From assembly GCA_964230645.1 (NCBI GenBank), contig CAXRHT010000002.1:704001-768000 (forward strand): a stretch of DNA of 64,000 nt. Reading direction: 5' to 3'. How positions within the stretch are numbered: the first letter of the stretch is position 1; each line of letters begins with the position of its first letter. This document shows positions 1 through 64,000 of this stretch, piece after piece. The DNA is from Bdellovibrionales bacterium. GTDB taxonomy: Bacteria; Bdellovibrionota; Bdellovibrionia; Bdellovibrionales; JAGQZY01. The translations under genes and the position numbers were made by a program. The notes below the pieces were generated by a model. That model searched no databases. It was not told the origin of the DNA and saw only the letters and a list, made by a program, of their open reading frames with translations.

Positions 1-1840
1 CAGTCAGCACGTCTAAACCAGCTTGGGAAATCTTGTTAATTCGTCCTATGATTAAATCAACCACATTGGTTGACACCATGAGACTGTCGAGATTCTCAAG
101 GTCCACAAGCCACTGATCGCCGGCCCGATGAAGAACACCTTTATCAAACATGGAGTAGATGTATTGTGCTAAAACGAAGGGATTTCCTTGAGACTTTTCA
201 GCCAGACGATTGACCACAGGTTCATCAAGAGGGCTTCCACCCAGGAGGTGAGAAATAATGTCACCAAGAGCCTTGTTTTCCAGAGGCTTTAAGCTCATGG
301 ATTGGGAAAGAGAGCTCTCCCAGAGTTTTTCAACTTTCTTAAGAGCCGGAAGGCTGTCGGCGTCGTTTCGAGCGGTGAAGAGAATAACAACTCTTGCTTC
401 TTGCAAACGTTCAAGAAGGTTTGATAGAACCCCACGACTGGCAGGGTCCAACCACTGCACGTCATCAATATGAAGAACCAATGTCCCCTGTTCTTTAGCT
501 AACTGTATCAGGAATGTAGCGATACCACGAAAAAACTCATCCTGCCCAGCGCCTTCATGTTGGGAATTGGAATCGGAGTTTATAAGCTCACCAAGGTTTC
601 TTGAGAGTCTCTTTACAAAGGTTTCATTTCCTTGTGAGGCCTGTTTTAATTTAGCGAAGGCTTTTTCACGTTTGTCTTCAGAAATACTATTAAGGGAATA
701 CAAATAAGTTTCTATAGCTTCGCGCAAAGGCCCAAGAGGTGTTTGCTCAGTCAGATGACTTTTACCAAAGAGGTGCAGACTTCTTTCTGCCGGCAATGAT
801 TCAATAAACTTTTTAACAAGATAGGATTTCCCCGATCCCGGCTCACCTTTAACAAGATAGGCCACACCCTCTTGGACGTCTTCTACTTTGAGCGAAGACT
901 GAAGTTTGGCCATTTCACTTTCACGTCCTAGTAGAGGAAGTTCATTCAGTCGTCCCAGACGAAAATCTTTTTTACCAAGAGTGAGTTCCCCTTGCTCTTT
1001 CCAGTCTTGCTCTAAACTTTCAAGACTTGCGAGATCAGCACTTAAGCCTTCTGCCGTTTGGTAGCGATCTTCGGGATTTTTAGCCAAAAGCTTTTTCACA
1101 ATGGCTGTCACCGAGCCTCTTAGGGTCGAATTTTTTTGTTTAAGATTGGGGACCTCAGCTTTTGCATGCAGGTTTAAAAGCTCTGCTGTATTCTCAGAGA
1201 AGAAAGGAGGTTCTCCACAGAAAGTTTCAAAAAGAACAACTCCTAGTGAGTAGAGATCACTTCTTGCGTCCACCTTGTCTTCGCGCATCCCCGACTGCTC
1301 GGGAGCGGCATAAAGAAAGGTACCGACCGCTTCTTGCTTTTCTGTCTTTAAGACTTCTGACTTCTCAGCAAATCCAAAATCGATAAGCTTAGCTTGCCCG
1401 TCTTCACAGATGAAAATGTTTTGGGGTTTTACGTCGCGATGGACGAAGCCATTGCGATGCACCTCTCCGAGAGCCCCTGCTATATCACAAGCTAAGCGAA
1501 GAGCTTGGGTCTCAGAGAAAGAGGATTTTTCCAATTTATCAGAGAGTTCTTCGCCGTGAAGGATCTCCATGACCACAAAGGGTTGATCATTATGCTCGCC
1601 AAGTTCGATCACACGGGTCAGTGCTGAGTGATTGAGACGGCTGAGGATTTCGGCTTCATAGCGAAAGCGCAAACTGGCAGAAGCATAATCTTCGCTGACG
1701 TCTTTTCTCAAAAGTTTTAATGCATACTCAACACCCTCACGTTCGACTCGATAAACATAGCCTGTCGCGCCTTCGCCGATCTGTTCGATCAAGGTGTAGG
1801 ATCCAATGGTTTCTGCAAGCTTTTTTGCGTCACTAGACAT
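1..1840 (-). CDS. Ser/Thr protein kinase fused to a P-loop AAA-type ATPase domain; 3'-truncated by the window edge
   Basis: Not in the ORF track. Manual translation from the ATG at 1840 gives MSSDAKKLAETIGSYTLIEQIGEGATGYVY..ALK..HRDVKPQN..DFG..GTFLYAAPE..SDLYSLG, then LLGRESE and Walker A GEPGSGKS. Confidence 0.9.
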   Translation of the reverse strand, partial: MSSDAKKLAETIGSYTLIEQIGEGATGYVYRVEREGVEYALKLLRKDVSEDYASASLRFRYEAEILSRLNHSALTRVIELGEHNDQPFVVMEILHGEELSDKLEKSSFSETQALRLACDIAGALGEVHRNGFVHRDVKPQNIFICEDGQAKLIDFGFAEKSEVLKTEKQEAVGTFLYAAPEQSGMREDKVDARSDLYSLGVVLFETFCGEPPFFSENTAELLNLHAKAEVPNLKQKNSTLRGSVTAIVKKLLAKNPEDRYQTAEGLSADLASLESLEQDWKEQGELTLGKKDFRLGRLNELPLLGRESEMAKLQSSLKVEDVQEGVAYLVKGEPGSGKSYLVKKFIESLPAERSLHLFGKSHLTEQTPLGPLREAIETYLYSLNSISEDKREKAFAKLKQASQGNETFVKRLSRNLGELINSDSNSQHEGAGQDEFFRGIATFLIQLAKEQGTLVLHIDDVQWLDPASRGVLSNLLERLQEARVVILFTARNDADSLPALKKVEKLWESSLSQSMSLKPLENKALGDIISHLLGGSPLDEPVVNRLAEKSQGNPFVLAQYIYSMFDKGVLHRAGDQWLVDLENLDSLMVSTNVVDLIIGRINKISQAGLDVLT

Positions 1841-1955
1841 CAGTGTTTTATCGGCAAAAGCTGTAGGATTATTTACGCAACCAAAAAGCTCTGGTCGTTG
1901 GTCGGACTTGCCTTAGGGAAGTGGTGCTGAGGGCTCAAAAAAGTTAAGATATTCT

Positions 1956-2849
1956 GTGATGATACAGTTTTCCAAAAATCTTATGCCCAGGCCCTATCGT
2001 CGAGTCAGTGTCCAAAAAATAGAGGGCCCACTGGATGAGAAAAATCTAGTAAATTACTTTAATGGCAAAGAAGCTTTCATGGCGACCGATTATATTGTGG
2101 TCAAAGGACAGGGCACAGCCGTTTTAATGGTTGAAAAAGAGGAGAGAAAAGAAGCTCTCTTTTCAAAAATAGTTAAGACACAGATCATTTCCCTCCCTAA
2201 AAACTGTCACTATATCCAGGATGAGGTAGTGGATGTTGGGAACCCCTCTCACCTCACCCGAAAGTTTTGGGACCTTAATCTGAGCGAGGACTCTACCTTA
2301 GTTGTGGAGGGTGCCTATGGGCATGTTAATTTTATTCATAAGCCCTCCCCTCTTAAACTGAAAGTGATAGATCTAGTTCCTCCTAAAACATCAAGACTTT
2401 ATGATCTTGTTTTAAAAGCCATTGAGTTGGCGGACCTCCCTCCTATTCTTTTGGAGGCTGATTTCATTGACGTCAATGATATCGCAAAAGAGTCAGGTTT
2501 TAAGGACTGTATATTTCCCTGCCGAGCCTCTGGATTAGAAGCTCCGGGAGAAACTTTTTTTCTCGACGAGCATCCGGCTAAAAACAAAGCCCCACTTATA
2601 GGCTGTGAGAGAACAGAGCAAATTTATCAGCACTTTTACGGTGAAAAACCCCAACGGGTTGAAACCTGTCCCCAAAAAATTAAAAGCAAAGGCAAAATTG
2701 CGCAAATCACTCGCTGTTGTCTTTTGCAAGACTCTACAAATATGGAAGAGAATCGTGGAATTATCCCTTGGGGAGGAAATGTGCATCATGTGATCTCTGT
2801 TTTAGAAAAGCTTTGTGAGGTGAATCAGATTCCCTGGGAAAAGAATTAA
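1956..2849 (+). CDS. Conserved Cys-rich hypothetical protein; candidate XcbA-type CoM biosynthesis protein
   Basis: 297-aa ORF with PCRASG, GCER, TCP, RCCLL and PWG motifs. Convergent with the xcbE-like gene; the two stop codons share TTAA at 2846-2849. Function is inferred from context only. Confidence 0.6.
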   Translation: MMIQFSKNLMPRPYRRVSVQKIEGPLDEKNLVNYFNGKEAFMATDYIVVKGQGTAVLMVEKEERKEALFSKIVKTQIISLPKNCHYIQDEVVDVGNPSHLTRKFWDLNLSEDSTLVVEGAYGHVNFIHKPSPLKLKVIDLVPPKTSRLYDLVLKAIELADLPPILLEADFIDVNDIAKESGFKDCIFPCRASGLEAPGETFFLDEHPAKNKAPLIGCERTEQIYQHFYGEKPQRVETCPQKIKSKGKIAQITRCCLLQDSTNMEENRGIIPWGGNVHHVISVLEKLCEVNQIPWEKN

Positions 2850-3826
2850 GCGCTAAAAGTACCCTCTTGGTAACGGTCTGAAAAAAGTGCTGCCTCCCCG
2901 CCTGTCATCAATAGAACCAGGTTTTCATTTTTACTAAAATGATTGGAATCAATCAGAGCTTTTGTTCCCATCATGGCTTTTGCGCTAAAAACAGGATCAA
3001 GGAGAATTCCAAACTTTCTCAAGAAATCCTTACTAAACTTTGCCACATCCGGAGTGACAACTCCGTAGCCTTCCCCAAGGAACTCATCGAAAATTTCAAT
3101 TCCCTCAAGAGAATTGGTGGTTTTATCAAGCTCACCAACAAGGCTTAAAATTTTTTCAAGACTTTTAGTTTTATTTTTACTGGTCGCAAAACCGGTGACT
3201 TTCCAGTTAGCTGGGTGCGCTCTTTTACCTTGGTGAATCCCAGCGATTGTGCCGCCACTTCCGACAGGAAGGATAAGCCGATCCATATTGATTTTTAGAT
3301 CTGCTGTTTGCTCTTTGAGCTCTTTAACGAAGTCGATCCATCCCAAGGCTCCGGTGGCTGAAGCCCCTCCTCGTGGGATGAAATAAGGTTTCTTACCTTT
3401 TTTAGTGAGTTCCTCACAAAGCCTCTTTGCCAATTCATCGGCTGAAGTTCGTGGATCTTTCCCTGAAAAATTTAGGTGCGCTCCGCTCATTTTTGAGATG
3501 AGAAGGTTGCCTGTAGGGGTCGCGACCTCTTTTCCGTAAAGTGCCAAATGGCATGCTAGTTTAGATTTTGAGGCGGCCCCTGATATAATTCGTAAGTGAT
3601 TGGACTGTGGTCCTCCAGCAGCAACAATGTCGGTAGCCCCTTGGGAAAGAGCTTCCGCAATGAGGTACTCAGCCTGTCTTACCTTATTGCCACCACCCAT
3701 AAAGCCTGAGAGGTCCTCACGCTTGAGCCAAATGTTACGATTCCACACTTTTGAAAGGGACTCACAAAAGTGAAGTGGGGTCGGATAAAGACCCAGATCC
3801 ACTTTTTTAAAGGACGTGCGACTCAC
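2846..3826 (-). CDS. PLP-dependent D-cysteine desulfhydrase/ACC deaminase family enzyme (XcbE-like)
   Basis: PTPL..LKREDL..GGNKVR (PLP lysine), QSNH, GSGGT, LDPVFSAK. 4-nt overlap with the upstream gene. Confidence 0.88.
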   Translation of the reverse strand: MSRTSFKKVDLGLYPTPLHFCESLSKVWNRNIWLKREDLSGFMGGGNKVRQAEYLIAEALSQGATDIVAAGGPQSNHLRIISGAASKSKLACHLALYGKEVATPTGNLLISKMSGAHLNFSGKDPRTSADELAKRLCEELTKKGKKPYFIPRGGASATGALGWIDFVKELKEQTADLKINMDRLILPVGSGGTIAGIHQGKRAHPANWKVTGFATSKNKTKSLEKILSLVGELDKTTNSLEGIEIFDEFLGEGYGVVTPDVAKFSKDFLRKFGILLDPVFSAKAMMGTKALIDSNHFSKNENLVLLMTGGEAALFSDRYQEGTFSA

Positions 3827-5220
3827 TCAAGCTCCCCTTTTATTTTCTCTAGAAACTCTTGGTCTCGATGGTCTTCTTTTTCTGAAATCTCAAGGGCCCT
3901 TTCACATAGCTTCAAACTCTGGCCGAGGTGGTTGTTGTAATCTAGAAATTGTGAACATTCTGATTCGCTAAGCACGGCCCTAAGGCTCTGATCCCTTGTA
4001 ATAACTGATTCTAAGGACTGTGAGCTGGATTTTGATTGATGTATTTTGTCTCGAACCCACTGACGGGCCGAGGCTAAGCCCCACTCATTAGCGAGTCTCA
4101 TCATGAGAGCCTCGCTTAAAATAAGACCTTGAGTGGATTTTAGATTCTCAAGCATCCTTTCTTTTTTGACCTCAAGGTTTTGAAAAAGCTCACCAGATAT
4201 TTTTAAACAGGCCGAAGTCATCGCTAGAATTTCTGGCCAAACCGCCCATTCCACTTTCCAAGCCTGCCCGTCTCTTTCATGTTCATGAACTAATGACTCT
4301 TGTAAAACAGCCGCCTTATGTCTGATGATTCGTGCGAGACTGCCGATTTGCTCTGACTTTTCAGGGTTTCTTTTTTGGGGCATCGTCACACTTCCGACAC
4401 TCTCAGGCTTTGAGCCCTCTAAGACTTCTCCGATCTCTGTTCGTTGCAAATTGTAGATCTCATGGCCCATTTTAGAAAGACTTCCGCATATCGATGAGAG
4501 AATGAGGGCAAATTCTAAAAGTGAGTCTCTAGAGTTTGTCCAAGCAAGTGTGGGCACTTTAAGTTTTAACTCTTGCGCGAAGCTTTTTTGTAAGTCAAAT
4601 GCACTTGATCCATAACCACTCATGACTCCGACACTTCCTCCCAATTGAACAAAACCAATACGAGGGTGAAGGTCTTTGAGGCGATCTAAATGTCGTCTGA
4701 TTTCCTGTAACCAAAGGCTTACTTTATAACCAAAGGTAATCGGAGCGCCCCACTGACCGTGTGTTCTACCAATCATGGGTGTTTTTTTATGCTCTTTTAT
4801 CAATGTTATTAAACTCTTTTCGATTTCCTTTAGTTGCTTAAACGAGCTTTCCCAGAACTTTACTAATACTCCAGAGAGCCAAGTGTCCGTGATATCTTGT
4901 ACTGTGCAACCGTAGCCAATGTATTCCCCCTCAGGGCCGAGGTGCTTGCGTAGTTGATCAAAAAGTCCTTGAAAGGAGTGGCCATTTTCTTGGTAGGAAG
5001 TTCTCAACTCCTCCCAATTCACTTTATAGTCTGTTAGGCCCTCTTTGATCTTATTTCCCGTGTTTTGGGGGATTATATTGAGTTTCTCTTGATGGGTGGC
5101 CAAAATAACAAGAATCTCAACCCAGGCCTGTAGTTTTGTTTCCTCATCCAGTAATTTCGCCACTGATGGATCCACCCAACTTTGAGAATAAATCTTGGAA
5201 TCTAAGATCGATAAACTCAT
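3823..5220 (-). CDS. Adenylosuccinate lyase-like fumarase/aspartase superfamily enzyme (XcbD-like)
   Basis: MIGRTHGQ..PITFG, signature GSVTMPQKRNP, HERD. ATGA overlap with the upstream gene. Confidence 0.88.
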   Translation of the reverse strand: MSLSILDSKIYSQSWVDPSVAKLLDEETKLQAWVEILVILATHQEKLNIIPQNTGNKIKEGLTDYKVNWEELRTSYQENGHSFQGLFDQLRKHLGPEGEYIGYGCTVQDITDTWLSGVLVKFWESSFKQLKEIEKSLITLIKEHKKTPMIGRTHGQWGAPITFGYKVSLWLQEIRRHLDRLKDLHPRIGFVQLGGSVGVMSGYGSSAFDLQKSFAQELKLKVPTLAWTNSRDSLLEFALILSSICGSLSKMGHEIYNLQRTEIGEVLEGSKPESVGSVTMPQKRNPEKSEQIGSLARIIRHKAAVLQESLVHEHERDGQAWKVEWAVWPEILAMTSACLKISGELFQNLEVKKERMLENLKSTQGLILSEALMMRLANEWGLASARQWVRDKIHQSKSSSQSLESVITRDQSLRAVLSESECSQFLDYNNHLGQSLKLCERALEISEKEDHRDQEFLEKIKGELE

Positions 5221-6647
5221 AATAAGGCCTCTTTAGCCTCAGAGACTATTTTTTTCTTTTTATTTTTCCAATCTTCATTCTGCTTGTTGGAGAGTTCTTC
5301 TAACCTTTGACTCCAACTTTTAAAATTAGACAGACTTTTCAGTAACGATGGGCTTGAAGCTCCGCCTCGATCCTTACGCCGCTCAACACTTTTTTGGGAA
5401 CTCAATACTGTCTGCCACTGCTCAGCACTCCAGTTTAAAGGCTGGCCGGTCTTTTCCGAAAAAACCTTACTAAAGGTTTTAGAAAAATCTCTCACTCCCA
5501 CCCCTCTTAATGCTTCTCCCACAAGAGAGTGAGCTTGGGAGTGACTCATCTTTTTGTTAGCAACCAGTTCCTCCACCAAATCCATAGCTAAAAGGGAGGA
5601 TTCTTCCCCTCGGCTTTTTAGGCGTTGGGTGTTCACTTGCAGCCCCTCTAACACCCGAGTTAACTTTTGATAAGATTCCAAAACTAGATCCAAGCTTTCG
5701 GGTAATTCGTTATAGAGAAAAATACGGTTATCAATCTGATTGGTTCCTGTCCTACCGAGGCAAAGAGCTCCTGAAACTCGGCCAGAAAGCAAACTAGCAA
5801 CTCCACGAGCAAAAGTCAGATCATAGGGATTCTTTTTTTGTGGCATCGCCACACTTCCGCGACAAACTTCGTCGGAAAAACCAAAATAATCAAACTCCTG
5901 AGTGGCCCACACGAGGAAGTCTTCACTCAGGCGGGCTAATACTAGCGAATCACTGGCAAGGAGCCAGGCCACTTCCAAAGCGACATCACTCTGCCAGACC
6001 CCATCGCGACTGTTCTCAACACAGTCCTCAAATCCAAGGCGGTTGGCTAGTTTCTCTCGATTTAAAGCCATGGTGGAGCCATTGGTACTACCCACTCCTG
6101 CGGGAGAGAGATTGAGCCTTTGAAAACAGGGTTGAGCGCGATCCGCATTCCTTAGAATGGGACCGAGAAAACTTGATAAATAATACCCAAGAGTTGAGGG
6201 CTGAGCCGGTTGCAAGTAGGTGTAGTCAGCCATAGGAGTGTCTTTATAAGAGTGTGATTTTTCCAGTAAGACCTCAACAAATTTCAGACGCGCTTGCATC
6301 AGTGCAAGGCTTTTTTCTTTAATAAGTAAGTGGAAAGCCACGGTGGTTAACTCCCGACGGGCCCGTCCCACACCGTACCACTGAGCCGCCTCTTTACTTC
6401 TTTCTTTAATCAGTTGCTCGCGATTTTTATAGAGGTCTCCCCATTTCTCACTAAAGGGAACGCTATTAGGATTCATATCCTGCAAAACTAAAAGAGCCTT
6501 GAGAAGGGACTCTCCCACCTCTTGAGGAATCAATTGATTTTCTAAAAGATTCAATACATGAGCGAGATCGCTGTAGCCAAGGTAAGGCCAAAAACTTTGC
6601 GCTTGCTTGAGCTCCCATGTTGTTGCTGCCGTAAAGGTGTCTTCCAT
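5217..6647 (-). CDS. Argininosuccinate lyase-like fumarase/aspartase superfamily enzyme (XcbC-like)
   Basis: Signature GSVAMPQKKNP, GRARRE, DYTYLQPAQP (Tyr where ArgH has THLQ). Start moved to ATG 6647 (MEDTF), just after the comA stop. Confidence 0.85.
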   Translation of the reverse strand: MEDTFTAATTWELKQAQSFWPYLGYSDLAHVLNLLENQLIPQEVGESLLKALLVLQDMNPNSVPFSEKWGDLYKNREQLIKERSKEAAQWYGVGRARRELTTVAFHLLIKEKSLALMQARLKFVEVLLEKSHSYKDTPMADYTYLQPAQPSTLGYYLSSFLGPILRNADRAQPCFQRLNLSPAGVGSTNGSTMALNREKLANRLGFEDCVENSRDGVWQSDVALEVAWLLASDSLVLARLSEDFLVWATQEFDYFGFSDEVCRGSVAMPQKKNPYDLTFARGVASLLSGRVSGALCLGRTGTNQIDNRIFLYNELPESLDLVLESYQKLTRVLEGLQVNTQRLKSRGEESSLLAMDLVEELVANKKMSHSQAHSLVGEALRGVGVRDFSKTFSKVFSEKTGQPLNWSAEQWQTVLSSQKSVERRKDRGGASSPSLLKSLSNFKSWSQRLEELSNKQNEDWKNKKKKIVSEAKEALL

Positions 6648-6654
6648 ATTAAGC

Positions 6655-7482
6655 CTAACAATCCTTAAAAGTGTCCCAACGTAAACCCATGCGCAGGGCT
6701 TCAAGGCCCAGTAGATCACTGGGAGCCACATTGCCAAGGTTGACGTTGGTGCCGAACTTTTTAATCAGCAGGGCTTGTTGTCTTTTTTGGGGAGCCTCCC
6801 AGATCAGTTTTTCCGGTTGATCGAGTTGTGAAGTTAAACGTTGAAACAGTTTGTTATTCACTTCCCCATGTTCATCAAAAATTCCCACACCCTGCCCGGA
6901 CTCCCTGGCTTCAACAACCACAAACTCAACACCATTTTCCAAGTCCTGTTGGATTTGTTCGGCTAAGAGCTCGGGCTCTGGCTGAAGTTTAGGATCTTTC
7001 TTCCCCACTTCACTGATCACTCTTAGGCCTAAATCTTGCGCTCTTTTTTGAGCCTCTTTTCGATCGGCCAAGGGGATCTCAAAAAAGCCATCGGAGACTT
7101 CCACCATATTGAATCCAAGGGATTTAATTTTTTTAAAAAAGGCCGGCAAGGTACCGGCACGGTAGGAGATTTCGAACAAAGACCCACCGGGGAGCACATC
7201 GACTTCAGCCGCTCTTAAAACGGCAATTTTCTGTTTTAAAAGGGGGGAACTTATTAAGGCCGGAGTGCCAAAACTTAGTTTGACCTGATCAATGTAGTGA
7301 CTCAGATAGCTGACAAAGTGCTCACTCTCGCTCACTCCGAGTGTTCGATCAAGGATCATCGTGAGTCCGTCTTGTCTTGGTTTTACAGAGCGTTGTGGGA
7401 GATGAGGGAGAATTTCTCTCCACTCCTCATGAGGCAGAGATTGACTATAGGGTAAAACATTTTTTTGACGAATGGCGCTCAA
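6655..7482 (-). CDS. comA: (2R)-phospho-3-sulfolactate synthase (ComA/XcbB)
   Basis: KPRQDGLTMILD, VKLSFGT, PGGSLFE, VEVSDG, SEVGKK, VEARESG, IWEAP, NVNLGN, LEALRMGLRWDT. A TTG at 7482 follows a GGGGAG SD; the ORF track starts at 7512. Confidence 0.93.
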   Translation of the reverse strand: MSAIRQKNVLPYSQSLPHEEWREILPHLPQRSVKPRQDGLTMILDRTLGVSESEHFVSYLSHYIDQVKLSFGTPALISSPLLKQKIAVLRAAEVDVLPGGSLFEISYRAGTLPAFFKKIKSLGFNMVEVSDGFFEIPLADRKEAQKRAQDLGLRVISEVGKKDPKLQPEPELLAEQIQQDLENGVEFVVVEARESGQGVGIFDEHGEVNNKLFQRLTSQLDQPEKLIWEAPQKRQQALLIKKFGTNVNLGNVAPSDLLGLEALRMGLRWDTFKDC

Positions 7483-7518
7483 GGCGGGCTCCCCTTCTTT
7501 ATGTTTCTTCAATTATTA

Positions 7519-7549
7519 AAAAGGTTTAGAGACCCTCTCTAAACCTTTT
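7519..7549 (-). terminator. Intrinsic terminator-like hairpin between the PLP decarboxylase gene and comA
   Basis: Perfect 14-bp inverted repeat AAAAGGTTTAGAGA-ccc-TCTCTAAACCTTTT, ending in a T run on the minus strand. Confidence 0.6.
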
Positions 7550-7582
7550 CATGACGCCTTAAAAAAGCCTGCTAGTTTAACT

Positions 7583-9016
7583 CTAGGCACTTTTCTTTAG
7601 ACTCAATTCTCTGCCACCTTCTCTGAGATGCTCTAATAATGCGTCCACATCTTTTTGAGTGACCCGATGGTTCACACAGCAAATTCGAAAAGCAAATTGA
7701 TCATTTAAAACTGTTCCGCCAATGAAAACCTCACCCTTAGCTTCTGCGCGCTCAAGAAGTCTTCGGTTCAATTGATCGAGATCCTCGCCCGAATTTTCTC
7801 CCCGGTATCGAAAACAAACGACGGAAAGACCTGAGTCACCGACAACTTCAAATTCATCATCTGCGGCCAATTGTTTTTTAAACTCATCCATTAAGTGAAT
7901 GTTAGTTGAGATCGCGTCCCTAAAACCTTGGGCTCCGTAAATGCGAAATGCCAACCAAAGTTTAAAGGCTTTAAACCCACGAGAGAGTTGGAACCCATAC
8001 TCCATATAGTCCATGCGTCCGGCCTCTACGTCTGCAGAAAGATAAGGAGGAAGAAGGCTATTTACCTGACGCAAAAGTTTTGGCTCTTTTAAAAGGGCAC
8101 AACCCGCTTCGACAGGAGCGTAAAGCCATTTGTGTGGGTCAATGGCAATGGAGTCACATCGATCCATACCCTTAAATAAGGGAGCCAGATGAGTGGCGGC
8201 CGCCGGAGCCCCGTAAGCTCCATCAACATGGAACCATAAATTATGTTTTTCACAAAGATCGGCCAGAGCCTCAAGATCATCGACAGCCCCTGTGTTGACC
8301 GTTCCGGCATTTCCCACCACACAAAAAGGCTGCAGACCTTGTTTTTTGTCAGCGACAATCTTTTTTTCAAGTTTATCTAAATCAATTTTACAATCGGAGT
8401 TTGCCTGAATTTTCACAAACTGATCTTTTCCCATACCCAGAGCACTTAAACTTTTATCAACACAGGAATGGGTTTCAGTGGACCCATAGATCACTAAATT
8501 ATGAAGACCTTCTTTTAAGGTCAGGCCGGCTCGATCAAGAGCAATGTCACGTGCGGCATGCAAGCAAGTGAAATTGGCATGAGAGCCTCCAGTGGTAATA
8601 ATCCCGCCGTAGTTGGAAGTTAATCCTGTGAAGTCAGCAAGCCAACTGACCACGGTTTTTTCAATCTCTGCGGCAGCCGGTGCAATATGCCATTTGCCAC
8701 AATTTTGATTGATCGCTGCGGCCAGCATATCTCCTAAAATCCCAGCTTGATGACCACAAGAGGTCACGTAAGCAAAAAATCGCGAACTAATATTCCAAGT
8801 AGAGCGTTCAGAAATGGTTTTCATGGCTTCACGGATAATACTCTCAGCATCCCCACCTTTGTCGGGTAAAGTCTGATGATAGGGCTTGGCGATTTCCTCA
8901 GGGGTTTTATCGGGAAAAACTTTTCTTTGGTCGAGTGACTCGTAAAGGTCCGCGATCTCATCTGCGGCAACATGTAACAAATTGCGAAATTCCTTATGAG
9001 AAAAGTCTAAAGACAT
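7583..9016 (-). CDS. Group II PLP-dependent amino-acid decarboxylase (aromatic amino acid/DABA/CSAD family)
   Basis: TTGGSHAN, AGTVNTGAVD, WFHVDGAYG, SIAIDPHKWL (PLP lysine), QLSRGFKAFKLW. Confidence 0.92.
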   Translation of the reverse strand: MSLDFSHKEFRNLLHVAADEIADLYESLDQRKVFPDKTPEEIAKPYHQTLPDKGGDAESIIREAMKTISERSTWNISSRFFAYVTSCGHQAGILGDMLAAAINQNCGKWHIAPAAAEIEKTVVSWLADFTGLTSNYGGIITTGGSHANFTCLHAARDIALDRAGLTLKEGLHNLVIYGSTETHSCVDKSLSALGMGKDQFVKIQANSDCKIDLDKLEKKIVADKKQGLQPFCVVGNAGTVNTGAVDDLEALADLCEKHNLWFHVDGAYGAPAAATHLAPLFKGMDRCDSIAIDPHKWLYAPVEAGCALLKEPKLLRQVNSLLPPYLSADVEAGRMDYMEYGFQLSRGFKAFKLWLAFRIYGAQGFRDAISTNIHLMDEFKKQLAADDEFEVVGDSGLSVVCFRYRGENSGEDLDQLNRRLLERAEAKGEVFIGGTVLNDQFAFRICCVNHRVTQKDVDALLEHLREGGRELSLKKSA

Positions 9017-9167
9017 GGCCTACCCCTCTGGTATTTTAACTCCTTAATTTTAAACGAGGGGCGGTGCAATTTGTATAGCTCCAAAGACTAGTTTTAGCTT
9101 TAAGTTCCTATAATTAGGGCCGATAAGGGTATAACACCCAATCCTGAAATTTTAACAAGAGGACATT

Positions 9168-10295
9168 ATGTTAAACGCCAATCATGAAAAAGTTTTTGAA
9201 GTGGTCGATACCGAACTTGATTTTAAAGGTTGGATTGCCATTCATACATTAAAAAACAATATCGCTTTTGGTGGCTGCCGTTTTGACCTATCAGTGGATA
9301 AAGAAATGGTCATGGAACTGGCTCGTTGTATGACTCTTAAACTAGCCTCTCATGGATTACCTACCGGAGGAGCAAAGGGCGGTCTCTGCGTGGACCCTCG
9401 CCGTCCTGACATCAAAGAGGTTATAAAATCTTTTGCGCAGAAATCAAAAGAGATACTCACCTCACAGGTCATTTTAGGAAAAGATCTCGGCGCTACGGAT
9501 GAAATGATGGTAGCCCTTTACCAGGCTCTTGATGTTCCTCAAATGCACCTAAGTCAAAAACACTGGCCCCATCGCAACGTGCCTGATCGCTTGAATTTAC
9601 TTCGTGGCTATCGCAAACATATGACAGGACTGGGAGTGGCCTTTTCAGCGCACTCACTGTTTAATTCTCGCCTGAGTGAGCGCAAAGTCATTATCCAAGG
9701 AGCCGGAGCTGTTGGAATGGGAGCGGCCTTTCGCTTCGAAGAGTTTGGAGCCAAAGTTGTTGGGATCAGTGATGCCAAACACTGCATTTATCGGTCCGAA
9801 GGTTTTAGTTTTTTAGAACTGCAACAATGGGTGGAGCAAGGGCAAATTCAGACAACCCGTCTTCCCGAAAACGTGGAGTGCTTAGAGAACTCAAAACTTT
9901 TTGAACAAACGGCTGACATTTGCGTTCTTGCCGCCACTTCTAATAGTGTAACCAGAGAGCATGCCAGTAGTATGAAAGTTGAAGCTGTGATAGAGGGATC
10001 AAATTTTGGTTTACAATCTGAGGCCCGAAAGTGCTTACAAGACCAGAAGGTCGTTGTTGTGCCTGATGTGATTGCAAGTAGTTCCAGTGCTGCTATGGTC
10101 TGCCATCAAATTTCTCAAGGGAATTTATTCACCCAGGGGGAGCTGTGGGACAAGATTCTTAGCTCCATCAAAGAGGCTGTGCAAAAATCAGCCGAGGTCG
10201 CAAGCATTGAAAATTGTGATCTAAGACAAGCCTATACGGAAATCGTTGCGCCTGAACTTCTTGAAAAGTCTCAGACACAAAAACAAGTGGCTTAA
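9168..10295 (+). CDS. Glu/Leu/Phe/Val dehydrogenase family protein
   Basis: GGCRF, LARCMTLK, GGAKGG, GKDLG, TGLGV, Rossmann QGAGAVG, VIEGSN, VVPD. Confidence 0.88.
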   Translation: MLNANHEKVFEVVDTELDFKGWIAIHTLKNNIAFGGCRFDLSVDKEMVMELARCMTLKLASHGLPTGGAKGGLCVDPRRPDIKEVIKSFAQKSKEILTSQVILGKDLGATDEMMVALYQALDVPQMHLSQKHWPHRNVPDRLNLLRGYRKHMTGLGVAFSAHSLFNSRLSERKVIIQGAGAVGMGAAFRFEEFGAKVVGISDAKHCIYRSEGFSFLELQQWVEQGQIQTTRLPENVECLENSKLFEQTADICVLAATSNSVTREHASSMKVEAVIEGSNFGLQSEARKCLQDQKVVVVPDVIASSSSAAMVCHQISQGNLFTQGELWDKILSSIKEAVQKSAEVASIENCDLRQAYTEIVAPELLEKSQTQKQVA

Positions 10296-11378
10296 TTAAA
10301 GCTGAGCAATGTAAATAAAAGAGCCCCCTGCACGCACGCCGGGCTCAATGATTTTGCAACCAGACTCTTTAAAGATCCCGTGCCAGTCATCCTGGGTTCT
10401 GGGAAGTCCTTGCCTTGAAAGGTAGTGAATCAAACGGTAATCAAGACGTCCAAAGTGTTTCAATGGAGCCCCACCGGGATTAAAAGCATCAAAGTCCTCC
10501 ACTTCTATGGCAAGAAGATTCTTACCCTTAAACTGGGCCTGAAGGGACTTTATAACTTTGATGATGGCGTCCCGACCATCCCGACCAAATTCATGCAGCA
10601 TATACATCGCAGTGATAAAATCCACTTTTTCGACTTCTTCTGCACTCAAGGGCAAATCCTCAGCCCCCACCTCGGCCTGATAAAAAGACAATCGGTTTTC
10701 AAGCTCAAAATTCTTTGAGTTGCCATTGGCCTGAGAGAGGGCCTCTTTGGACATATCCACACCCACTCCTGAAATTTCTGGATTTAAGCGTAAAAGCTGC
10801 ATCAGAAAATCACCGGTACCACAACCAAGATCTAAGACACATTCAACGCCATGGTTCTGTAGAGTGTCCAAAACTTTGGGAATGGTAAAGGCACAAGTCG
10901 CATAAGCCGTTCCTGCAGCCGCGTGACGAGTGGATCTATCGAAGTAGGGATCATCAAGGGGTCTTTTCTTAGCTAAAATATCGGTAAGATCGGTGAGAAC
11001 TCTTTTATAGGCTCCGGGATAAATATTAAGAACCCCTCGGGTGTAAGCATTAAAATAACGCTGTCCTTTTTCTGTGGGAATGAATTCATCACCTTGGACT
11101 TCAAAGGCCCCACAGCCGGTGAGATAATTCATCAGATGTTCCATTGTGGTTTCATCAGCATCCAAAGCCTTTGCGGCCTCACTCACCTTAAATCGACCCT
11201 TTTCACGCAGATACTCGTAAAAACCGCAGTCTGACAATGCCAGCAGGACATTGGTCAAGATAGACTGGGAGATCATATTGCGAGCCTCAACGATGGGATC
11301 CACTGGACCTTGCTGTTGTTCACGCACAATGGCGGCCTCTTTAAGTATGTCGTAAGAATTTGAATCTTTTTTGCTCAT
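10296..11378 (-). CDS. SAM-dependent methyltransferase, MppJ/MrsA (2-oxo-acid C-methyltransferase)-like
   Basis: N-terminal wHTH dimerisation region, VLDLGCGTG, C-terminal MLHE and YRLIHYLSRQGL His motifs. Confidence 0.8.
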   Translation of the reverse strand: MSKKDSNSYDILKEAAIVREQQQGPVDPIVEARNMISQSILTNVLLALSDCGFYEYLREKGRFKVSEAAKALDADETTMEHLMNYLTGCGAFEVQGDEFIPTEKGQRYFNAYTRGVLNIYPGAYKRVLTDLTDILAKKRPLDDPYFDRSTRHAAAGTAYATCAFTIPKVLDTLQNHGVECVLDLGCGTGDFLMQLLRLNPEISGVGVDMSKEALSQANGNSKNFELENRLSFYQAEVGAEDLPLSAEEVEKVDFITAMYMLHEFGRDGRDAIIKVIKSLQAQFKGKNLLAIEVEDFDAFNPGGAPLKHFGRLDYRLIHYLSRQGLPRTQDDWHGIFKESGCKIIEPGVRAGGSFIYIAQL

Positions 11379-11467
11379 GATGTGACTCCCTCTTGCCTAG
11401 GAATTTATTGTAGGAAAAAATCAAACCACTGAGGAGTCCAATTTTTAAAGGATCTTTATTGATCGTG

Positions 11468-12325
11468 TTAAGCCCCCTGCCGACTTTTGATATTCACATC
11501 TTCTGTCCGCCGGGGTTTTGTGATCTCTAAAACAGAAATAGCCTTTAAAAGATCAATAAACTCCTGGGCCTCGGGTGTTTGAGCCGATGATCCCTCAAGG
11601 CGAACTTTATTTTGAATTTGATGATAAAAGGTTTCATCACTCTTCCCCTCAAATAGGGAATTAAAAGTTTCTTTGAGCCCCTTGCAGTTGAGCAAAAGGT
11701 TTTTGTAGTTTTCCGTGATAGCCACAAAATCATCAACGAATTCATTTTTACCTTCTAGCTCCTCTTGTCCCACATAAAGAAAATTGGGTTTGAGTAAGCC
11801 TTTTCGAATCGCAGCAGAAACTCGAGGATTTGATGTGCCCAAGTGAACACCTTTTAGTTTGGGACCAAAAAGTTGTTGGCAGAACTCAAAGCGATGCCGC
11901 AACAGTGTGTGATAAAAACGGTTACTACGAAATTTTTTTAAAGTGTAGCAACGAGAAATGACTGGAAATCCTTCATGACTAAAACTATGACATATCTTTT
12001 CTGCGACAGCTCCCGCGGCAAAAAAAACTCTTTCTCCACTCCCCGTCTCGCCATAGTAAAAAAACAAATGAGTCGGACGTCTTTGATTTTCAAAGACCTT
12101 CAGATTGTTTAGAACCGGGCCAGAATTGAGTGCATCAAACCACTTCCAGGTATGGGAGTAACCGCCCTGCTTCAACTCGCTAAACAAACGAATGAGATCT
12201 TCGCAACGAGCTTGTGAAGTGGCCACCACTCGGCGCCACCCTAATTTAAATAATGTTTCCTTGGGAACTTGGACCTGCACTTCATAGGATGTTTCGGGTA
12301 AACTTAATTTTAAAGCAACACTCAT
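11468..12325 (-). CDS. Hypothetical protein, possibly GNAT-like fold
   Basis: Long ORF. FPVISRCYTLKKFRSNRFYHTLL resembles GNAT motif A. Start at ATG 12325 is tentative. Confidence 0.55.
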   Translation of the reverse strand: MSVALKLSLPETSYEVQVQVPKETLFKLGWRRVVATSQARCEDLIRLFSELKQGGYSHTWKWFDALNSGPVLNNLKVFENQRRPTHLFFYYGETGSGERVFFAAGAVAEKICHSFSHEGFPVISRCYTLKKFRSNRFYHTLLRHRFEFCQQLFGPKLKGVHLGTSNPRVSAAIRKGLLKPNFLYVGQEELEGKNEFVDDFVAITENYKNLLLNCKGLKETFNSLFEGKSDETFYHQIQNKVRLEGSSAQTPEAQEFIDLLKAISVLEITKPRRTEDVNIKSRQGA

Positions 12326-12547
12326 AAACGACCTGCTTGATGGCTTGGTAATTTTTCTTGATAGTTTTTTTATCGGAGTGGCTGGGATCAAAGTTTAGCT
12401 ATTTCTATTGATTCTTTTAACGAGACAATCCCTGTGAGCGAACGTTTAAGAAAGAGACAGTTTGCAAAGACTCGTAAATGTGTCATGATTAATAGACGCA
12501 TCAATTGGCTCTAATTTGTTCTCAAACTATTATCAACGGGAGTGCTC

Positions 12548-12964
12548 ATGATCAAAATTACAGCTCGTATGCAAAATCAATTGCGTTGTGAATTAACTCA
12601 CAAAAATTTAAACAGTTCATTAACCACAGACGCTCCTAAAACTCTCCAAGGCCTAGAGGAAAACTTCTCTCCCACTGATTTAGTGGCAAGCGCTCTAGCC
12701 ACTTGTGTACTCGTGAGCATGGGTGTGGTCGCCAGACGTCATGATATCAACCTAGAAGGTACGGTGGCCGAAGTACAAAAGAAAATGACAGACACTCCAA
12801 AACGACGCATTGAAAGCCTTGATTTGGTCGTAAAAATAAAAACAAATGTACTTAGTAAGCAAAAAAAGCTTCTGGAAGCCGCCGCTCATTCTTGTCCCGT
12901 GGCCTCAAGCCTTCATCCCGACACCAAGCTTTCTTTACGTTTTGAATATGAGGAACAGTCATGA
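12548..12964 (+). CDS. OsmC/Ohr (YhfA-like) family protein
   Basis: TDAP..FSPTDLVASALATC..SCPVASSL, with two conserved Cys. ATGA overlap with the next gene. Confidence 0.9.
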   Translation: MIKITARMQNQLRCELTHKNLNSSLTTDAPKTLQGLEENFSPTDLVASALATCVLVSMGVVARRHDINLEGTVAEVQKKMTDTPKRRIESLDLVVKIKTNVLSKQKKLLEAAAHSCPVASSLHPDTKLSLRFEYEEQS

Positions 12965-14007
12965 AAAAAGACTTTGAATCTCCTGAGAATTGGTACCACA
13001 CAGTCGGGGCTCACTATTTAGCCGTACAGATATATTTCCACCTCAATCAGGTGGGAGTTATGAATTATATCTTAGATCATGCTCCGGTAAATTCTGAGGA
13101 AATCGCGAAAGAGTTAAAATTAGATCAGCGTCTTGTCACTGATCTTTTATTATACATCGCCCATGTCGATGTGGTTATCGAAGTTAACGATAAAAACGAA
13201 TTCCAATACACCGATTTTGGACAAGAGGTGATTAAGCGCTACAGTCGTGTAGAAAATAATAAAACAACCCTCAACTTTCACAATGTGCGTGTGGGTGGTT
13301 TTAGTCCCATCTTTAATTCTATGACCGAGATGCTAAAGATGGAAAAAAGCTATGGTAAGGATATTTTTCGAGATGGTGGCGCCATTGAAGAAGGCCTCTA
13401 TACAATTAGTGATCGATTTGTTGGTGCTGTGCACACGGCTATTAGTAGACTTAACCCATCGGCCATTGTTGAACTTGGAACCGACACAGGCCTTATTTGG
13501 AAGGCTCATGAAGCCGCCCCAAACACTCCCCTTTTTGGATTGGATAAAAGCGAAGCTGTCATTAAAGAGGCAAAACAAAAACTGGCAACCTCGCAGTCAA
13601 AGGCTCAGGTCACCTGGTTACAAGATAACCTCTACAATGTTGATCAATGGGCTTCAAAAATTGAACCCAAAGATAAAGTCTGCTTTTTTAGCGTGCATTT
13701 TCATGAATTTGTCAAAGAAACCAAAAAAGATGTGGCAAAAGCCATTGAGGAAATGAAACGTTATTTTTCAGGCTCACACATTATCGTGTTAGAGCAGCCC
13801 ATGCACTCTTCAAGTGACAAAAACAAAATGTCTGAGGCCCTGTGGCTCTATTCCCACTCCAATGTTCTCATTCATCATCTTATTAACAGCGGACGCATTT
13901 TACCTATTAAGGAGTGGATTGATCTTTTTCAAGACTCCGGGGCCAAGCTTGTGGACCAAAGGGAAACCGGTTATTTGGGATATGAGGCTCTTGATTTTAA
14001 ACTCTGA
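12961..14007 (+). CDS. SAM-dependent methyltransferase, divergent paralog of 10296..11378
   Basis: N-terminal wHTH, IVELGTDTG (degenerate SAM motif), HFHEF and NVLIHHLINSG His motifs. Confidence 0.72.
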   Translation: MKKDFESPENWYHTVGAHYLAVQIYFHLNQVGVMNYILDHAPVNSEEIAKELKLDQRLVTDLLLYIAHVDVVIEVNDKNEFQYTDFGQEVIKRYSRVENNKTTLNFHNVRVGGFSPIFNSMTEMLKMEKSYGKDIFRDGGAIEEGLYTISDRFVGAVHTAISRLNPSAIVELGTDTGLIWKAHEAAPNTPLFGLDKSEAVIKEAKQKLATSQSKAQVTWLQDNLYNVDQWASKIEPKDKVCFFSVHFHEFVKETKKDVAKAIEEMKRYFSGSHIIVLEQPMHSSSDKNKMSEALWLYSHSNVLIHHLINSGRILPIKEWIDLFQDSGAKLVDQRETGYLGYEALDFKL

Positions 14008-14012
14008 GGTCT

Positions 14013-14930
14013 TTAGACCCTCACTGCTAACTCATAAATTGACTTTGGAAGCTCTCCTAGAACTTCCCCCTTTTTATTGCGCTGGGGGTATTTAGGGAAG
14101 AGTAGAAAACCATCCTGTGGAACTTCGATCGACTCATTCCTTGAGTTCGCTCCGATCACTTCTCCCGCCTTTACCTCAGTAAAGTTTAAGTAACCGGGCT
14201 TAAGAGCCATTTTTGAATCATCGAATTTTTCTTGATAAATTATTTTGAGGCGCTCAAATGGCTCATGGGAATTATTATCCAGAGAAAGGTTGCAATTTAA
14301 ATCAATCATCTTTTTTAAATGAAGAAGGGTTAATTCGGTCACCTCATCACTAAAACCCTTCTGATACATTTCTAGACATATATGAGCCACTCCCTCATTC
14401 ATAGCAGCGCCCATAAAAGTCCCATAATCTTTATTCAGTTTCGCTGGTACTTCGATTAAATAAGGGGCCCCACTCAAATAGGCAGCTAAAGAAAGAGATT
14501 TCTCTTCATTCTCAGCCAGATAAAAGCAATGACGACTGGCCTCGATGGTTTGATGTAAGTCAAGATGATAGTCCACCCCGCTTAAGAGTGACTGCAATTG
14601 CCGAGCACGCTTAGCCTCTGCATGGTCGCCTTTGTTATTACCAAACTGACGATTTAAATCCGCTTGTAAGAATCGCTTTTCTGCCAGGATAGCCTTAGGA
14701 TTTCCTAAGGCGAAAACCAATGATCCACTCAGGCTCCACCTTTCCTCATTTATGTTTTTGATAGTCTCAATCACCCCCGGTAAAGAGCCCACTTCATCAC
14801 CATGAACACAAGCCGTGATAAGCTTTCTTGGCCCAGGACTTACCCCTTTGATCTCAATGGATTCAGAGATGGGCCCGGGATATTGCTCAGTCCACTTCTT
14901 AAAATGAATCAGGCATTCCTCAAGGTTCAT
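14013..14930 (-). CDS. Succinylglutamate desuccinylase/aspartoacylase (M14-like) family hydrolase
   Basis: CVHGDE, GNP, DLNRQF, LDLHQT, CLEM. Start at ATG 14930 overlaps the GNAT stop (TAATG). Confidence 0.88.
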   Translation of the reverse strand: MNLEECLIHFKKWTEQYPGPISESIEIKGVSPGPRKLITACVHGDEVGSLPGVIETIKNINEERWSLSGSLVFALGNPKAILAEKRFLQADLNRQFGNNKGDHAEAKRARQLQSLLSGVDYHLDLHQTIEASRHCFYLAENEEKSLSLAAYLSGAPYLIEVPAKLNKDYGTFMGAAMNEGVAHICLEMYQKGFSDEVTELTLLHLKKMIDLNCNLSLDNNSHEPFERLKIIYQEKFDDSKMALKPGYLNFTEVKAGEVIGANSRNESIEVPQDGFLLFPKYPQRNKKGEVLGELPKSIYELAVRV

Positions 14931-15616
14931 TAAACGCTCTCTTTCCTGCGAACAACCAGCATAGGAAGGCGCTGATGGACACTCCAACCAAATCTTTTAT
15001 ACATCGCTACGGCAGGATCGTTGGGCTCCACCACATGCCCAAAAGGAAGAAGATTCTTATCCATGCACCTTTTGGTTAAATAGGAGAAAATATATCGTCC
15101 TAAACCTTTGCCGCTAAAATCAGGATGAGTACACAAAGTGCTCACTTCCTCAAAGCCTGGTATTCGCATTCTGATTCCAACCATGGCTATGAGGAGGTCT
15201 TCCTGGAAAATTCCAATATAAGGGCCCAGTGCCATGGAATTGGGGCGAAAATACTCGGGGAAAACTTTATTGGTTAACTCAATCATCTGAGGAATATCAT
15301 CCGTAGTTAAGAGTTTAATTTCCCAATCAGCCTCGGGTACCTCTACTTTCTTCTCGCAAATCATTTGAGTGACATAGGTTTCTTTGAGAACTTCCCATTT
15401 TTGACTCAACTGGGGGATCTCACCCACGAAGATTGCCTTCTCATTTTCTGAGAGCAGATTTTGCAATTCTCTTTCATCAAAGGTCTCTTTGTTCTCAACT
15501 GCCGTAAAAAAAGCCATATCACTCGGATACTTTTTAACCTGCTCACCCAGGGCTAAACTTTTGTGATCACTCACCAGGGAATACCAAATAGGATTCTTTA
15601 ATTTTTCAAGACTCAT
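14930..15616 (-). CDS. GNAT family acetyltransferase (FR47-like)
   Basis: LKNPIWYSL, EVSTLCTHPDFSGKGLG, PFGHV..N..AVAMYKRFG. Confidence 0.9.
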   Translation of the reverse strand: MSLEKLKNPIWYSLVSDHKSLALGEQVKKYPSDMAFFTAVENKETFDERELQNLLSENEKAIFVGEIPQLSQKWEVLKETYVTQMICEKKVEVPEADWEIKLLTTDDIPQMIELTNKVFPEYFRPNSMALGPYIGIFQEDLLIAMVGIRMRIPGFEEVSTLCTHPDFSGKGLGRYIFSYLTKRCMDKNLLPFGHVVEPNDPAVAMYKRFGWSVHQRLPMLVVRRKESV

Positions 15617-15638
15617 CAATCATCTCCTCAAAACTTTT

Positions 15639-16982
15639 TTAGGCAGACCTTTTTAGTGGTTTTTTCACCTCGGATGTAGTTACTGGCATTTCTTCTTTTT
15701 TCAGTGACGCTCCCCCTTTAAAAATCAGCACGAGAGAGCCGAGCAGCATCAAAGTAGCAAAACCAATTTCTGTGGTGAAGGCTTCTTTACCGACAAGACA
15801 ACCCACTAAAACGGCAAAAACAGGCTTTACGTACATAAAACTTGAGGCCATTGTTGCTGACCCTTCCCTCAACATCCAGGCAAACATAGAGTCAGCCATG
15901 ACTGTCGCAAAAACCAATAGAAATAAAAAGCTAACAATAGACAATTCACTCACTTCATTCCAAGAAAACTGACTCCAACTTTCAAAAAATGGGGATATAA
16001 GTAAAACCATCAGACCACCGCTTAACATTTCATAACAAACATGATGGGGTTGTACTTTTTTAGCCACCATTTGGGTCCCAACGGCATAAGAGAGCGCCGC
16101 CCCAAGTACGAGAAGGTACTCCCATTTAAATTCTGAAGAGGCTCCTCCAGAGAGAAGTAGCACAGCTAAACTGCCAATACCGAGCAGGAGGCCTGTTGAC
16201 ATCTTCAAATCAAAAATACGATTGGAGCGCATCTGGCCGACCGCAACCACCACAGGATAGATTCCCAAAAGAACACCAGCCACACCGGAAGACACTGACT
16301 GCAGGGCCATAGCTAGACATCCATAAGCCACGGCTCGAAAAAAAAGGCTGGCTAGTAGAACATTTTTAAGCTCATGAGTTTTAATACTGATTTTTCCCGA
16401 AAAACTTTGAAAAATAAAGATCACCGTTCCGGCCAGAAGAAACCGAATGCCTGTCATCAAAAGAGGAGGCAAACTATCAACCGCGTATTTTGTGGCCAAT
16501 AATGAAAAACCACTTACAATATAAAGAAACAAAAGGGCAAAGATTTCTAGATGTTTTTTGTACTCTTGCAGTCTTTCGTAGGCAATCTGTTTTTGCTCAG
16601 CTTCGGCTTTATATTTTTTAACCATCCGTATTTCAACCCCGACGGGGTTGAGATAGATGATTCGATGGAACCTTTCTTTACTTTCTTCGCGCTGAACACA
16701 GGTCATAAAGGTTTCACTGGACCCATCCGCTTTTGTGATTGTCATCTCTGTCATTCGCTGAAGATTTGATTTTTTGACTTTGAGTTTCTTTCGTTGATTC
16801 TTATCTGGCATAACTCGGTCAAGACTAACCTTCCCTTTGCGTTTTAGCCTTTTCTCCGAGAGAACAAAAATCTGGCAAGCCATTGGATTGGCGTAAATCA
16901 CATGATCATTGTCATCGAGGACAAGGACCGCCTCACAGGCTCCTTCAAATAATTCATATTGGCTTCTCACGGCTGCTGACAC
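15639..16982 (-). CDS. PAS-like domain fused to an EamA/DMT family transporter
   Basis: N-terminal EAVLVLDDNDHVIYANPMACQIF (PAS), a coiled linker, then ~10 TM helices with LPPLLMTGIRFLLAG and YVKPVFAVLVG. Confidence 0.82.
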   Translation of the reverse strand: MSAAVRSQYELFEGACEAVLVLDDNDHVIYANPMACQIFVLSEKRLKRKGKVSLDRVMPDKNQRKKLKVKKSNLQRMTEMTITKADGSSETFMTCVQREESKERFHRIIYLNPVGVEIRMVKKYKAEAEQKQIAYERLQEYKKHLEIFALLFLYIVSGFSLLATKYAVDSLPPLLMTGIRFLLAGTVIFIFQSFSGKISIKTHELKNVLLASLFFRAVAYGCLAMALQSVSSGVAGVLLGIYPVVVAVGQMRSNRIFDLKMSTGLLLGIGSLAVLLLSGGASSEFKWEYLLVLGAALSYAVGTQMVAKKVQPHHVCYEMLSGGLMVLLISPFFESWSQFSWNEVSELSIVSFLFLLVFATVMADSMFAWMLREGSATMASSFMYVKPVFAVLVGCLVGKEAFTTEIGFATLMLLGSLVLIFKGGASLKKEEMPVTTSEVKKPLKRSA

Positions 16983-16999
16983 TTACTAGAACTCCTCAA

Positions 17000-18196
17000 T
17001 CAATAATAAGAGGTTTGAGGTTTCTCTCCCACAAGCACCCTACCAAAAAGCTCTTTTGCAACACGAATGTCAAAAGCCGGGTGAGCTTTCATAGCCTTAT
17101 AATCAAGAAAAAAGCGAGTGAGTTCACTTGATGGATTTACAACCTTTACTCCGAGGAGACCCTCGATCCGATCAATGACATTGCCATTGAGTGCAAAAGC
17201 ATAAGCCATATCCAAACGGGTCTTGGCTCTTTCTAAAGTAGTAAATGATTTTTTTTGTTCCATGTGTTCATTGAGCTTTTCACCTATTGATTGATTTAAC
17301 GCTTGAGCGGCGTCGATCTGCGCCTGGGCTGTGGCAAGCTCAGCCAAAGCCAGCGGACTTTTACTTTGAGGTCTTCCTTCATGGGGAATAAAACTTTGCG
17401 CCAATCGACTTTTGGCTTCTTCAAGGACTCGAACCGCTACACCGGAGCAAACCTGAGCCATGAGCCAATTAGCCATAAAAGCCGGAAGATAAAGAATTGG
17501 GGATTGCTTTAGTTGCTCCTCCTCAACCTTAGAAAAAACACGGGAAAAACTAATACCGCGATGCTCAGGGATAAAGTGATCGTTCAACACAACGTCCTTA
17601 CTCCCTGTACCGTGAAGTCCAACAGGAGACCAGGTGCTTTCAATCTCGCATTTTCCTGTAGGCACCAAAAAAGACATCACTTCATTTTTATCGTCGTCTG
17701 TGTTTTTTGCTGTTAGCATAACCCAGTCTGCCGCTTCACAACCACTGGCCCAGCGCCAACGCCCGCTCAAGCGGTAACCACCAAGTACTGAAGTGACTTT
17801 TCCCGTGGGTGCTGAAACTCCGCAAATTATATTATTGACTCCTTTTGGCTGAACTTCCGCTACAGCTTCGTCTGGGAAAAAATGCAACACCCAGCTTGAA
17901 AACGACATATAACTGGCCAGGCACCAGGCAGAGGAGGGGCAGGCCGTCGCCATTTCTTCAATCACTCTTTGAGCCAATAAAAAGTCAGGACTTCTTCCAT
18001 CACGATAAGGAGATATGATTTTCAAAAATCCTGACTCCTTAAAAAGCTTGGCGTTTTCTGGCAGCAGTCGACGAGCCTCAAAAGTTTCTTCATTCAAATC
18101 CGCTAATTTTTTCCTGAGAGGAACAATGCTGTCTTGCACACTTTTCAAGATCATGTCTTCGTTTTCCAAAATTTTTTGCTGAGCCCTTTGAGACAT
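17000..18196 (-). CDS. Acyl-CoA dehydrogenase-fold flavin-dependent monooxygenase (HsaA/C2-hydroxylase-like)
   Basis: ACPSSAW, GYRLSGRWRWASGCEAADW, WSPVGLHGTGS, C-terminal HPAF. AAGGAG SD before ATG 18196. Confidence 0.85.
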   Translation of the reverse strand: MSQRAQQKILENEDMILKSVQDSIVPLRKKLADLNEETFEARRLLPENAKLFKESGFLKIISPYRDGRSPDFLLAQRVIEEMATACPSSAWCLASYMSFSSWVLHFFPDEAVAEVQPKGVNNIICGVSAPTGKVTSVLGGYRLSGRWRWASGCEAADWVMLTAKNTDDDKNEVMSFLVPTGKCEIESTWSPVGLHGTGSKDVVLNDHFIPEHRGISFSRVFSKVEEEQLKQSPILYLPAFMANWLMAQVCSGVAVRVLEEAKSRLAQSFIPHEGRPQSKSPLALAELATAQAQIDAAQALNQSIGEKLNEHMEQKKSFTTLERAKTRLDMAYAFALNGNVIDRIEGLLGVKVVNPSSELTRFFLDYKAMKAHPAFDIRVAKELFGRVLVGEKPQTSYY

Positions 18197-18392
18197 TTGC
18201 ACTCCTTCAATAGACTCTAGCTTATCGGAATTCTTAATAAATTTCTTAAAGCATGAAGAATAGACTGTTATCTAAATTTGAAACAAAAAGACTTGGTTTA
18301 ATGAAGTAATGTCCTATTCAAAAGAGCCTCATTTTACGATGTCTACCTACAGGGATTCTCGCCGAAGGTCTTGGATCTTTGCTTGGGGCTTA

Positions 18393-18908
18393 TCACTGAC
18401 TTTGCTGATTTTGTACGTCTAAAAGAAGACTGGCAACATCCTCGGGTCGAAACTCTGCCATTGCCTTTTCGGAACAAGTGCGACAAGGAACTTGTCTTAT
18501 CTCCTCAATGACCTGAGAGCGTTTTTTATCGTCTGGTTTGTAGTCGCGAGAATGCAAAGTCACCTCAAGTTCTTCATCACAGGACTCACAAAAATAAAGC
18601 ACAATAAGTGACTGAATTCGATAGGCCAGTGGAACAAAGCCGGAGATATAATTTTGAGTCTGAATGATACTCAAGCGTATATTGGAAAAAAAGAGTTCTA
18701 AGTGATTTTTGTCTTTAAAGTTAAATTCCATCCACTGCATCCAACTTCTAATTTCTAGAGAATAGAAATGGCGCACATGGAGCATATCAATTTCGACTTG
18801 CCCAATATCTTTGAGATCCAAGGGTGGAATTGGGTTGGGAAGCTCAGCGGGAAAGAGAATCTTAAGCTCTTTATCTCTGCGATGAATTTCAACTTCTTCA
18901 AGACTCAA
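18393..18908 (-). CDS. STAS-like protein with C-terminal Zn ribbon (CxxC...CxxC)
   Basis: IDMLHVRHFYSLEIRSW, YFCESCDEE, PCRTC. Overlaps the upstream HATPase gene. Confidence 0.65.
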   Translation of the reverse strand: MSLEEVEIHRRDKELKILFPAELPNPIPPLDLKDIGQVEIDMLHVRHFYSLEIRSWMQWMEFNFKDKNHLELFFSNIRLSIIQTQNYISGFVPLAYRIQSLIVLYFCESCDEELEVTLHSRDYKPDDKKRSQVIEEIRQVPCRTCSEKAMAEFRPEDVASLLLDVQNQQSQ

Positions 18909-19732
18909 ACATTCCCTCCACCATTTTTACTATCAATATGTATACTTTTTGCATTGCGCGGACGTATCAGCGAGCGACGATCAGTGGGAAATGTAAAGCC
19001 AATGAGAGTTTGTTTGTTTTTCTGAACGCCTATTACCATTGAAGAGGCAAACTCAAACATTAAAAATGAGCCAATTCCAGCCCCCCCTTCATCATCCAAT
19101 TGGATAGAGTTACGAACACCATTGGTAAGGCAATGAGAGATTCTCTCTAGGAATTTTTTAACATCGAGAGTCCCGAAAGAGTCACGACAGCACACAAAAA
19201 TTTGGTCCTGATTGATTCCAATACTGATGGACGCCTCCTGCTCCTTGGTTAGAGGAATCGCATCAGTGCGGGAGCGATTAGCCTTTAAAGTTTCTGGCGA
19301 ATTGAAAATCACGTTTGTAAAAAGCTCATCCGCAACAAGCATAATTCGATCAATGAGCAAAGAAGATAAACGCCTTTTTTTCATAGAGTCGTCAATATTC
19401 ATAAGAAAACTTTTTTTCTCTTCAAGACTGCTAAATTTTTCTTTAAAGAGGATTAGTTCTTCTTCATTCTCAGCACTAATTTTTTCCGGAGTTAGAATGG
19501 TTGAGAGCGGATAATTGTACAAGTGTTCGGGATTATCTAGTATTTGGCATCCAGCCTTTAGTGCCACCTGAAAAAATTCGGACTCTGCTTGCACGACATG
19601 TCTTGTTTTCTTGGTTTTTAACAGATCGAAAACCACCTCTGGTGTAAGGCCGTGGCCTAGAGTTACACGATCATTCTTAAGATCTGCCAAGCTGTTATTA
19701 TGAACAATCTGTACTTTTTCTTCACTCTCCAT
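18905..19732 (-). CDS. RsbW/SpoIIAB-like HATPase (anti-sigma-type kinase) domain protein
   Basis: N-box VADELFTNVIFN, CRDSFG, G-box GGAGIG. Confidence 0.7.
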   Translation of the reverse strand: MESEEKVQIVHNNSLADLKNDRVTLGHGLTPEVVFDLLKTKKTRHVVQAESEFFQVALKAGCQILDNPEHLYNYPLSTILTPEKISAENEEELILFKEKFSSLEEKKSFLMNIDDSMKKRRLSSLLIDRIMLVADELFTNVIFNSPETLKANRSRTDAIPLTKEQEASISIGINQDQIFVCCRDSFGTLDVKKFLERISHCLTNGVRNSIQLDDEGGAGIGSFLMFEFASSMVIGVQKNKQTLIGFTFPTDRRSLIRPRNAKSIHIDSKNGGGNV

Positions 19733-19902
19733 GCAACGGACTCCTTAAAACTTCATTATCAACGAGGACTTAAATGATAATGCAGGTTTTCTATAAAAAA
19801 TAGCACTAGGTCGAGCCCATACTAAAATGAGTCAGTTCTTATTTCATTCCTGGGCGTTCTGACGTATGCTGAGACAAATACAGCAAAGTTTTGGGATTTT
19901 TC

Positions 19903-20406
19903 ATGAGTGATTTCAGCTATGACTTAAAAAGGGAAAAAGGAAGTATTTCTCATCTGAAACTAAGGGGTTTCTTGAATGAAAACTGCACTCTCCCCGACCC
20001 CGATCTTTTCTCCAAAACCAAAGAGCTCTATATTGATTTTTTCGAATGCCTTTACATGAATTCATCGGGTGTAAAAAAATGGCTTATTTTTTGTGATCAA
20101 CTCAATAAATTTGAACAACTTGAAACAGTTTTTCAGAAGTGTCCGATCATGTTCATTGAACTTGTTCAATTAATTGAAGGCCTTTTACCCAATAAAGCTC
20201 GGATTGAATCAATTTCAGTACCTCTTTATTGCACAAAATGTGAAGAAGAGTTTAATGTCATTAAATCCGCTCGTTACTGCGAGGAGAACATCGATAGCCT
20301 TATCTATGATCTCAAAGAATTAGGATGCAATTGCGCCTCCACTAACAAATCCAATATCGAAATTGATTGTTCCACCGAAATCTTTAATAACCTTCCTAAA
20401 AAATAG
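19903..20406 (+). CDS. STAS-like protein with Zn ribbon
   Basis: LRGFLNE, IDF..YMNSSGVKKW (STAS Ser motif), LYCTKCEEE, CNC. Confidence 0.68.
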   Translation: MSDFSYDLKREKGSISHLKLRGFLNENCTLPDPDLFSKTKELYIDFFECLYMNSSGVKKWLIFCDQLNKFEQLETVFQKCPIMFIELVQLIEGLLPNKARIESISVPLYCTKCEEEFNVIKSARYCEENIDSLIYDLKELGCNCASTNKSNIEIDCSTEIFNNLPKK

Positions 20407-20426
20407 ATTAAAAAATACAAACATTA

Positions 20427-21566
20427 CTAATTGGGATGAACATGAGAGTTCACCTCTAATGTTTTACGATATCGACTGGGTGTGGTGTTAGTGACTTTCT
20501 TAAAAGCCGTGTTAAATGACGATTTCGACTTGAAGCCTGCTGAATAGGCCAAGTCTAAAATGTTGTAGTCCTTATAGGCTGGGTCTGTCATTTTATCTTT
20601 AATATCTTCGACTCGGCACGAATTAACATACTCGAAATAATTAGTATTCAAGCCAAAGCGCAGAGTTTGAGTCAATAAATAATTAGGCACTTTCAATTCT
20701 TTTGCTAACTTGTCTAGACTCAATTCAGGCTCGCGATAAAGTTGTTTTTCATTCATCAGTTTCTGAAGTTGAATTGCTAATCGTGAGAGCCTTTCTTCGT
20801 CGATACTACTTTCTTTGTACTTTTCAGTGATCTCATCTTTGCTCTCTGGCTCAACTTCTTCAGCGAAAACAAGATAATTCATTCGAAAAGCTTCAAAAAA
20901 GTTACTCAAATAGAGTACCGGTACAAAAAATTTGACCGTAAATGGTAACAGGAGCATCTCTGTACTCGAAGCTATAATAGTAAATATTAGGCCGAACACT
21001 AAGAAAATATCTCTAGAGCTCTTTTGGATTCTAATTAAAATAACCGTTGCTAATAATATATTAAGCGCACTTGAAAGAGAAAGGATTATATGGGGAAACA
21101 TCTGGGCTTGCCCAAGCCTCAATGTGTAAGAGTTCATAAAGAAATTGCCTGTATCAATTTTAGCAGTTTCATCGAAAAAAATGGAGTCACCATAAGCAAT
21201 TAAATGAATGATCGGCAGAAAGGACAGAACGGCTAAGATGATCTGGCCAGAGTAGAAGAATCGTTTAAGCCATCTTGGCACAATAATAAAATAGGACATG
21301 GATTTGAGATAAAAAATAGGACACAAAAAAACGACCGGGAACAAGGCTTCTCCGTAGTACTTAAAAACCTCAAGAGGTAAACTTCGTGTGTGAGCCATGG
21401 ACTGAGACATAGCAAACCACCCTGTGAATAAACAGAATAGGGCCAAGTCTCTAGAACGGTTGTCCTTATTTTTTAAAAATAAACGGACCTGCCCACCCGT
21501 TAGCGCGAACATGGTAAAGCCACACAGTAGTGTAAACCCTGGCACGACGACTATTAAAAATTCCAT
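20427..21566 (-). CDS. Membrane-anchored AraC family transcriptional regulator
   Basis: ~7 TM N-terminus; C-terminal LYREPELSLDKLA..YVNSCRV..AGFKSKSSFNTAFKK..TPSRYR. Confidence 0.9.
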   Translation of the reverse strand: MEFLIVVVPGFTLLCGFTMFALTGGQVRLFLKNKDNRSRDLALFCLFTGWFAMSQSMAHTRSLPLEVFKYYGEALFPVVFLCPIFYLKSMSYFIIVPRWLKRFFYSGQIILAVLSFLPIIHLIAYGDSIFFDETAKIDTGNFFMNSYTLRLGQAQMFPHIILSLSSALNILLATVILIRIQKSSRDIFLVFGLIFTIIASSTEMLLLPFTVKFFVPVLYLSNFFEAFRMNYLVFAEEVEPESKDEITEKYKESSIDEERLSRLAIQLQKLMNEKQLYREPELSLDKLAKELKVPNYLLTQTLRFGLNTNYFEYVNSCRVEDIKDKMTDPAYKDYNILDLAYSAGFKSKSSFNTAFKKVTNTTPSRYRKTLEVNSHVHPN

Positions 21567-21754
21567 TATTTATTCCTGACAGCCAATAATAATAATGGCA
21601 ACCAGCAAGTTTCAATTTTGGTATTTAATTCTTATTTTTCTCGCTAACTAAACTTTGATTATTTATTTTTCCGTAAAAATCGAATTCTTTTCTTGAAAAA
21701 ATCGAAAGACATTCACACTCCCCAAAAAACAAGAGTCGATCGCCTTTAACTTAG

Positions 21755-22241
21755 TGTCCTCCTGAGTAGAAAACCCAATGTCTTCCCGAATGGAAAACCC
21801 AATGTCTTCCCGAATGGAAAACCCAATGTCCTCCCGAATGGAAAACCCAATGTCCTCCCGAATGGAAAACCCAATGGTCGCACTGAGCGTAAAACCCCAT
21901 GTCGTCCTGAGTGGAAACCCCATGTCGTCCTGAGTGGAAACCCCATGTCGTCCTGAGGCGAAGCCGAAGGACCTAAGAGCTCGGTCAAAGTCCTCGCATA
22001 CCGTGCCCCCTGTTTGTGTCTCACCATGCAGGGGAAAACACCTTACCTTACAAGAGTCCTTGTTAGAATTATTATAAATTGAGCCATGTGGATCGTGGTG
22101 CTCGAACGAGTTTCCTAAGGTCCTTCGGCTTCGCCTCAGGACGACAATGTACTTGCAGGACGGCAATACGCTTTCAGAAAGACAATACGCTTTCAGAAAG
22201 ACAATATGCTTTCAGAAAGACAATATGCTTTCAGAACGACA
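21755..22241. repeat. REP-like palindromic element: 29-bp inverted arms flanked on both sides by tandem arrays
   Basis: Arm TGTCGTCCTGAGGCGAAGCCGAAGGACCT at 21946-21974 and its exact reverse complement at 22118-22146. Eight 23-25-bp units at 21755-21945 and five 19-bp units at 22147-22241. Confidence 0.9.
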
Positions 22242-22410
22242 TTGAGCTTTCCATAATCTAGCACCTAGAAAAAGAAAGAGGGGCATAGCTGATAAATCCT
22301 TAAACAGTCATGCAAACTTTTCAGCCACCGGGTCACTTTGCCCCCATTGCCCCACTATCTGTGATAAATTCTAGATCTTGAAATAAAATAAAAAATGGAG
22401 CCATAGTCTT

Positions 22411-22857
22411 ATGAAAAAGCTTTTGTGTTTTATCTTAGTCTTTCACGTCTCAAGTGTTTTTGCCAAAGACGTCACAGTTCTTGATAACTTAATTCCCGAT
22501 CATCCAGGTCTCAGTCGGATCGTGATGAGTATCATCCTTAGCCATGACGGGAGGTCCCAAGCGAACGATGTTCAGCTAGGGGAAGGGCTTTGCAAATCCG
22601 CGAGTGGAATTAATTGTTCTTCTGTTAATAGTTTGGGTGAAGGCATCTGTAAGGCGGCCAAAGGAATTAATTGTGGTTCCGTGAATAGTCTTGGCGAAGG
22701 AATCTGCAAAGCGGCCAAAGGTATCAATTGTAGCTCTGTGAATAACCTTGGTGAAGGGGTATGCAAAGCGGCTAAGGGCATCAACTGTAGTTCTGTCGAC
22801 AGTCTTGGAGAAGGACTTTGCAAAGCCTCAAAAGGTATTAACTGTAGCAGTATATAA
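22411..22857 (+). CDS. Secreted Cys-rich tandem-repeat protein
   Basis: Signal peptide MKKLLCFILVFHVSSVFA; five 19-aa repeats xLGEG[LIV]CKAAKGINCSSV[ND] with synonymous divergence. Confidence 0.85.
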   Translation: MKKLLCFILVFHVSSVFAKDVTVLDNLIPDHPGLSRIVMSIILSHDGRSQANDVQLGEGLCKSASGINCSSVNSLGEGICKAAKGINCGSVNSLGEGICKAAKGINCSSVNNLGEGVCKAAKGINCSSVDSLGEGLCKASKGINCSSI

Positions 22858-22894
22858 ACAGCTCCTCACAACAAGGAATCTTAGAAGCCTCCTT

Positions 22895-23035
22895 ATTCCT
22901 ATGATCGTGGGAATCAATATCAAAATGACCCGATTCCTAGGAGAAAGTCGAGATGATTCCTATGTTCGTAGGAATTTTTTGCATTTTTAAGATTTCAGCC
23001 TTATCTTTTAAGAGTATTCACACGATCATAGGAAA
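22895..23035. promoter_or_regulatory. Three palindromic operator sites upstream of hipBA
   Basis: ATTCCTATGATCGTGGGAAT (22895-22914), ATTCCTATGTTCGTAGGAAT (22956-22975), ATTCACACGATCATAGGAAA (23016-23035); spacing 61 and 60 bp. Confidence 0.72.
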
Positions 23036-23042
23036 AATACTC

Positions 23043-23279
23043 ATGAGCACGAAAACTTCAAAAGCCTTTAAAACTCTTGCAGAGCACCTAAGAGCAGAGC
23101 GAAAGTCCCAAGACCTTTCTCAAACTCAACTGGCCCAACTCTCTCAAGTCAGCCTTAATTTTCTAAGCCAGCTTGAAAGTGGCAAGAGCACTGTTCAACT
23201 GGATAAAGTACTACAAGTCATGAACACTCTTGGACTGGAATTCAAAATCCAGTACGGCAAAAATGGGATCAGCCAATGA
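23043..23279 (+). CDS. hipB: HipB-like Xre HTH antitoxin
   Basis: LRAERKSQDLSQTQLAQLSQVSLNFLSQLESGK..VQLDKVLQV. ATGA overlap with hipA; start moved to ATG 23043. Confidence 0.85.
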   Translation: MSTKTSKAFKTLAEHLRAERKSQDLSQTQLAQLSQVSLNFLSQLESGKSTVQLDKVLQVMNTLGLEFKIQYGKNGISQ

Positions 23280-24502
23280 CTCAGCCGACTTCCAAAGATA
23301 TCAAACATATTGCGGAGCTAGAAATTTTTCGAGGCTCAAAGTCCGTCGCCCATCTACGAAGGACCAAACAGGGCTGTGAACTTGAGTTAAGTGACGAGTT
23401 TCTAGAGGATTCCTCCTTTAAGCACCTCACCTACACCATTGGCAAAAATAGAAAAGTCATCCAACATCGCGGAGTGAATCTTCCCGCCTTTTTTGCGGGT
23501 CTGCTTCCAGAAGGCCTGCGCTTAAAAGCTTTAGTGAGTGAATTAAAAACTTCTGAAGATGACCTCTTCTCTATTTTAGCTGCCACCGGCGAGCACACCG
23601 TGGGCGACATTTACACTCTGGCAAAACCTTTTGAGCGTTCTCCCCTTAAAACTCTCGCAGTTAAAGAAGTGGACTTCTATCAACTCTTTGAAGAGGACAT
23701 TAGCAAAGGTTTTCGCACAAGAGGAGAAGAAGGTCTCTCTGGAGTGCAAGAAAAAATCTCAGCCTCGATGATTAGTTTTCCCGTCAATGTGGCCAAAAAA
23801 AACAAATCCTATATTTTAAAACTCAATCCAAAAGATAAGCCCAACTTAACGTCCAATGAGTCCCAATGCCTTAAACTGGCTAAAAAATGTGGCCTAAAAG
23901 TCAACAACGCAAAAATCGTTTACGATAAGAACAAGAACCCAGGCCTTCTTGTCGAGCGCTTTGACCGTGTGGAAAAAAATGGAACACCAATAAAAGTGCA
24001 TCAAGAGGACGCTTGCCAATTTCTTAATCGCTACCCGGCTGACAAATACCGACTTTCCTTTCAAGAAATTGCTAAAGGCATCGAAGAGATTGCAACCGCT
24101 CCAAAAATTGAACTCCTCAAGCTTCTCCAACTCTATGTATTTTCCTATCTAATCGGCAATGGCGATTTGCATGCAAAAAACATCAGCCTACAAACAGATT
24201 TAAACACCGGTAGAATCCAGTTAACCCCAGCCTATGATCTCATTTGTACCTATATCTACAAGGACCGCAAGATGGCCCTAAAACTCAATGGCCGTGATGA
24301 TGAGTTTAAAAGAGAGGCTTTTTTAACATGGGGTGAAAACTTTGGGCTTACTAAAAGTGTGGTCAATAATATGATTGATGACTTAGTTGAGCGTCTTAAG
24401 AAAAACCAAGCTCTCCTCTTTTCGATAGCTAACTTATCCGAAAAAGACCGAAGCCTGGTCGAAAAAATGTTAAAATCTCGCATGGAAAAGCTCGACCAAT
24501 AA
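23276..24502 (+). CDS. hipA: HipA family Ser/Thr kinase toxin
   Basis: LPAFFAGLLPEG, LSGVQEK, LLVERFDR, HQEDACQ, IGNGDLHAKNIS, LTPAYD. Confidence 0.93.
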   Translation: MTQPTSKDIKHIAELEIFRGSKSVAHLRRTKQGCELELSDEFLEDSSFKHLTYTIGKNRKVIQHRGVNLPAFFAGLLPEGLRLKALVSELKTSEDDLFSILAATGEHTVGDIYTLAKPFERSPLKTLAVKEVDFYQLFEEDISKGFRTRGEEGLSGVQEKISASMISFPVNVAKKNKSYILKLNPKDKPNLTSNESQCLKLAKKCGLKVNNAKIVYDKNKNPGLLVERFDRVEKNGTPIKVHQEDACQFLNRYPADKYRLSFQEIAKGIEEIATAPKIELLKLLQLYVFSYLIGNGDLHAKNISLQTDLNTGRIQLTPAYDLICTYIYKDRKMALKLNGRDDEFKREAFLTWGENFGLTKSVVNNMIDDLVERLKKNQALLFSIANLSEKDRSLVEKMLKSRMEKLDQ

Positions 24503-24576
24503 AATATTGTTGGAGCCAAAATTCAGGTAGCTTTACCAAAGGACTAACGAACTAAACTTCGAGGCCGACGCAGATT

Positions 24577-24873
24577 TCAAACTGGCTTATCCTCATGGGA
24601 AATGACTCGGCCTAATGCTCGACTCACCTGCGCCGAATCTCTATAAGTTTGCTCTGGTAGTCTTTCGATAAGACGAGTCAGGGCATGGTCTTCTAAAACG
24701 GGGGCGTGATTGATCAAATCTTTTTTCTTCGCTGGATACTTAATGCCTTGGAGGTGCCCCTGAAGATCAGCGGCCGAAAGGGCTTTCTCGGGGTGAGAGG
24801 ATTCTTTATGTTGTTCGAGTTTGGACTTTTGCTGAAACCCTAGATCACAGATTTTACATTTAAATTGAGCCAT
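24577..24873 (-). CDS. C2H2 zinc finger + DUF2795-like domain protein
   Basis: From ATG 24873: FKCKICDLGFQQKSKLEQHKESSH, then LQGIKYPAKKKDLINHA..LPEQTYRDSAQV. Confidence 0.78.
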   Translation of the reverse strand: MAQFKCKICDLGFQQKSKLEQHKESSHPEKALSAADLQGHLQGIKYPAKKKDLINHAPVLEDHALTRLIERLPEQTYRDSAQVSRALGRVISHEDKPV

Positions 24874-24874
24874 T

Positions 24875-25876
24875 TTAGCGTACCTCCCCGAGGCCTTTTT
24901 GCACATCGGCCATGGTTTTGTAGTTTCGATCCGGTAAGTTTTTAATGATTTTAACAATATCATCATTTCGACTGTTCTCTTTTGCGTAGCTGACAAGACC
25001 GCTTTTACGACGAGGCAGGTTAATACCCTTAAGAGCTTTCGCTACGCCAGAGGCAGAGTCCGTTTTTTGAGCCTTGACTCCCCCAATCCGTCCTCCCTTG
25101 GTCCTACTATTCTCTGGCGATTCACTCTTCATATCATGATCGGCTTTAGCAAAACGCCCCTTCTCCAGGGACTCCATGGGCCATTGAGCCTTAGACATTT
25201 TAAGAGATTTGAACAGACTAGAACGTCCCGTCACATTCACCTCATGAGCTTTCAAATCCGAATGAGCTCCTATAAGAAGAAACTGCGCATTTTCGTAATT
25301 GAGAAACTTAGGGTCTTCTATCGAGAGCCAACGTTTTTCGGCAAACTTTTTTTCCAGACTTTTAGGAAAGCCAGGATCTTCATCACTGAAACCTGGGGTT
25401 TTAACTTCAGGATTTTTTACAGAAATTATATAGGACGCCTCAGACAAGATATTGAGCTCTTTTTGCACTTTACCGGTCCTCTCAGGACGGTCCAATTTGT
25501 AAGCTAGCTCGGTGGAGCCTTCTTTTTTGAATATATGGTATCGCCCCGTTCCCGCACAAATCGCACCAGGCTCGGTTCTGAGACCCTTGGTTTTTGTTTT
25601 GTAGGAGATGGGTTTAAGTGCCTGAAGCATCTTCTCGGAGCTCTGTCGACTTTCATTCCTCATCCACTCTTTGGCAGCGCTCTTACTCTTCCCTTTTTGA
25701 ATTTGAGGCATTTTCTTTTTTCCGACAAGAAAAAGTCGTGCTTGGGAGTCTTCATCTGGATTGAGAACCAGATAGAACCGCGCGATATCTTCAATTGAAG
25801 ATCCTTTTACAGTATCAACCTTGTAGCGATAGAAGAAATAAATATCACCTTTCTCTACGGATTGGATTCTTGCCAT
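24875..25876 (-). CDS. Conserved hypothetical protein with C-terminal DUF2795-like domain
   Basis: VEKGDIYFFYR N-terminus, KGGRIGG linker, C-terminal LKGINLP..LVSYA..LPDRNYKTMADV. GGAGG SD. Confidence 0.75.
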   Translation of the reverse strand: MARIQSVEKGDIYFFYRYKVDTVKGSSIEDIARFYLVLNPDEDSQARLFLVGKKKMPQIQKGKSKSAAKEWMRNESRQSSEKMLQALKPISYKTKTKGLRTEPGAICAGTGRYHIFKKEGSTELAYKLDRPERTGKVQKELNILSEASYIISVKNPEVKTPGFSDEDPGFPKSLEKKFAEKRWLSIEDPKFLNYENAQFLLIGAHSDLKAHEVNVTGRSSLFKSLKMSKAQWPMESLEKGRFAKADHDMKSESPENSRTKGGRIGGVKAQKTDSASGVAKALKGINLPRRKSGLVSYAKENSRNDDIVKIIKNLPDRNYKTMADVQKGLGEVR

Positions 25877-26023
25877 TATGAACCTCCTTAGTTGTTGACT
25901 GTGATTTCCTGAGCTTAGAGTTTTTAAAGGGAAAATTCATATCAGACTCATGTTGATAATTTGAATTATTCTAAAAGGCTTGCGGAATTCTAAAATCCCA
26001 CGATGCGAGATCCTCTTTTCAAT

Positions 26024-26054
26024 AAAAAAAGGGCTGATGGATATCAGCCCTTTT
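26024..26054 (-). terminator. Intrinsic terminator-like hairpin in a divergent intergenic region
   Basis: AAAAGGGCTGAT-ggat-ATCAGCCCTTTT with an A7 run on the left, giving a T7 tail on the minus strand. Confidence 0.65.
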
Positions 26055-26408
26055 CGTCGTCAAGTTAGACTAATCTCATTACAATCAAGCAATGAGTAGT
26101 CAACCTAACTAATTCGTAAAACCATGTCGGTCTTACTTTTTTTAAAAATGATTAGTTGCTCAAAATTTAAATTTTGATCCTAGATCATTTTCAAAAGGAA
26201 GTTTTGTTTATCATGCTCGCTTTCTTCCTTTCGAGCACCTTCACTATAACCAAAAATATGATGGAATTCTTTACTCTATATTTTATTAAATGTGTAAAGG
26301 TATTCAAAACCTCTTTGACTCGACAGTTTCCGAAATAATTCTTCCAAAAGTTGATTCGATAAAATAGAAATAGGAAATAGACGAATTTAGATCTTCGCCG
26401 GGATTAAT

Positions 26409-27008
26409 ATGGTCGACTACTTAAACTTCATTTTATCCAATTATGGTTTTATCGCTCTATTCCTGCTGATGTTTGCAGAACATCTGTTTCCTCCAATCCC
26501 CTCTGAGATTATTTTGCCTCTAGCGGGTTATAATCTCGCTCTCGGACATGGTAACACTTGGACTTATCTCTCTCTTGCCACACTGGGCTCTTTTTTAGGA
26601 ACAACAGCCTGGTACCTTGTGGGCTTGAAACTAGGGGAAAAGAGACTCAAAAATTGGACCTCTCGCCATGGACGCTGGACCGGGCTTACGACAAGAGACA
26701 TTGAAAGGTCCTCACGCCTTTTTAAAAAGCATGGAGGCAGCGCTCTTTTCTTTTCAAGACTAATTCCCACATTGCGCACTTATATCTCTGTGCCTGCTGG
26801 CCTCCACCTCTATCCCTTTTGGAAGTACAGCATCTACACTCTCCTTGGGACCATTTTTTGGAATAGTATTTTGCTGACACTTGGCTACACCTTGAAGACG
26901 AATTTTCAGGAGGTTTCTGATTGGCTAGGCCCGGTTAGTTATTTTGTGGTTGGAAGCCTACTGCTACTCTATGCCTTCCGACTCCTAAGCCCCTCAAAAA
27001 GCTATTAG
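26409..27008 (+). CDS. DedA family membrane protein
   Basis: EHLFPPIPSEIILPLAG, FFSRLIPTLRTYISVPAG. Confidence 0.92.
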   Translation: MVDYLNFILSNYGFIALFLLMFAEHLFPPIPSEIILPLAGYNLALGHGNTWTYLSLATLGSFLGTTAWYLVGLKLGEKRLKNWTSRHGRWTGLTTRDIERSSRLFKKHGGSALFFSRLIPTLRTYISVPAGLHLYPFWKYSIYTLLGTIFWNSILLTLGYTLKTNFQEVSDWLGPVSYFVVGSLLLLYAFRLLSPSKSY

Positions 27009-27114
27009 TGCTGCCGCCTAAGGCCTCAGGAATATTCAGCGCATCTCATTTGAATATCTTACATTTTGATGCTGAGACTTGGACGAACTATTAGATCTCA
27101 ACTATCTAGCACTC

Positions 27115-27924
27115 ATGACAAAAAAATGGACCTATCATTTTATATTTTTTCTGTTTTTACAGTTTTTCTTTTTAGATATAGCGAGAAGTCAAAGTTGTGA
27201 CCTTATTTTTCAAGATCACACCTCTTCGCTGGTTAAAAAAGAATTACAAATTCTGCAGAAACTGAATTCAAGCTTGGTCACTCGATATTACTCCTCTTCT
27301 CAACATCCCGACTTATTGAGCCTTTATCTTTTGTTGAAATCAGAAGCCTGGCTTTATCTACCTCAAGGGCTCGTGCCTTGGAAAAATACGCCCGAACTTC
27401 CTCAAAGCGTGATCCGCAATATCAAAGAGAACTCGCCTCAAGTTTATGAATTGGAAAATCTTGAGAATAAAGATTTTTATTTGTTCTACGCCAATGCCTT
27501 GCAGGGACGCTATCTAAAAGTTTTACAGTTAATCCGAACTCAATCGATCCGAGCGGAATTGGAAAACCTTAATCCCGAAGCCCGTGAGTTTCTAGAGCTT
27601 GTTTTCGATGACCTTATGAGCACGGATTTAGGTAGACCGGAAACTCCTCCCGACCGAGCTCAAGAAGCTTTCAATGAATATGTGCAAACCGATTTTCCTT
27701 GGGAGGTATTTCAGAGTTTAGCACTGCGTTTTTTTGATCAATCCGATGAGCTTTCTCCTCAAGAGTGGCTGAAACTACAGCCGGAACAAGAGGTTCTCAA
27801 CGAACAACAAATGAGACTATTTGAAAGAAATATCAATCAAGAGCGAGACAGAAGACGATACTGCTGTTTAACAAACCCAGGCTGTATGTTTTGCCCTAAC
27901 AATCGTCATTTTTTAAGAGACTGA
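27115..27924 (+). CDS. Hypothetical exported protein with a C-terminal Cys cluster
   Basis: Hydrophobic N-terminus; ends RRYCCLTNPGCMFCPNNR. Confidence 0.65.
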   Translation: MTKKWTYHFIFFLFLQFFFLDIARSQSCDLIFQDHTSSLVKKELQILQKLNSSLVTRYYSSSQHPDLLSLYLLLKSEAWLYLPQGLVPWKNTPELPQSVIRNIKENSPQVYELENLENKDFYLFYANALQGRYLKVLQLIRTQSIRAELENLNPEAREFLELVFDDLMSTDLGRPETPPDRAQEAFNEYVQTDFPWEVFQSLALRFFDQSDELSPQEWLKLQPEQEVLNEQQMRLFERNINQERDRRRYCCLTNPGCMFCPNNRHFLRD

Positions 27925-28064
27925 CCCTTTGTCAAAATTTATTCATTTGACCTCTGAATTCAATTCTAAGGATTGTTCTTAAAATTAGTTCCTATATAGC
28001 TTCCAATGAGGGCCTTTCTATTGTAAGTGTTCGGCCATTGCATATTTGTGGGGCGGGAGTTTCT

Positions 28065-28679
28065 ATGAAACACATCATTTTTGGATTCTTGAATTTTACT
28101 ATTTTGACACTCAGTCTAAATGTATCAGGTAAGCCTCCCACCATTCTCAAAGATCAATTTACAATAGGAGATCGTTGGGTTTGGTCTTATTCGGAGTGGA
28201 GTCACGAAAAGAATGATTTTCTTCGCCCTTACCTATTTGAAACCTATGAGGTGACGGCCGTTAGGGATGCTGAGATAACTATTGAAATGTCGAGCAGCCC
28301 AGACATTGATCAGAAAGAGCCTTCTCATCATAAGTTTATCATCGATATTGATCGCTGCCTGACTTTAGGAAAGGCCAAACAAAGTCTAAGAAATTTAAGA
28401 ATTCATTTTTATACAAAAAGTTTGGACCAAAATTGGAAACTCTTATCTAAAAACCATAAAGCCCTAGCTTTCACTGAAAAGTTTAACTGCCTTTCAAGCA
28501 ACCAGGGCGCTAATATTGACCTCAATGATTTTCAAAACTCGCAACTACCAAGCTTTCAGTGGACCGATTTTTCACCAACATCTTGGTATGCTTACTCTGA
28601 GAAAGCCCCTCTTAGAGGAGTAATGGTCAAACGTAATGCAGGTGATATTTTAGTTAGACTTGAAGAGGTCTCTTACTAA
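28065..28679 (+). CDS. Hypothetical secreted protein
   Basis: GGGAG SD and signal peptide MKHIIFGFLNFTILTLSLNVSG. Confidence 0.65.
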   Translation: MKHIIFGFLNFTILTLSLNVSGKPPTILKDQFTIGDRWVWSYSEWSHEKNDFLRPYLFETYEVTAVRDAEITIEMSSSPDIDQKEPSHHKFIIDIDRCLTLGKAKQSLRNLRIHFYTKSLDQNWKLLSKNHKALAFTEKFNCLSSNQGANIDLNDFQNSQLPSFQWTDFSPTSWYAYSEKAPLRGVMVKRNAGDILVRLEEVSY

Positions 28680-28813
28680 TTCCACTTTTACACTCTCAGT
28701 CAAAGCTAAAACTCCTGAGCATTCAGGGGGGCTGGACCCATGAGCTCAATTTCAAACCTTCGTCCCGCTGACTTCCTTGGGCTCATTTTATAGACTTTTT
28801 CTTGGAGTTTTTT

Positions 28814-29005
28814 ATGAATAAAAAAGAGATTTTGGAAAAAGTTCAGGTTGTTTATGAGTTTCTTCGGGAGGACTTTCAGGTCCTACAATCCCGTTACGAA
28901 GAGTCAAAAGATGTGGAAGATAAACAAAAAATCTCACAATTTTCTCAGTTATTTAAAAAACTAGAGAATCTCCGAATCGTTCTTGAAGGAGAGCTCCAGG
29001 CCTAG
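28814..29005 (+). CDS. Small hypothetical helical protein
   Basis: GGAG SD before ATG 28814; amphipathic 63-aa product. Confidence 0.5.
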   Translation: MNKKEILEKVQVVYEFLREDFQVLQSRYEESKDVEDKQKISQFSQLFKKLENLRIVLEGELQA

Positions 29006-29052
29006 AAAACAAATCCCTCCTCCCTGAGTGGATTCAATTAAGCTTTAAAACT

Positions 29053-29415
29053 TTAAAGAGCTTCTTTTTTTCTGAGTGCTTTACTTCTCATATTGGCGAT
29101 ATTTCTCATATTAAAGAAATGCATTCCGCCAAGTATTATAAGTACCACTCCAAACTTGGTTGCTAGAAAACGTATGGCTACCGTGAGGTCAGCGATCTCG
29201 TTGGCACCAAAAGACAGGAATAGAAAAACAATTCCAAAATTCACCAAGTAAAATCCTACTAGCAACAGCTGATTGACTGAGTCGGCCTTCTCCTCGATGT
29301 TTTCAAAGGCGTCGAGTAAAAAGGTCCGACCATTTCTGAATAGATTTTTCCCCACCCAAACTGTGAAAAACAAACTCACAGTGATATAGATTGTGTAAAT
29401 ATAAAGCATCATCAT
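29053..29415 (-). CDS. Small integral membrane protein downstream of TetR
   Basis: 3 TM helices; LFRNGRTFL..ADSVNQLLLVGFYLVNFG..LGGMHFFN. Confidence 0.8.
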   Translation of the reverse strand: MMMLYIYTIYITVSLFFTVWVGKNLFRNGRTFLLDAFENIEEKADSVNQLLLVGFYLVNFGIVFLFLSFGANEIADLTVAIRFLATKFGVVLIILGGMHFFNMRNIANMRSKALRKKEAL

Positions 29416-29416
29416 T

Positions 29417-30112
29417 TTAAACCTCCTTTTTCGGGTTTTGAATTTCGTTGATATTAAATCGCTTTAAAACTTGCAGTATGGGCTTACGAACAAAACCACT
29501 CATGGGATTGAGCATGAGTTTGTTCATCTCGACAATCAGTGGCACTGTTTGATCGATTAATTGAAAAGTTCGTTTTGATTTTGGGGACGTATCGTAAATC
29601 CAGAATAAAATGATTCCCATCTGAAAAAGCCAGAGGTAGGCCGGCAGCTCCTTTTTAACATCACTATGGAACTTGTTATTACTCTCAAACACTATTTCTT
29701 CAAAAAGTGCTTGGGACTCTTCTCTTAATTCTTTTGATTCCTCACTAAAAGGAGAAAGAGGGCTCTTTGGGTCTGCGGCCACCCGGAAAAGGGCTCTTGC
29801 CATATCTTTATAAGGTTCGGCGATAAGGATTTTATCAGTCACGACCTTATGAAGACGCTTTTGGAAGTCTTTTTCTGATTTCAAAAAATCACCCACTTGA
29901 TTCAGATGATCTTCATGGGAGCGTTTGTAGTATTCAAATACCAGCGCTTCTTTACTTGAAAAGTGATAATAAATCCCACCGGCAGCAATGCCAGCTTCTT
30001 TGGCGATCATCCTCATACTGGTCTGATCAAAACCTCTCTCAGCAAAAAGGCGAACAGCGATTTCGTAGACCTGAGATCGAGTGTTTTCCGACTTTGCAGT
30101 TTTAGTGGCCAA
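29417..30112 (-). CDS. TetR/AcrR family regulator
   Basis: LFAERGFDQTSMRMIAKEAGIAAGGIYYHFSSKE. TTG start at 30112 after a GGAGG SD. Confidence 0.9.
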   Translation of the reverse strand: MATKTAKSENTRSQVYEIAVRLFAERGFDQTSMRMIAKEAGIAAGGIYYHFSSKEALVFEYYKRSHEDHLNQVGDFLKSEKDFQKRLHKVVTDKILIAEPYKDMARALFRVAADPKSPLSPFSEESKELREESQALFEEIVFESNNKFHSDVKKELPAYLWLFQMGIILFWIYDTSPKSKRTFQLIDQTVPLIVEMNKLMLNPMSGFVRKPILQVLKRFNINEIQNPKKEV

Positions 30113-30123
30113 GACGCCTCCCT

Positions 30124-30193
30124 TTTTGAACGTGTTCAAAACTTAAAAGAGCTGTGCCTATTTGTAAAGAGCTTTTTTGAACATGTTCAAAAA
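30124..30193. promoter_or_regulatory. Two palindromic TetR-type operators
   Basis: TTTTGAACgtGTTCAAAA (30124-30141) and the perfect palindrome TTTTTGAACATGTTCAAAAA (30174-30193). Confidence 0.75.
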
Positions 30194-30277
30194 TATTTAT
30201 AAGTGACTGTTTTTACTGCGAGTTAGTTTTCCACGCATAATGCTGTCCGGTGGATTCTCCACTACCGGCTTAAAACT

Positions 30278-30499
30278 TGTTGTCTTAGCTGAAAACATGT
30301 CGTCCCGAAGGAAAGCTTGTGGTAGTGGCCTAAAACTTGTCGTCTTGACTGAAAATATGTTGTTTTGAAGGAAAGCCTGTCGACTTGAGCGAAAAAATGT
30401 CGTCTTGAGCAAAGCGAAAGACCTAAGATCCTTCGCTCCGCTCAGGAGGACTCTGCGCAGGGGGACTGGGGCAATGAGGTCCTTCGCTGCTCTCAGAAG
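30278..30499. repeat. Degenerate copy of the REP-like element with 20-bp tandem units
   Basis: Six TGT-initiated 20-bp units (30278-30397), arm TGTCGTCTTGAGCAAAGCGAAAGACCT (30398-30424), inverted arm variants at 30426-30451 and 30477-30499. Confidence 0.75.
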
Positions 30500-30538
30500 G
30501 GTCCTGGGCTGTACAAACCAGAGTGATTCAATATTCGC

Positions 30539-31084
30539 CTAGAATCCCAGAAGATTTGGAATTGAGTCATCCCAGTTCACATCACCACTAAGGCCCCCTT
30601 GATCTTTTCCTAAAGGCACAAGAATCTTTTTATTCTTAATTTTATCATTCTTCCCCTCAGGTAAATAAACACCGATTATGGGGTTGACTTCAAAACTGGA
30701 ATTTCGATTGTTAGTCTCGAGTGTGGGCCGTCCTTTTTCATCTCTTATTTTAGTGGAGCACTGCTCTTGCAGAGCCGAAATAAAGACCAACTTCCTTTTA
30801 AAAAGTTTTAAGCTCGCTTCAATGAGTTGTTCAGACTTCCAACCCTCCGGCCTATGGCAAAGAGCCATCGGAACCTCATCTTTTCTCTCTAAAGTTTTAA
30901 AATAAAAAACCTCACCGTCGGTTTCAATTTTTTTATATTTTACTCCATCAATACTGACGTTGTACTCCTTGGTGACCACTTGAGTGTTTTTCTCAAGCAT
31001 TCGCTGCATTGGGTTTTTGACTGCACTGTCTTGTGCCAGAAGAATAAAGCTTATGAAACAAAATTGAGACACCATAGATAGCAA
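30539..31084 (-). CDS. Hypothetical exported protein
   Basis: 181-aa ORF with hydrophobic N-terminus; no recognised motif. Confidence 0.55.
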   Translation of the reverse strand: MLSMVSQFCFISFILLAQDSAVKNPMQRMLEKNTQVVTKEYNVSIDGVKYKKIETDGEVFYFKTLERKDEVPMALCHRPEGWKSEQLIEASLKLFKRKLVFISALQEQCSTKIRDEKGRPTLETNNRNSSFEVNPIIGVYLPEGKNDKIKNKKILVPLGKDQGGLSGDVNWDDSIPNLLGF

Positions 31085-31162
31085 TCTATAGAAAAAAATA
31101 AAAAAGAAAAAGCACTCCCCACTCCATTGGCGCTCTAATAAAAACCAGTGGGTGGTGTTTTT

Positions 31163-32419
31163 CTACTCAAAAGACATCTTCTCAAATTTTTCTAAGCGAA
31201 CGTCATCAAGACGAACCAAAACGTCCTCTAGTATGATGGAGCGACAAAGGATCTCACCCTTACAGCTAAAATTATTCGAGGGACCTATTACCCTTAGATC
31301 CACGATATATGTATCAGGGAGTGGACCAGGAGATTTGATTTTCACATAATTATACTCAAGATCTCCGGTGGACATGAACTCTCCTCCCTCTAATGTCTCC
31401 AAAACACTGTACGACTCTAGGCCCAGTACGGTCTGCTCAACAGCCAAATTTCTCAATGCATCGAGCTGCAAACTTTGCACATCAGAAATTAATTCTCTTA
31501 ACGCCCCCCTATTCTTAGAAGTAAGAATATTTTCCTGCTTACGAACTAAAGACCTCTTAAGTGAATTAAGATTCCTTAATTCATCTTCAAGCCGATCTAG
31601 ATCTTTTAAAATTTCATCGACCTCTTCTATAGCTATATCTTTCTGGATTTGGAAAACTCTCGTTTGAGCTTTATCCCCTAACCACTTGGTCGGTAAAAAT
31701 TCATCTTCCAATAGGTCTTCATCCATAGCGGCAGCAAAAAGAGAATTGTAGGAAAAGTCTCGACTGGAATTAATTCCCAAAAGCTTCCACTGGCCATCAC
31801 TTTCACACATAAGAGGACCACCGGAGTCTCCGACCTCTAGCAGGGCCCCTGGACTTAGCAATCCTTTGGCACCTATAATGTTTTCTTCTCTAAAAAACCA
31901 ATCCAACACGTTTTGGGACACTTCCCAACCTTTAACGATAGGGGCTTGGCTATTTTTGTCGTGAAAAGCCATTTTCGAATAACCAAAGAAGGCGCATCGA
32001 TCGGTCGAGGGAATATCTGACAGGCTCATCCTTTCAACCGGAGAGGCTGGAATGCCTCCTTGCAAATGGATCAGAGCAATGTCTCTTTTAGGATACTGAG
32101 TGTTGTCGACATCCACTTCCCCATACTCGGGATGCCTTTGCACACGGGTCTGACTAGAGGCAATGGGCACTTCGCTAGTGACACACTTTATTTCAAAAGG
32201 CTTTTCATCTTCTACACAGTGGGAGGCTGTCATTATTGTTTTCGAATCGATGAGAATACCTGTACAAAAATCCAAATACTGGTCTCTCTCAAAAGAGCGA
32301 TCGATAATGCAGACCTGATGAAAAGCACTCGAACCTGAAACCTCTTCTCCCAGTCCTGCATTAACAGAGATTGAAAACACCGATAGAATTAAAATAAGAA
32401 AAACTAAAAGTCCCCGCAT
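31163..32419 (-). CDS. Secreted trypsin-like (S1) serine protease with C-terminal extension
   Basis: Signal peptide; TASHC, DIALIHL and GDSGGP catalytic-triad motifs. Confidence 0.9.
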   Translation of the reverse strand: MRGLLVFLILILSVFSISVNAGLGEEVSGSSAFHQVCIIDRSFERDQYLDFCTGILIDSKTIMTASHCVEDEKPFEIKCVTSEVPIASSQTRVQRHPEYGEVDVDNTQYPKRDIALIHLQGGIPASPVERMSLSDIPSTDRCAFFGYSKMAFHDKNSQAPIVKGWEVSQNVLDWFFREENIIGAKGLLSPGALLEVGDSGGPLMCESDGQWKLLGINSSRDFSYNSLFAAAMDEDLLEDEFLPTKWLGDKAQTRVFQIQKDIAIEEVDEILKDLDRLEDELRNLNSLKRSLVRKQENILTSKNRGALRELISDVQSLQLDALRNLAVEQTVLGLESYSVLETLEGGEFMSTGDLEYNYVKIKSPGPLPDTYIVDLRVIGPSNNFSCKGEILCRSIILEDVLVRLDDVRLEKFEKMSFE

Positions 32420-32549
32420 GACCCCTCCTTGTCCCAATAGGTCACGGCTACTTTACCAAAGACTTTCTAGCTTGGGGGTTCACTCAGGCTCATTGTGAAA
32501 ACTTTACTAATTAAGAGATGAAAGAGACTCTTTTTGCCGCCCCACTAGC

Positions 32550-32586
32550 AAAAAAAAGAGACAGTGTTTTTAACCGTCTCTTTTTT
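32550..32586 (-). terminator. Terminator-like hairpin downstream of the helicase
   Basis: AAAAAAGAGAC...GTCTCTTTTTT inverted repeat with A/T tails. Confidence 0.5.
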
Positions 32587-32613
32587 GAATGTTATTAAAC
32601 TATTGAAAGCGAA

Positions 32614-33879
32614 TTAAGCGTGAGCTGATGATTGGCGTTTTTTGGATTTTGAGCCAAACTTGCCTTTGCCGCGAAATTTGCCTGAGGCCTTAGACTTAGG
32701 TTTGCCCTTTCCTCTGGCTTTACTAAAACGAGAACCACCTTTTTTCTTTTTCTTGTTTCTAGAAGGTTTTCTCAAGTTGTTGGGTTCAAGCATAACATTA
32801 GGAATATCGTATTTTTTAACAATACGGTTCCAATCGTTGTGCTCTTCTGGAGTGACAAAACTAACGGCCTCTCCTTCAGCACCATTTCGCGCAGTTCGTC
32901 CCACGCGGTGAACATAGTCCTCATCCTGCATGGGAAGATCAAAGTTAATGACATGCTCAACATGGGGCACATCAATTCCGCGAGCGGCAACGTCAGTGGC
33001 AACGAGAACTCTCACTTTACCAGCTTTGAAAGCTTTAATTGCGCGGTTTCTCTGCCCTTGGGTTCTTCCACCGTGGATCTGCTCCACAGACACTCCATAC
33101 TCGGAGAGATACTTCTTCAAGCGGTCCGTGCGATGCTTTGTTTTAAGGAAAACAATTGTGGAGCCAGCGCGAACATTGAGTTCGTTTAAGATACACTCGT
33201 CTTTGTCTTTAAAATCCACTGTGACTACAGTCTGCTTGATCTTCGCCACGGGGCGAGAGTTGTTGATCATAATGGAAACAGGATTTTTTAAATACTTCTG
33301 GGCCAATTCTTTTACTTTTTTATCAAGGGTTGCCGTGAAAAAAGAAGTTTGACGATTATCGGGAAGGAACTTCAAAATTTGTTGAAGCTGAGGTGCAAAG
33401 CCCATATCAATCATACGGTCACCTTCATCGAGAACCAAATATTTTGTTTTGTTGAGCTGTACCGTGTTTCTTTTTAAGTGATCGATCAATCGTCCGGGAG
33501 TGGCCACAATGATACGTGGTTTTCTTTGAAGCGATTTGAACTGTTTTCTAATGTCTTGGCCACCTACAAGGCGAGTGGTGTGAAAAAAACGATCATCAGG
33601 TAGAAGAGACTTCATAAATTCAGAGATTTGCTGAGCGAGCTCCCTAGTTGGGGCCATGATCAAGCCCTGCTCTTTTGGGTTTTCTAAAAGGAACTTTATC
33701 ATCGGAATGAGATAGGCTCCGGTTTTACCTGAACCCGTTTCTGAACAAGCTAATATGTCTCGCCCCTCAAGTATTGAAGGGATCGATTTACCTTGAATCT
33801 CCGTGGGCTCGACAAAACCAATTTTATCAAGAGCTTGGCTGAGAAGTTCAGGCAGGTTTAATTCATTAAATGTTTGCAT
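32614..33879 (-). CDS. DEAD-box RNA helicase (DEGD variant) with basic C-terminal tail
   Basis: Q motif PTEIQ, ETGSGKT, PTRELA, ATPGRL, LDEGDRM, TAT, ARGID, HRVGRTAR. Confidence 0.93.
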   Translation of the reverse strand: MQTFNELNLPELLSQALDKIGFVEPTEIQGKSIPSILEGRDILACSETGSGKTGAYLIPMIKFLLENPKEQGLIMAPTRELAQQISEFMKSLLPDDRFFHTTRLVGGQDIRKQFKSLQRKPRIIVATPGRLIDHLKRNTVQLNKTKYLVLDEGDRMIDMGFAPQLQQILKFLPDNRQTSFFTATLDKKVKELAQKYLKNPVSIMINNSRPVAKIKQTVVTVDFKDKDECILNELNVRAGSTIVFLKTKHRTDRLKKYLSEYGVSVEQIHGGRTQGQRNRAIKAFKAGKVRVLVATDVAARGIDVPHVEHVINFDLPMQDEDYVHRVGRTARNGAEGEAVSFVTPEEHNDWNRIVKKYDIPNVMLEPNNLRKPSRNKKKKKGGSRFSKARGKGKPKSKASGKFRGKGKFGSKSKKRQSSAHA

Positions 33880-34039
33880 AAGGGGGAATCCTTTATTCTG
33901 TATTTCTTCACGAAAAGAGAATACAGCTTATCCAGATTCTCTTGAGAAAGAATGGGTGTACCGTTTATGAAGCATAGTGTCAACTGGCGTGATGCGCGGG
34001 GTGCATACTTTTTTCAAAATATGAAACTTGGATCAGGGA

Positions 34040-34378
34040 TTAACATTGATTGGGGCCACAGGCCCTCTCGTTAAGAAATCCAGAGAAATCACCCCAAAGC
34101 TTTTCGACCTCTTTGATGGTGTCGTAGTCCACGCAGTAACATGATCTGGGACCATCGATTTCGCCTTTCACCAGACCAGCTTGTTTAAGCACTTTTAGGT
34201 GCTGGCTTACGGTGGATTGAGCCATGGGGAGTTGGCTTACGAGCTCTCCACATATGCAGGATTGCTTCTCGGCTAGAACTCGCAAAATGGCGACCCGTCC
34301 CGGGTGAGATAAAGCTTTAAAAATACTCGCGATCCGGATGTCTTTTTGTGGAAACTCATTAATTGTTGCAAAGGCCAT
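34040..34378 (-). CDS. arsR: ArsR/SmtB family repressor
   Basis: FKALSHPGRVAIL..SCICGEL..AQSTVSQHLKVLK..CYC. Start moved to ATG 34378; divergent from the ars genes. Confidence 0.88.
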   Translation of the reverse strand: MAFATINEFPQKDIRIASIFKALSHPGRVAILRVLAEKQSCICGELVSQLPMAQSTVSQHLKVLKQAGLVKGEIDGPRSCYCVDYDTIKEVEKLWGDFSGFLNERACGPNQC

Positions 34379-34391
34379 ATCAAGAATGTAT

Positions 34392-34407
34392 ATCGTAAAT
34401 ATACGAT
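34392..34407. promoter_or_regulatory. Putative ArsR operator
   Basis: ATCGTA-aata-TACGAT palindrome in the short divergent promoter region. Confidence 0.6.
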
Positions 34408-34435
34408 TAAGCAAGATTAAATTTAGGAGATCCCC

Positions 34436-34879
34436 ATGAAACGACTGCATATCCATTTATCCGTTGATGACCTGACTCAGTCCATTGGCTTTTATACCGA
34501 TCTTTTTGGCGAGAATCCCTCAAAGCAAAAAGACGACTATGCCAAATGGATGCTTGATAATCCGAGGATAAATTTTGCCATTTCGACTCGAGGAGAAAAA
34601 AAGGGCCTCGATCACCTCGGCATTCAAGTCGAAGACGAAGCCGAACTCAAAGAAATCACGGAGCGCTTAGAAAAAGCCGACCGTGGACTTTTTGATCAAG
34701 GAGTGACCGAGTGCTGTTACTCACGTTCGAACAAAGCTTGGGTTCAAGACCCAGGAGGTATTGCTTGGGAGGCCTATCAAAGTATGGCCGACGTTGAAGT
34801 GTTTAGCCCCAAAAAAGAGACGAGCGCCAGTGCTTGCTGCGCCCCTGAAACACTCGCACCCAAATCCTCTTGTTGTTAG
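34436..34879 (+). CDS. ArsI/CadI family VOC metalloenzyme
   Basis: RLHIHLSV, YAKWMLDNPRINFAIS, LDHLGIQV, TECCY..KAWVQDP..WE. Confidence 0.88.
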   Translation: MKRLHIHLSVDDLTQSIGFYTDLFGENPSKQKDDYAKWMLDNPRINFAISTRGEKKGLDHLGIQVEDEAELKEITERLEKADRGLFDQGVTECCYSRSNKAWVQDPGGIAWEAYQSMADVEVFSPKKETSASACCAPETLAPKSSCC

Positions 34880-34888
34880 GCCTTGGAA

Positions 34889-35923
34889 ATGGCAACGGAA
34901 ACTAAGAAATCAATCGGTTTTTTTGAAAAGTATCTAAGCCTTTGGGTTCTTTTTTGTATCATCTTTGGAGTGGCTCTCGGTCAGCTAGTAGGAGAATCCA
35001 TTTCCTTTCTCAGTGAAATGAGTATAGCTACCGTGAATCTCCCGGTGGCTGTTCTTGTGTGGCTGATGATTTACCCCATGATGGTTCAAATTGATTTTAG
35101 TTCTCTCAAAGAGGCTGGCAAAAACCCAAAGGGATTACTACTCACCCTCACGCTCAATTGGCTCATTAAACCCTTCACCATGGCCTTTTTTGCATGGATA
35201 TTCTTTGGCAATCTTTATTCCGCTTTCTTAAGTCCGGAAATTGCCAATCAATACATTGCCGGAGCCATACTTCTTGGGGCCGCTCCTTGTACCGCTATGG
35301 TTTTTGTCTGGTCTTATCTTACCGATGGTGATCCTGGCTACACTCTCGTACAGGTGTCTGTGAATGATCTGATTTTGCTTGTGGCATTTATTCCTATTGT
35401 TCAGCTTCTTTTAGGAGTTACGAATATTGCCATACCTTTTGACACCTTGCTGGCTTCTGTCGTCATTTTTGTGGTTATCCCTCTTGTGGCTGGTTTTTTA
35501 TCCAATCAAATTTTGATCGCAAAGTTTGGTGAGAGTTGGTTCAAACAAAAATTTCTTCCAGTTTTAAAACCAATTTCTATTTTGGCTTTACTTTCAACCC
35601 TCGTTCTTTTGTTTGCGTTTCAAGGCGAAAGAATTCTGGCCTCCCCTATTGATATTCTTCTCATCGCTATTCCCTTAACCTTACAGACTTATTTTATCTT
35701 TTTTATCGCCTGGTTTATGGGCCGACGCATGAATCTTCGTCATTGCATTCTCTCTCCCGCCGCTATGATTGGAGCGAGCAATTTTTTTGAGTTAGCCGTG
35801 GCCGTGGCGATCGCCCTTTTTGGCCTTAACTCAGGAGCAGCCCTTGCTACAGTCGTTGGAGTTCTAATTGAGGTACCTGTGATGCTTCACTTGGTGAGAA
35901 TTGCCAACAAATGGAAATATTAA
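34889..35923 (+). CDS. acr3: ACR3 family arsenite efflux transporter
   Basis: [58 protein letters not shown]. Confidence 0.95.
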
Positions 35924-35941
35924 TTTTTTTAGGAGAAGAAA

Positions 35942-36352
35942 GTGAAAATCTTATTTTTATGTGTCGCAAATTCTGCAAGAAGCCAAATGGCTGAAGGCTT
36001 GGCTAAAGAACTTCTGGCTGACAAAGCTGTTATCAAAAGTGCAGGTTCTGAGCCCTCTGGTAAAGTTCATCGAGATGCCATAAATGTGATGAGTGAAATG
36101 GGTATTGATATCTCAAATCACTCTTCAAAATCCATTGATGACCTACCTGCTGAATTTATGAACGAGCTTGATTATGCCATCACTCTTTGTGGAGAAGAAG
36201 TCTGCCCCGTTCTGCACTCAAAAGCCACAAAGTTACATTGGGGATATCCCGACCCTGCCGGTGTTGCAGAGGCTGAACGCCTGCAGAGTTTCAGAAATAT
36301 TCGAGATCAACTAAAGACCCGCTTAGAATCTTGGGTAAAAACGATCTCATAA
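35942..36352 (+). CDS. arsC: Thioredoxin-coupled arsenate reductase (LMW-PTP fold)
   Basis: LFLCVANSARSQMAE, ITLC..EVCP, HWGYPDP. Confidence 0.92.
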   Translation: MKILFLCVANSARSQMAEGLAKELLADKAVIKSAGSEPSGKVHRDAINVMSEMGIDISNHSSKSIDDLPAEFMNELDYAITLCGEEVCPVLHSKATKLHWGYPDPAGVAEAERLQSFRNIRDQLKTRLESWVKTIS

Positions 36353-36365
36353 TATTGTTACCAGC

Positions 36366-39300
36366 TTAATCGTCGTCCAAATTGATTAGATTCATATTGT
36401 CCGGACGTTCGCGGCGGTAGCCGAAATCATTAGAGGCCGCCTGGCCAAATTGGAGTTGATAGCTCTGGTCTCCATCCTTGATATCATCATCCACTCCCGT
36501 GATCCAGATTCTTTGAGGTGAATCCCAATTTTCAGGGGTAAAAATAAGTTGGTTACCAGATACCACTCCCTCACTGTTATCACTAGAGGCATAGGGTAAA
36601 AATACGAGGTCAGAGGGTTGGGTGGTAAGGAGTACGTCAATAAAAGCACCTTTACCTTGTTCACTGGTTTTCACAGCCCCGGCTCCTGCCGAAGTACTCG
36701 GAGTGGCGAAGATTTCTCTCAACTCGTTATCAATACAAAGAGCACGTATATCATTCACTCCGACTCCGTTGTAACTAGGGTCCGGCGAATTAACGTTCAG
36801 TGAAAAATTGACGTTACGGTGATTGTCGAAATTGTTGTCATCCACACCATTGATGATAACTGTTTGAGCGACATTCCAATTGTCAGGTGTGAACCGAATG
36901 ACCGGTGTGGAAGTGTTAGCCTCCGAGTTGTCTCTTGAAGCAATGGAAACCGTAACTACCTCTGTTGGCTCGGAATTAAGAACGATCTCAAACTCTTGAG
37001 AGCTACCATACTCATTGACGATGACAGGGTGGTTTTGAGTATCAGGAAAGACACTCACACCGGGAGTGTCATCATCTTTTGTCGTGACGAAAACACTTTT
37101 TATAAGCAAAGCTGCATAGTCCGCATCGGCACTCACCGGGGCTGCAAACTCAACCTCCCAGTCTGTGGGCCCGTCTTGGATTAAATCGTCCACAGAACTC
37201 ACTGTAAATTCCTGTGGGATATTCCAATTATCCTTAGTAAATGCCAGCTGACTTTTAGAAACGCTCCCCTCGGACGGGTCATTAGAGCTAAAGTTTAAAG
37301 TCACATTCGACGTAGGCTCAGACGCAAGACTCAAGAAGACCACCTGCTCTCCTCCGGCCTCGTTAAGAGTGATACGGTCAGTATTTCCTGTAAGAGGTGT
37401 GACTCGGATACCAGGTGTGTCGTCATCTTGGTTAGAAACTACGATGTCTTGCGGATCAAGATTATTATAATTCGGGTCAGAGCTACTGGCGGGTTCCGTT
37501 ATGACATTGATGAGAATCGTTCCATCTTGAAGGGCATCATCCACTCCGCTAAAAATGACTTCCTGCTCCTGCATCCAATTGCTGCCATTAAAAACCAAAG
37601 TGCTTTTACTTAAGGCCACTTCGGTCAAATCAGGATTATTGAAATTCAAGGTCACCTCACCACTGGGAGCTGATTTAAGAGACACTTTCAGGTTTGCGCG
37701 GTTTCCGCCTTCACTGGTAACCAGTCCCAATGAAGGATTAAATCGAAAACCGGTGGAATCATTATCTAGGTTTTTTAGCTCTAAACCCGTTAAAATAAGA
37801 TTGTTGTAGTTGGGGTCAGTGCTTGAGGAAGCATTGAATTTGACTTCTACATTTTGATCCCCATCTTGTAGGGCATCATCAAGCCCTTCAACTGTAACCG
37901 TCTGGGACTGATTCCAGTTAGCGGCTTCGAAACGAAGGGATGTTTTGTCTAAACGAATTTCCGATGAATCTGAAACATTGAAACTAAGATCCACGAAGTC
38001 AGCCGGTGGCGATTGTAATTTCACGGTGAAGCTTTGTTCGCTACCTTCCTCGTCTGTATCACCAGTGAGTTCGGAAATGATAAAGCCGTGACTATCGTTA
38101 TCAAGATTTCTTAAAAAGATGTCGGGAGGATTGATACCGTTATAGTTCAAATCTGAAGAACTTGTCGCTTGTAGCTCAATGGAATAAATTTGATCACCAT
38201 CTTGTTTGGCATCGTCGAGCCCCTGTACGATCACCCACTGCGGTGTTCTCCAGTTAGAGGGTGTGAAAACAAGGCTCGTTTTATCGACATCGCCCTCATT
38301 TGTGTTTGTACTTTGTAGGGGAAGAGTGACATTACCACTTGGCGCAGAAGAGAGGCGAACACTAAACTGTGCCGAGTCACCACTTTCACTGGTGTCGCTT
38401 GAGATATTAGTGACATGTATCCCAACTTTGTCGTTATCGAAATTAAAGCCTTCGATATCACGAGGGTCAATACCGTCATAGGCAGGATTGGCACTGATTG
38501 TAGGAGCTATATTGATCCGAAAGGGTTGATCACCATCTTCAAGAGCGTCGTCAAGACCTTGAACATTCACTTCTTGAGCGACATGCCAATTCTCCTGGTT
38601 AAAAATCAATTTCGTTTTATTAATCGCAACCTCGGTGCTATCAGACACAGTTAGATCGATATCAACCTGCTGTGTGGGTGGAGACTCTAAAACAACCGAG
38701 AAAACCCCTGTCGCTCCAAATTCGTCAATCTCGCCGACAAGACTTGAAACCTGAACTCCTGGACTCGCACCACTATCCACATTCACTAAGCGATAATCAT
38801 CAAGATCAATATTTTGGAAATTGGGATCACTAGTTAAGGTCTCTAAAAGTTCAAATTGAAATTCGACATTACCATCAGCCAATGAGTCAGAAAGACCTGT
38901 CACTTGAATCACCTGAGGGGTAGACCAGTTAGAGGGAGTAAAGCGAATAAGGCTAGTATTCAAAGAGGCCTCAGTGCTATCACTCACCTGCAGTGGAATT
39001 TCCACATCGGCCAGAGGCTTTTTATTCAAACGAAGATCTAGGCGCACGTGAGCACCGTTTTCATCAGTAAAAGTTTGTGACAGATCGGAGACCTCTACAA
39101 TCCCCGTGGGATTAATGTCAAAAAGAGCTGAAAGGACACTAATACCACCGGCTGTGGATGCTTGCAGTCGATAGCCAAGAGCGGGATAATCAATATTGAT
39201 ATCATCGAAACGAGCGACCCCTCCTGTGGCGTTCTGGGTCACACCACCAATAAGGCTGGCACTCCCTGCCGAAGGGTCTTCACCAAGAGATAGGGTTACA

Positions 39301-40313
39301 GACTCAGTGGAATGACTGACAACATTGCCAAAAGCGTCCCTTAACAACACTTCAATAACTGGATTGATGGTCTCATAGGAATCAGTCGAACTAGGTTGTA
39401 CCTGGAAAAAAAGATTGTCGGTCTCCCCGGCACTAAAAACGATATCCTGAGTGCTGGTAACATCAAGCCCCGTGCCCCCTGAATCAATAAGACCTAGGAA
39501 AACTTGCTCAGCGACTTGATTCTGTAAATCGATCCGTCCCTCCCCTGCTGTTAGAGTAAGGACTCCTTCTCCGGTGGCTGATCCAGAGGCTGTCAACGTG
39601 ACCTCTCCTGAATAATCATCCACCCTGATTCCAGTGCTCGTCTGAGCTTGAACAACGATACTTGTACTCAAACCGACAGTTGTATCGCTAGGATCTAGGA
39701 TGACCAATTGGGTGGGCATTGGTTTTTTAATCGGCTCTGGTTCTCTAATGTCTCCAATACTCAGTTCTAAAGATTCCTGCTGACCCGCCTGGCAGAAACT
39801 AAAACCCTGACTGGCTATACGAGTAGAGACATAACGCTCTAAAATCATTTTTTCTGATATGATAGCACAGGTGGAATAGTTATTTTGAAAGTTGATCGGC
39901 TCTTTTGAGGACTGACATTGAAAGTAATCACTCTGACAGGAGGAAACCTCATTAAGGTTTGAGCCTTGAAAACATTTGCGACCAGAAAGAGGAACAAAAA
40001 AAGTTTCGCCCTTCTCCTGCCCTAACTTCACTTTCCATTCGGTTTTTTCAAAGCAGTCGCGGTCACCTCTTTGAAAAAAAACTTTTTCCCCCGGTTGGTA
40101 GAAAAGAGAAAGATAGTATTTGTTCTGAGTGGGCGCACCATCACAGGTAATAGAGGAAACAACCCAAGAGTGACTTGAGTTAGAACAACTCAACTCAATG
40201 GCTAAATCCTTATTTTCATCCTGGGTACAACCCAAAACAAAAATGAGAGGGAAAATACATAAACAAAGATTTGCATAAGCTTTTATTTCAGACCCTAAAA
40301 CGTACCACATCAC
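36366..40313 (-). CDS. Large surface protein with 8 Calx-beta-like repeats (adhesin-like)
   Basis: Eight ~110-aa repeats with FxxxNWxxxQ..V.G.DD...DG; possible lipobox FVLGC; Cys-rich N-terminus. Start uncertain. Confidence 0.82.
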   Translation of the reverse strand: MMWYVLGSEIKAYANLCLCIFPLIFVLGCTQDENKDLAIELSCSNSSHSWVVSSITCDGAPTQNKYYLSLFYQPGEKVFFQRGDRDCFEKTEWKVKLGQEKGETFFVPLSGRKCFQGSNLNEVSSCQSDYFQCQSSKEPINFQNNYSTCAIISEKMILERYVSTRIASQGFSFCQAGQQESLELSIGDIREPEPIKKPMPTQLVILDPSDTTVGLSTSIVVQAQTSTGIRVDDYSGEVTLTASGSATGEGVLTLTAGEGRIDLQNQVAEQVFLGLIDSGGTGLDVTSTQDIVFSAGETDNLFFQVQPSSTDSYETINPVIEVLLRDAFGNVVSHSTESVTLSLGEDPSAGSASLIGGVTQNATGGVARFDDINIDYPALGYRLQASTAGGISVLSALFDINPTGIVEVSDLSQTFTDENGAHVRLDLRLNKKPLADVEIPLQVSDSTEASLNTSLIRFTPSNWSTPQVIQVTGLSDSLADGNVEFQFELLETLTSDPNFQNIDLDDYRLVNVDSGASPGVQVSSLVGEIDEFGATGVFSVVLESPPTQQVDIDLTVSDSTEVAINKTKLIFNQENWHVAQEVNVQGLDDALEDGDQPFRINIAPTISANPAYDGIDPRDIEGFNFDNDKVGIHVTNISSDTSESGDSAQFSVRLSSAPSGNVTLPLQSTNTNEGDVDKTSLVFTPSNWRTPQWVIVQGLDDAKQDGDQIYSIELQATSSSDLNYNGINPPDIFLRNLDNDSHGFIISELTGDTDEEGSEQSFTVKLQSPPADFVDLSFNVSDSSEIRLDKTSLRFEAANWNQSQTVTVEGLDDALQDGDQNVEVKFNASSSTDPNYNNLILTGLELKNLDNDSTGFRFNPSLGLVTSEGGNRANLKVSLKSAPSGEVTLNFNNPDLTEVALSKSTLVFNGSNWMQEQEVIFSGVDDALQDGTILINVITEPASSSDPNYNNLDPQDIVVSNQDDDTPGIRVTPLTGNTDRITLNEAGGEQVVFLSLASEPTSNVTLNFSSNDPSEGSVSKSQLAFTKDNWNIPQEFTVSSVDDLIQDGPTDWEVEFAAPVSADADYAALLIKSVFVTTKDDDTPGVSVFPDTQNHPVIVNEYGSSQEFEIVLNSEPTEVVTVSIASRDNSEANTSTPVIRFTPDNWNVAQTVIINGVDDNNFDNHRNVNFSLNVNSPDPSYNGVGVNDIRALCIDNELREIFATPSTSAGAGAVKTSEQGKGAFIDVLLTTQPSDLVFLPYASSDNSEGVVSGNQLIFTPENWDSPQRIWITGVDDDIKDGDQSYQLQFGQAASNDFGYRRERPDNMNLINLDDD

Positions 40314-40467
40314 ATATAACTATCGGTAATCAGGAAATTTTCATGAGCTATGTGGATCCTTCTACACAAAAAAGCAGTGGACTTTCTTTGAACCGTCTCA
40401 TTTTGAGATTAGCCTCAACTTTTGTCACTTTTCCAAGACTCAAAATGAATGAGACGAGTCTGTTTTT

Positions 40468-41496
40468 TTAGCGGGACGGAGGAGTGTAGTTGAGAATAGA
40501 GTTATAAACACCCGCTACAACTAAACTCATTTTATTATAGTCCAGTCTAGAGGCGGTGTCGCCGGGTTCGTGGTATTCTCGGTTTCTTAAAAAAGCGGTG
40601 TCTGTCACCATAACGGCTTTCCATCCGTATCTCCAGTAACTGCGATGATCAGAATAATCGACACCTTCAAGCCCTGGGGGTGCGCTGATGGAATAGGTGT
40701 TTAGGTCTGCAATAGCAAAAAATGATTTTTTTAACTCCTGGACAACTTGATACTCTTTTGCTGTCCCAACAAGTCCAATGAAATTCCCCTTCCAAGGGTA
40801 AAAAAGTCCAAGCAATAAGATATTAAAATGTTGGGAAAACCACTTCTCTGAAAAATATCCGATCATTTCTAGGGAAAACATCAACTCCACTCTCTGCTTT
40901 TGTTTCATCAAACTTCTAGCATGAACGGCACTTCCCATATTGCGAGTGGCGAAATAAGGGGGCTCTTCTGTGGTGTAGGCGACGAACTGAACCGGATATT
41001 GAAGTCCCGGATTTTTTTGTTTGAAAAGTTTGGCGAGCTCTAAAAGCCCCGCCACCCCGCTGGCATTGTCATCAGCTCCTGGGTTGGTCTTACCGTGAGA
41101 GTCGTAGTGAGCTCCAACCACGATCCAAGAATAAGGAGAAGAGGAATCGAAGTTTTCTGGGTACCACTTTACGATAATATTATAGGTATCAAGGCCTTCA
41201 ATAGGAACAGCCTGTGTCTCCACTCCGTAACCCATTTCTTCAAATTCCCTTATAATATACTGGGCAGCTTTTTCCAGGGACTCGGGATGGTGAACGCTTC
41301 GAGTGGGAGTAAGCCCCGCGAGGAATTCCACATGCTCTCGAAGATCACTCGGCTCGGGGGAGGCGAGCCACGGATTTCGCCCATAAGATCCTGTAACAGG
41401 AGCTCTAAGTGCAAAGAAAAGCGCTGTGTACAGAGCCATAAAAACTATGGCGCTAAGAAGCCCAATTCGTTTTAAAGATACTTTCAGTAGAGTCAT
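40468..41496 (-). CDS. M28 family metallopeptidase
   Basis: VVGAHYDS, PGADDNASG, TTEEPP, SLEMIG, SDH, YHEPGD. Confidence 0.92.
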   Translation of the reverse strand: MTLLKVSLKRIGLLSAIVFMALYTALFFALRAPVTGSYGRNPWLASPEPSDLREHVEFLAGLTPTRSVHHPESLEKAAQYIIREFEEMGYGVETQAVPIEGLDTYNIIVKWYPENFDSSSPYSWIVVGAHYDSHGKTNPGADDNASGVAGLLELAKLFKQKNPGLQYPVQFVAYTTEEPPYFATRNMGSAVHARSLMKQKQRVELMFSLEMIGYFSEKWFSQHFNILLLGLFYPWKGNFIGLVGTAKEYQVVQELKKSFFAIADLNTYSISAPPGLEGVDYSDHRSYWRYGWKAVMVTDTAFLRNREYHEPGDTASRLDYNKMSLVVAGVYNSILNYTPPSR

Positions 41497-41721
41497 GAGG
41501 GCAGTGTATGTCGAAAAAAATGATTTTCAAATGCCTTTTGCTCTGTAGCCTGTAAGGCTAACTCATTGGCCCGGAAGCCTTTAATTGGGGCTAGAATCTA
41601 TTGTGATTAATTTTTAATCAGATATTTTTTAGTTTTCTTCTCAACCCCTTTGAAACCCCACCTCGTCCTTTACAAAGGGTTCAAGCTTAAGGTTAAATAA
41701 AGGAAATTTCGGGGAGGGAAT

Positions 41722-42396
41722 ATGAATTCTTTTAAGCGTTTCGCTTTTGTATTATTAACTGTACTTCTAGCCGCTGGATGCTCCAGTGATATGGATAACG
41801 ACCCAAGAGTGTTTGATGTCGAGCCAGGAGACACCCAAAAAAACACACCAGTGTTTCCAACAGACTTGACCGGCCTTGAACCTCTTAACCTCATCAACAC
41901 CAAATACGATCGTTTTGATCTGAACTGTAAACTTTGGACTCAGAAAGGGCTAGGATTAAATACGAATGTCACTCCTAATGATGAGTTCACTTGGAAAGTT
42001 TCGGAAATCTACAATCAATCAGCTCAACTGGTTTTACAAAGTGTTTTAGAAAGTTACCAAGTCGATGTGGAAATCCAAATTGATGAGATTTTTCACCTTA
42101 ATGCTCACAAAGTAAAAACCACAGACGACACTTTATACAATTTCAGTCATACCCCTGAAGTTCTTCTCGCTTATCAGTACAGCGGTAAGACGTTCAAAGG
42201 AAACCAGGTCACTATTGACTCGCAACACGAAGGTCGACTTCCCATCCTGGAGAAGGTCAATTATCAGGTTGTCGATCAAAGTCATAAAACAGCCGATGAC
42301 AACAATGTAAAATATCTTTCACAAGTGGACTGTGTGATTCTTTCTGAAATCAAAACACCTTATCAACAGCAGTTTCAAAAGACAGAAAGCAACTAA
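41722..42396 (+). CDS. Hypothetical lipoprotein
   Basis: Lipobox LLAAGC; GGAGG SD. Confidence 0.72.
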   Translation: MNSFKRFAFVLLTVLLAAGCSSDMDNDPRVFDVEPGDTQKNTPVFPTDLTGLEPLNLINTKYDRFDLNCKLWTQKGLGLNTNVTPNDEFTWKVSEIYNQSAQLVLQSVLESYQVDVEIQIDEIFHLNAHKVKTTDDTLYNFSHTPEVLLAYQYSGKTFKGNQVTIDSQHEGRLPILEKVNYQVVDQSHKTADDNNVKYLSQVDCVILSEIKTPYQQQFQKTESN

Positions 42397-42424
42397 TTTT
42401 TATACAACAATTAAAACGAAATCG

Positions 42425-42455
42425 AAGGTCACTTTTTTGTCAAAGTGACCTTTTT
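42425..42455 (+). terminator. Intrinsic terminator
   Basis: AAGGTCACTTT...AAAGTGACCTT followed by a T run. Confidence 0.6.
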
Positions 42456-42587
42456 ATTTTTGGTAGACATTGCTGATCGCAGACATTTCATCATCTGGCT
42501 AGAATATTGCTGAAAAGATTTCCCGCCTCCACTCTCCAAGTAGAAGCTTTTCTATACAGAGCGGGCTTCTTTTGCTAAGGTACCGCC

Positions 42588-44237
42588 ATGGAAAAACATT
42601 ACGATTACCTTATTGTGGGTGGTGGCTCAGCGGGTTGTGTTCTCGCCAATCGATTGAGCGAAGATAAGAACACAAAGGTTTTAATGCTTGAAGCTGGAAG
42701 GCCTGACTATTGGTGGGATATTTTTATCCACATGCCAGCCGCCCTCACCATACCTATCGGAAATAAAAATTATGACTGGTGTTATGAGTCAGAACCGGAA
42801 CCTCACCTTGGAGGACGACGGATCTTTCACGCAAGAGGGAAGGTTCTCGGAGGTTCGAGCTCAATTAATGGAATGATTTTCCAAAGAGGTAATCCCATGG
42901 ATTTTCAGCGCTGGGCCGCAGACTCCGGTATGGAAAATTGGGACTACTATCACTGTCTCCCCTATTTCAAGAAAATGGAAAACTGTATTGCTGGTGGTGA
43001 TGAGTATCGTGGGACTAAGGGGCCTCTTGAGCTCGAACGTGGACCAGGGAAAAATCCGCTTTTCCAAAGTTTTTTGCAGGCTTGCGAAGAGGCTGGGCAT
43101 CCACGCACAAAAGATGTGAACGGCTACCAGCAAGAGGGTTTTGCTCTTTTTGATCGAAATGTTAGGAAAGGACGCAGGCTTTCTGCAGCCAGAGCTTATT
43201 ACCATCCCGTAAAGAACCGAGAAAATTTGGAACTCAGAACCCGAGTCCACACCAACAAAATTTTATTTGATGGTTTAAAAGCGGTTGGAGTGGAATACCA
43301 AGACTCCCGTGGAAAAGTTCATCAAGTGAAAGCCAACGAAGTGATTCTTTGCACAGGGGCTGTAACCTCCCCTCAACTTCTCCAGCTCTCAGGCATCGGC
43401 AACCCGGAATTGCTGCAGTCTTTGGATATACCCGTAAAACTTCCATTAAACGGAGTGGGTGAAAACCTGCAGGACCATCTGGAAGTTTATGTTCAGTACA
43501 AATGCAAAAAGCCGGTCTCAATGAACCCGGCCTTAAAATGGTATCGCAAACCCGATATCGGACTGCAGTGGCTCTTTCGAAAAGGTCCAGCAGCAACAAA
43601 TCACTTTGAAGCCGGTGGTTTTATAAAGTCCAATGACAGCTATCAATACCCTAACCTGATGTTTCACTTTCTTCCACTAGCCGTGCGCTACGATGGCTCC
43701 TCTCCTGAGGGAGATCACGGCTATCAGGTGCATGTAGGCCCGATGTACTCAAACTCGCGTGGTAGCGTTAAGATTAAAACAACGAACCCTAAAGATTACC
43801 CTGCTCTTTTATTCAATTACCTCTCCACTGCCGAGGACGAACAGGAATGGGTGGAGGCGATTGAAAAAGCCAGAGAAATACTCTCGCAACCGGCCATGAA
43901 GGAGTTCAACGGCGGAGAAATTTCGCCGGGCCCTCAGGTAAAATCAAGAGAAGAAATTCTCGACTGGGTTCGTAGAGATAGCGAAACAGCCATTCACCCC
44001 TGTGGTACCTGTAAAATGGGAACAGACGAACTCTCAGTGGTTGATCCAAAGACTATGCGGGTCCATGGCACCGAAGGCCTAAGAATCGTTGACGGCTCGG
44101 TGATGCCCTACATTCCCAATGGAAATATCTACGCTCCCATTATGATGACAGCCGAAAAGTCCGCAGACCTAATCTTAGGAAAAACACCTTTAGTTCCTGA
44201 GAAAGTCGATTTTTATGCAGGCAAAGAGTCGGTTTAA
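42588..44237 (+). CDS. betA: Choline dehydrogenase (GMC oxidoreductase)
   Basis: [71 protein letters not shown]. Confidence 0.88.
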
Positions 44238-44274
44238 AACAATAGCTCTAACGACTCCCTTTCTCCGTCCCACA

Positions 44275-44376
44275 TGCAGTCCTGGGCCCAAATGTCGTCC
44301 TGAGCTCAAATGCCGTCCTGAGCGCCAAATGTCGTCCTGGGCCCAAATGTCGTCCTGAGGCGAAGCCGAAGGACCT
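44275..44376. repeat. Third copy of the REP-like arm, preceded by 18-19-bp tandem units
   Basis: Four TG..GTCCTG..CAAA units (44275-44347), then the identical 29-mer at 44348-44376. Confidence 0.88.
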
Positions 44377-44517
44377 ATCAAGCCTCGATTCGAAGCCCAC
44401 AGCCCTCCCTACTTCAGATACCAATCGATTCCGCTTGAAAACGATCTATCTGTAGAATTTCGAGAAACTCATAGTCCTGAGTGGGATTGATGAGCTCGTT
44501 TAATTTCGCAAAATTAA

Positions 44518-45924
44518 TTAAAAAACCCGACTCTCACCATTTTCATAATTAAAATTTTGAAGTTCATTCCATATATAATTGATGACAGTGCTATAGTTAT
44601 TTCGAACTAGAGGATGAACGGTGTTGGGTATGTTTAGATTGTCTGGTGGCTGAGTTTTATAAATCGCAGAGTAAGTAATCAACGAAGCCAGGAAGTAGAG
44701 AGTCGGTTGCCCATGGGGAGCATCATCTTCATAAAGAGAAGTTAAGGGAATGCCCTGTAAAGGTGTTTGCGTAACCAGACCGCTAATAATAGGCCCCACT
44801 GGAATCATTTTAATCTGACTGCCAGGGCGAGCTGACAGCAGAGAGTCGTGATAGTCTAAAAACCACTGATGAAAATCACCGGTCCTGGTGTCACGGTTGT
44901 AACGCGCAAAATCCACTCCACCGGGGAAGGCCCCATAGCCTCCCATGTCGGGCCAGTTTTCATAAATGTAAAAGGGAATTCCTGGATGAGCCGCCCGCGA
45001 CTGATCATAAATTTCAAGGGTCGCGGATAAGGGACTCACCGACGGATTGTCAAAATAGGGAGCCGAAGGAGCCTGATACTGAATAAAATTGGCCGGCGTC
45101 ATCATAATCAAATTGAAATCGACCTGTGAAAAAGGCGTGTTCTCATTTGTCCAAGTCGAAGTCACATTGGGAAAACCCCACTGAGGGGAGATATTGTTAA
45201 AGTTGGCGTGATTTTGCAGAAAACCATACTGTCCGTCGGCGGCAAAACTTTTATTATCTTGTCCAGCAATCACCGACAGCCAGTGAGGGACTTTTTTCTC
45301 CTCCGTTGGACTGGGCGTATGCTCATGAACGATCAGGCTGTGACCAAAAATAAAAAGCCTTAGATCGTCGGGGCCCTCACTCACGGGAGGCTCCACGACA
45401 GGAGGTGGCTCAACTTCACAACTCCGGTGCACCAAAGGACCACTCCAATTAGAAAATTCTCCGTTGTTGCATTGCCTTGTTTGCGTCATGCCACTGCCGC
45501 AGCTCTGACCATAGGGAACAGTTTCTTGTGGATAAAAAGTTCCCACCTCAATGTCGCCATGAGGCGTGTTGCCACAAGAGGCGGTATTAACTCCTTGCAC
45601 TTCACAGGATGTAAACTGGTAGAGATCCGATCCTGAAAAAGAACTCCACTCCCCATTAAAGCAAGTTCGAGTGCGAGTTTGCCCCTCACACGTCGCTCCC
45701 CTTTCTTGCCGGTACATTCTTATTGATTCCGTTCCTAGGTGCGGAGTGGATCCACAGGAGAGCATAAGGGTTGGATTTTCGGTTTGAGGCCCTTGATTTT
45801 GGCTTTGCCCCGTCTTTTCTAAATTGGATTTAAAATCATTAGAACAATTCTGGAATAAAATCAGACAAAGCCCTACACTTAGTATAAGTATCAATTTTTT
45901 TTGATTTTTATAGGTGCCCACCAT
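44518..45924 (-). CDS. Lipoprotein with two Cys-rich TSP1-like repeats and an SGNH-like C-terminal domain
   Basis: LFQNC lipobox; repeats C..QTRTRTC..GEWS and QTRQC..GEFSNWS; FIFGHSL and DDAPH. Confidence 0.7.
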   Translation of the reverse strand: MVGTYKNQKKLILILSVGLCLILFQNCSNDFKSNLEKTGQSQNQGPQTENPTLMLSCGSTPHLGTESIRMYRQERGATCEGQTRTRTCFNGEWSSFSGSDLYQFTSCEVQGVNTASCGNTPHGDIEVGTFYPQETVPYGQSCGSGMTQTRQCNNGEFSNWSGPLVHRSCEVEPPPVVEPPVSEGPDDLRLFIFGHSLIVHEHTPSPTEEKKVPHWLSVIAGQDNKSFAADGQYGFLQNHANFNNISPQWGFPNVTSTWTNENTPFSQVDFNLIMMTPANFIQYQAPSAPYFDNPSVSPLSATLEIYDQSRAAHPGIPFYIYENWPDMGGYGAFPGGVDFARYNRDTRTGDFHQWFLDYHDSLLSARPGSQIKMIPVGPIISGLVTQTPLQGIPLTSLYEDDAPHGQPTLYFLASLITYSAIYKTQPPDNLNIPNTVHPLVRNNYSTVINYIWNELQNFNYENGESRVF

Positions 45925-46096
45925 TTCTCCCCAAACTCTTCCTTAATTATAAAGAAAAAACCGCTCAGGGAGAACTCTGGTCTCAATTTAGGAAAAATTG
46001 ATCACTTTTATGACAAGTTATTAAATGGCCTATTTTCCTAAAAGTGATTGTAATTAGCCAGATTTTGGAGAGACTGGAGCTCTAAGGAGCACCTCA

Positions 46097-46876
46097 ATGA
46101 AATTTTTTAACTTACTAATGACCCTCTTGATCACGACCTGCCTTTTATCTTGCGAGAAAAAATCAGACTCCACCAATCAAGAAAAAGAAATTCGAAACAA
46201 AGAAAGTACTCCCGGTAGTGATTTGAGTCTCAAGGAGCAATTAGCCCAGAGGGCTCGGCAGTCGGCTCACAAAACTCCCAGCGAAAAAAGAAAAATTATG
46301 ATTCAGGCGATCGAGGATCTCAAAACAAGCCAGGTGATGAAATCCGCTTTAAGAAAAGGCGACAAGATGCCTCACTTTCGCCTGAGAAACCCGCAGCGAG
46401 AGCCTATCACTTCAAAAAAACTTTTGGAAAAAGGTCCCATTGTCCTTGTTTTTTATCGCGGTGGCTGGTGCCCCTATTGCAATCTGCAACTAAGAGACTT
46501 ACAAAAAAACCTCGATGCTATTAAAGCACAAGGTGCCGAGCTTGTGGCGATCTCACCAGAGAGTCTGGAAGCCGCTGGTGATACCGTCAGTAAACAGAAA
46601 TTAGGTTACCACGTTCTCAGTGATCAATATGGTGCTGTGGGAAAAGAGTTTGGCCTCATGTTTAAACTTCCAAAAGATCTTATTTCCGTCTACAAAGACT
46701 TCGGAATTCACCTTGATAAAACCAATCAAACGAAAAAATGGGAATTACCTTTAGCGGCCACCTATATCGTGGATCAAAAAGGTGTGATCCGTTATGCCTT
46801 CGTTGAAGCGGACTATAAACTGCGGGCTGAAACCACTGAGATTATCAAAGAACTGGCCAAATTGAATAAACCCTAA
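46097..46876 (+). CDS. Peroxiredoxin-like AhpC/TSA lipoprotein
   Basis: Lipobox LLSC; FYRGGWCPYCNLQL, LVAISP, LPLAATYIVD. Confidence 0.9.
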   Translation: MKFFNLLMTLLITTCLLSCEKKSDSTNQEKEIRNKESTPGSDLSLKEQLAQRARQSAHKTPSEKRKIMIQAIEDLKTSQVMKSALRKGDKMPHFRLRNPQREPITSKKLLEKGPIVLVFYRGGWCPYCNLQLRDLQKNLDAIKAQGAELVAISPESLEAAGDTVSKQKLGYHVLSDQYGAVGKEFGLMFKLPKDLISVYKDFGIHLDKTNQTKKWELPLAATYIVDQKGVIRYAFVEADYKLRAETTEIIKELAKLNKP

Positions 46877-46878
46877 AG

Positions 46879-46913
46879 AAAAGGCTCTTTCCCAAAATTA
46901 AAGAGCCTTTTTT
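46879..46913. terminator. Bidirectional terminator between convergent genes
   Basis: AAAAGGCTCTTT-N9-AAAGAGCCTTTT. Confidence 0.72.
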
Positions 46914-46915
46914 AT

Positions 46916-47272
46916 TTAAACAAGACTCAAGGTAATATTCACCGAGTGAGTGTGACCGGCCACATTGGTGGATTCTAGTTGTACAGACTCTTGAGATAAG
47001 ATCTGAATCAATATCGATTCATCCAGCACGATCCCATGGGGGTGACCACTTTCTCCCTGAATATCCACTTCAATAGGGCCCATTTCTTTAGTTTCTTTTA
47101 ATAAGGCAATCACATCAGCGACTTCTAAAACCAAATCGTGTCCGTGGTTACTACCGATCTCAGTTGTGATTCTTACCCCTCCCACTTCTGTTTCAGCGGC
47201 TTTAAGACTAAATGGTAAACTCATCAGTGCGGCCGTACCACCGGCGACTTTAAAAAAATTTCTTCTTTGCAT
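46916..47272 (-). CDS. Tat-exported small protein with three HxH motifs (putative metal binding)
   Basis: MQRRNFFK twin-Arg signal; NHGH, GHPH, GHTH; GGAGG SD. Confidence 0.78.
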   Translation of the reverse strand: MQRRNFFKVAGGTAALMSLPFSLKAAETEVGGVRITTEIGSNHGHDLVLEVADVIALLKETKEMGPIEVDIQGESGHPHGIVLDESILIQILSQESVQLESTNVAGHTHSVNITLSLV

Positions 47273-47404
47273 CGGGACCTCCTCGATTCCTCGTTGTTTT
47301 CAAAATCCGTTATAAATAGAGAGTTAATGAAAATCGACTGAAAGCCCCTTGAAACCTTGTTGTGATTTGTTGGGAAAAATTCTGTGCTTTACAAGAAGCT
47401 AAAA

Positions 47405-47690
47405 TGCGAAAGGCCTGCATCCGGCAGGCCTTTTAAGTGGTAGGTTTTAGAGCGAGTGAACACTCGCAGGTTTAAAAGAAAATTTAGGCATCCCTTCCTC
47501 TGGGATGAGTGCGGTTTGAAGCCACCCCCAAACTGGGCTCAAAACCTTTTGCCGAAAAAACTAAAGACTCTCAAAGGAGTGATCCGGGGCCGCCCCCAAA
47601 TTCGGCCCGGGAACACATTGTCTGTTTCGACTCCCCAAATATAGGAAATCGAGGTCAATTATTCCACTCATCCCGTTGACAGAAACTTAA
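47405..47690 (-). ncRNA. Candidate structured ncRNA (unassigned family)
   Basis: 10-bp closing stem 47502-47511/47665-47674, three internal hairpins each containing CCCCAAA (plus-strand reading), a hairpin at 47452-47467 and a terminator-like hairpin at 47409-47434. G-U pairs favour the minus strand. Confidence 0.45.
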
Positions 47691-47782
47691 ATAAGTTGTC
47701 AGAATGATTGTGCTTTTTGACACTTTTCCTTGATTGTGTCAGAAAACTTCCTTTTTTCATTAAAGTCTGCCACCCTCTTTCT

Positions 47783-48325
47783 ATGGCTGAAGAAAATAAA
47801 AAAGATGATCTCTACTGGAAGGTTTTAAACTGTGCTCTTGAATTGGAGTTCAAAAAGGGACACCTAAAGTGGACGATCACAGAGCTTTCTCGAAAAAGCC
47901 AAATCACCCGGTCTTTGATCTACTATTATTTTGGACGCTCTAAAATGGATATCCTTCAGGCAGCGGTCAGTATTATCGGAGAAGAGTTTATCGGGATGAC
48001 CGAGGAGCGCAAAAAATTGTGGCTCGATGGAGAGCTTGAGGCCGGCCTCAGGAAGTCTCGTGAAATCTACGATAAAATGCCCTACCTGTGCGCTTTTTAT
48101 CTCTCCTACCGCGAACAGACCAATGAGATTGGAGACTCCTTAAAAAAGATAGAAAAGAACTTCAAACAAAAACTAAAGCAGGCTCTTCCCGGCGCTAGCC
48201 CCGAGCAACTTAATACGGTTTTTGCCGTCTATTTTGGAGTGGTCTACTCCCCTTTTGTGGGTGAAAAAGAAATTCGTCTCTTTACTCAGTTTATGAAAGA
48301 CATATTCGCACAAATCAATCGGTAA
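47783..48325 (+). CDS. TetR-like HTH regulator
   Basis: WTITELSRKSQITRSLIYYYFGRSK. Start moved to ATG 47783. Confidence 0.75.
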   Translation: MAEENKKDDLYWKVLNCALELEFKKGHLKWTITELSRKSQITRSLIYYYFGRSKMDILQAAVSIIGEEFIGMTEERKKLWLDGELEAGLRKSREIYDKMPYLCAFYLSYREQTNEIGDSLKKIEKNFKQKLKQALPGASPEQLNTVFAVYFGVVYSPFVGEKEIRLFTQFMKDIFAQINR

Positions 48326-48327
48326 CT

Positions 48328-48780
48328 ATGACGTCTGTGAACATTATCCAAACCCAAAATCTCAACCAGGATCAGATCAAAGCACTGACTTCACTAGAAA
48401 AAAAGGTCTTCCCCAACACCCCTACTCAAAAAAGCATACAAAAAAAACTTTCTTCAAAAGAAAATCTTTTAAGTTTTCTTGCTTATGAGGACCAAAACCT
48501 TATTGGTTGTAAAATTGGCTATCCTCTTGAAAGCAATGAATTCTATAGTTGGTATGGTGGCGTCGATCCCGCCTACAGAAAGAAGGGATATGCGCGCTTA
48601 ATGATGGAGTTGCAACATCAAGAACTGAAAAAAAGAGGCTACAAAAAAGTGATCACTAAAACCAGAGCCCCTTACAGAGAGATGCTAATACTAAACTTAC
48701 AACAAGGCTTTTACATAGTCCGTTGTGAGACCAAACCCCAGGTCGACTCAATCATAATTGTATTTGAAAAAAGCTTATAA
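48328..48780 (+). CDS. GNAT acetyltransferase
   Basis: FYSWYGGVDPAYRKKGYA..MLILNLQQGF. Confidence 0.88.
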   Translation: MTSVNIIQTQNLNQDQIKALTSLEKKVFPNTPTQKSIQKKLSSKENLLSFLAYEDQNLIGCKIGYPLESNEFYSWYGGVDPAYRKKGYARLMMELQHQELKKRGYKKVITKTRAPYREMLILNLQQGFYIVRCETKPQVDSIIIVFEKSL

Positions 48781-48783
48781 ACC

Positions 48784-51450
48784 CTAAATGGGTTGATTTT
48801 GCTTTTTAATTTTCATTTTCTGGCGCATACCTTTACAGATTTCGTTTTCATAGAGAGCGGCTTTTAAGCTCTTCACCACTGAAAAATTGAGGCTTTTTTT
48901 GGCTTCAATGTAATCCTGTAATTTGCGACTGCTGTCTTGATCACAAAAAATAGGGGCCACATTCTCGATCATCTCATTGGCGTAGAAGTCTCCGGCACCC
49001 TCTGCTAGTCCTGCTAAAGTGTCGTAAAAAGCCTCTGTGAAGTCTTTATGAAGGTCTTTTTGATTGCCCGGAAAAATTCCCTTCATGACGGCTTTCATCT
49101 CTCCAAAAGAATTTTCCTCGTGTTCCTGAGTGAGTTTTTTAAAGTACTTTTGTTTTACAGCTAAATCAGGTTCACTGGCTTTGGCATGCAGGGCGGAAAG
49201 GCGACTCCGTTTTGAGGGATCTTTTTTAAGCTCGCTTGCAATTAATTCGGTAGCCTGCGGATAACCGTTTCTTGAGAGGGCTTGAAGAATTTCCCACCTC
49301 TGATCAGGGTTGGCCAAAAAACTTAGCTCAAGATTTGTTCTTCTTTGTTTTAAGACTTCAGCGAGGGTTTTTAGGACAGAATCACTCTCACTGACTTTTA
49401 CCAAGTTATTAAACCACAAACGTTGCAACTCTTCCTTGTCTTTATTCTCTACAATACGAGTGATCGCGGCTTGCTCGAAAAACTTCACCCAAATATTTCT
49501 CTGCAATTTCCACTCATCGGTGTCGCTGGGATAATAAAACTTCAGGACTTCGTCGACAGAGTCCCAGATCTTAGTGAGAAGATCGGGTCTTTGCTCTGAA
49601 AGCCCGTTGAACTCCACCATTTCAAGGTATTCATTAAGACTCATTTTTTGGTCCACAGTCATCATCCAGAGATCGGACCACAAGAGACTTCGTAAAAACG
49701 GGTCTTGAATATTAGAGAGATTCCCTTTGACCTGGGCAAGACTCTTTTTATCAAGCACAACTTTAACGAAGTCATAGTCTCCATAGTTAGGATAAACCAT
49801 CGATGGACAGGCTTTACCAATCAAGGACTTCAAATAGGTTCGCTCACCGGAAAATTCCACCGTTTTTGTTTTCCAAACCTTTAGCACTCCCCCATAAGGC
49901 CTTAACAAGGCTACCTTAGTTTTATGAGTACGCAACATGGGATGCTCTCTTGTGCCGGTTTGGTAAATTTCAAAATTAGTGATCTTGTTATTTTCACATT
50001 GGTAATAGGTCTCGATTTTATTGTGCATCGCTGTTTTAAGCCATCTCTCATCCCAGGTGGAGAGATCACGGCCTGAGGCCTCAGCCATTGTCGCAATGAA
50101 ATCCTTAAGAGTTGTGTTTTGGCCAGCGAAGCGAGAAAAATAAAGGGCGAGTCCTTTTTTATAGTCCTTTCCAAGAAGAAAAGAGAGTTGCCTTAATGCT
50201 GAGCCCCCCTTGCGGTAAGTGATGGCATCAAAGCTAGCAAAGGCCTCATCGGTCGAGTGAACTTGATCGGTGGCGATCGCATGGGTGTTTTCCGACTGAT
50301 CCAACAAATAGGCCGCTTGTTTGCGAGAGTTCAGACTGGCCCAGCCTTCCTTAAACTCTGTGCTCTCCGTCACACCAACGTAAGAGGAATAAGTGGCAAA
50401 GCTCTCGTTGAGCCAAAGGTCATTCCACCACTCCATAGTGACAAGATTACCAAACCACATATGAGCCATCTCATGATAAAGGGTCACCGCGAGTTTTCTT
50501 TTTTCTTCTCGCGTTTTTTCTCCTTTGGTAACAAAGCGGTCTTCATTGAAGGTCACAGCTCCCACGTTTTCCATAGCCCCAAAGTTAAAATCAGGAACAA
50601 TAAGCTGATCGTATTTTTGATAGGGATAGGGATAACCAAAATAATCTTCGAAGAAATCAAAAGCTGTTTTCGTTAAACCAAACCACTCTTCAGGAACCAC
50701 GTAAGAGGCAAGCGATTTTCTAGCCATTAAACGAAGAGGTATTTCTCGTCCATTGACCTCGGCAACATTTTCCCAGATCTGGTAGTCACCGGCATGAAGT
50801 GAGAATGTATAGGTGGAAAAGCGCTCAGATTGCGGAAAAATCCACTCTTGGTGATTTTCTTTTTCGACAGTCTCGACTTCTCGAACAGAAGTCACAACCT
50901 CCCAAGCTTTTGGCGCCTGAACTTTCATTGTGAACCTTGCTTTGAGGTTCGGCTGGTCAAAGCAGGGAAACATCCTATTGGCCCGGTAAGGTTCAAACTG
51001 AGTGTAAAGATAGGTATTCTTATCTTTTACATCGACATATTTATAGAGTCCCTCACCATCATTTGAGTAGGGATGACTAAAAGACACGAAAACAGAATTA
51101 GAACCTTTTTTAAGATATTTTTTTGGAAGAGAAATATAGAAGCCATTGTACTTTTTCTTTTCGACCGATTTCCCATTGATCTCAAAGGCCAAGACTTTGC
51201 CCCCAAAAAAATCTAGGGTGAGATCCTCTTTTTCTGCCAATTCAAAGCGTACCTCCACCCGTCCTTTGAATTTATCCTTGAGGGTGAGGTCCATATTAAG
51301 ATCGTACTCAACATTAGAGATCAATTCTTTCCGAGTTTGGGCTTCTTCGAAGGTAAGTTGATCTTTTTTACTTCGCCCTTGATCCGAAAATCCCCAGTCC
51401 ACGCAACCCGTGGAGAAAAATAAAACAAGTGTTAGGTAAAAAAATCTCAT
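48784..51450 (-). CDS. pepN: Aminopeptidase N (M1 family), lipoprotein-type
   Basis: YTQFE, FPCFDQP, GAMEN, HEMAHMWFG..WLNESFA, ITYRKG; lipobox FSTGC after ATG 51450. Confidence 0.93.
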   Translation of the reverse strand: MRFFYLTLVLFFSTGCVDWGFSDQGRSKKDQLTFEEAQTRKELISNVEYDLNMDLTLKDKFKGRVEVRFELAEKEDLTLDFFGGKVLAFEINGKSVEKKKYNGFYISLPKKYLKKGSNSVFVSFSHPYSNDGEGLYKYVDVKDKNTYLYTQFEPYRANRMFPCFDQPNLKARFTMKVQAPKAWEVVTSVREVETVEKENHQEWIFPQSERFSTYTFSLHAGDYQIWENVAEVNGREIPLRLMARKSLASYVVPEEWFGLTKTAFDFFEDYFGYPYPYQKYDQLIVPDFNFGAMENVGAVTFNEDRFVTKGEKTREEKRKLAVTLYHEMAHMWFGNLVTMEWWNDLWLNESFATYSSYVGVTESTEFKEGWASLNSRKQAAYLLDQSENTHAIATDQVHSTDEAFASFDAITYRKGGSALRQLSFLLGKDYKKGLALYFSRFAGQNTTLKDFIATMAEASGRDLSTWDERWLKTAMHNKIETYYQCENNKITNFEIYQTGTREHPMLRTHKTKVALLRPYGGVLKVWKTKTVEFSGERTYLKSLIGKACPSMVYPNYGDYDFVKVVLDKKSLAQVKGNLSNIQDPFLRSLLWSDLWMMTVDQKMSLNEYLEMVEFNGLSEQRPDLLTKIWDSVDEVLKFYYPSDTDEWKLQRNIWVKFFEQAAITRIVENKDKEELQRLWFNNLVKVSESDSVLKTLAEVLKQRRTNLELSFLANPDQRWEILQALSRNGYPQATELIASELKKDPSKRSRLSALHAKASEPDLAVKQKYFKKLTQEHEENSFGEMKAVMKGIFPGNQKDLHKDFTEAFYDTLAGLAEGAGDFYANEMIENVAPIFCDQDSSRKLQDYIEAKKSLNFSVVKSLKAALYENEICKGMRQKMKIKKQNQPI

Positions 51451-51595
51451 AGTCTCTCCCCTGCTTCTAGCCCTGCTCACCGAAAGGATTTGGTGGGAAA
51501 TGGAAGGCTTATTTTTACGGTTTATGGCAGAAAGCGTCAACTCCCATGTCTTAAAAAGGACTTGATTTAAAAGGCTCAGCCTTCAGAATGAATCT

Positions 51596-52291
51596 ATGAG
51601 TTCTATTAAAATACACCGCATTACTGCTGACGATTCCTGGGAAATGATGTGGAAAGGCTGGGAGCTGGCTCGCGTGAACTATCCCCTAGCTTTGATCATT
51701 TCGATCCTCTTTTTTGTAGGTACAATCTTGGGATCTATCCCATTTGTAGGACCCCTCATTGCGGGAGTGGTTACCACTCTTGCCCCTCTTGTTTTCCTTG
51801 AGGCCAGTCGTCTTTGGGAAAATGGTGAAAAGGGTGACTTCCAGACGGTTATGAAAGTTTTTGAAAATAAAGATCGTCTAAACGCCCTCACCCCTCTTCT
51901 TTTGATTCAGTTAGTTATCTCAGCCGGCCCCGGGCTTCTAGCCATGCTGCCTTTTTTAGGCGCTGTTGTTGGACTGCTATCGCTTATAACAATACCCATT
52001 TCCATTATTGTCAGCCTCTCAATTCCAATTTTGTTTTTTAATTATCTTTATGAGGATATGGACTACAAAAGGGCCCTAAGCTGGGCTGTTGAAGGGATTG
52101 TTCAAAACTTTGTCGCTTTTATCGTTCTGGTTCTTCTCGTGTGTGTGCTTTCAGTGATCTGTCTTATTCCACTAGGGCTGGGCATTATTTTTGTGGCATT
52201 CCCTATTTACATCACCATTGGTTATCTCTGGTACCGAAGCGTATACGAAGGTCTTCAGTTTGAAAAGGACAAAGAAAAAAGTCTTATTTAA
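51596..52291 (+). CDS. Integral membrane protein of unknown function
   Basis: Multiple TM helices; IPFVG and IPLGLG motifs. Confidence 0.75.
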   Translation: MSSIKIHRITADDSWEMMWKGWELARVNYPLALIISILFFVGTILGSIPFVGPLIAGVVTTLAPLVFLEASRLWENGEKGDFQTVMKVFENKDRLNALTPLLLIQLVISAGPGLLAMLPFLGAVVGLLSLITIPISIIVSLSIPILFFNYLYEDMDYKRALSWAVEGIVQNFVAFIVLVLLVCVLSVICLIPLGLGIIFVAFPIYITIGYLWYRSVYEGLQFEKDKEKSLI

Positions 52292-52703
52292 ATTGTGCCA
52301 CCGCTTTGAACTCAACGGCAATCGGTGTGGGTAAAGCCCCAACTTCTACTGTGGTTCGACAGGGTCCTGACTCCACCGAAAAATATTCGGCGTAAACTTC
52401 GTTAAAAGCCTTAAAATCTTTTTTCATATTGGTAAGAAAGCACTGCACATCAACAAGGTTCTCAAGATCAAGACCTGAATCCTGTAACACAAGGCGTACG
52501 TTTTCGATCACAGCTTTCGTTTGAACTTTCACATCATAGTCCAAGACACTGCCAGCATCATCAAAAACCACTCCAGGGATTTCTTTGGTACCCTTCTGCC
52601 TCGGCCCCACACCCGAGAGGAACAAAAGGTCTCCCACTCTGCGCGCATGAGGATAACTTCCAACAGGCTCCGGCGCCTTCTGACTGATCACTTGCTCATC
52701 CAT
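52284..52703 (-). CDS. RidA/YjgF family protein, 2-aminomuconate deaminase-like
   Basis: APEPVGSYPHARRVGDLLFLSGVGPR, FNEVYAEYF..PCRTTVEV.ALPTPIAVEFK. Confidence 0.88.
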   Translation of the reverse strand: MDEQVISQKAPEPVGSYPHARRVGDLLFLSGVGPRQKGTKEIPGVVFDDAGSVLDYDVKVQTKAVIENVRLVLQDSGLDLENLVDVQCFLTNMKKDFKAFNEVYAEYFSVESGPCRTTVEVGALPTPIAVEFKAVAQFK

Positions 52704-52867
52704 AACCACTCCTTTTCGAAACCACCAAAAGGTACCAGCTTCCCAATGGTAGCGCCAACGCGTTATTCACGACGCCGTATGGCCATATAGAAAATTTAAA
52801 TAAAAGAGAATGCGTAGTTCAGTCCTGCTCCACTGAGAGCTAACTTTAAGCCCATTAAAATTTAGTT

Positions 52868-54070
52868 TTACAATGAGGACTCTGGAAGCTCCACTTCAGC
52901 GGTGATAGCATCGATGATGGGATTAAAAGGCTGGTGCCTTTGAGCTGTAGACCAATTGATTCCATCGCTAGAGATTTTTCGAGTGGATGAGGCATTCTCA
53001 CCCCAACTTCTCGAGAAGCTATAAAAAGTTCCATTTGAATAACCTTGAATGGAGTCTGACGAGTTCCCCATCGTTGTCCAGTTAAGCCCATCTGTAGAGG
53101 AATAATTTATGCGCCCGGCGCGTAAATAAAATGTGCTATTCTCTTTTGAAAAATAAATCGAACCAATACTATCAGCAAACTGGTGGCCAGTTACCCATTC
53201 CTCGGTTTGGGTATTGAAGAGCCTCAGTTGAGAATTTTCGGAACTATCGACGAAGAGAAAAATGCCGAGGCCTGCGCTGAACGTTGTCTGCACGCTTTCG
53301 CTAGTGTTAACATCCCAGTTCATGCCATCCTTACTAAAGGCAAGAGGGGCTCCGCCACTTCCTACCGCCATAAAATAACCGTTTTCAAACTCCATTCGGC
53401 GATATGCTCCATTGGGCCTTGAACCGCTAGCCCAATTTATACGTTGCCAGTTTTGACCGTCAGCACTCCAAACACTGGTTCCACCTCCCATGGAAGCAAA
53501 TACATTATTTCCGAAAGTGATATCTCCCGCCCAGGGGCAACCACCATATGTTACAGTGTCTTTATCGAGAACGATTTCATCCGTCCAATTCTCTCCATCT
53601 TTAGATGTTCTTACATTGACGTGACAACAGCCTCCAATAGCAACAAATTGATTGTTTCCAAAAGCAATCCCACGAAACATATGGGGATCATGATCGGGTG
53701 CGTAGGGTTCAAATTTTCCAAAACGGCACTGATCCTTTAAATAAGCCTCCGAATAGCTTTGCCCCGGAATCAATTGCTGCTCGATATGTTTGAGGGTTTC
53801 AAAGCCATCATGACTGGTCATAATGGCTCCCCCTCGTCCCACACCCACTGAAACACTTTGTTTTTTCAAAGGTGATGGTTGATCTGGAAGAGGTTCATCC
53901 TCTTCATTATCTAAATTGGTTTCATCATTTTGATTGGAAGACTCGCTGCCTTGTTGAGCGCCCAACTCAGCCTGAAAAGGAGTAGGACTGCACCCTTGAT
54001 AGATAAAAATAATACCTAGAAGAAGAACAAGAAAAATATTGATGCTTTTTGAATTTAAACTCAAGACCAC
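52868..54070 (-). CDS. Lipoprotein with Asp-box (SxDGxxW) repeats, beta-propeller-like
   Basis: IYQGC lipobox; SKDGENW, SADGQNW, SKDGMNW, STDGLNW, SSDGINW. Confidence 0.75.
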   Translation of the reverse strand: MVLSLNSKSINIFLVLLLGIIFIYQGCSPTPFQAELGAQQGSESSNQNDETNLDNEEDEPLPDQPSPLKKQSVSVGVGRGGAIMTSHDGFETLKHIEQQLIPGQSYSEAYLKDQCRFGKFEPYAPDHDPHMFRGIAFGNNQFVAIGGCCHVNVRTSKDGENWTDEIVLDKDTVTYGGCPWAGDITFGNNVFASMGGGTSVWSADGQNWQRINWASGSRPNGAYRRMEFENGYFMAVGSGGAPLAFSKDGMNWDVNTSESVQTTFSAGLGIFLFVDSSENSQLRLFNTQTEEWVTGHQFADSIGSIYFSKENSTFYLRAGRINYSSTDGLNWTTMGNSSDSIQGYSNGTFYSFSRSWGENASSTRKISSDGINWSTAQRHQPFNPIIDAITAEVELPESSL

Positions 54071-54226
54071 CCACCCTTTTTATTAGTATAGGGCGACCTT
54101 CCTCCGAGCAAAAGTCTTAATATTAAAAAGGATTTTATGACAAAAGCTCTGACGTTATTTTCGAAAAATACTTTTATTTTTCTCAGTTTGAAGCGATTTT
54201 AAACTTCGGAAAGTTCTCGAAACGAA

Positions 54227-55303
54227 TCACCAGTTATGGTTCTGATAATCGAAATACCAACGATCATGATCAGGGTCCCATTCATCCCAAGTGGGAACCT
54301 CTTCAATTTTGCTCACAAGGTTTTCCGGAACAATACCTGGAACAACGAAAGCTTTCTGTCTTTTTAGGGGATAAGGATTTCGCAGCTCCATTCCTAAAAC
54401 TCCAAGGATGGATCTTGCCACATACCAGGTGGCTTGTGGATTCCAACCATGGGCAATTTTAATAACCACACCAAGGCCTTTAGGATACTCAGGATGTTCG
54501 ATGGCCATTCCCAAAAGTCCATCGGCTCCCTCTTTAGCGATCACCTTTCCTTTACAAGATTTAATCACTGTTGTGTCGAGGCGATTAAAGCCACCAATCA
54601 GATCGGGCTCTTTAGTAAAGGCCTCCCAAATCCAGTCCTCATCTTTCTTCTGAGCGAGCTTAGCGTAACACTGAGCCAATTCATTCACGGTCATTGCCAC
54701 TGTAGGCAGACCATCCCCGTCTCTCGCTACCCTTGGTGGCTCATAATCTTCCCCTAAATAATCTCTGACAATTTCAAGGTAAGCCTTGAAAATGGGGTGA
54801 TTGGGGAGAGTGTAGCCGGCCCGGTTCCAACCTTTTAAACGGCAACCTTTTAAAATGGCGGCGTGATGTCCCGAAGAATTATTGTACCATCTTCGAGGTC
54901 GACGCACCTGTCTTCCAAATTGCACAAGAGGAAGATCGAGAGGTGTGAGCATGAGTCCCCACTCCCCTTCACTTAATAAACTTTGAGCCGCTTCCACATG
55001 TTGAGCCGTGCCGTTGTGGCTAGCCAGCGCAATAGCCTTTTGTTTCCAATCGGTGACCTCAGACAATTCATCGGCAAAGACTTTTATATAAAAAGGCTTC
55101 ATCATGGAGCGCCCATAGCAAAGGACATTTCCGCCCCAGGCGTGTATTTTTTCATCGCCACTGTACCAAGATACCGCTCCGTGAATAGTGTTTTCACTCA
55201 CACCATTTCGCCTAAAATCGACAAGAGGTTCCCACTCCACATCGCGTCCTGTGGGCAAGTTGGATTCTTTTTCACCTAAGGGACTGGAAGGATAGACTTT
55301 CAT
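54227..55303 (-). CDS. L-asparaginase II (class 3) family protein with divergent Zn site
   Basis: GRSMMKP, ASHNG, NNSSGHH, RDGDG, AKEGADG, VIKIAHG. ATGA overlap with the upstream dioxygenase subunit. Confidence 0.78.
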   Translation of the reverse strand: MKVYPSSPLGEKESNLPTGRDVEWEPLVDFRRNGVSENTIHGAVSWYSGDEKIHAWGGNVLCYGRSMMKPFYIKVFADELSEVTDWKQKAIALASHNGTAQHVEAAQSLLSEGEWGLMLTPLDLPLVQFGRQVRRPRRWYNNSSGHHAAILKGCRLKGWNRAGYTLPNHPIFKAYLEIVRDYLGEDYEPPRVARDGDGLPTVAMTVNELAQCYAKLAQKKDEDWIWEAFTKEPDLIGGFNRLDTTVIKSCKGKVIAKEGADGLLGMAIEHPEYPKGLGVVIKIAHGWNPQATWYVARSILGVLGMELRNPYPLKRQKAFVVPGIVPENLVSKIEEVPTWDEWDPDHDRWYFDYQNHNW

Positions 55304-56271
55304 AGGGACTCATCCTCAAGGGGTTCATCTTCTGATGAGAGAACATTACGATCTCCCGGAAAGAAATCCACATTGTCTTCATCAAACTCCAGATCAGGAG
55401 CAGGATGCGAAGTCGGAGTTAGACCTACAACAGCGGCTCCTGTTCCTTGAATAGGTTGATACTCAAAGATCTCTCCTTTATAGGCATTGGTCTCTCCCAT
55501 CACAGAAGCCAGCCACCAAAAGGGCTTAAAGTTTACCACTTTTTTCGTCACTCTCGCTTCTCTATGAAATTGCCTTGAAAGCTGTGACACATCCTCTAAG
55601 CGTCCGCGGGACAAAAACTCAAGAAACTTTTGATTCCACTCTTCATCTTTTTTTGATGAGATTTCATCAGGACACTCTTTGGGGTCCTTTAATGTGTAAC
55701 GGTTAGATAAACTACTGATCGAAATCACCACCGCTTTTTTGTTTTGTTTTTTAAGGGCGTCTTTGGCCCCTTTGCCTAGAATAATTTGCTCGGCGCGGTC
55801 CGAATAGATGTTGCTCGAAACAATGCAGGATTTAAATTTATTTTTAGGATCGAGAAGTTTTAAACAAACCACAGAGCCTGTATCAATAGGAAAACCCTCG
55901 TAGGCCGTAAGCCTTGAGGTGAGTCCTCTTTCGATGTTGGCTTCATTATAGGCTTTGGCGAATTCCACATCGGTTTGAAATTCATAGGGAATACTGCCAA
56001 GTGAGTGCCATTCATCATCAACGAGAGTCCATTTTGGCTTAGGAAGCGCTTGAATCTGATGACCTAAAATACTGGCCCAGTAGGTTGAGTAAACAAGGAT
56101 CAAATCAGGATTTAACTCATCCACTTCTTTGGCGACTTTATCATAAGCCTGTCGGACCTTTTTCCAACTGCTTCTCTCATCAGGCTTTAATAACGGGTGA
56201 GGTAAACCGGGAAGCACATAACCCTTCAAAACATTTTCGCAGTGACTGCTGGTGTATTCTGCTTTTTCCAT
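55300..56271 (-). CDS. amnA: 2-aminophenol 1,6-dioxygenase alpha subunit-like (LigB/class III extradiol fold)
   Basis: VLPGLPHPLL, LVYSTYW, VDDEW, GFPIDTGS, SSLS, YQPIQGTGAAVV; acidic C-terminal extension. Confidence 0.78.
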   Translation of the reverse strand: MEKAEYTSSHCENVLKGYVLPGLPHPLLKPDERSSWKKVRQAYDKVAKEVDELNPDLILVYSTYWASILGHQIQALPKPKWTLVDDEWHSLGSIPYEFQTDVEFAKAYNEANIERGLTSRLTAYEGFPIDTGSVVCLKLLDPKNKFKSCIVSSNIYSDRAEQIILGKGAKDALKKQNKKAVVISISSLSNRYTLKDPKECPDEISSKKDEEWNQKFLEFLSRGRLEDVSQLSRQFHREARVTKKVVNFKPFWWLASVMGETNAYKGEIFEYQPIQGTGAAVVGLTPTSHPAPDLEFDEDNVDFFPGDRNVLSSEDEPLEDESL

Positions 56272-57155
56272 CACTTAGCCCTCCACTCAGCGACCACATT
56301 ACCGGTACCAATCACGGTGCCATAGCCATGAATTTTCGCCGGTGCTTGAGGCATGCCCATAGCCGAGAGCATCCACATCAGCCCTCCGGCATCACACTCA
56401 CTAATGGTTTGTTCAGTAAAGTCAGTCATCACCTCAAAGATTGTCTGCACATCTCCTTTTTTCATAAGATCAATCATCTTCATGTCCCATAGATATTGAC
56501 CATGATGGTAAATATGCTCGGCACTCATGTCCTCTGGAACATCAGGCTCTGTAATAAAATGGCGATGAGACAGGGAGTGACTGGCAAGAAGAAGGCATTT
56601 CTTACCAGACTCCTCAATGGCTTTTTTTGTGGCCTCGCCGAGTTTAAGCATTTCCTCTTGCATCACGTCCATAGAAAAATAAGAAGCTCTTCCAACACTG
56701 GAAATGCCGACAATGGGTTTATCCCAAGAGGGATTTGTCATTTGCAAGGCTGTAATCGTTCCGTAGTCGATTCTGAAATCGGGATTTCTCATCATCTCTA
56801 CAAGCATTTCATTGTTCTTAGCTTCTTGATAAATCTTTTCAGCCAAATCGACGTCGACTTTTAAATCGTAATTAAAGCGAAACAAATGAGGAAAGATAGG
56901 GTCCACTGATTTCGATTTAAATTCAGGACACCCCAGAAAGTGCGTGGCAATTTGGGTTCTCCAATGAGGGGAGTGGACCAATATCACATCGTAATCCACA
57001 TCACTTAAAGAATCTCTTAATCTCTCATAGGCCCATCTCAAAGTTTCCCAGCCACACTCTGAGCGAGGCTCGTTCTGAGGGGGGTTCTCTCCATAGACAA
57101 GATGGGGAGGATGGGGCGCTAAACATCCAGCAACAATTTGACCTTTTTGACTCAT
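56271..57155 (-). CDS. amnB: 2-aminophenol 1,6-dioxygenase beta (catalytic) subunit-like
   Basis: LAPHPPHLVYGENPPQNEPRSECGWETLRWAYER, HSPHW, SVDPIFP, FRIDYGTI, HSLSHRHF, SECDAG, YGTVIGTG. Start at ATG 57155. Confidence 0.88.
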   Translation of the reverse strand: MSQKGQIVAGCLAPHPPHLVYGENPPQNEPRSECGWETLRWAYERLRDSLSDVDYDVILVHSPHWRTQIATHFLGCPEFKSKSVDPIFPHLFRFNYDLKVDVDLAEKIYQEAKNNEMLVEMMRNPDFRIDYGTITALQMTNPSWDKPIVGISSVGRASYFSMDVMQEEMLKLGEATKKAIEESGKKCLLLASHSLSHRHFITEPDVPEDMSAEHIYHHGQYLWDMKMIDLMKKGDVQTIFEVMTDFTEQTISECDAGGLMWMLSAMGMPQAPAKIHGYGTVIGTGNVVAEWRAK

Positions 57156-57484
57156 AGTCTGGCAATATAAGAGTTGAAGAGGAGCTTGTCTAGCCTCCAT
57201 TTCTATTGTTCATTATCTATTGCCCCTGTGATTTCAATCCTTTAGCAGGAAGACCCCTTTCATATCTGAGGCAAGACTTCCCTACGTGCTTAAATCCAGA
57301 GGGCTTCCCCTATTCTATTTGATATTGTCGATTTTTTTCTCGATTGGACTTTTTGCCCCACTCAAATCCAAGAAAATGGCTTTTCTCCCTATTCCCTCTT
57401 GTTTCGCCCAAGCTCGTACCCTCAAACTCCGATAAGACAAACAGAGGAGACAGGTGATGAGGAAGCAACAAAAGGAATGAAACC

Positions 57485-58144
57485 ATGGAAAAGTCCAAGC
57501 TAATCTTTATATTAGGATTTTCTTCTCTATTAATGAGTTGCTCTGGAGGGTCCGACTCTAGCAACACACTCGATTCACAACTGATTTCGTCTGATGTCGC
57601 CTACGCTTCTTGGCCCAACAGCACCACCACAAAAACAAACTCCATTCAGATCACTTCCCCTGTTCTTCTTTCTGACATGAACAAAGACGGAGTACTGGAA
57701 AACATTTTCATTACAGTTTTACCAAACTCCACTCAACCGGAAAATAGTGTTCTGCGCGTAACAAGTGGTGAGGCCTATGATGAAATCGTAAACTACGATG
57801 CCAACAGGACTCCCCTTTTTCAAAATTCTTATCCCTTCGTCTACGACGTCAATGATGATGGTGATAAGGAGCTTCTCCTAGTTGGATACGATCTTGATAA
57901 AGTTTACTGCTTTGACTTTAAAGACAATGAGCTGGACCAAATTTATATCCGCTGGTCGGCTCGCCTCCCTCAGGCTCTCCCCTCTGGTTTTGATCCTCGA
58001 ATGAAGCTTATTGAAAAAGACGAGCAGATCATGATTCAAATTGAAAACTATGGGATTTTTGAGAAAAAACACAGAAAACCCAAAGTTGTTTTTATTAATC
58101 CTCCCGGTAAAGACCAAGAGGATGATGACGACGACGATGACTGA
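57485..58144 (+). CDS. Lipoprotein with FG-GAP-like Ca-binding motifs and an acidic tail
   Basis: Lipobox LMSC; DMNKDGVLE, DVNDDGDKE; poly-D C-terminus. Confidence 0.7.
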   Translation: MEKSKLIFILGFSSLLMSCSGGSDSSNTLDSQLISSDVAYASWPNSTTTKTNSIQITSPVLLSDMNKDGVLENIFITVLPNSTQPENSVLRVTSGEAYDEIVNYDANRTPLFQNSYPFVYDVNDDGDKELLLVGYDLDKVYCFDFKDNELDQIYIRWSARLPQALPSGFDPRMKLIEKDEQIMIQIENYGIFEKKHRKPKVVFINPPGKDQEDDDDDDD

Positions 58145-58365
58145 GCGCACTCGAAGGATCGCCTCATTTTAAGAAATCTTCCAGCCTCTCTAAGACTCTG
58201 AACTTCTTTTTGTCGCAGCTTAGAAGCTGGCCTTTTATCCAATGAGTCCTTAAGCGATTAAAATCACTAAAGATATAACACCTTTTCACCTTCCCACTTG
58301 AAACAACCCCCTAATATTTCTCCTGTTTTCTCCGATATATAGGATGGAGACATCAGAGGAACCTC

Positions 58366-60372
58366 ATGAACCTACCAAAAATTAATGATCAATTTGAGCA
58401 TTATAAAATCCTCTCTACTTTGGGAGAAGGAGCCATGGGACAGGTCTTCCTTGCTGAGGACCTCAAGTTAGGAAGAAAAGTCGCCTTAAAGTTCTCCGGT
58501 ACAGACAAACAGAAATCGAATCCCGTTTTATTAAAACGCTTTGAAAACGAAGCTAGAACTTTAGCCGCTCTCAATCATCCAAATATCGTCAACGTCTTCG
58601 ACTTCGGCCATTGCGGTGATTTACGTTATTTGGCTATGGAATACGTACAGGGTGACACCCTGATGCGGATCATTCAGAAAAAAGCCTTTGGTATAAAAGA
58701 CAGTTTAGAAACCATTAGACAAGTCGCCAGTGGTGTTGGGGCGTCTCACCAAAAAGGTGTTCTTCACCGGGATATTAAACCAGCTAATATCCTTATAGAC
58801 GAAAATAAAAAAGTAAAACTCGTGGACTTCGGCATTGCAAAGTCCTTGCAGTCCGAAGATGGCAATCTGACCCAGGCCGATCACTTCATTGGAACTATTA
58901 ATTACATCGCTCCTGAGATATTAACCGGTCACCCTCCCTCTCCCTGCTCAGATATATTTTCCATAGGAGTTGTTTTTTACGAATTGGTCACAGGACTTCA
59001 TCCATTCACTGGAGAAAATAAGTTTGAAACCATGGAAAAGGTAAAATTTCAGGAAATCACTTTCCCCCCAGATATGGAATCTCTCCTTCCTGAGTCTCTA
59101 AAGGGACTCATTATGAAAATGCTTTCCAAAGATAAAACGAAGCGCTTTCAGTGCACAGATGATCTTATCAAATCTATTGATAAAAGCTTTGAACACCTAC
59201 ATCCTGATTTGCATCAAATCTCGATTCGCCCCGACATCATTGTACTTAATCGCTCGGAATTGCGTCTGCAATTACTAAAACAAGGTTATCAAGAAAATGA
59301 AATTCGACTGATCATTCATCAAGCCGCACAGCTCGAGGATATGGGGCAAGTGTTCGGCCCCGATGAGGGTGATCAAACACTTGATACGTCGAATATGAGC
59401 TTGAAAAACAAGATCACCATAAGTCCGATGAACCTCAAAGCATCTATAACTAGCTTTGAAAACTCGAAAACACAAATCTCAAAATCCACCGCCACAGTGG
59501 TAACAAAGACCAAAACCAAACCAGAAAACAATAAACAAACACAAAAGCCCACGGCCCAAAACCTCTATCCCAATGACACTGATCAAGAAGAAATTCCCTA
59601 TCCACTTTACAAGCCCAACTTTTTTAAAAAGGCCTTTGTCTTCCTCGGGTTCATTACCCTATTAGGCAGTGGAATCTATAATTACAAATCTAAGACGGTT
59701 TTCTACAAAAAAGCCCTCGAGTACTCTTCCATTTTTCTAGAACAAAAAGGAGAAACAGAAGAAAAGGTAGTCGTCGATACTAAACAAAGAGAAATATCCT
59801 CCCTACCGTCCGTGTATATGGACTCTCCTCCCGCTGGCTCACAGTTTACTTTTCGTCATGTTAAAACAAGTGGTGATGAACGTAAAACAGACCTTGATGT
59901 GCAAAAATTGCTAAAAATCAAAAGAAGTGCTAACGGGGTCATCTCTCTTAATATCAAAAATCTCAGTACCGGCAAATGGAGTCAAGCTCGATGGTCGGAG
60001 AATGTGATTGCACCTCCACTGAGGTATTATGAAAAAAATGGTCGCAATGAAAAGACGACCCTTCCTCCGAACCATAAATCTATCTATCCGCTCAATATCG
60101 GACGCAAAGGTCAATTTCGCTATCAGATTGTCAATACCGATGGAAGCTTCTCTCAAGGAGAGAAAAACTGTGAGGTTTCTGGCCATATGGAAAAAGTCGT
60201 TCTCGGTAAGGCCCGATCGATATTGGTTATCCAATGTCAGAACACAGTCGATGGAATAAAGCGGGACACAAGCATCCACTATGCACCCGATCTTAAGATA
60301 AGCGTCAAAAGAGAGTCCCACTGGAAACAAGGGGTAACGCCTCATTACGAGCTGTGGGAACTGGTTAAATAA
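58366..60372 (+). CDS. Membrane Ser/Thr protein kinase with extracytoplasmic C-terminal domain
   Basis: LGEGAMG, VALK, HRDIKPAN, DFGIAK, GTINYIAPE, SDIFSIG; TM helix AFVFLGFITLLGSGIY. Confidence 0.93.
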   Translation: MNLPKINDQFEHYKILSTLGEGAMGQVFLAEDLKLGRKVALKFSGTDKQKSNPVLLKRFENEARTLAALNHPNIVNVFDFGHCGDLRYLAMEYVQGDTLMRIIQKKAFGIKDSLETIRQVASGVGASHQKGVLHRDIKPANILIDENKKVKLVDFGIAKSLQSEDGNLTQADHFIGTINYIAPEILTGHPPSPCSDIFSIGVVFYELVTGLHPFTGENKFETMEKVKFQEITFPPDMESLLPESLKGLIMKMLSKDKTKRFQCTDDLIKSIDKSFEHLHPDLHQISIRPDIIVLNRSELRLQLLKQGYQENEIRLIIHQAAQLEDMGQVFGPDEGDQTLDTSNMSLKNKITISPMNLKASITSFENSKTQISKSTATVVTKTKTKPENNKQTQKPTAQNLYPNDTDQEEIPYPLYKPNFFKKAFVFLGFITLLGSGIYNYKSKTVFYKKALEYSSIFLEQKGETEEKVVVDTKQREISSLPSVYMDSPPAGSQFTFRHVKTSGDERKTDLDVQKLLKIKRSANGVISLNIKNLSTGKWSQARWSENVIAPPLRYYEKNGRNEKTTLPPNHKSIYPLNIGRKGQFRYQIVNTDGSFSQGEKNCEVSGHMEKVVLGKARSILVIQCQNTVDGIKRDTSIHYAPDLKISVKRESHWKQGVTPHYELWELVK

Positions 60373-60389
60373 AGAACGAATAAATAGAA

Positions 60390-61838
60390 TTAAAGCTCGT
60401 AGTTCATACTCACGTTTTGAGTCTCTGTGAAAAACTCTAGGGAGTAATCCCCGCCTTCTCGACCGACACCGGATTGCTTCATACCACCAAGGGGAGTCCT
60501 TAAATTTCGGTACATCCAAGTATTCACCCACACGGTCCCGGCCTGAATTTTCTTCGACAAACGGTGAACCCGTGAGTGATCATTGGTCCAAAGAGTGGCC
60601 GAGAGTCCATAGGGGACACTATTGGCCATTTCTAGAACTTCGTCCTCGCTTTTGAAAGAAGTGAGAGTGACAACGGGACCAAAAATTTCTTCGTTCTGTA
60701 CACGGCAGTCTTGGCTCAAACCAGAGAGGACTGTCGGACGCATAAAATAGCCGTCTTTCATTTCACTAGGCAGGTTCTTCACTTCCTGACTGGTGTGAAC
60801 CACTCCGCCTTCTTTTCTCGCAAGCTCAACATAACTTTGAACTTTTTCCAGATGCTCTTTTGAAACCAAGGCCCCTAAGAAGTTGCTGTCATCGGATGGA
60901 TCTCCAACCTTGAGCTTCTCGGCTTCAACGACGAGATCTTTTAAAAACTGGTCATAAATCTCTTCTTGTATAAAAATGCGAGACCCACAGAGACATATTT
61001 CTCCTTGGTTCAGGAAGCTTGATCGCAAGGTTGTTTTTAGGGCCTTTTTGTAATCGCAGTCAGAAAAAATAATATTGGGATTCTTTCCGCCCAGCTCAAA
61101 ACTCGTTTTCTTAAAGTCTCCCGCTACGCTCTTTGCAATGTGGGCCCCTGTTTTGGTTCCGCCGGTGAATGAAATTACCGGCACATCCGGGTGTTCTATG
61201 AGTGCTTGTCCTGTCTGTGTTCCTAATCCATGGACAATATTGATCACACCCGGTGGAAGACCGGCTTCAATGGTTAATTTTCCGAACAGGTAGGCTGTCA
61301 TCGGTGTTAGTTCCGAAGGTTTACAGACGGCAGTGTTTCCAGCCGCGATACAGGGAGCAATCTTCCAGGTGAGTAAATAAAGAGGAAGATTCCAGGGGGA
61401 GATCAAAGCACAAGGCCCATAGGGGATATGATTGACGTATTCGACTTTCCCCTTCTCATCGGTGAAAGCTGTCGATTTAAAACTTTGAATAGCATGGGCA
61501 AAAAATCGTAAATTTTGACTGGCCCGTGGTATGTCTACTTTCTTAGTCAGCCAAAGAGGCTTTCCCTGATCTAAGCTTTCAGCTTGGGCGAGTTGTTCAA
61601 AGTTTTGATCAATCAAATCGGCTAAACGCATAAGGGCCGCGGCTCGATCTCCGGGCGAAAAATCAGACCAAATACCAAAGGCTTGCTTAGCAGCACCCAC
61701 AGCTCTATTGACATCTTCGGAGTCGGAGTTGGGGGTTTGGCTATAAACTTGACCCGTTGCAGGCGTGAAATTATCAAGGTAATTTCCACCCACGGGATCA
61801 ACAAACTCTCCACCAATCAAATTTTTGATTTTCTCCAT
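60390..61838 (-). CDS. Aldehyde dehydrogenase, 2-aminomuconate-6-semialdehyde dehydrogenase (ALDH8/AmnC)-like
   Basis: DIPRA..NLRFF, ISPWNLPLYLLTWKIAP, FTGGT, ELGGKN, NQGEICLCGSR, EEIFGPV. Start at ATG 61838 (TAATG overlap). Confidence 0.88.
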   Translation of the reverse strand: MEKIKNLIGGEFVDPVGGNYLDNFTPATGQVYSQTPNSDSEDVNRAVGAAKQAFGIWSDFSPGDRAAALMRLADLIDQNFEQLAQAESLDQGKPLWLTKKVDIPRASQNLRFFAHAIQSFKSTAFTDEKGKVEYVNHIPYGPCALISPWNLPLYLLTWKIAPCIAAGNTAVCKPSELTPMTAYLFGKLTIEAGLPPGVINIVHGLGTQTGQALIEHPDVPVISFTGGTKTGAHIAKSVAGDFKKTSFELGGKNPNIIFSDCDYKKALKTTLRSSFLNQGEICLCGSRIFIQEEIYDQFLKDLVVEAEKLKVGDPSDDSNFLGALVSKEHLEKVQSYVELARKEGGVVHTSQEVKNLPSEMKDGYFMRPTVLSGLSQDCRVQNEEIFGPVVTLTSFKSEDEVLEMANSVPYGLSATLWTNDHSRVHRLSKKIQAGTVWVNTWMYRNLRTPLGGMKQSGVGREGGDYSLEFFTETQNVSMNYEL

Positions 61839-63064
61839 TACGCGTCCTTTATATGAGGAGCCACTTTTTCCATAAACGTTCTCATATTTTGGCAAACCTC
61901 TGGGCTATTGTGATTGTTAAAATCAAACCAAAGCATCAAACGATCTTCTGGATGAAATCTTTCTTTAATTTGTTCGATGATCGTTTCGGGATGACCGACC
62001 AAGGCATTATCTACTGCCTTTGCTAACTTCACAGGATCGATCGTTCCCTGTATGGCTGACCAGTAGGCTTTGTTAGCATCGGTGGCAAGCTCAGTGGCTC
62101 GCTTATCGTTTTCTTCTTTTGAGAGCTTGGGATCGTCACTTGGAAAAACTAATACAGTTCTAGGCATATGAGATCTTTTCCACTCGCCTTTGTAGGTCTT
62201 CTTCATGCGCTCATGGGTTTTCTCAATCACTTCTGGAGGAGTGATGGAAAGATTAAAAACTCCACAGGGTAAGAATTGATTGGCCCACTCGTGCGCTTCG
62301 GCCCAGTGTGCCCCTATGGTTAGGTTCAAATACTCTAAAGGCGCTTCAAAGGGAATCACACCCACTTTTTCAAAATCCCAAAAAGAGGGAAGTTCAATTT
62401 TTTCGGGCTCGCCCGTTGTATTATTTTCTTTGTTGTAGGCTTCAACAACCTTTTGCCAGTCTTCCTCTGTGCGGAAAAATTCCTTTTTAAGATACATAGG
62501 TGCGATGTCTTTGGAAGAAAACACTTCACTTTTAAGAAAACGTAAAAAGATCTCTGTGGCTTGTAAAAAAGCTCGGCCGTTTACTACGGGCCAACCCACT
62601 TTTTCCACTTCAGAGCGAGGCTTGATCCCATAAGGTCGATTGGAAAAAGGAAAACGTCCAGCAGCAAAACCTAATTCAAGCTTTCGATCGGTATTGTGGT
62701 GAAGAGCATGAAGACTCAAAAAGGTCTTTACAGCTTCAGCATGGGCAATGGGACCACCGTTACAAAGAATATTTCTAATGGCAGAGCCAACATTTATTTG
62801 CTTCGTTTGTGAGAAGAGAAGATGCGCGACCTGCAAGACATCTGTGTTAAGCCCAATTTCTCCTTTGAAATTGGGAATAACGGCCCCTGGGTTTTCTTTT
62901 TGAACCTGGCAGGAAAGGTGAGTTTCAGCCACCCAAGCGGTTTGAAACCCAAGTTCATCCGCAAGTTTGGCCTGCTCAAAAAAGTTTTTGAGCATTGTCT
63001 TTTCATTGGGTTTATGGCCCTTCACTTCATTTTGGCATATGGATAAAAATATATCGAGAGTCAT
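61838..63064 (-). CDS. Luciferase-like (LLM class) flavin-dependent oxidoreductase
   Basis: QAKLADELGFQTAWVAETH, TKQINVGSAI, NALVGHPETIIEQI, MRTFMEKVAP. Start at ATG 63064 (ATGA overlap). Confidence 0.85.
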   Translation of the reverse strand: MTLDIFLSICQNEVKGHKPNEKTMLKNFFEQAKLADELGFQTAWVAETHLSCQVQKENPGAVIPNFKGEIGLNTDVLQVAHLLFSQTKQINVGSAIRNILCNGGPIAHAEAVKTFLSLHALHHNTDRKLELGFAAGRFPFSNRPYGIKPRSEVEKVGWPVVNGRAFLQATEIFLRFLKSEVFSSKDIAPMYLKKEFFRTEEDWQKVVEAYNKENNTTGEPEKIELPSFWDFEKVGVIPFEAPLEYLNLTIGAHWAEAHEWANQFLPCGVFNLSITPPEVIEKTHERMKKTYKGEWKRSHMPRTVLVFPSDDPKLSKEENDKRATELATDANKAYWSAIQGTIDPVKLAKAVDNALVGHPETIIEQIKERFHPEDRLMLWFDFNNHNSPEVCQNMRTFMEKVAPHIKDA

Positions 63065-63825
63065 ATCGCCCCCACTCTTCCACCGTCCACAGCAATGCTT
63101 TGGCCGGTAATATAATTGGCTTTTTCGGAACAAATAAATCGAATGAGGTCGGCTGTTTCTTCAGGCTGGGCAAAGCGTTTCATCGGCACTTTACTCATCC
63201 ACTCCCTTTCTACATCGGCGTAACTTTTATTCTCTTGGTCGGCCTTGGCCCGAATCAGGGACTCCAGCCTCGGAGTTTGAGTGAAACCAGGCATCACATT
63301 GTTGACTGTAATCCCGTGAGGGGCGAGCTCCAAAGATAAGGTTTTTCCCCAACTCGCAACAGCGGCTCTGACAGTGTTCGATACTCCCAAGTGAGGGATC
63401 GGGATCTTTACAGAAGTTGATGTGATAGTCACAAAGCGACCCCAGTTTTTCTTTTTCATTTCATCGAGAACAATTCTTGTAATCATCGAATTTGCAATGA
63501 GGTGATTATTCATGCCACCCAAAAATTCCTCAGGCATGGCTTTTGAGATAGGGCCACCTTTGGGCCCTCCTGAATTGAGAATCACAATATTGAAGGGAGC
63601 CTTTTCATGCTCGGCCCCAATGGCTCCCTGCCAGGTTTCCGACCTTCCAATATCACCAGCAAGATAATTATGCCCTCGACCTGGAAGATCACTCACTATT
63701 TTTTTTAGCTTGTCCTCACTGCGAGAGAATAGGCAGACACTGACACCATCACTAGCCAAACCTTTTGCGACCGCTTCACCGATCCCCTGTGAAGCGCCTA
63801 GCACCAAAGCTCGTTTGTTTTCCAT
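63061..63825 (-). CDS. SDR family oxidoreductase (atypical; SNxxR in place of YxxxK)
   Basis: LVLGASQGIG, NSGGP, GVSNTVR, ITVNNVMPG, YITGQSIAVDGG. Start at ATG 63825. Confidence 0.9.
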   Translation of the reverse strand: MENKRALVLGASQGIGEAVAKGLASDGVSVCLFSRSEDKLKKIVSDLPGRGHNYLAGDIGRSETWQGAIGAEHEKAPFNIVILNSGGPKGGPISKAMPEEFLGGMNNHLIANSMITRIVLDEMKKKNWGRFVTITSTSVKIPIPHLGVSNTVRAAVASWGKTLSLELAPHGITVNNVMPGFTQTPRLESLIRAKADQENKSYADVEREWMSKVPMKRFAQPEETADLIRFICSEKANYITGQSIAVDGGRVGAI

Positions 63826-64000
63826 GGACCCACCCTCTCGTAAAATATTATGGTTCTGAGCGTGCCCTGTAGGTAACAAAAGCTTGGAAAAAGATCAATA
63901 ATTCCGATAATTTCAGCCTGCTCTTTAAGCCTTCTCCCCCATTTTTCGTGATTCATTAATAATCAGTCTGCTTTTGATCCGCCTTGCAATCATCAAAAAA

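Follow-up and report, generated by a model that had tools for sequence, protein, structure and literature searches.

The stretch of DNA analysed here (the window) comprises 64,000 nt of a Bdellovibrionales bacterium genome (GCA_964230645.1, contig CAXRHT010000002.1, positions 704,001-768,000, forward strand; hereafter G000) with a completeness of 99.59%. A sequence-only reading of the window had proposed a coenzyme M (CoM) biosynthesis cluster in a probable Bdellovibrionota host. The closest named RecA relatives, annotated 'Bdellovibrionales bacterium' and 92-93% identical, confirm the host. Coenzyme M, a sulfur-containing cofactor, is familiar from methanogens and alkene-degrading organisms. 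Five intact open reading frames were found where the cluster had been placed, and their best matches are the families xcbA, B (comA), C, D and E, known from Xanthobacter autotrophicus Py2. The cluster and its immediate flanks contain the following features.

1..1840, minus strand: 5' part of the gene for a 1854-aa Ser/Thr kinase–AAA–GAF–GAF–SpoIIE (PP2C) protein (Pfam), which runs off the window
1956..2849, plus strand: xcbA (DUF7714), of the [2Fe-2S] last-step enzyme family; NF052538 at 294.8, above 150; 37.6% to the pXAUT01 copy
2846..3826, minus strand: xcbE-like PLP enzyme (D-cysteine desulfhydrase family); NF052537 best, 255.7, below 450; 33.8% to Py2 XcbE
3823..5220, minus strand: xcbD-like lyase, predicted to add cysteine to sulfoacrylate; NF052536 best, 495.6, below 600; 36.5% to Py2 XcbD versus 27.7% to the PurB of the genome
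5217..6647, minus strand: xcbC-like lyase, predicted to convert phosphosulfolactate to sulfoacrylate; NF052535 best, 403.8, below 575; 39.2% to Py2 XcbC versus 24.7% to the ArgH of the genome
6655..7512, minus strand: comA/xcbB phosphosulfolactate synthase; TIGR03849 at 297.6, above 280; 43.7% to Py2 XcbB; PDB 1qwg, E 6e-52
7519..7549, no strand assigned: perfect hairpin of 14 bp in the gap that separates comA from the decarboxylase gene, a likely terminator (fold and blastn; single copy in the genome)

The giant kinase gene is divergent from xcbA across a 115-nt gap. The convergent xcbA and xcbE overlap at their stops in TTAA, and 4-nt overlaps join xcbC to xcbD and xcbD to xcbE. The most likely start of xcbC, the ArgH-like gene, is ATG 6647, 7 nt past the comA stop, where TTG 6737 had been listed; comA possibly starts at TTG 7482, to judge from an SD-like GGGGAG. 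The convergent Cys-rich hypothetical protein of the sequence-only reading is present, but it is XcbA, a pathway member and not an extra. The island lies mid-contig, its composition is host-like and its codon use does not stand out from that of the genome (z -1.1 to +0.6); recent horizontal transfer was considered and has left no compositional sign. Window positions 1-20000 are covered at flat depth by one short-read contig from a run that is possibly itself the source of the assembly DNA. Scanning for promoters yielded 11 sites where 8.4 would be expected, an uninformative difference.

For each of the five genes, the top-scoring NCBIfam model is an Xcb model (cut-offs in bits: XcbA 150, ComA 280, XcbC 575, XcbD 600, XcbE 450). 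XcbC, XcbD and XcbE score below the curated cut-offs, as they do in two other genomes of the order, G521 and G575; the runner-up scores in G000 are 218.8 for ArgH, 243.9 for PurB and 235.8 for CuyA, respectively. Aligned to 1qwg, ComA keeps EVSDG, EVGKK and RESG. XcbC, XcbD and XcbE of G000 form long branches in the trees, with XcbC placed in the XcbC clade and XcbD in the XcbD clade (support 99 each). XcbC carries GRARRE and DYTYLQ as in Py2, and the RARRE and TY motifs recur in Py2 XcbC and in 86 of 101 homologues, a set chosen by similarity to G000 XcbC. The XcbD motif ERDGxxWKxEW is that of Py2 and of 88 of 89 homologues. In XcbA, C189, C217, C238 and C254 are invariant across 29 aligned rows and kept in all three Bdellovibrionales xcb genomes. 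Its predicted structure is confident (pLDDT 94.1), and a Foldseek search with the model returned no PDB match at E <= 0.001.

XcbE keeps the PLP lysine motif GNKVR and has Phe at the Tyr287-equivalent site (motif LDPVF), a position that is Tyr in Py2 and in 54 of 72 xcb-linked homologues. In Salmonella DcyD the Y287F substitution is inactivating; in that enzyme the Tyr is used for D-substrates, and it is the lysine that lies towards the proton of L-substrates (PMC3344862). Phe at this essential DcyD position suggests that the product may differ from CoM. The phylogeny proposed earlier placed C and D with their Xcb counterparts and did not unite XcbE with that of Py2, long branches being involved, and the putative orthology of XcbE rests mainly on synteny. 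By homology to Py2, ComA would add sulfite to PEP, XcbC would remove phosphate to give sulfoacrylate, XcbD would add cysteine, XcbE would carry out cleavage and decarboxylation, and XcbA would perform a reduction. Clade and motif lend good support to the first three of these predicted steps; the weak point is the presumed XcbE step. Apart from a marginal 22-bit hit, G000 contains no CysD/CysH-type match, and it has no cysteine dioxygenase match, a point against the proposed synthesis, which needs sulfite.

The main clue to the role of the cluster is the giant kinase gene starting at 1840, which the sequence-only reading did not mention. Kinase, Walker A/B and PP2C motifs are present in its product. 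A strong XcbA match is present in 3 of 384 Bdellovibrionales genomes (G000, G521 and G575), and an orthologous giant kinase lies in the same island in exactly those three and in no other genome of the order. With two of the carriers in one genus, they amount to about two independent cases. The central region of the kinase is 40-41% identical (459-483 bits) in G521 and G575, all other matches scoring at most 131 bits, and the three xcb-island kinases form one clade (support 100). Among 16 places with weaker kinase matches, 12 adjoin biosynthetic genes, one does not, two are uninformative fragments and one is not a kinase. The 12 neighbourhoods, in which many of the kinase–polyketide synthase loci are near-copies of each other, comprise 10 of polyketide-synthase type, one acyl-AMP ligase/aminotransferase/FMO set and one AMP-ligase set. 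In a phylum sample, to which G521 and G575 do not belong, the xcb island occurs in 0 of 400 other genomes, and a metagenome scan found relatives at 33-42% only and no further Bdellovibrionales island. In four other genomes of the order, comA belongs to polysaccharide loci with a different gene arrangement; these were left out of consideration.

The remainder of the island is composed of the following genes.

7583..9016, minus strand: PLP-dependent decarboxylase, group II type (PF00282; PDB 4obu, E 6e-72); not seen in the other two xcb islands
9168..10295, plus strand: Glu/Leu/Phe/Val dehydrogenase, 40% to the G002 and 46% to the G632 copy; homologues in kinase islands without xcb
10296..11378, minus strand: SAM methyltransferase, MppJ / 2-ketoarginine C-methyltransferase-like (TIGR04543 at 113, below 425; PDB MppJ, E 2e-12)
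11468..12391, minus strand: GNAT-like protein without Pfam match (Atlas lead 0.94); homologues in kinase islands without xcb
12542..12964, plus strand: OsmC-family protein with both cysteines (PF02566); the sole non-xcb enzyme seen in all three xcb islands
12961..14007, plus strand: second methyltransferase, weakly 2-ketoarginine type; homologues in kinase islands without xcb
14013..14987, minus strand: AstE/aspartoacylase-family deacylase (PF24827)
14930..15619, minus strand: GNAT acetyltransferase (PF00583)
15639..16982, minus strand: PAS–EamA fusion, a candidate exporter, in 5 of 351 genomes of the order and not present in the part of G575 read around its xcb island
17000..18202, minus strand: flavin-dependent monooxygenase, HsaA/C2-HpaH type; in G521 an HpaB-type gene takes its place
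18393..18908, minus strand: small protein without Pfam match, which we take to resemble an anti-sigma antagonist; homologues in all three xcb islands
18905..19732, minus strand: HATPase_c_2-like (RsbW-type) ATP-binding protein (Atlas 0.95-0.97); homologues in all three xcb islands
19891..20406, plus strand: second small protein without Pfam match, presumably antagonist-like

The decarboxylase, dehydrogenase, methyltransferases and GNATs are unsupported as CoM users: the other two xcb islands lack them, and three of them have homologues in kinase islands without xcb.

The presence of the xcb genes beside the same giant kinase in three genomes suggests that they likely make a regulated small molecule. 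Paralogous kinases lie beside polyketide synthases and further genes for biosynthesis, and the xcb set therefore looks like one of the cargoes carried by a family of kinase-linked biosynthetic islands. We consider the chances about even that this divergent but intact set makes CoM or a close sulfonate-thiol as the cargo of such an island, and not for alkene breakdown. The kinase–AAA–GAF–phosphatase protein, the RsbW-like ATPase and the presumed antagonists could act together as a partner-switching circuit, either to control synthesis or to sense the product. The SpoIIE domain and the HATPase_c_2 lead are present; no sigma factor was seen in the island. Adjacency of the kinase shows no direction of control. 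A bolder form of this proposal, possible but rather unlikely, is that exchangeable pathways (polyketide, acyl-amino, NRPS-like, CoM) are paired with the giant kinase in a family of Bdellovibrionales islands, each kinase clade reading its own molecule, and that CoM, or a compound derived from it, acts as a signal or specialised metabolite here. If true, this would give CoM a signal or specialised-metabolite role, none of which is described in the literature searched. The earlier view that CoM or a related sulfonate thiol serves another purpose is partly supported: the xcb type, the host and the absence of alkene genes stand, whereas XcbE is divergent and lacks the catalytic Tyr of its family. 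Among the roles then suggested, genomic context favours a specialised metabolite over a general redox thiol.

Several other explanations need to be weighed. That the genes are housekeeping argH, purB and dcyD, or a binning artefact, could be argued from the cut-offs that C, D and E miss. However, G000 has a separate purB (474 > 326 bits) and argH (348 > 279.5 bits), each in its own operon, the trees put C and D with the Xanthobacter enzymes, and the mid-contig, host-like island recurs in two more genomes of the order. This reading is refuted by these clades, the recurrence and the separate genes, and we regard it as extremely improbable. It is also very unlikely that CoM still serves epoxide or alkene metabolism through missed enzymes, although this is the only described bacterial CoM role (PMC9457059; PMC11507031) and 23 of 75 GTDB xcbA loci have a transferase nearby. 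In the G000 genome, neither 25 epoxyalkane:CoM transferase queries nor their HMM found a match (pXAUT01 control positive), and Py2 AamA/B/D/E and XecA gave nothing better than E 0.5. The best 2-KPCC matches are 23-26% identical, with GG(D/V/T)CLN instead of GGSCPH. PF02332 (soluble di-iron alkene monooxygenase) and PF01717 occur in none of the three xcb genomes, the pXAUT01 control being positive. The absence of alkene metabolism genes noted for the window thus extends to the whole genome, and alkene use is largely refuted. No Nit1C-type, corrinoid or cbb3-oxidase context surrounds the G000 xcb cluster, and corrinoid-context MtaA-like and MtrH-like queries had no match in G000.

Two further readings seem to us improbable to a similar degree. 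In one of them, CoM would be a redox or detoxification thiol with which OsmC reduces peroxides, the kinase circuit being a stress switch. OsmC has both cysteines in all three islands and its gene touches or directly precedes xcbA in two of them, searches of G000, G521 and G575 found no canonical glutathione synthetase, and CoM is an antioxidant in Methanosarcina according to the available text of one study (PMC12713407). However, GshB is missing also from two relatives without xcb and so does not separate the xcb genomes, none of the three islands has a disulfide reductase, and a general thiol buffer would be unexpected in just 3 of 384 genomes. Genes of the OsmC family are also neighbours of 5 of 18 alkene-type xcb loci and of 8 of 18 other long ones, suggesting that OsmC may be a synthesis helper. 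That the three islands share no tailoring enzyme other than OsmC counts against the kinase-cargo explanation. In the other reading, the first three steps would be shared and a Phe-type PLP enzyme with other chemistry would lead to a different end sulfonate, such as the adduct of cysteine and sulfoacrylate or a mercapto-sulfonate that is still carboxylated. The PLP enzymes of the three Bdellovibrionales genomes all carry Phe and form a group separate from Py2 XcbE (7 rows, support 99, long branches), the XcbE-like gene of G521 is detached from its xcbA-B-C-D operon, and the extra enzymes differ between the islands. Retention of the last-step XcbA with its cysteines in all three genomes argues against it. 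Furthermore, an L-cysteine adduct may not require the Tyr, given the role of that residue with D-substrates in DcyD (PMC3344862), and Phe in 41 of 119 top XcbE homologues points to a common natural variant.

The closest described system is xcbABCDE of Py2 (pXAUT01, CP000782.1; PMC9457059), which shares the five families, the B-C-D-E order and coupling, 34-44% identity and the XcbC/XcbD motifs. In contrast, xcbA is upstream in Py2 and convergent in G000, which lacks aam/xec, has Phe for Tyr in XcbE, adjoins its cluster to a giant kinase and belongs to the Bdellovibrionales. The CoM/epoxyethane clusters of Methylohalobius crimeensis and other methanotrophs likewise have CoM genes without an alkene monooxygenase, but they keep etnE and detoxify epoxide (PMC11507031), whereas no transferase-family gene was found in G000. 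Predicted CoM genes beyond alkene users are also reported for the Desulfobacterota 'Anaeropigmentia', by an archaeal-type comABCDE route whose genes are distinct from xcbC, D and E according to the available text of the preprint (bioRxiv 10.1101/2021.03.22.436540). The TOMM system kinase/cyclase fusion (TIGR03903), found beside Burkholderia TOMM clusters (PMC2887384), similarly combines a large kinase with a biosynthetic cluster and gives the highest NCBIfam score for the G000 kinase, below the cut-off (227.7 versus 705.75). The G000 output domain is SpoIIE, however, and the cargo of these kinases is xcb, polyketide synthases or ligases, not RiPP. The cyanobacterial dual kinases cbSTKIII (HstK and relatives) share the N-terminal Ser/Thr kinase and GAF domains but end in a histidine kinase (PMC2176072), whereas the G000 protein ends in a PP2C-type phosphatase domain.

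The link between xcb and alkene use is broken at the gene level in three near-complete Bdellovibrionales genomes, and xcb is therefore not a safe marker for alkene degradation. Neither xcb clusters free of alkene genes nor the kinase–xcb link appear in the literature searched, and the kinase link offers a concrete lead to apparently undescribed regulated biosynthetic islands in predatory-type bacteria. Other bacterial CoM uses are directly testable with five small enzymes, E. coli expression and a published assay. A second study provides a related strain, in which third codon positions account for 13 of the 16 xcbC differences listed (40 of 156 rows).

Five intact ORFs in the window make up the apparent coenzyme M (CoM) biosynthesis set that the sequence-only reading had described, and the best NCBIfam model of each is an Xcb or ComA model. 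XcbA (294.8 bits; cut-off 150) and ComA (XcbB; 297.6 bits; cut-off 280) pass, and XcbC (403.8 bits; 575), XcbD (495.6 bits; 600) and XcbE (255.7 bits; 450) score under their cut-offs. Identities to the proteins of Xanthobacter autotrophicus Py2 are 37.6% (A), 43.7% (B), 39.2% (C), 36.5% (D) and 33.8% (E). Translation of xcbC most likely begins at ATG 6647, 7 nt past the comA stop, and 4-nt overlaps are found at both the C/D and D/E gene junctions. The predicted structure of XcbA (window 1956-2849) is confident (pLDDT 94) and found no match in the PDB by Foldseek; the model possibly represents an undescribed Fe-S fold.

The host genome, G000 (3.78 Mb, completeness 99.59%, contamination 0.85%), is contained in runs labelled marine metagenome, and by RecA the nearest relatives with a name are Bdellovibrionales (92-93% identity). 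The window's lyases are not the housekeeping ArgH and PurB, which the genome encodes separately. A genuine purB scores 474 bits (cut-off 326) and has purine genes for neighbours; a genuine argH adjoins argG (348 bits; cut-off 279.5). A 63-row FastTree tree groups the window's two lyases with XcbC and XcbD respectively (support 99 for each clade) and separates them from ArgH and PurB; their branches are long. The window's C has GRARRE and DYTYLQ, as in Py2 XcbC; the ArgH counterparts are GRSRND and MTHLQ. The xcb set is a real, divergent variant of the known pathway; both its host and its context are new. For sulfite supply, searches of G000 found neither a clear CysD/CysH match nor a cysteine dioxygenase. 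The genome encodes a fusion of metallo-beta-lactamase and rhodanese, accompanied by genes for sulfur transport and TauE; this set, read as a persulfide dioxygenase operon, could supply sulfite.

The new context is a kinase. In G000, 115 nt separate xcbA from the start of an 1854-residue protein whose domains are kinase, AAA, GAF, GAF and SpoIIE. Among 384 genomes of the order, its central region (561 residues) matches proteins in G521 (41%, 483 bits) and G575 (40%, 459 bits), with all other matches at or below 131 bits, and the three kinases form one clade (support 100). G000, G521 and G575 are also the only 3 of the 384 genomes with a strong XcbA match; a fourth match (39 columns, E 7e-4) was dropped, and none was found in 12 same-genus genomes. 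In G575, xcbA and osmC immediately precede the kinase gene, while xcbE-D-C-comA is 6-12 kb beyond, together with the genes for the ATPase and a small protein. In G521, an osmC-xcbA-comA-xcbC-xcbD operon lies ~11 kb from the kinase across a contig break for which an overlapping lyase ORF is the sole bridge. All three islands contain the kinase, xcbA-E, OsmC, a HATPase_c_2-like protein and small proteins, which we take to be antagonist-like. Since the xcb proteins of the three genomes share just 29-46% identity and codon use of the G000 genes is ordinary, the kinase–xcb association looks old. Two xcb-free kinase islands contain homologues of three G000 genes: the dehydrogenase, the second of the methyltransferases and the GNAT-like one. 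The G000 island therefore seems composite, and the three probably have no part in CoM use. The G521 island also has a second PurB-like lyase (L162:8947-10082, L067:24-485), which does not belong to the XcbD clade and is encoded close to genes of MmgE/PrpD and heme-oxygenase-like type.

Neighbourhoods were read for all 16 weaker kinase matches. Polyketide-synthase (PKS)-type genes adjoin 10 of them, three of these assignments having been made by BLAST against scanned neighbours. With about three sequence types among them, these are not ten independent events. One place adjoins an acyl-AMP ligase, an aminotransferase and a flavin monooxygenase, and another an AMP ligase, a beta-eliminating lyase and a dehydrogenase. 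The rest are one with an ATPase and small proteins only, two fragments without informative neighbours and one non-kinase. Two further kinase islands with biosynthetic genes were reached via a PAS–EamA gene, a biased sample. G000 contains no type I PKS; on the basis of this single genome, the data suggest that such adjacency is not background. A Bdellovibrionales family of 1.7-kaa kinase–AAA–GAF proteins (L213-L226, L233-L236, L169-L172) neighbours PKS, acyl-AMP ligase, AurF/NRPS-like and halogenase-like clusters. A second kinase island of G575 contains a split TPP decarboxylase pair (L171:8747-9816), presumably ComD/E- or phosphonopyruvate-decarboxylase-like.

The leading reading, to which we give an even chance, is that the regulated cargo of the kinase-linked island is CoM or a close analogue, which the kinase circuit would control or sense. 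Two alternatives also include the kinase link. That the end product is a different sulfonate is unlikely. XcbE is the weak step of the pathway. All three Bdellovibrionales proteins have LDPVF, with Phe where Py2 has Tyr. Among 72 xcb-linked homologues, 54 have Tyr, 6 Gly and 1 Arg, 9 yielded no motif and 2 are those of G521 and G575; Phe occupies the site in 41 of the 119 top homologues. In Salmonella DcyD, Y287F is inactive, the Tyr takes the proton from D-substrates and the proton of the L-substrate faces the lysine (PMC3344862). By analogy, the Phe could therefore be harmless for the L-cysteine adduct, or it could be a sign of a different reaction. Use of CoM as a redox thiol by OsmC, encoded in all three islands, ranks just behind and is likewise improbable.

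Hidden epoxide use of CoM is very improbable. The absence of alkene genes claimed for the window extends to the genome, which has no monooxygenase, transferase or true 2-KPCC match. PF02332 and PF01717 are absent from all three xcb-bearing Bdellovibrionales genomes and match the Py2 plasmid pXAUT01, the positive control. In G000, 25 epoxide transferase queries taken from related loci found no match, nor did an HMM of them. For the Py2 monooxygenase hydroxylase subunits and XecA, no match was better than E 0.5, and 2-KPCC has at best matches of 23-26% identity, in which the motif differs. Least probable of all is an artefactual gene set. A single contig of run X1, possibly a source of the same DNA, covers window 1-20000. 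Run X5, from a second study, contains a relative, mostly 90-99% identical, in pieces that extend across the island; among the xcbC differences listed (40 of 156 rows), 13 of 16 fall at third codon positions. The kinase-linked context gives a testable lead on xcb function.

A literature search of titles and abstract openings, with few subscription papers, found among the matches listed no paper on xcb-type clusters that lack epoxide genes or belong to Bdellovibrionota, and in the same scope no link of a kinase to such biosynthetic clusters. Precedents are archaeal-type com genes in other bacteria (bioRxiv 10.1101/2021.03.22.436540) and a large kinase adjoining TOMM clusters (PMC2887384); the accessible part of PMC11656739 is without CoM content.

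A GTDB scan gave 75 xcbA loci, 23 with an epoxide transferase nearby; others, chiefly from Chloroflexota and Acidobacteriota, are flanked by different genes, whose families were labelled by reading sequences. In 12 of the 75 (L003, L004, L005, L026, L045, L047, L049, L050, L056, L059, L060 and L065, all Chloroflexota), genes labelled by reading as MtaA/UroD-like, corrinoid-protein, RACE-like and MtrH-like adjoin xcb, a context that hints at CoM as a bacterial methyl carrier. Distant XcbA/DUF7714 homologues (P0026-P0058; 25-30%) keep the cysteines, the named ones being from Methanosarcina; the XcbA model matches M. acetivorans weakly, and titles and abstract openings yielded no report linking xcbA with methanogens. 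Thermoplasmata loci (L069, L070, L072, L075, L076) have XcbA-like genes (29-32%), with other xcb genes absent from the fetched DNA. On pXAUT01 (CP000782.1; L190:19709-20790), xcbA upstream of xcbB spans two frames and is unannotated in the copy used. In four Bdellovibrionales genomes (G411, G011, G268, G031; loci L186, L187, L188, L189), comA lies in surface-polysaccharide loci with a small conserved neighbour, possibly supplying sulfolactate for glycan decoration. Three of these four loci also contain an ORF that is presumably ComB-like.

Elsewhere in the window are the following features:
54227-63879: cluster of asparaginase II, two LigB-type ring-opening dioxygenase subunits, aldehyde dehydrogenase and luciferase-like monooxygenase
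21663-22166, minus strand: ORF with short tandem peptide repeats
22411-22857, plus strand: Cys-rich, secreted-looking ORF with five 'GEGxCKxAxGINCxSV' units

From its gene content, the first resembles a pathway for the breakdown of aromatic amines or tryptophan. Both short tandem-repeat ORFs fall within 21663-22857. We take 34040-36352 to be an arsenic-resistance-like operon (regulator, glyoxalase-like, transporter, reductase).
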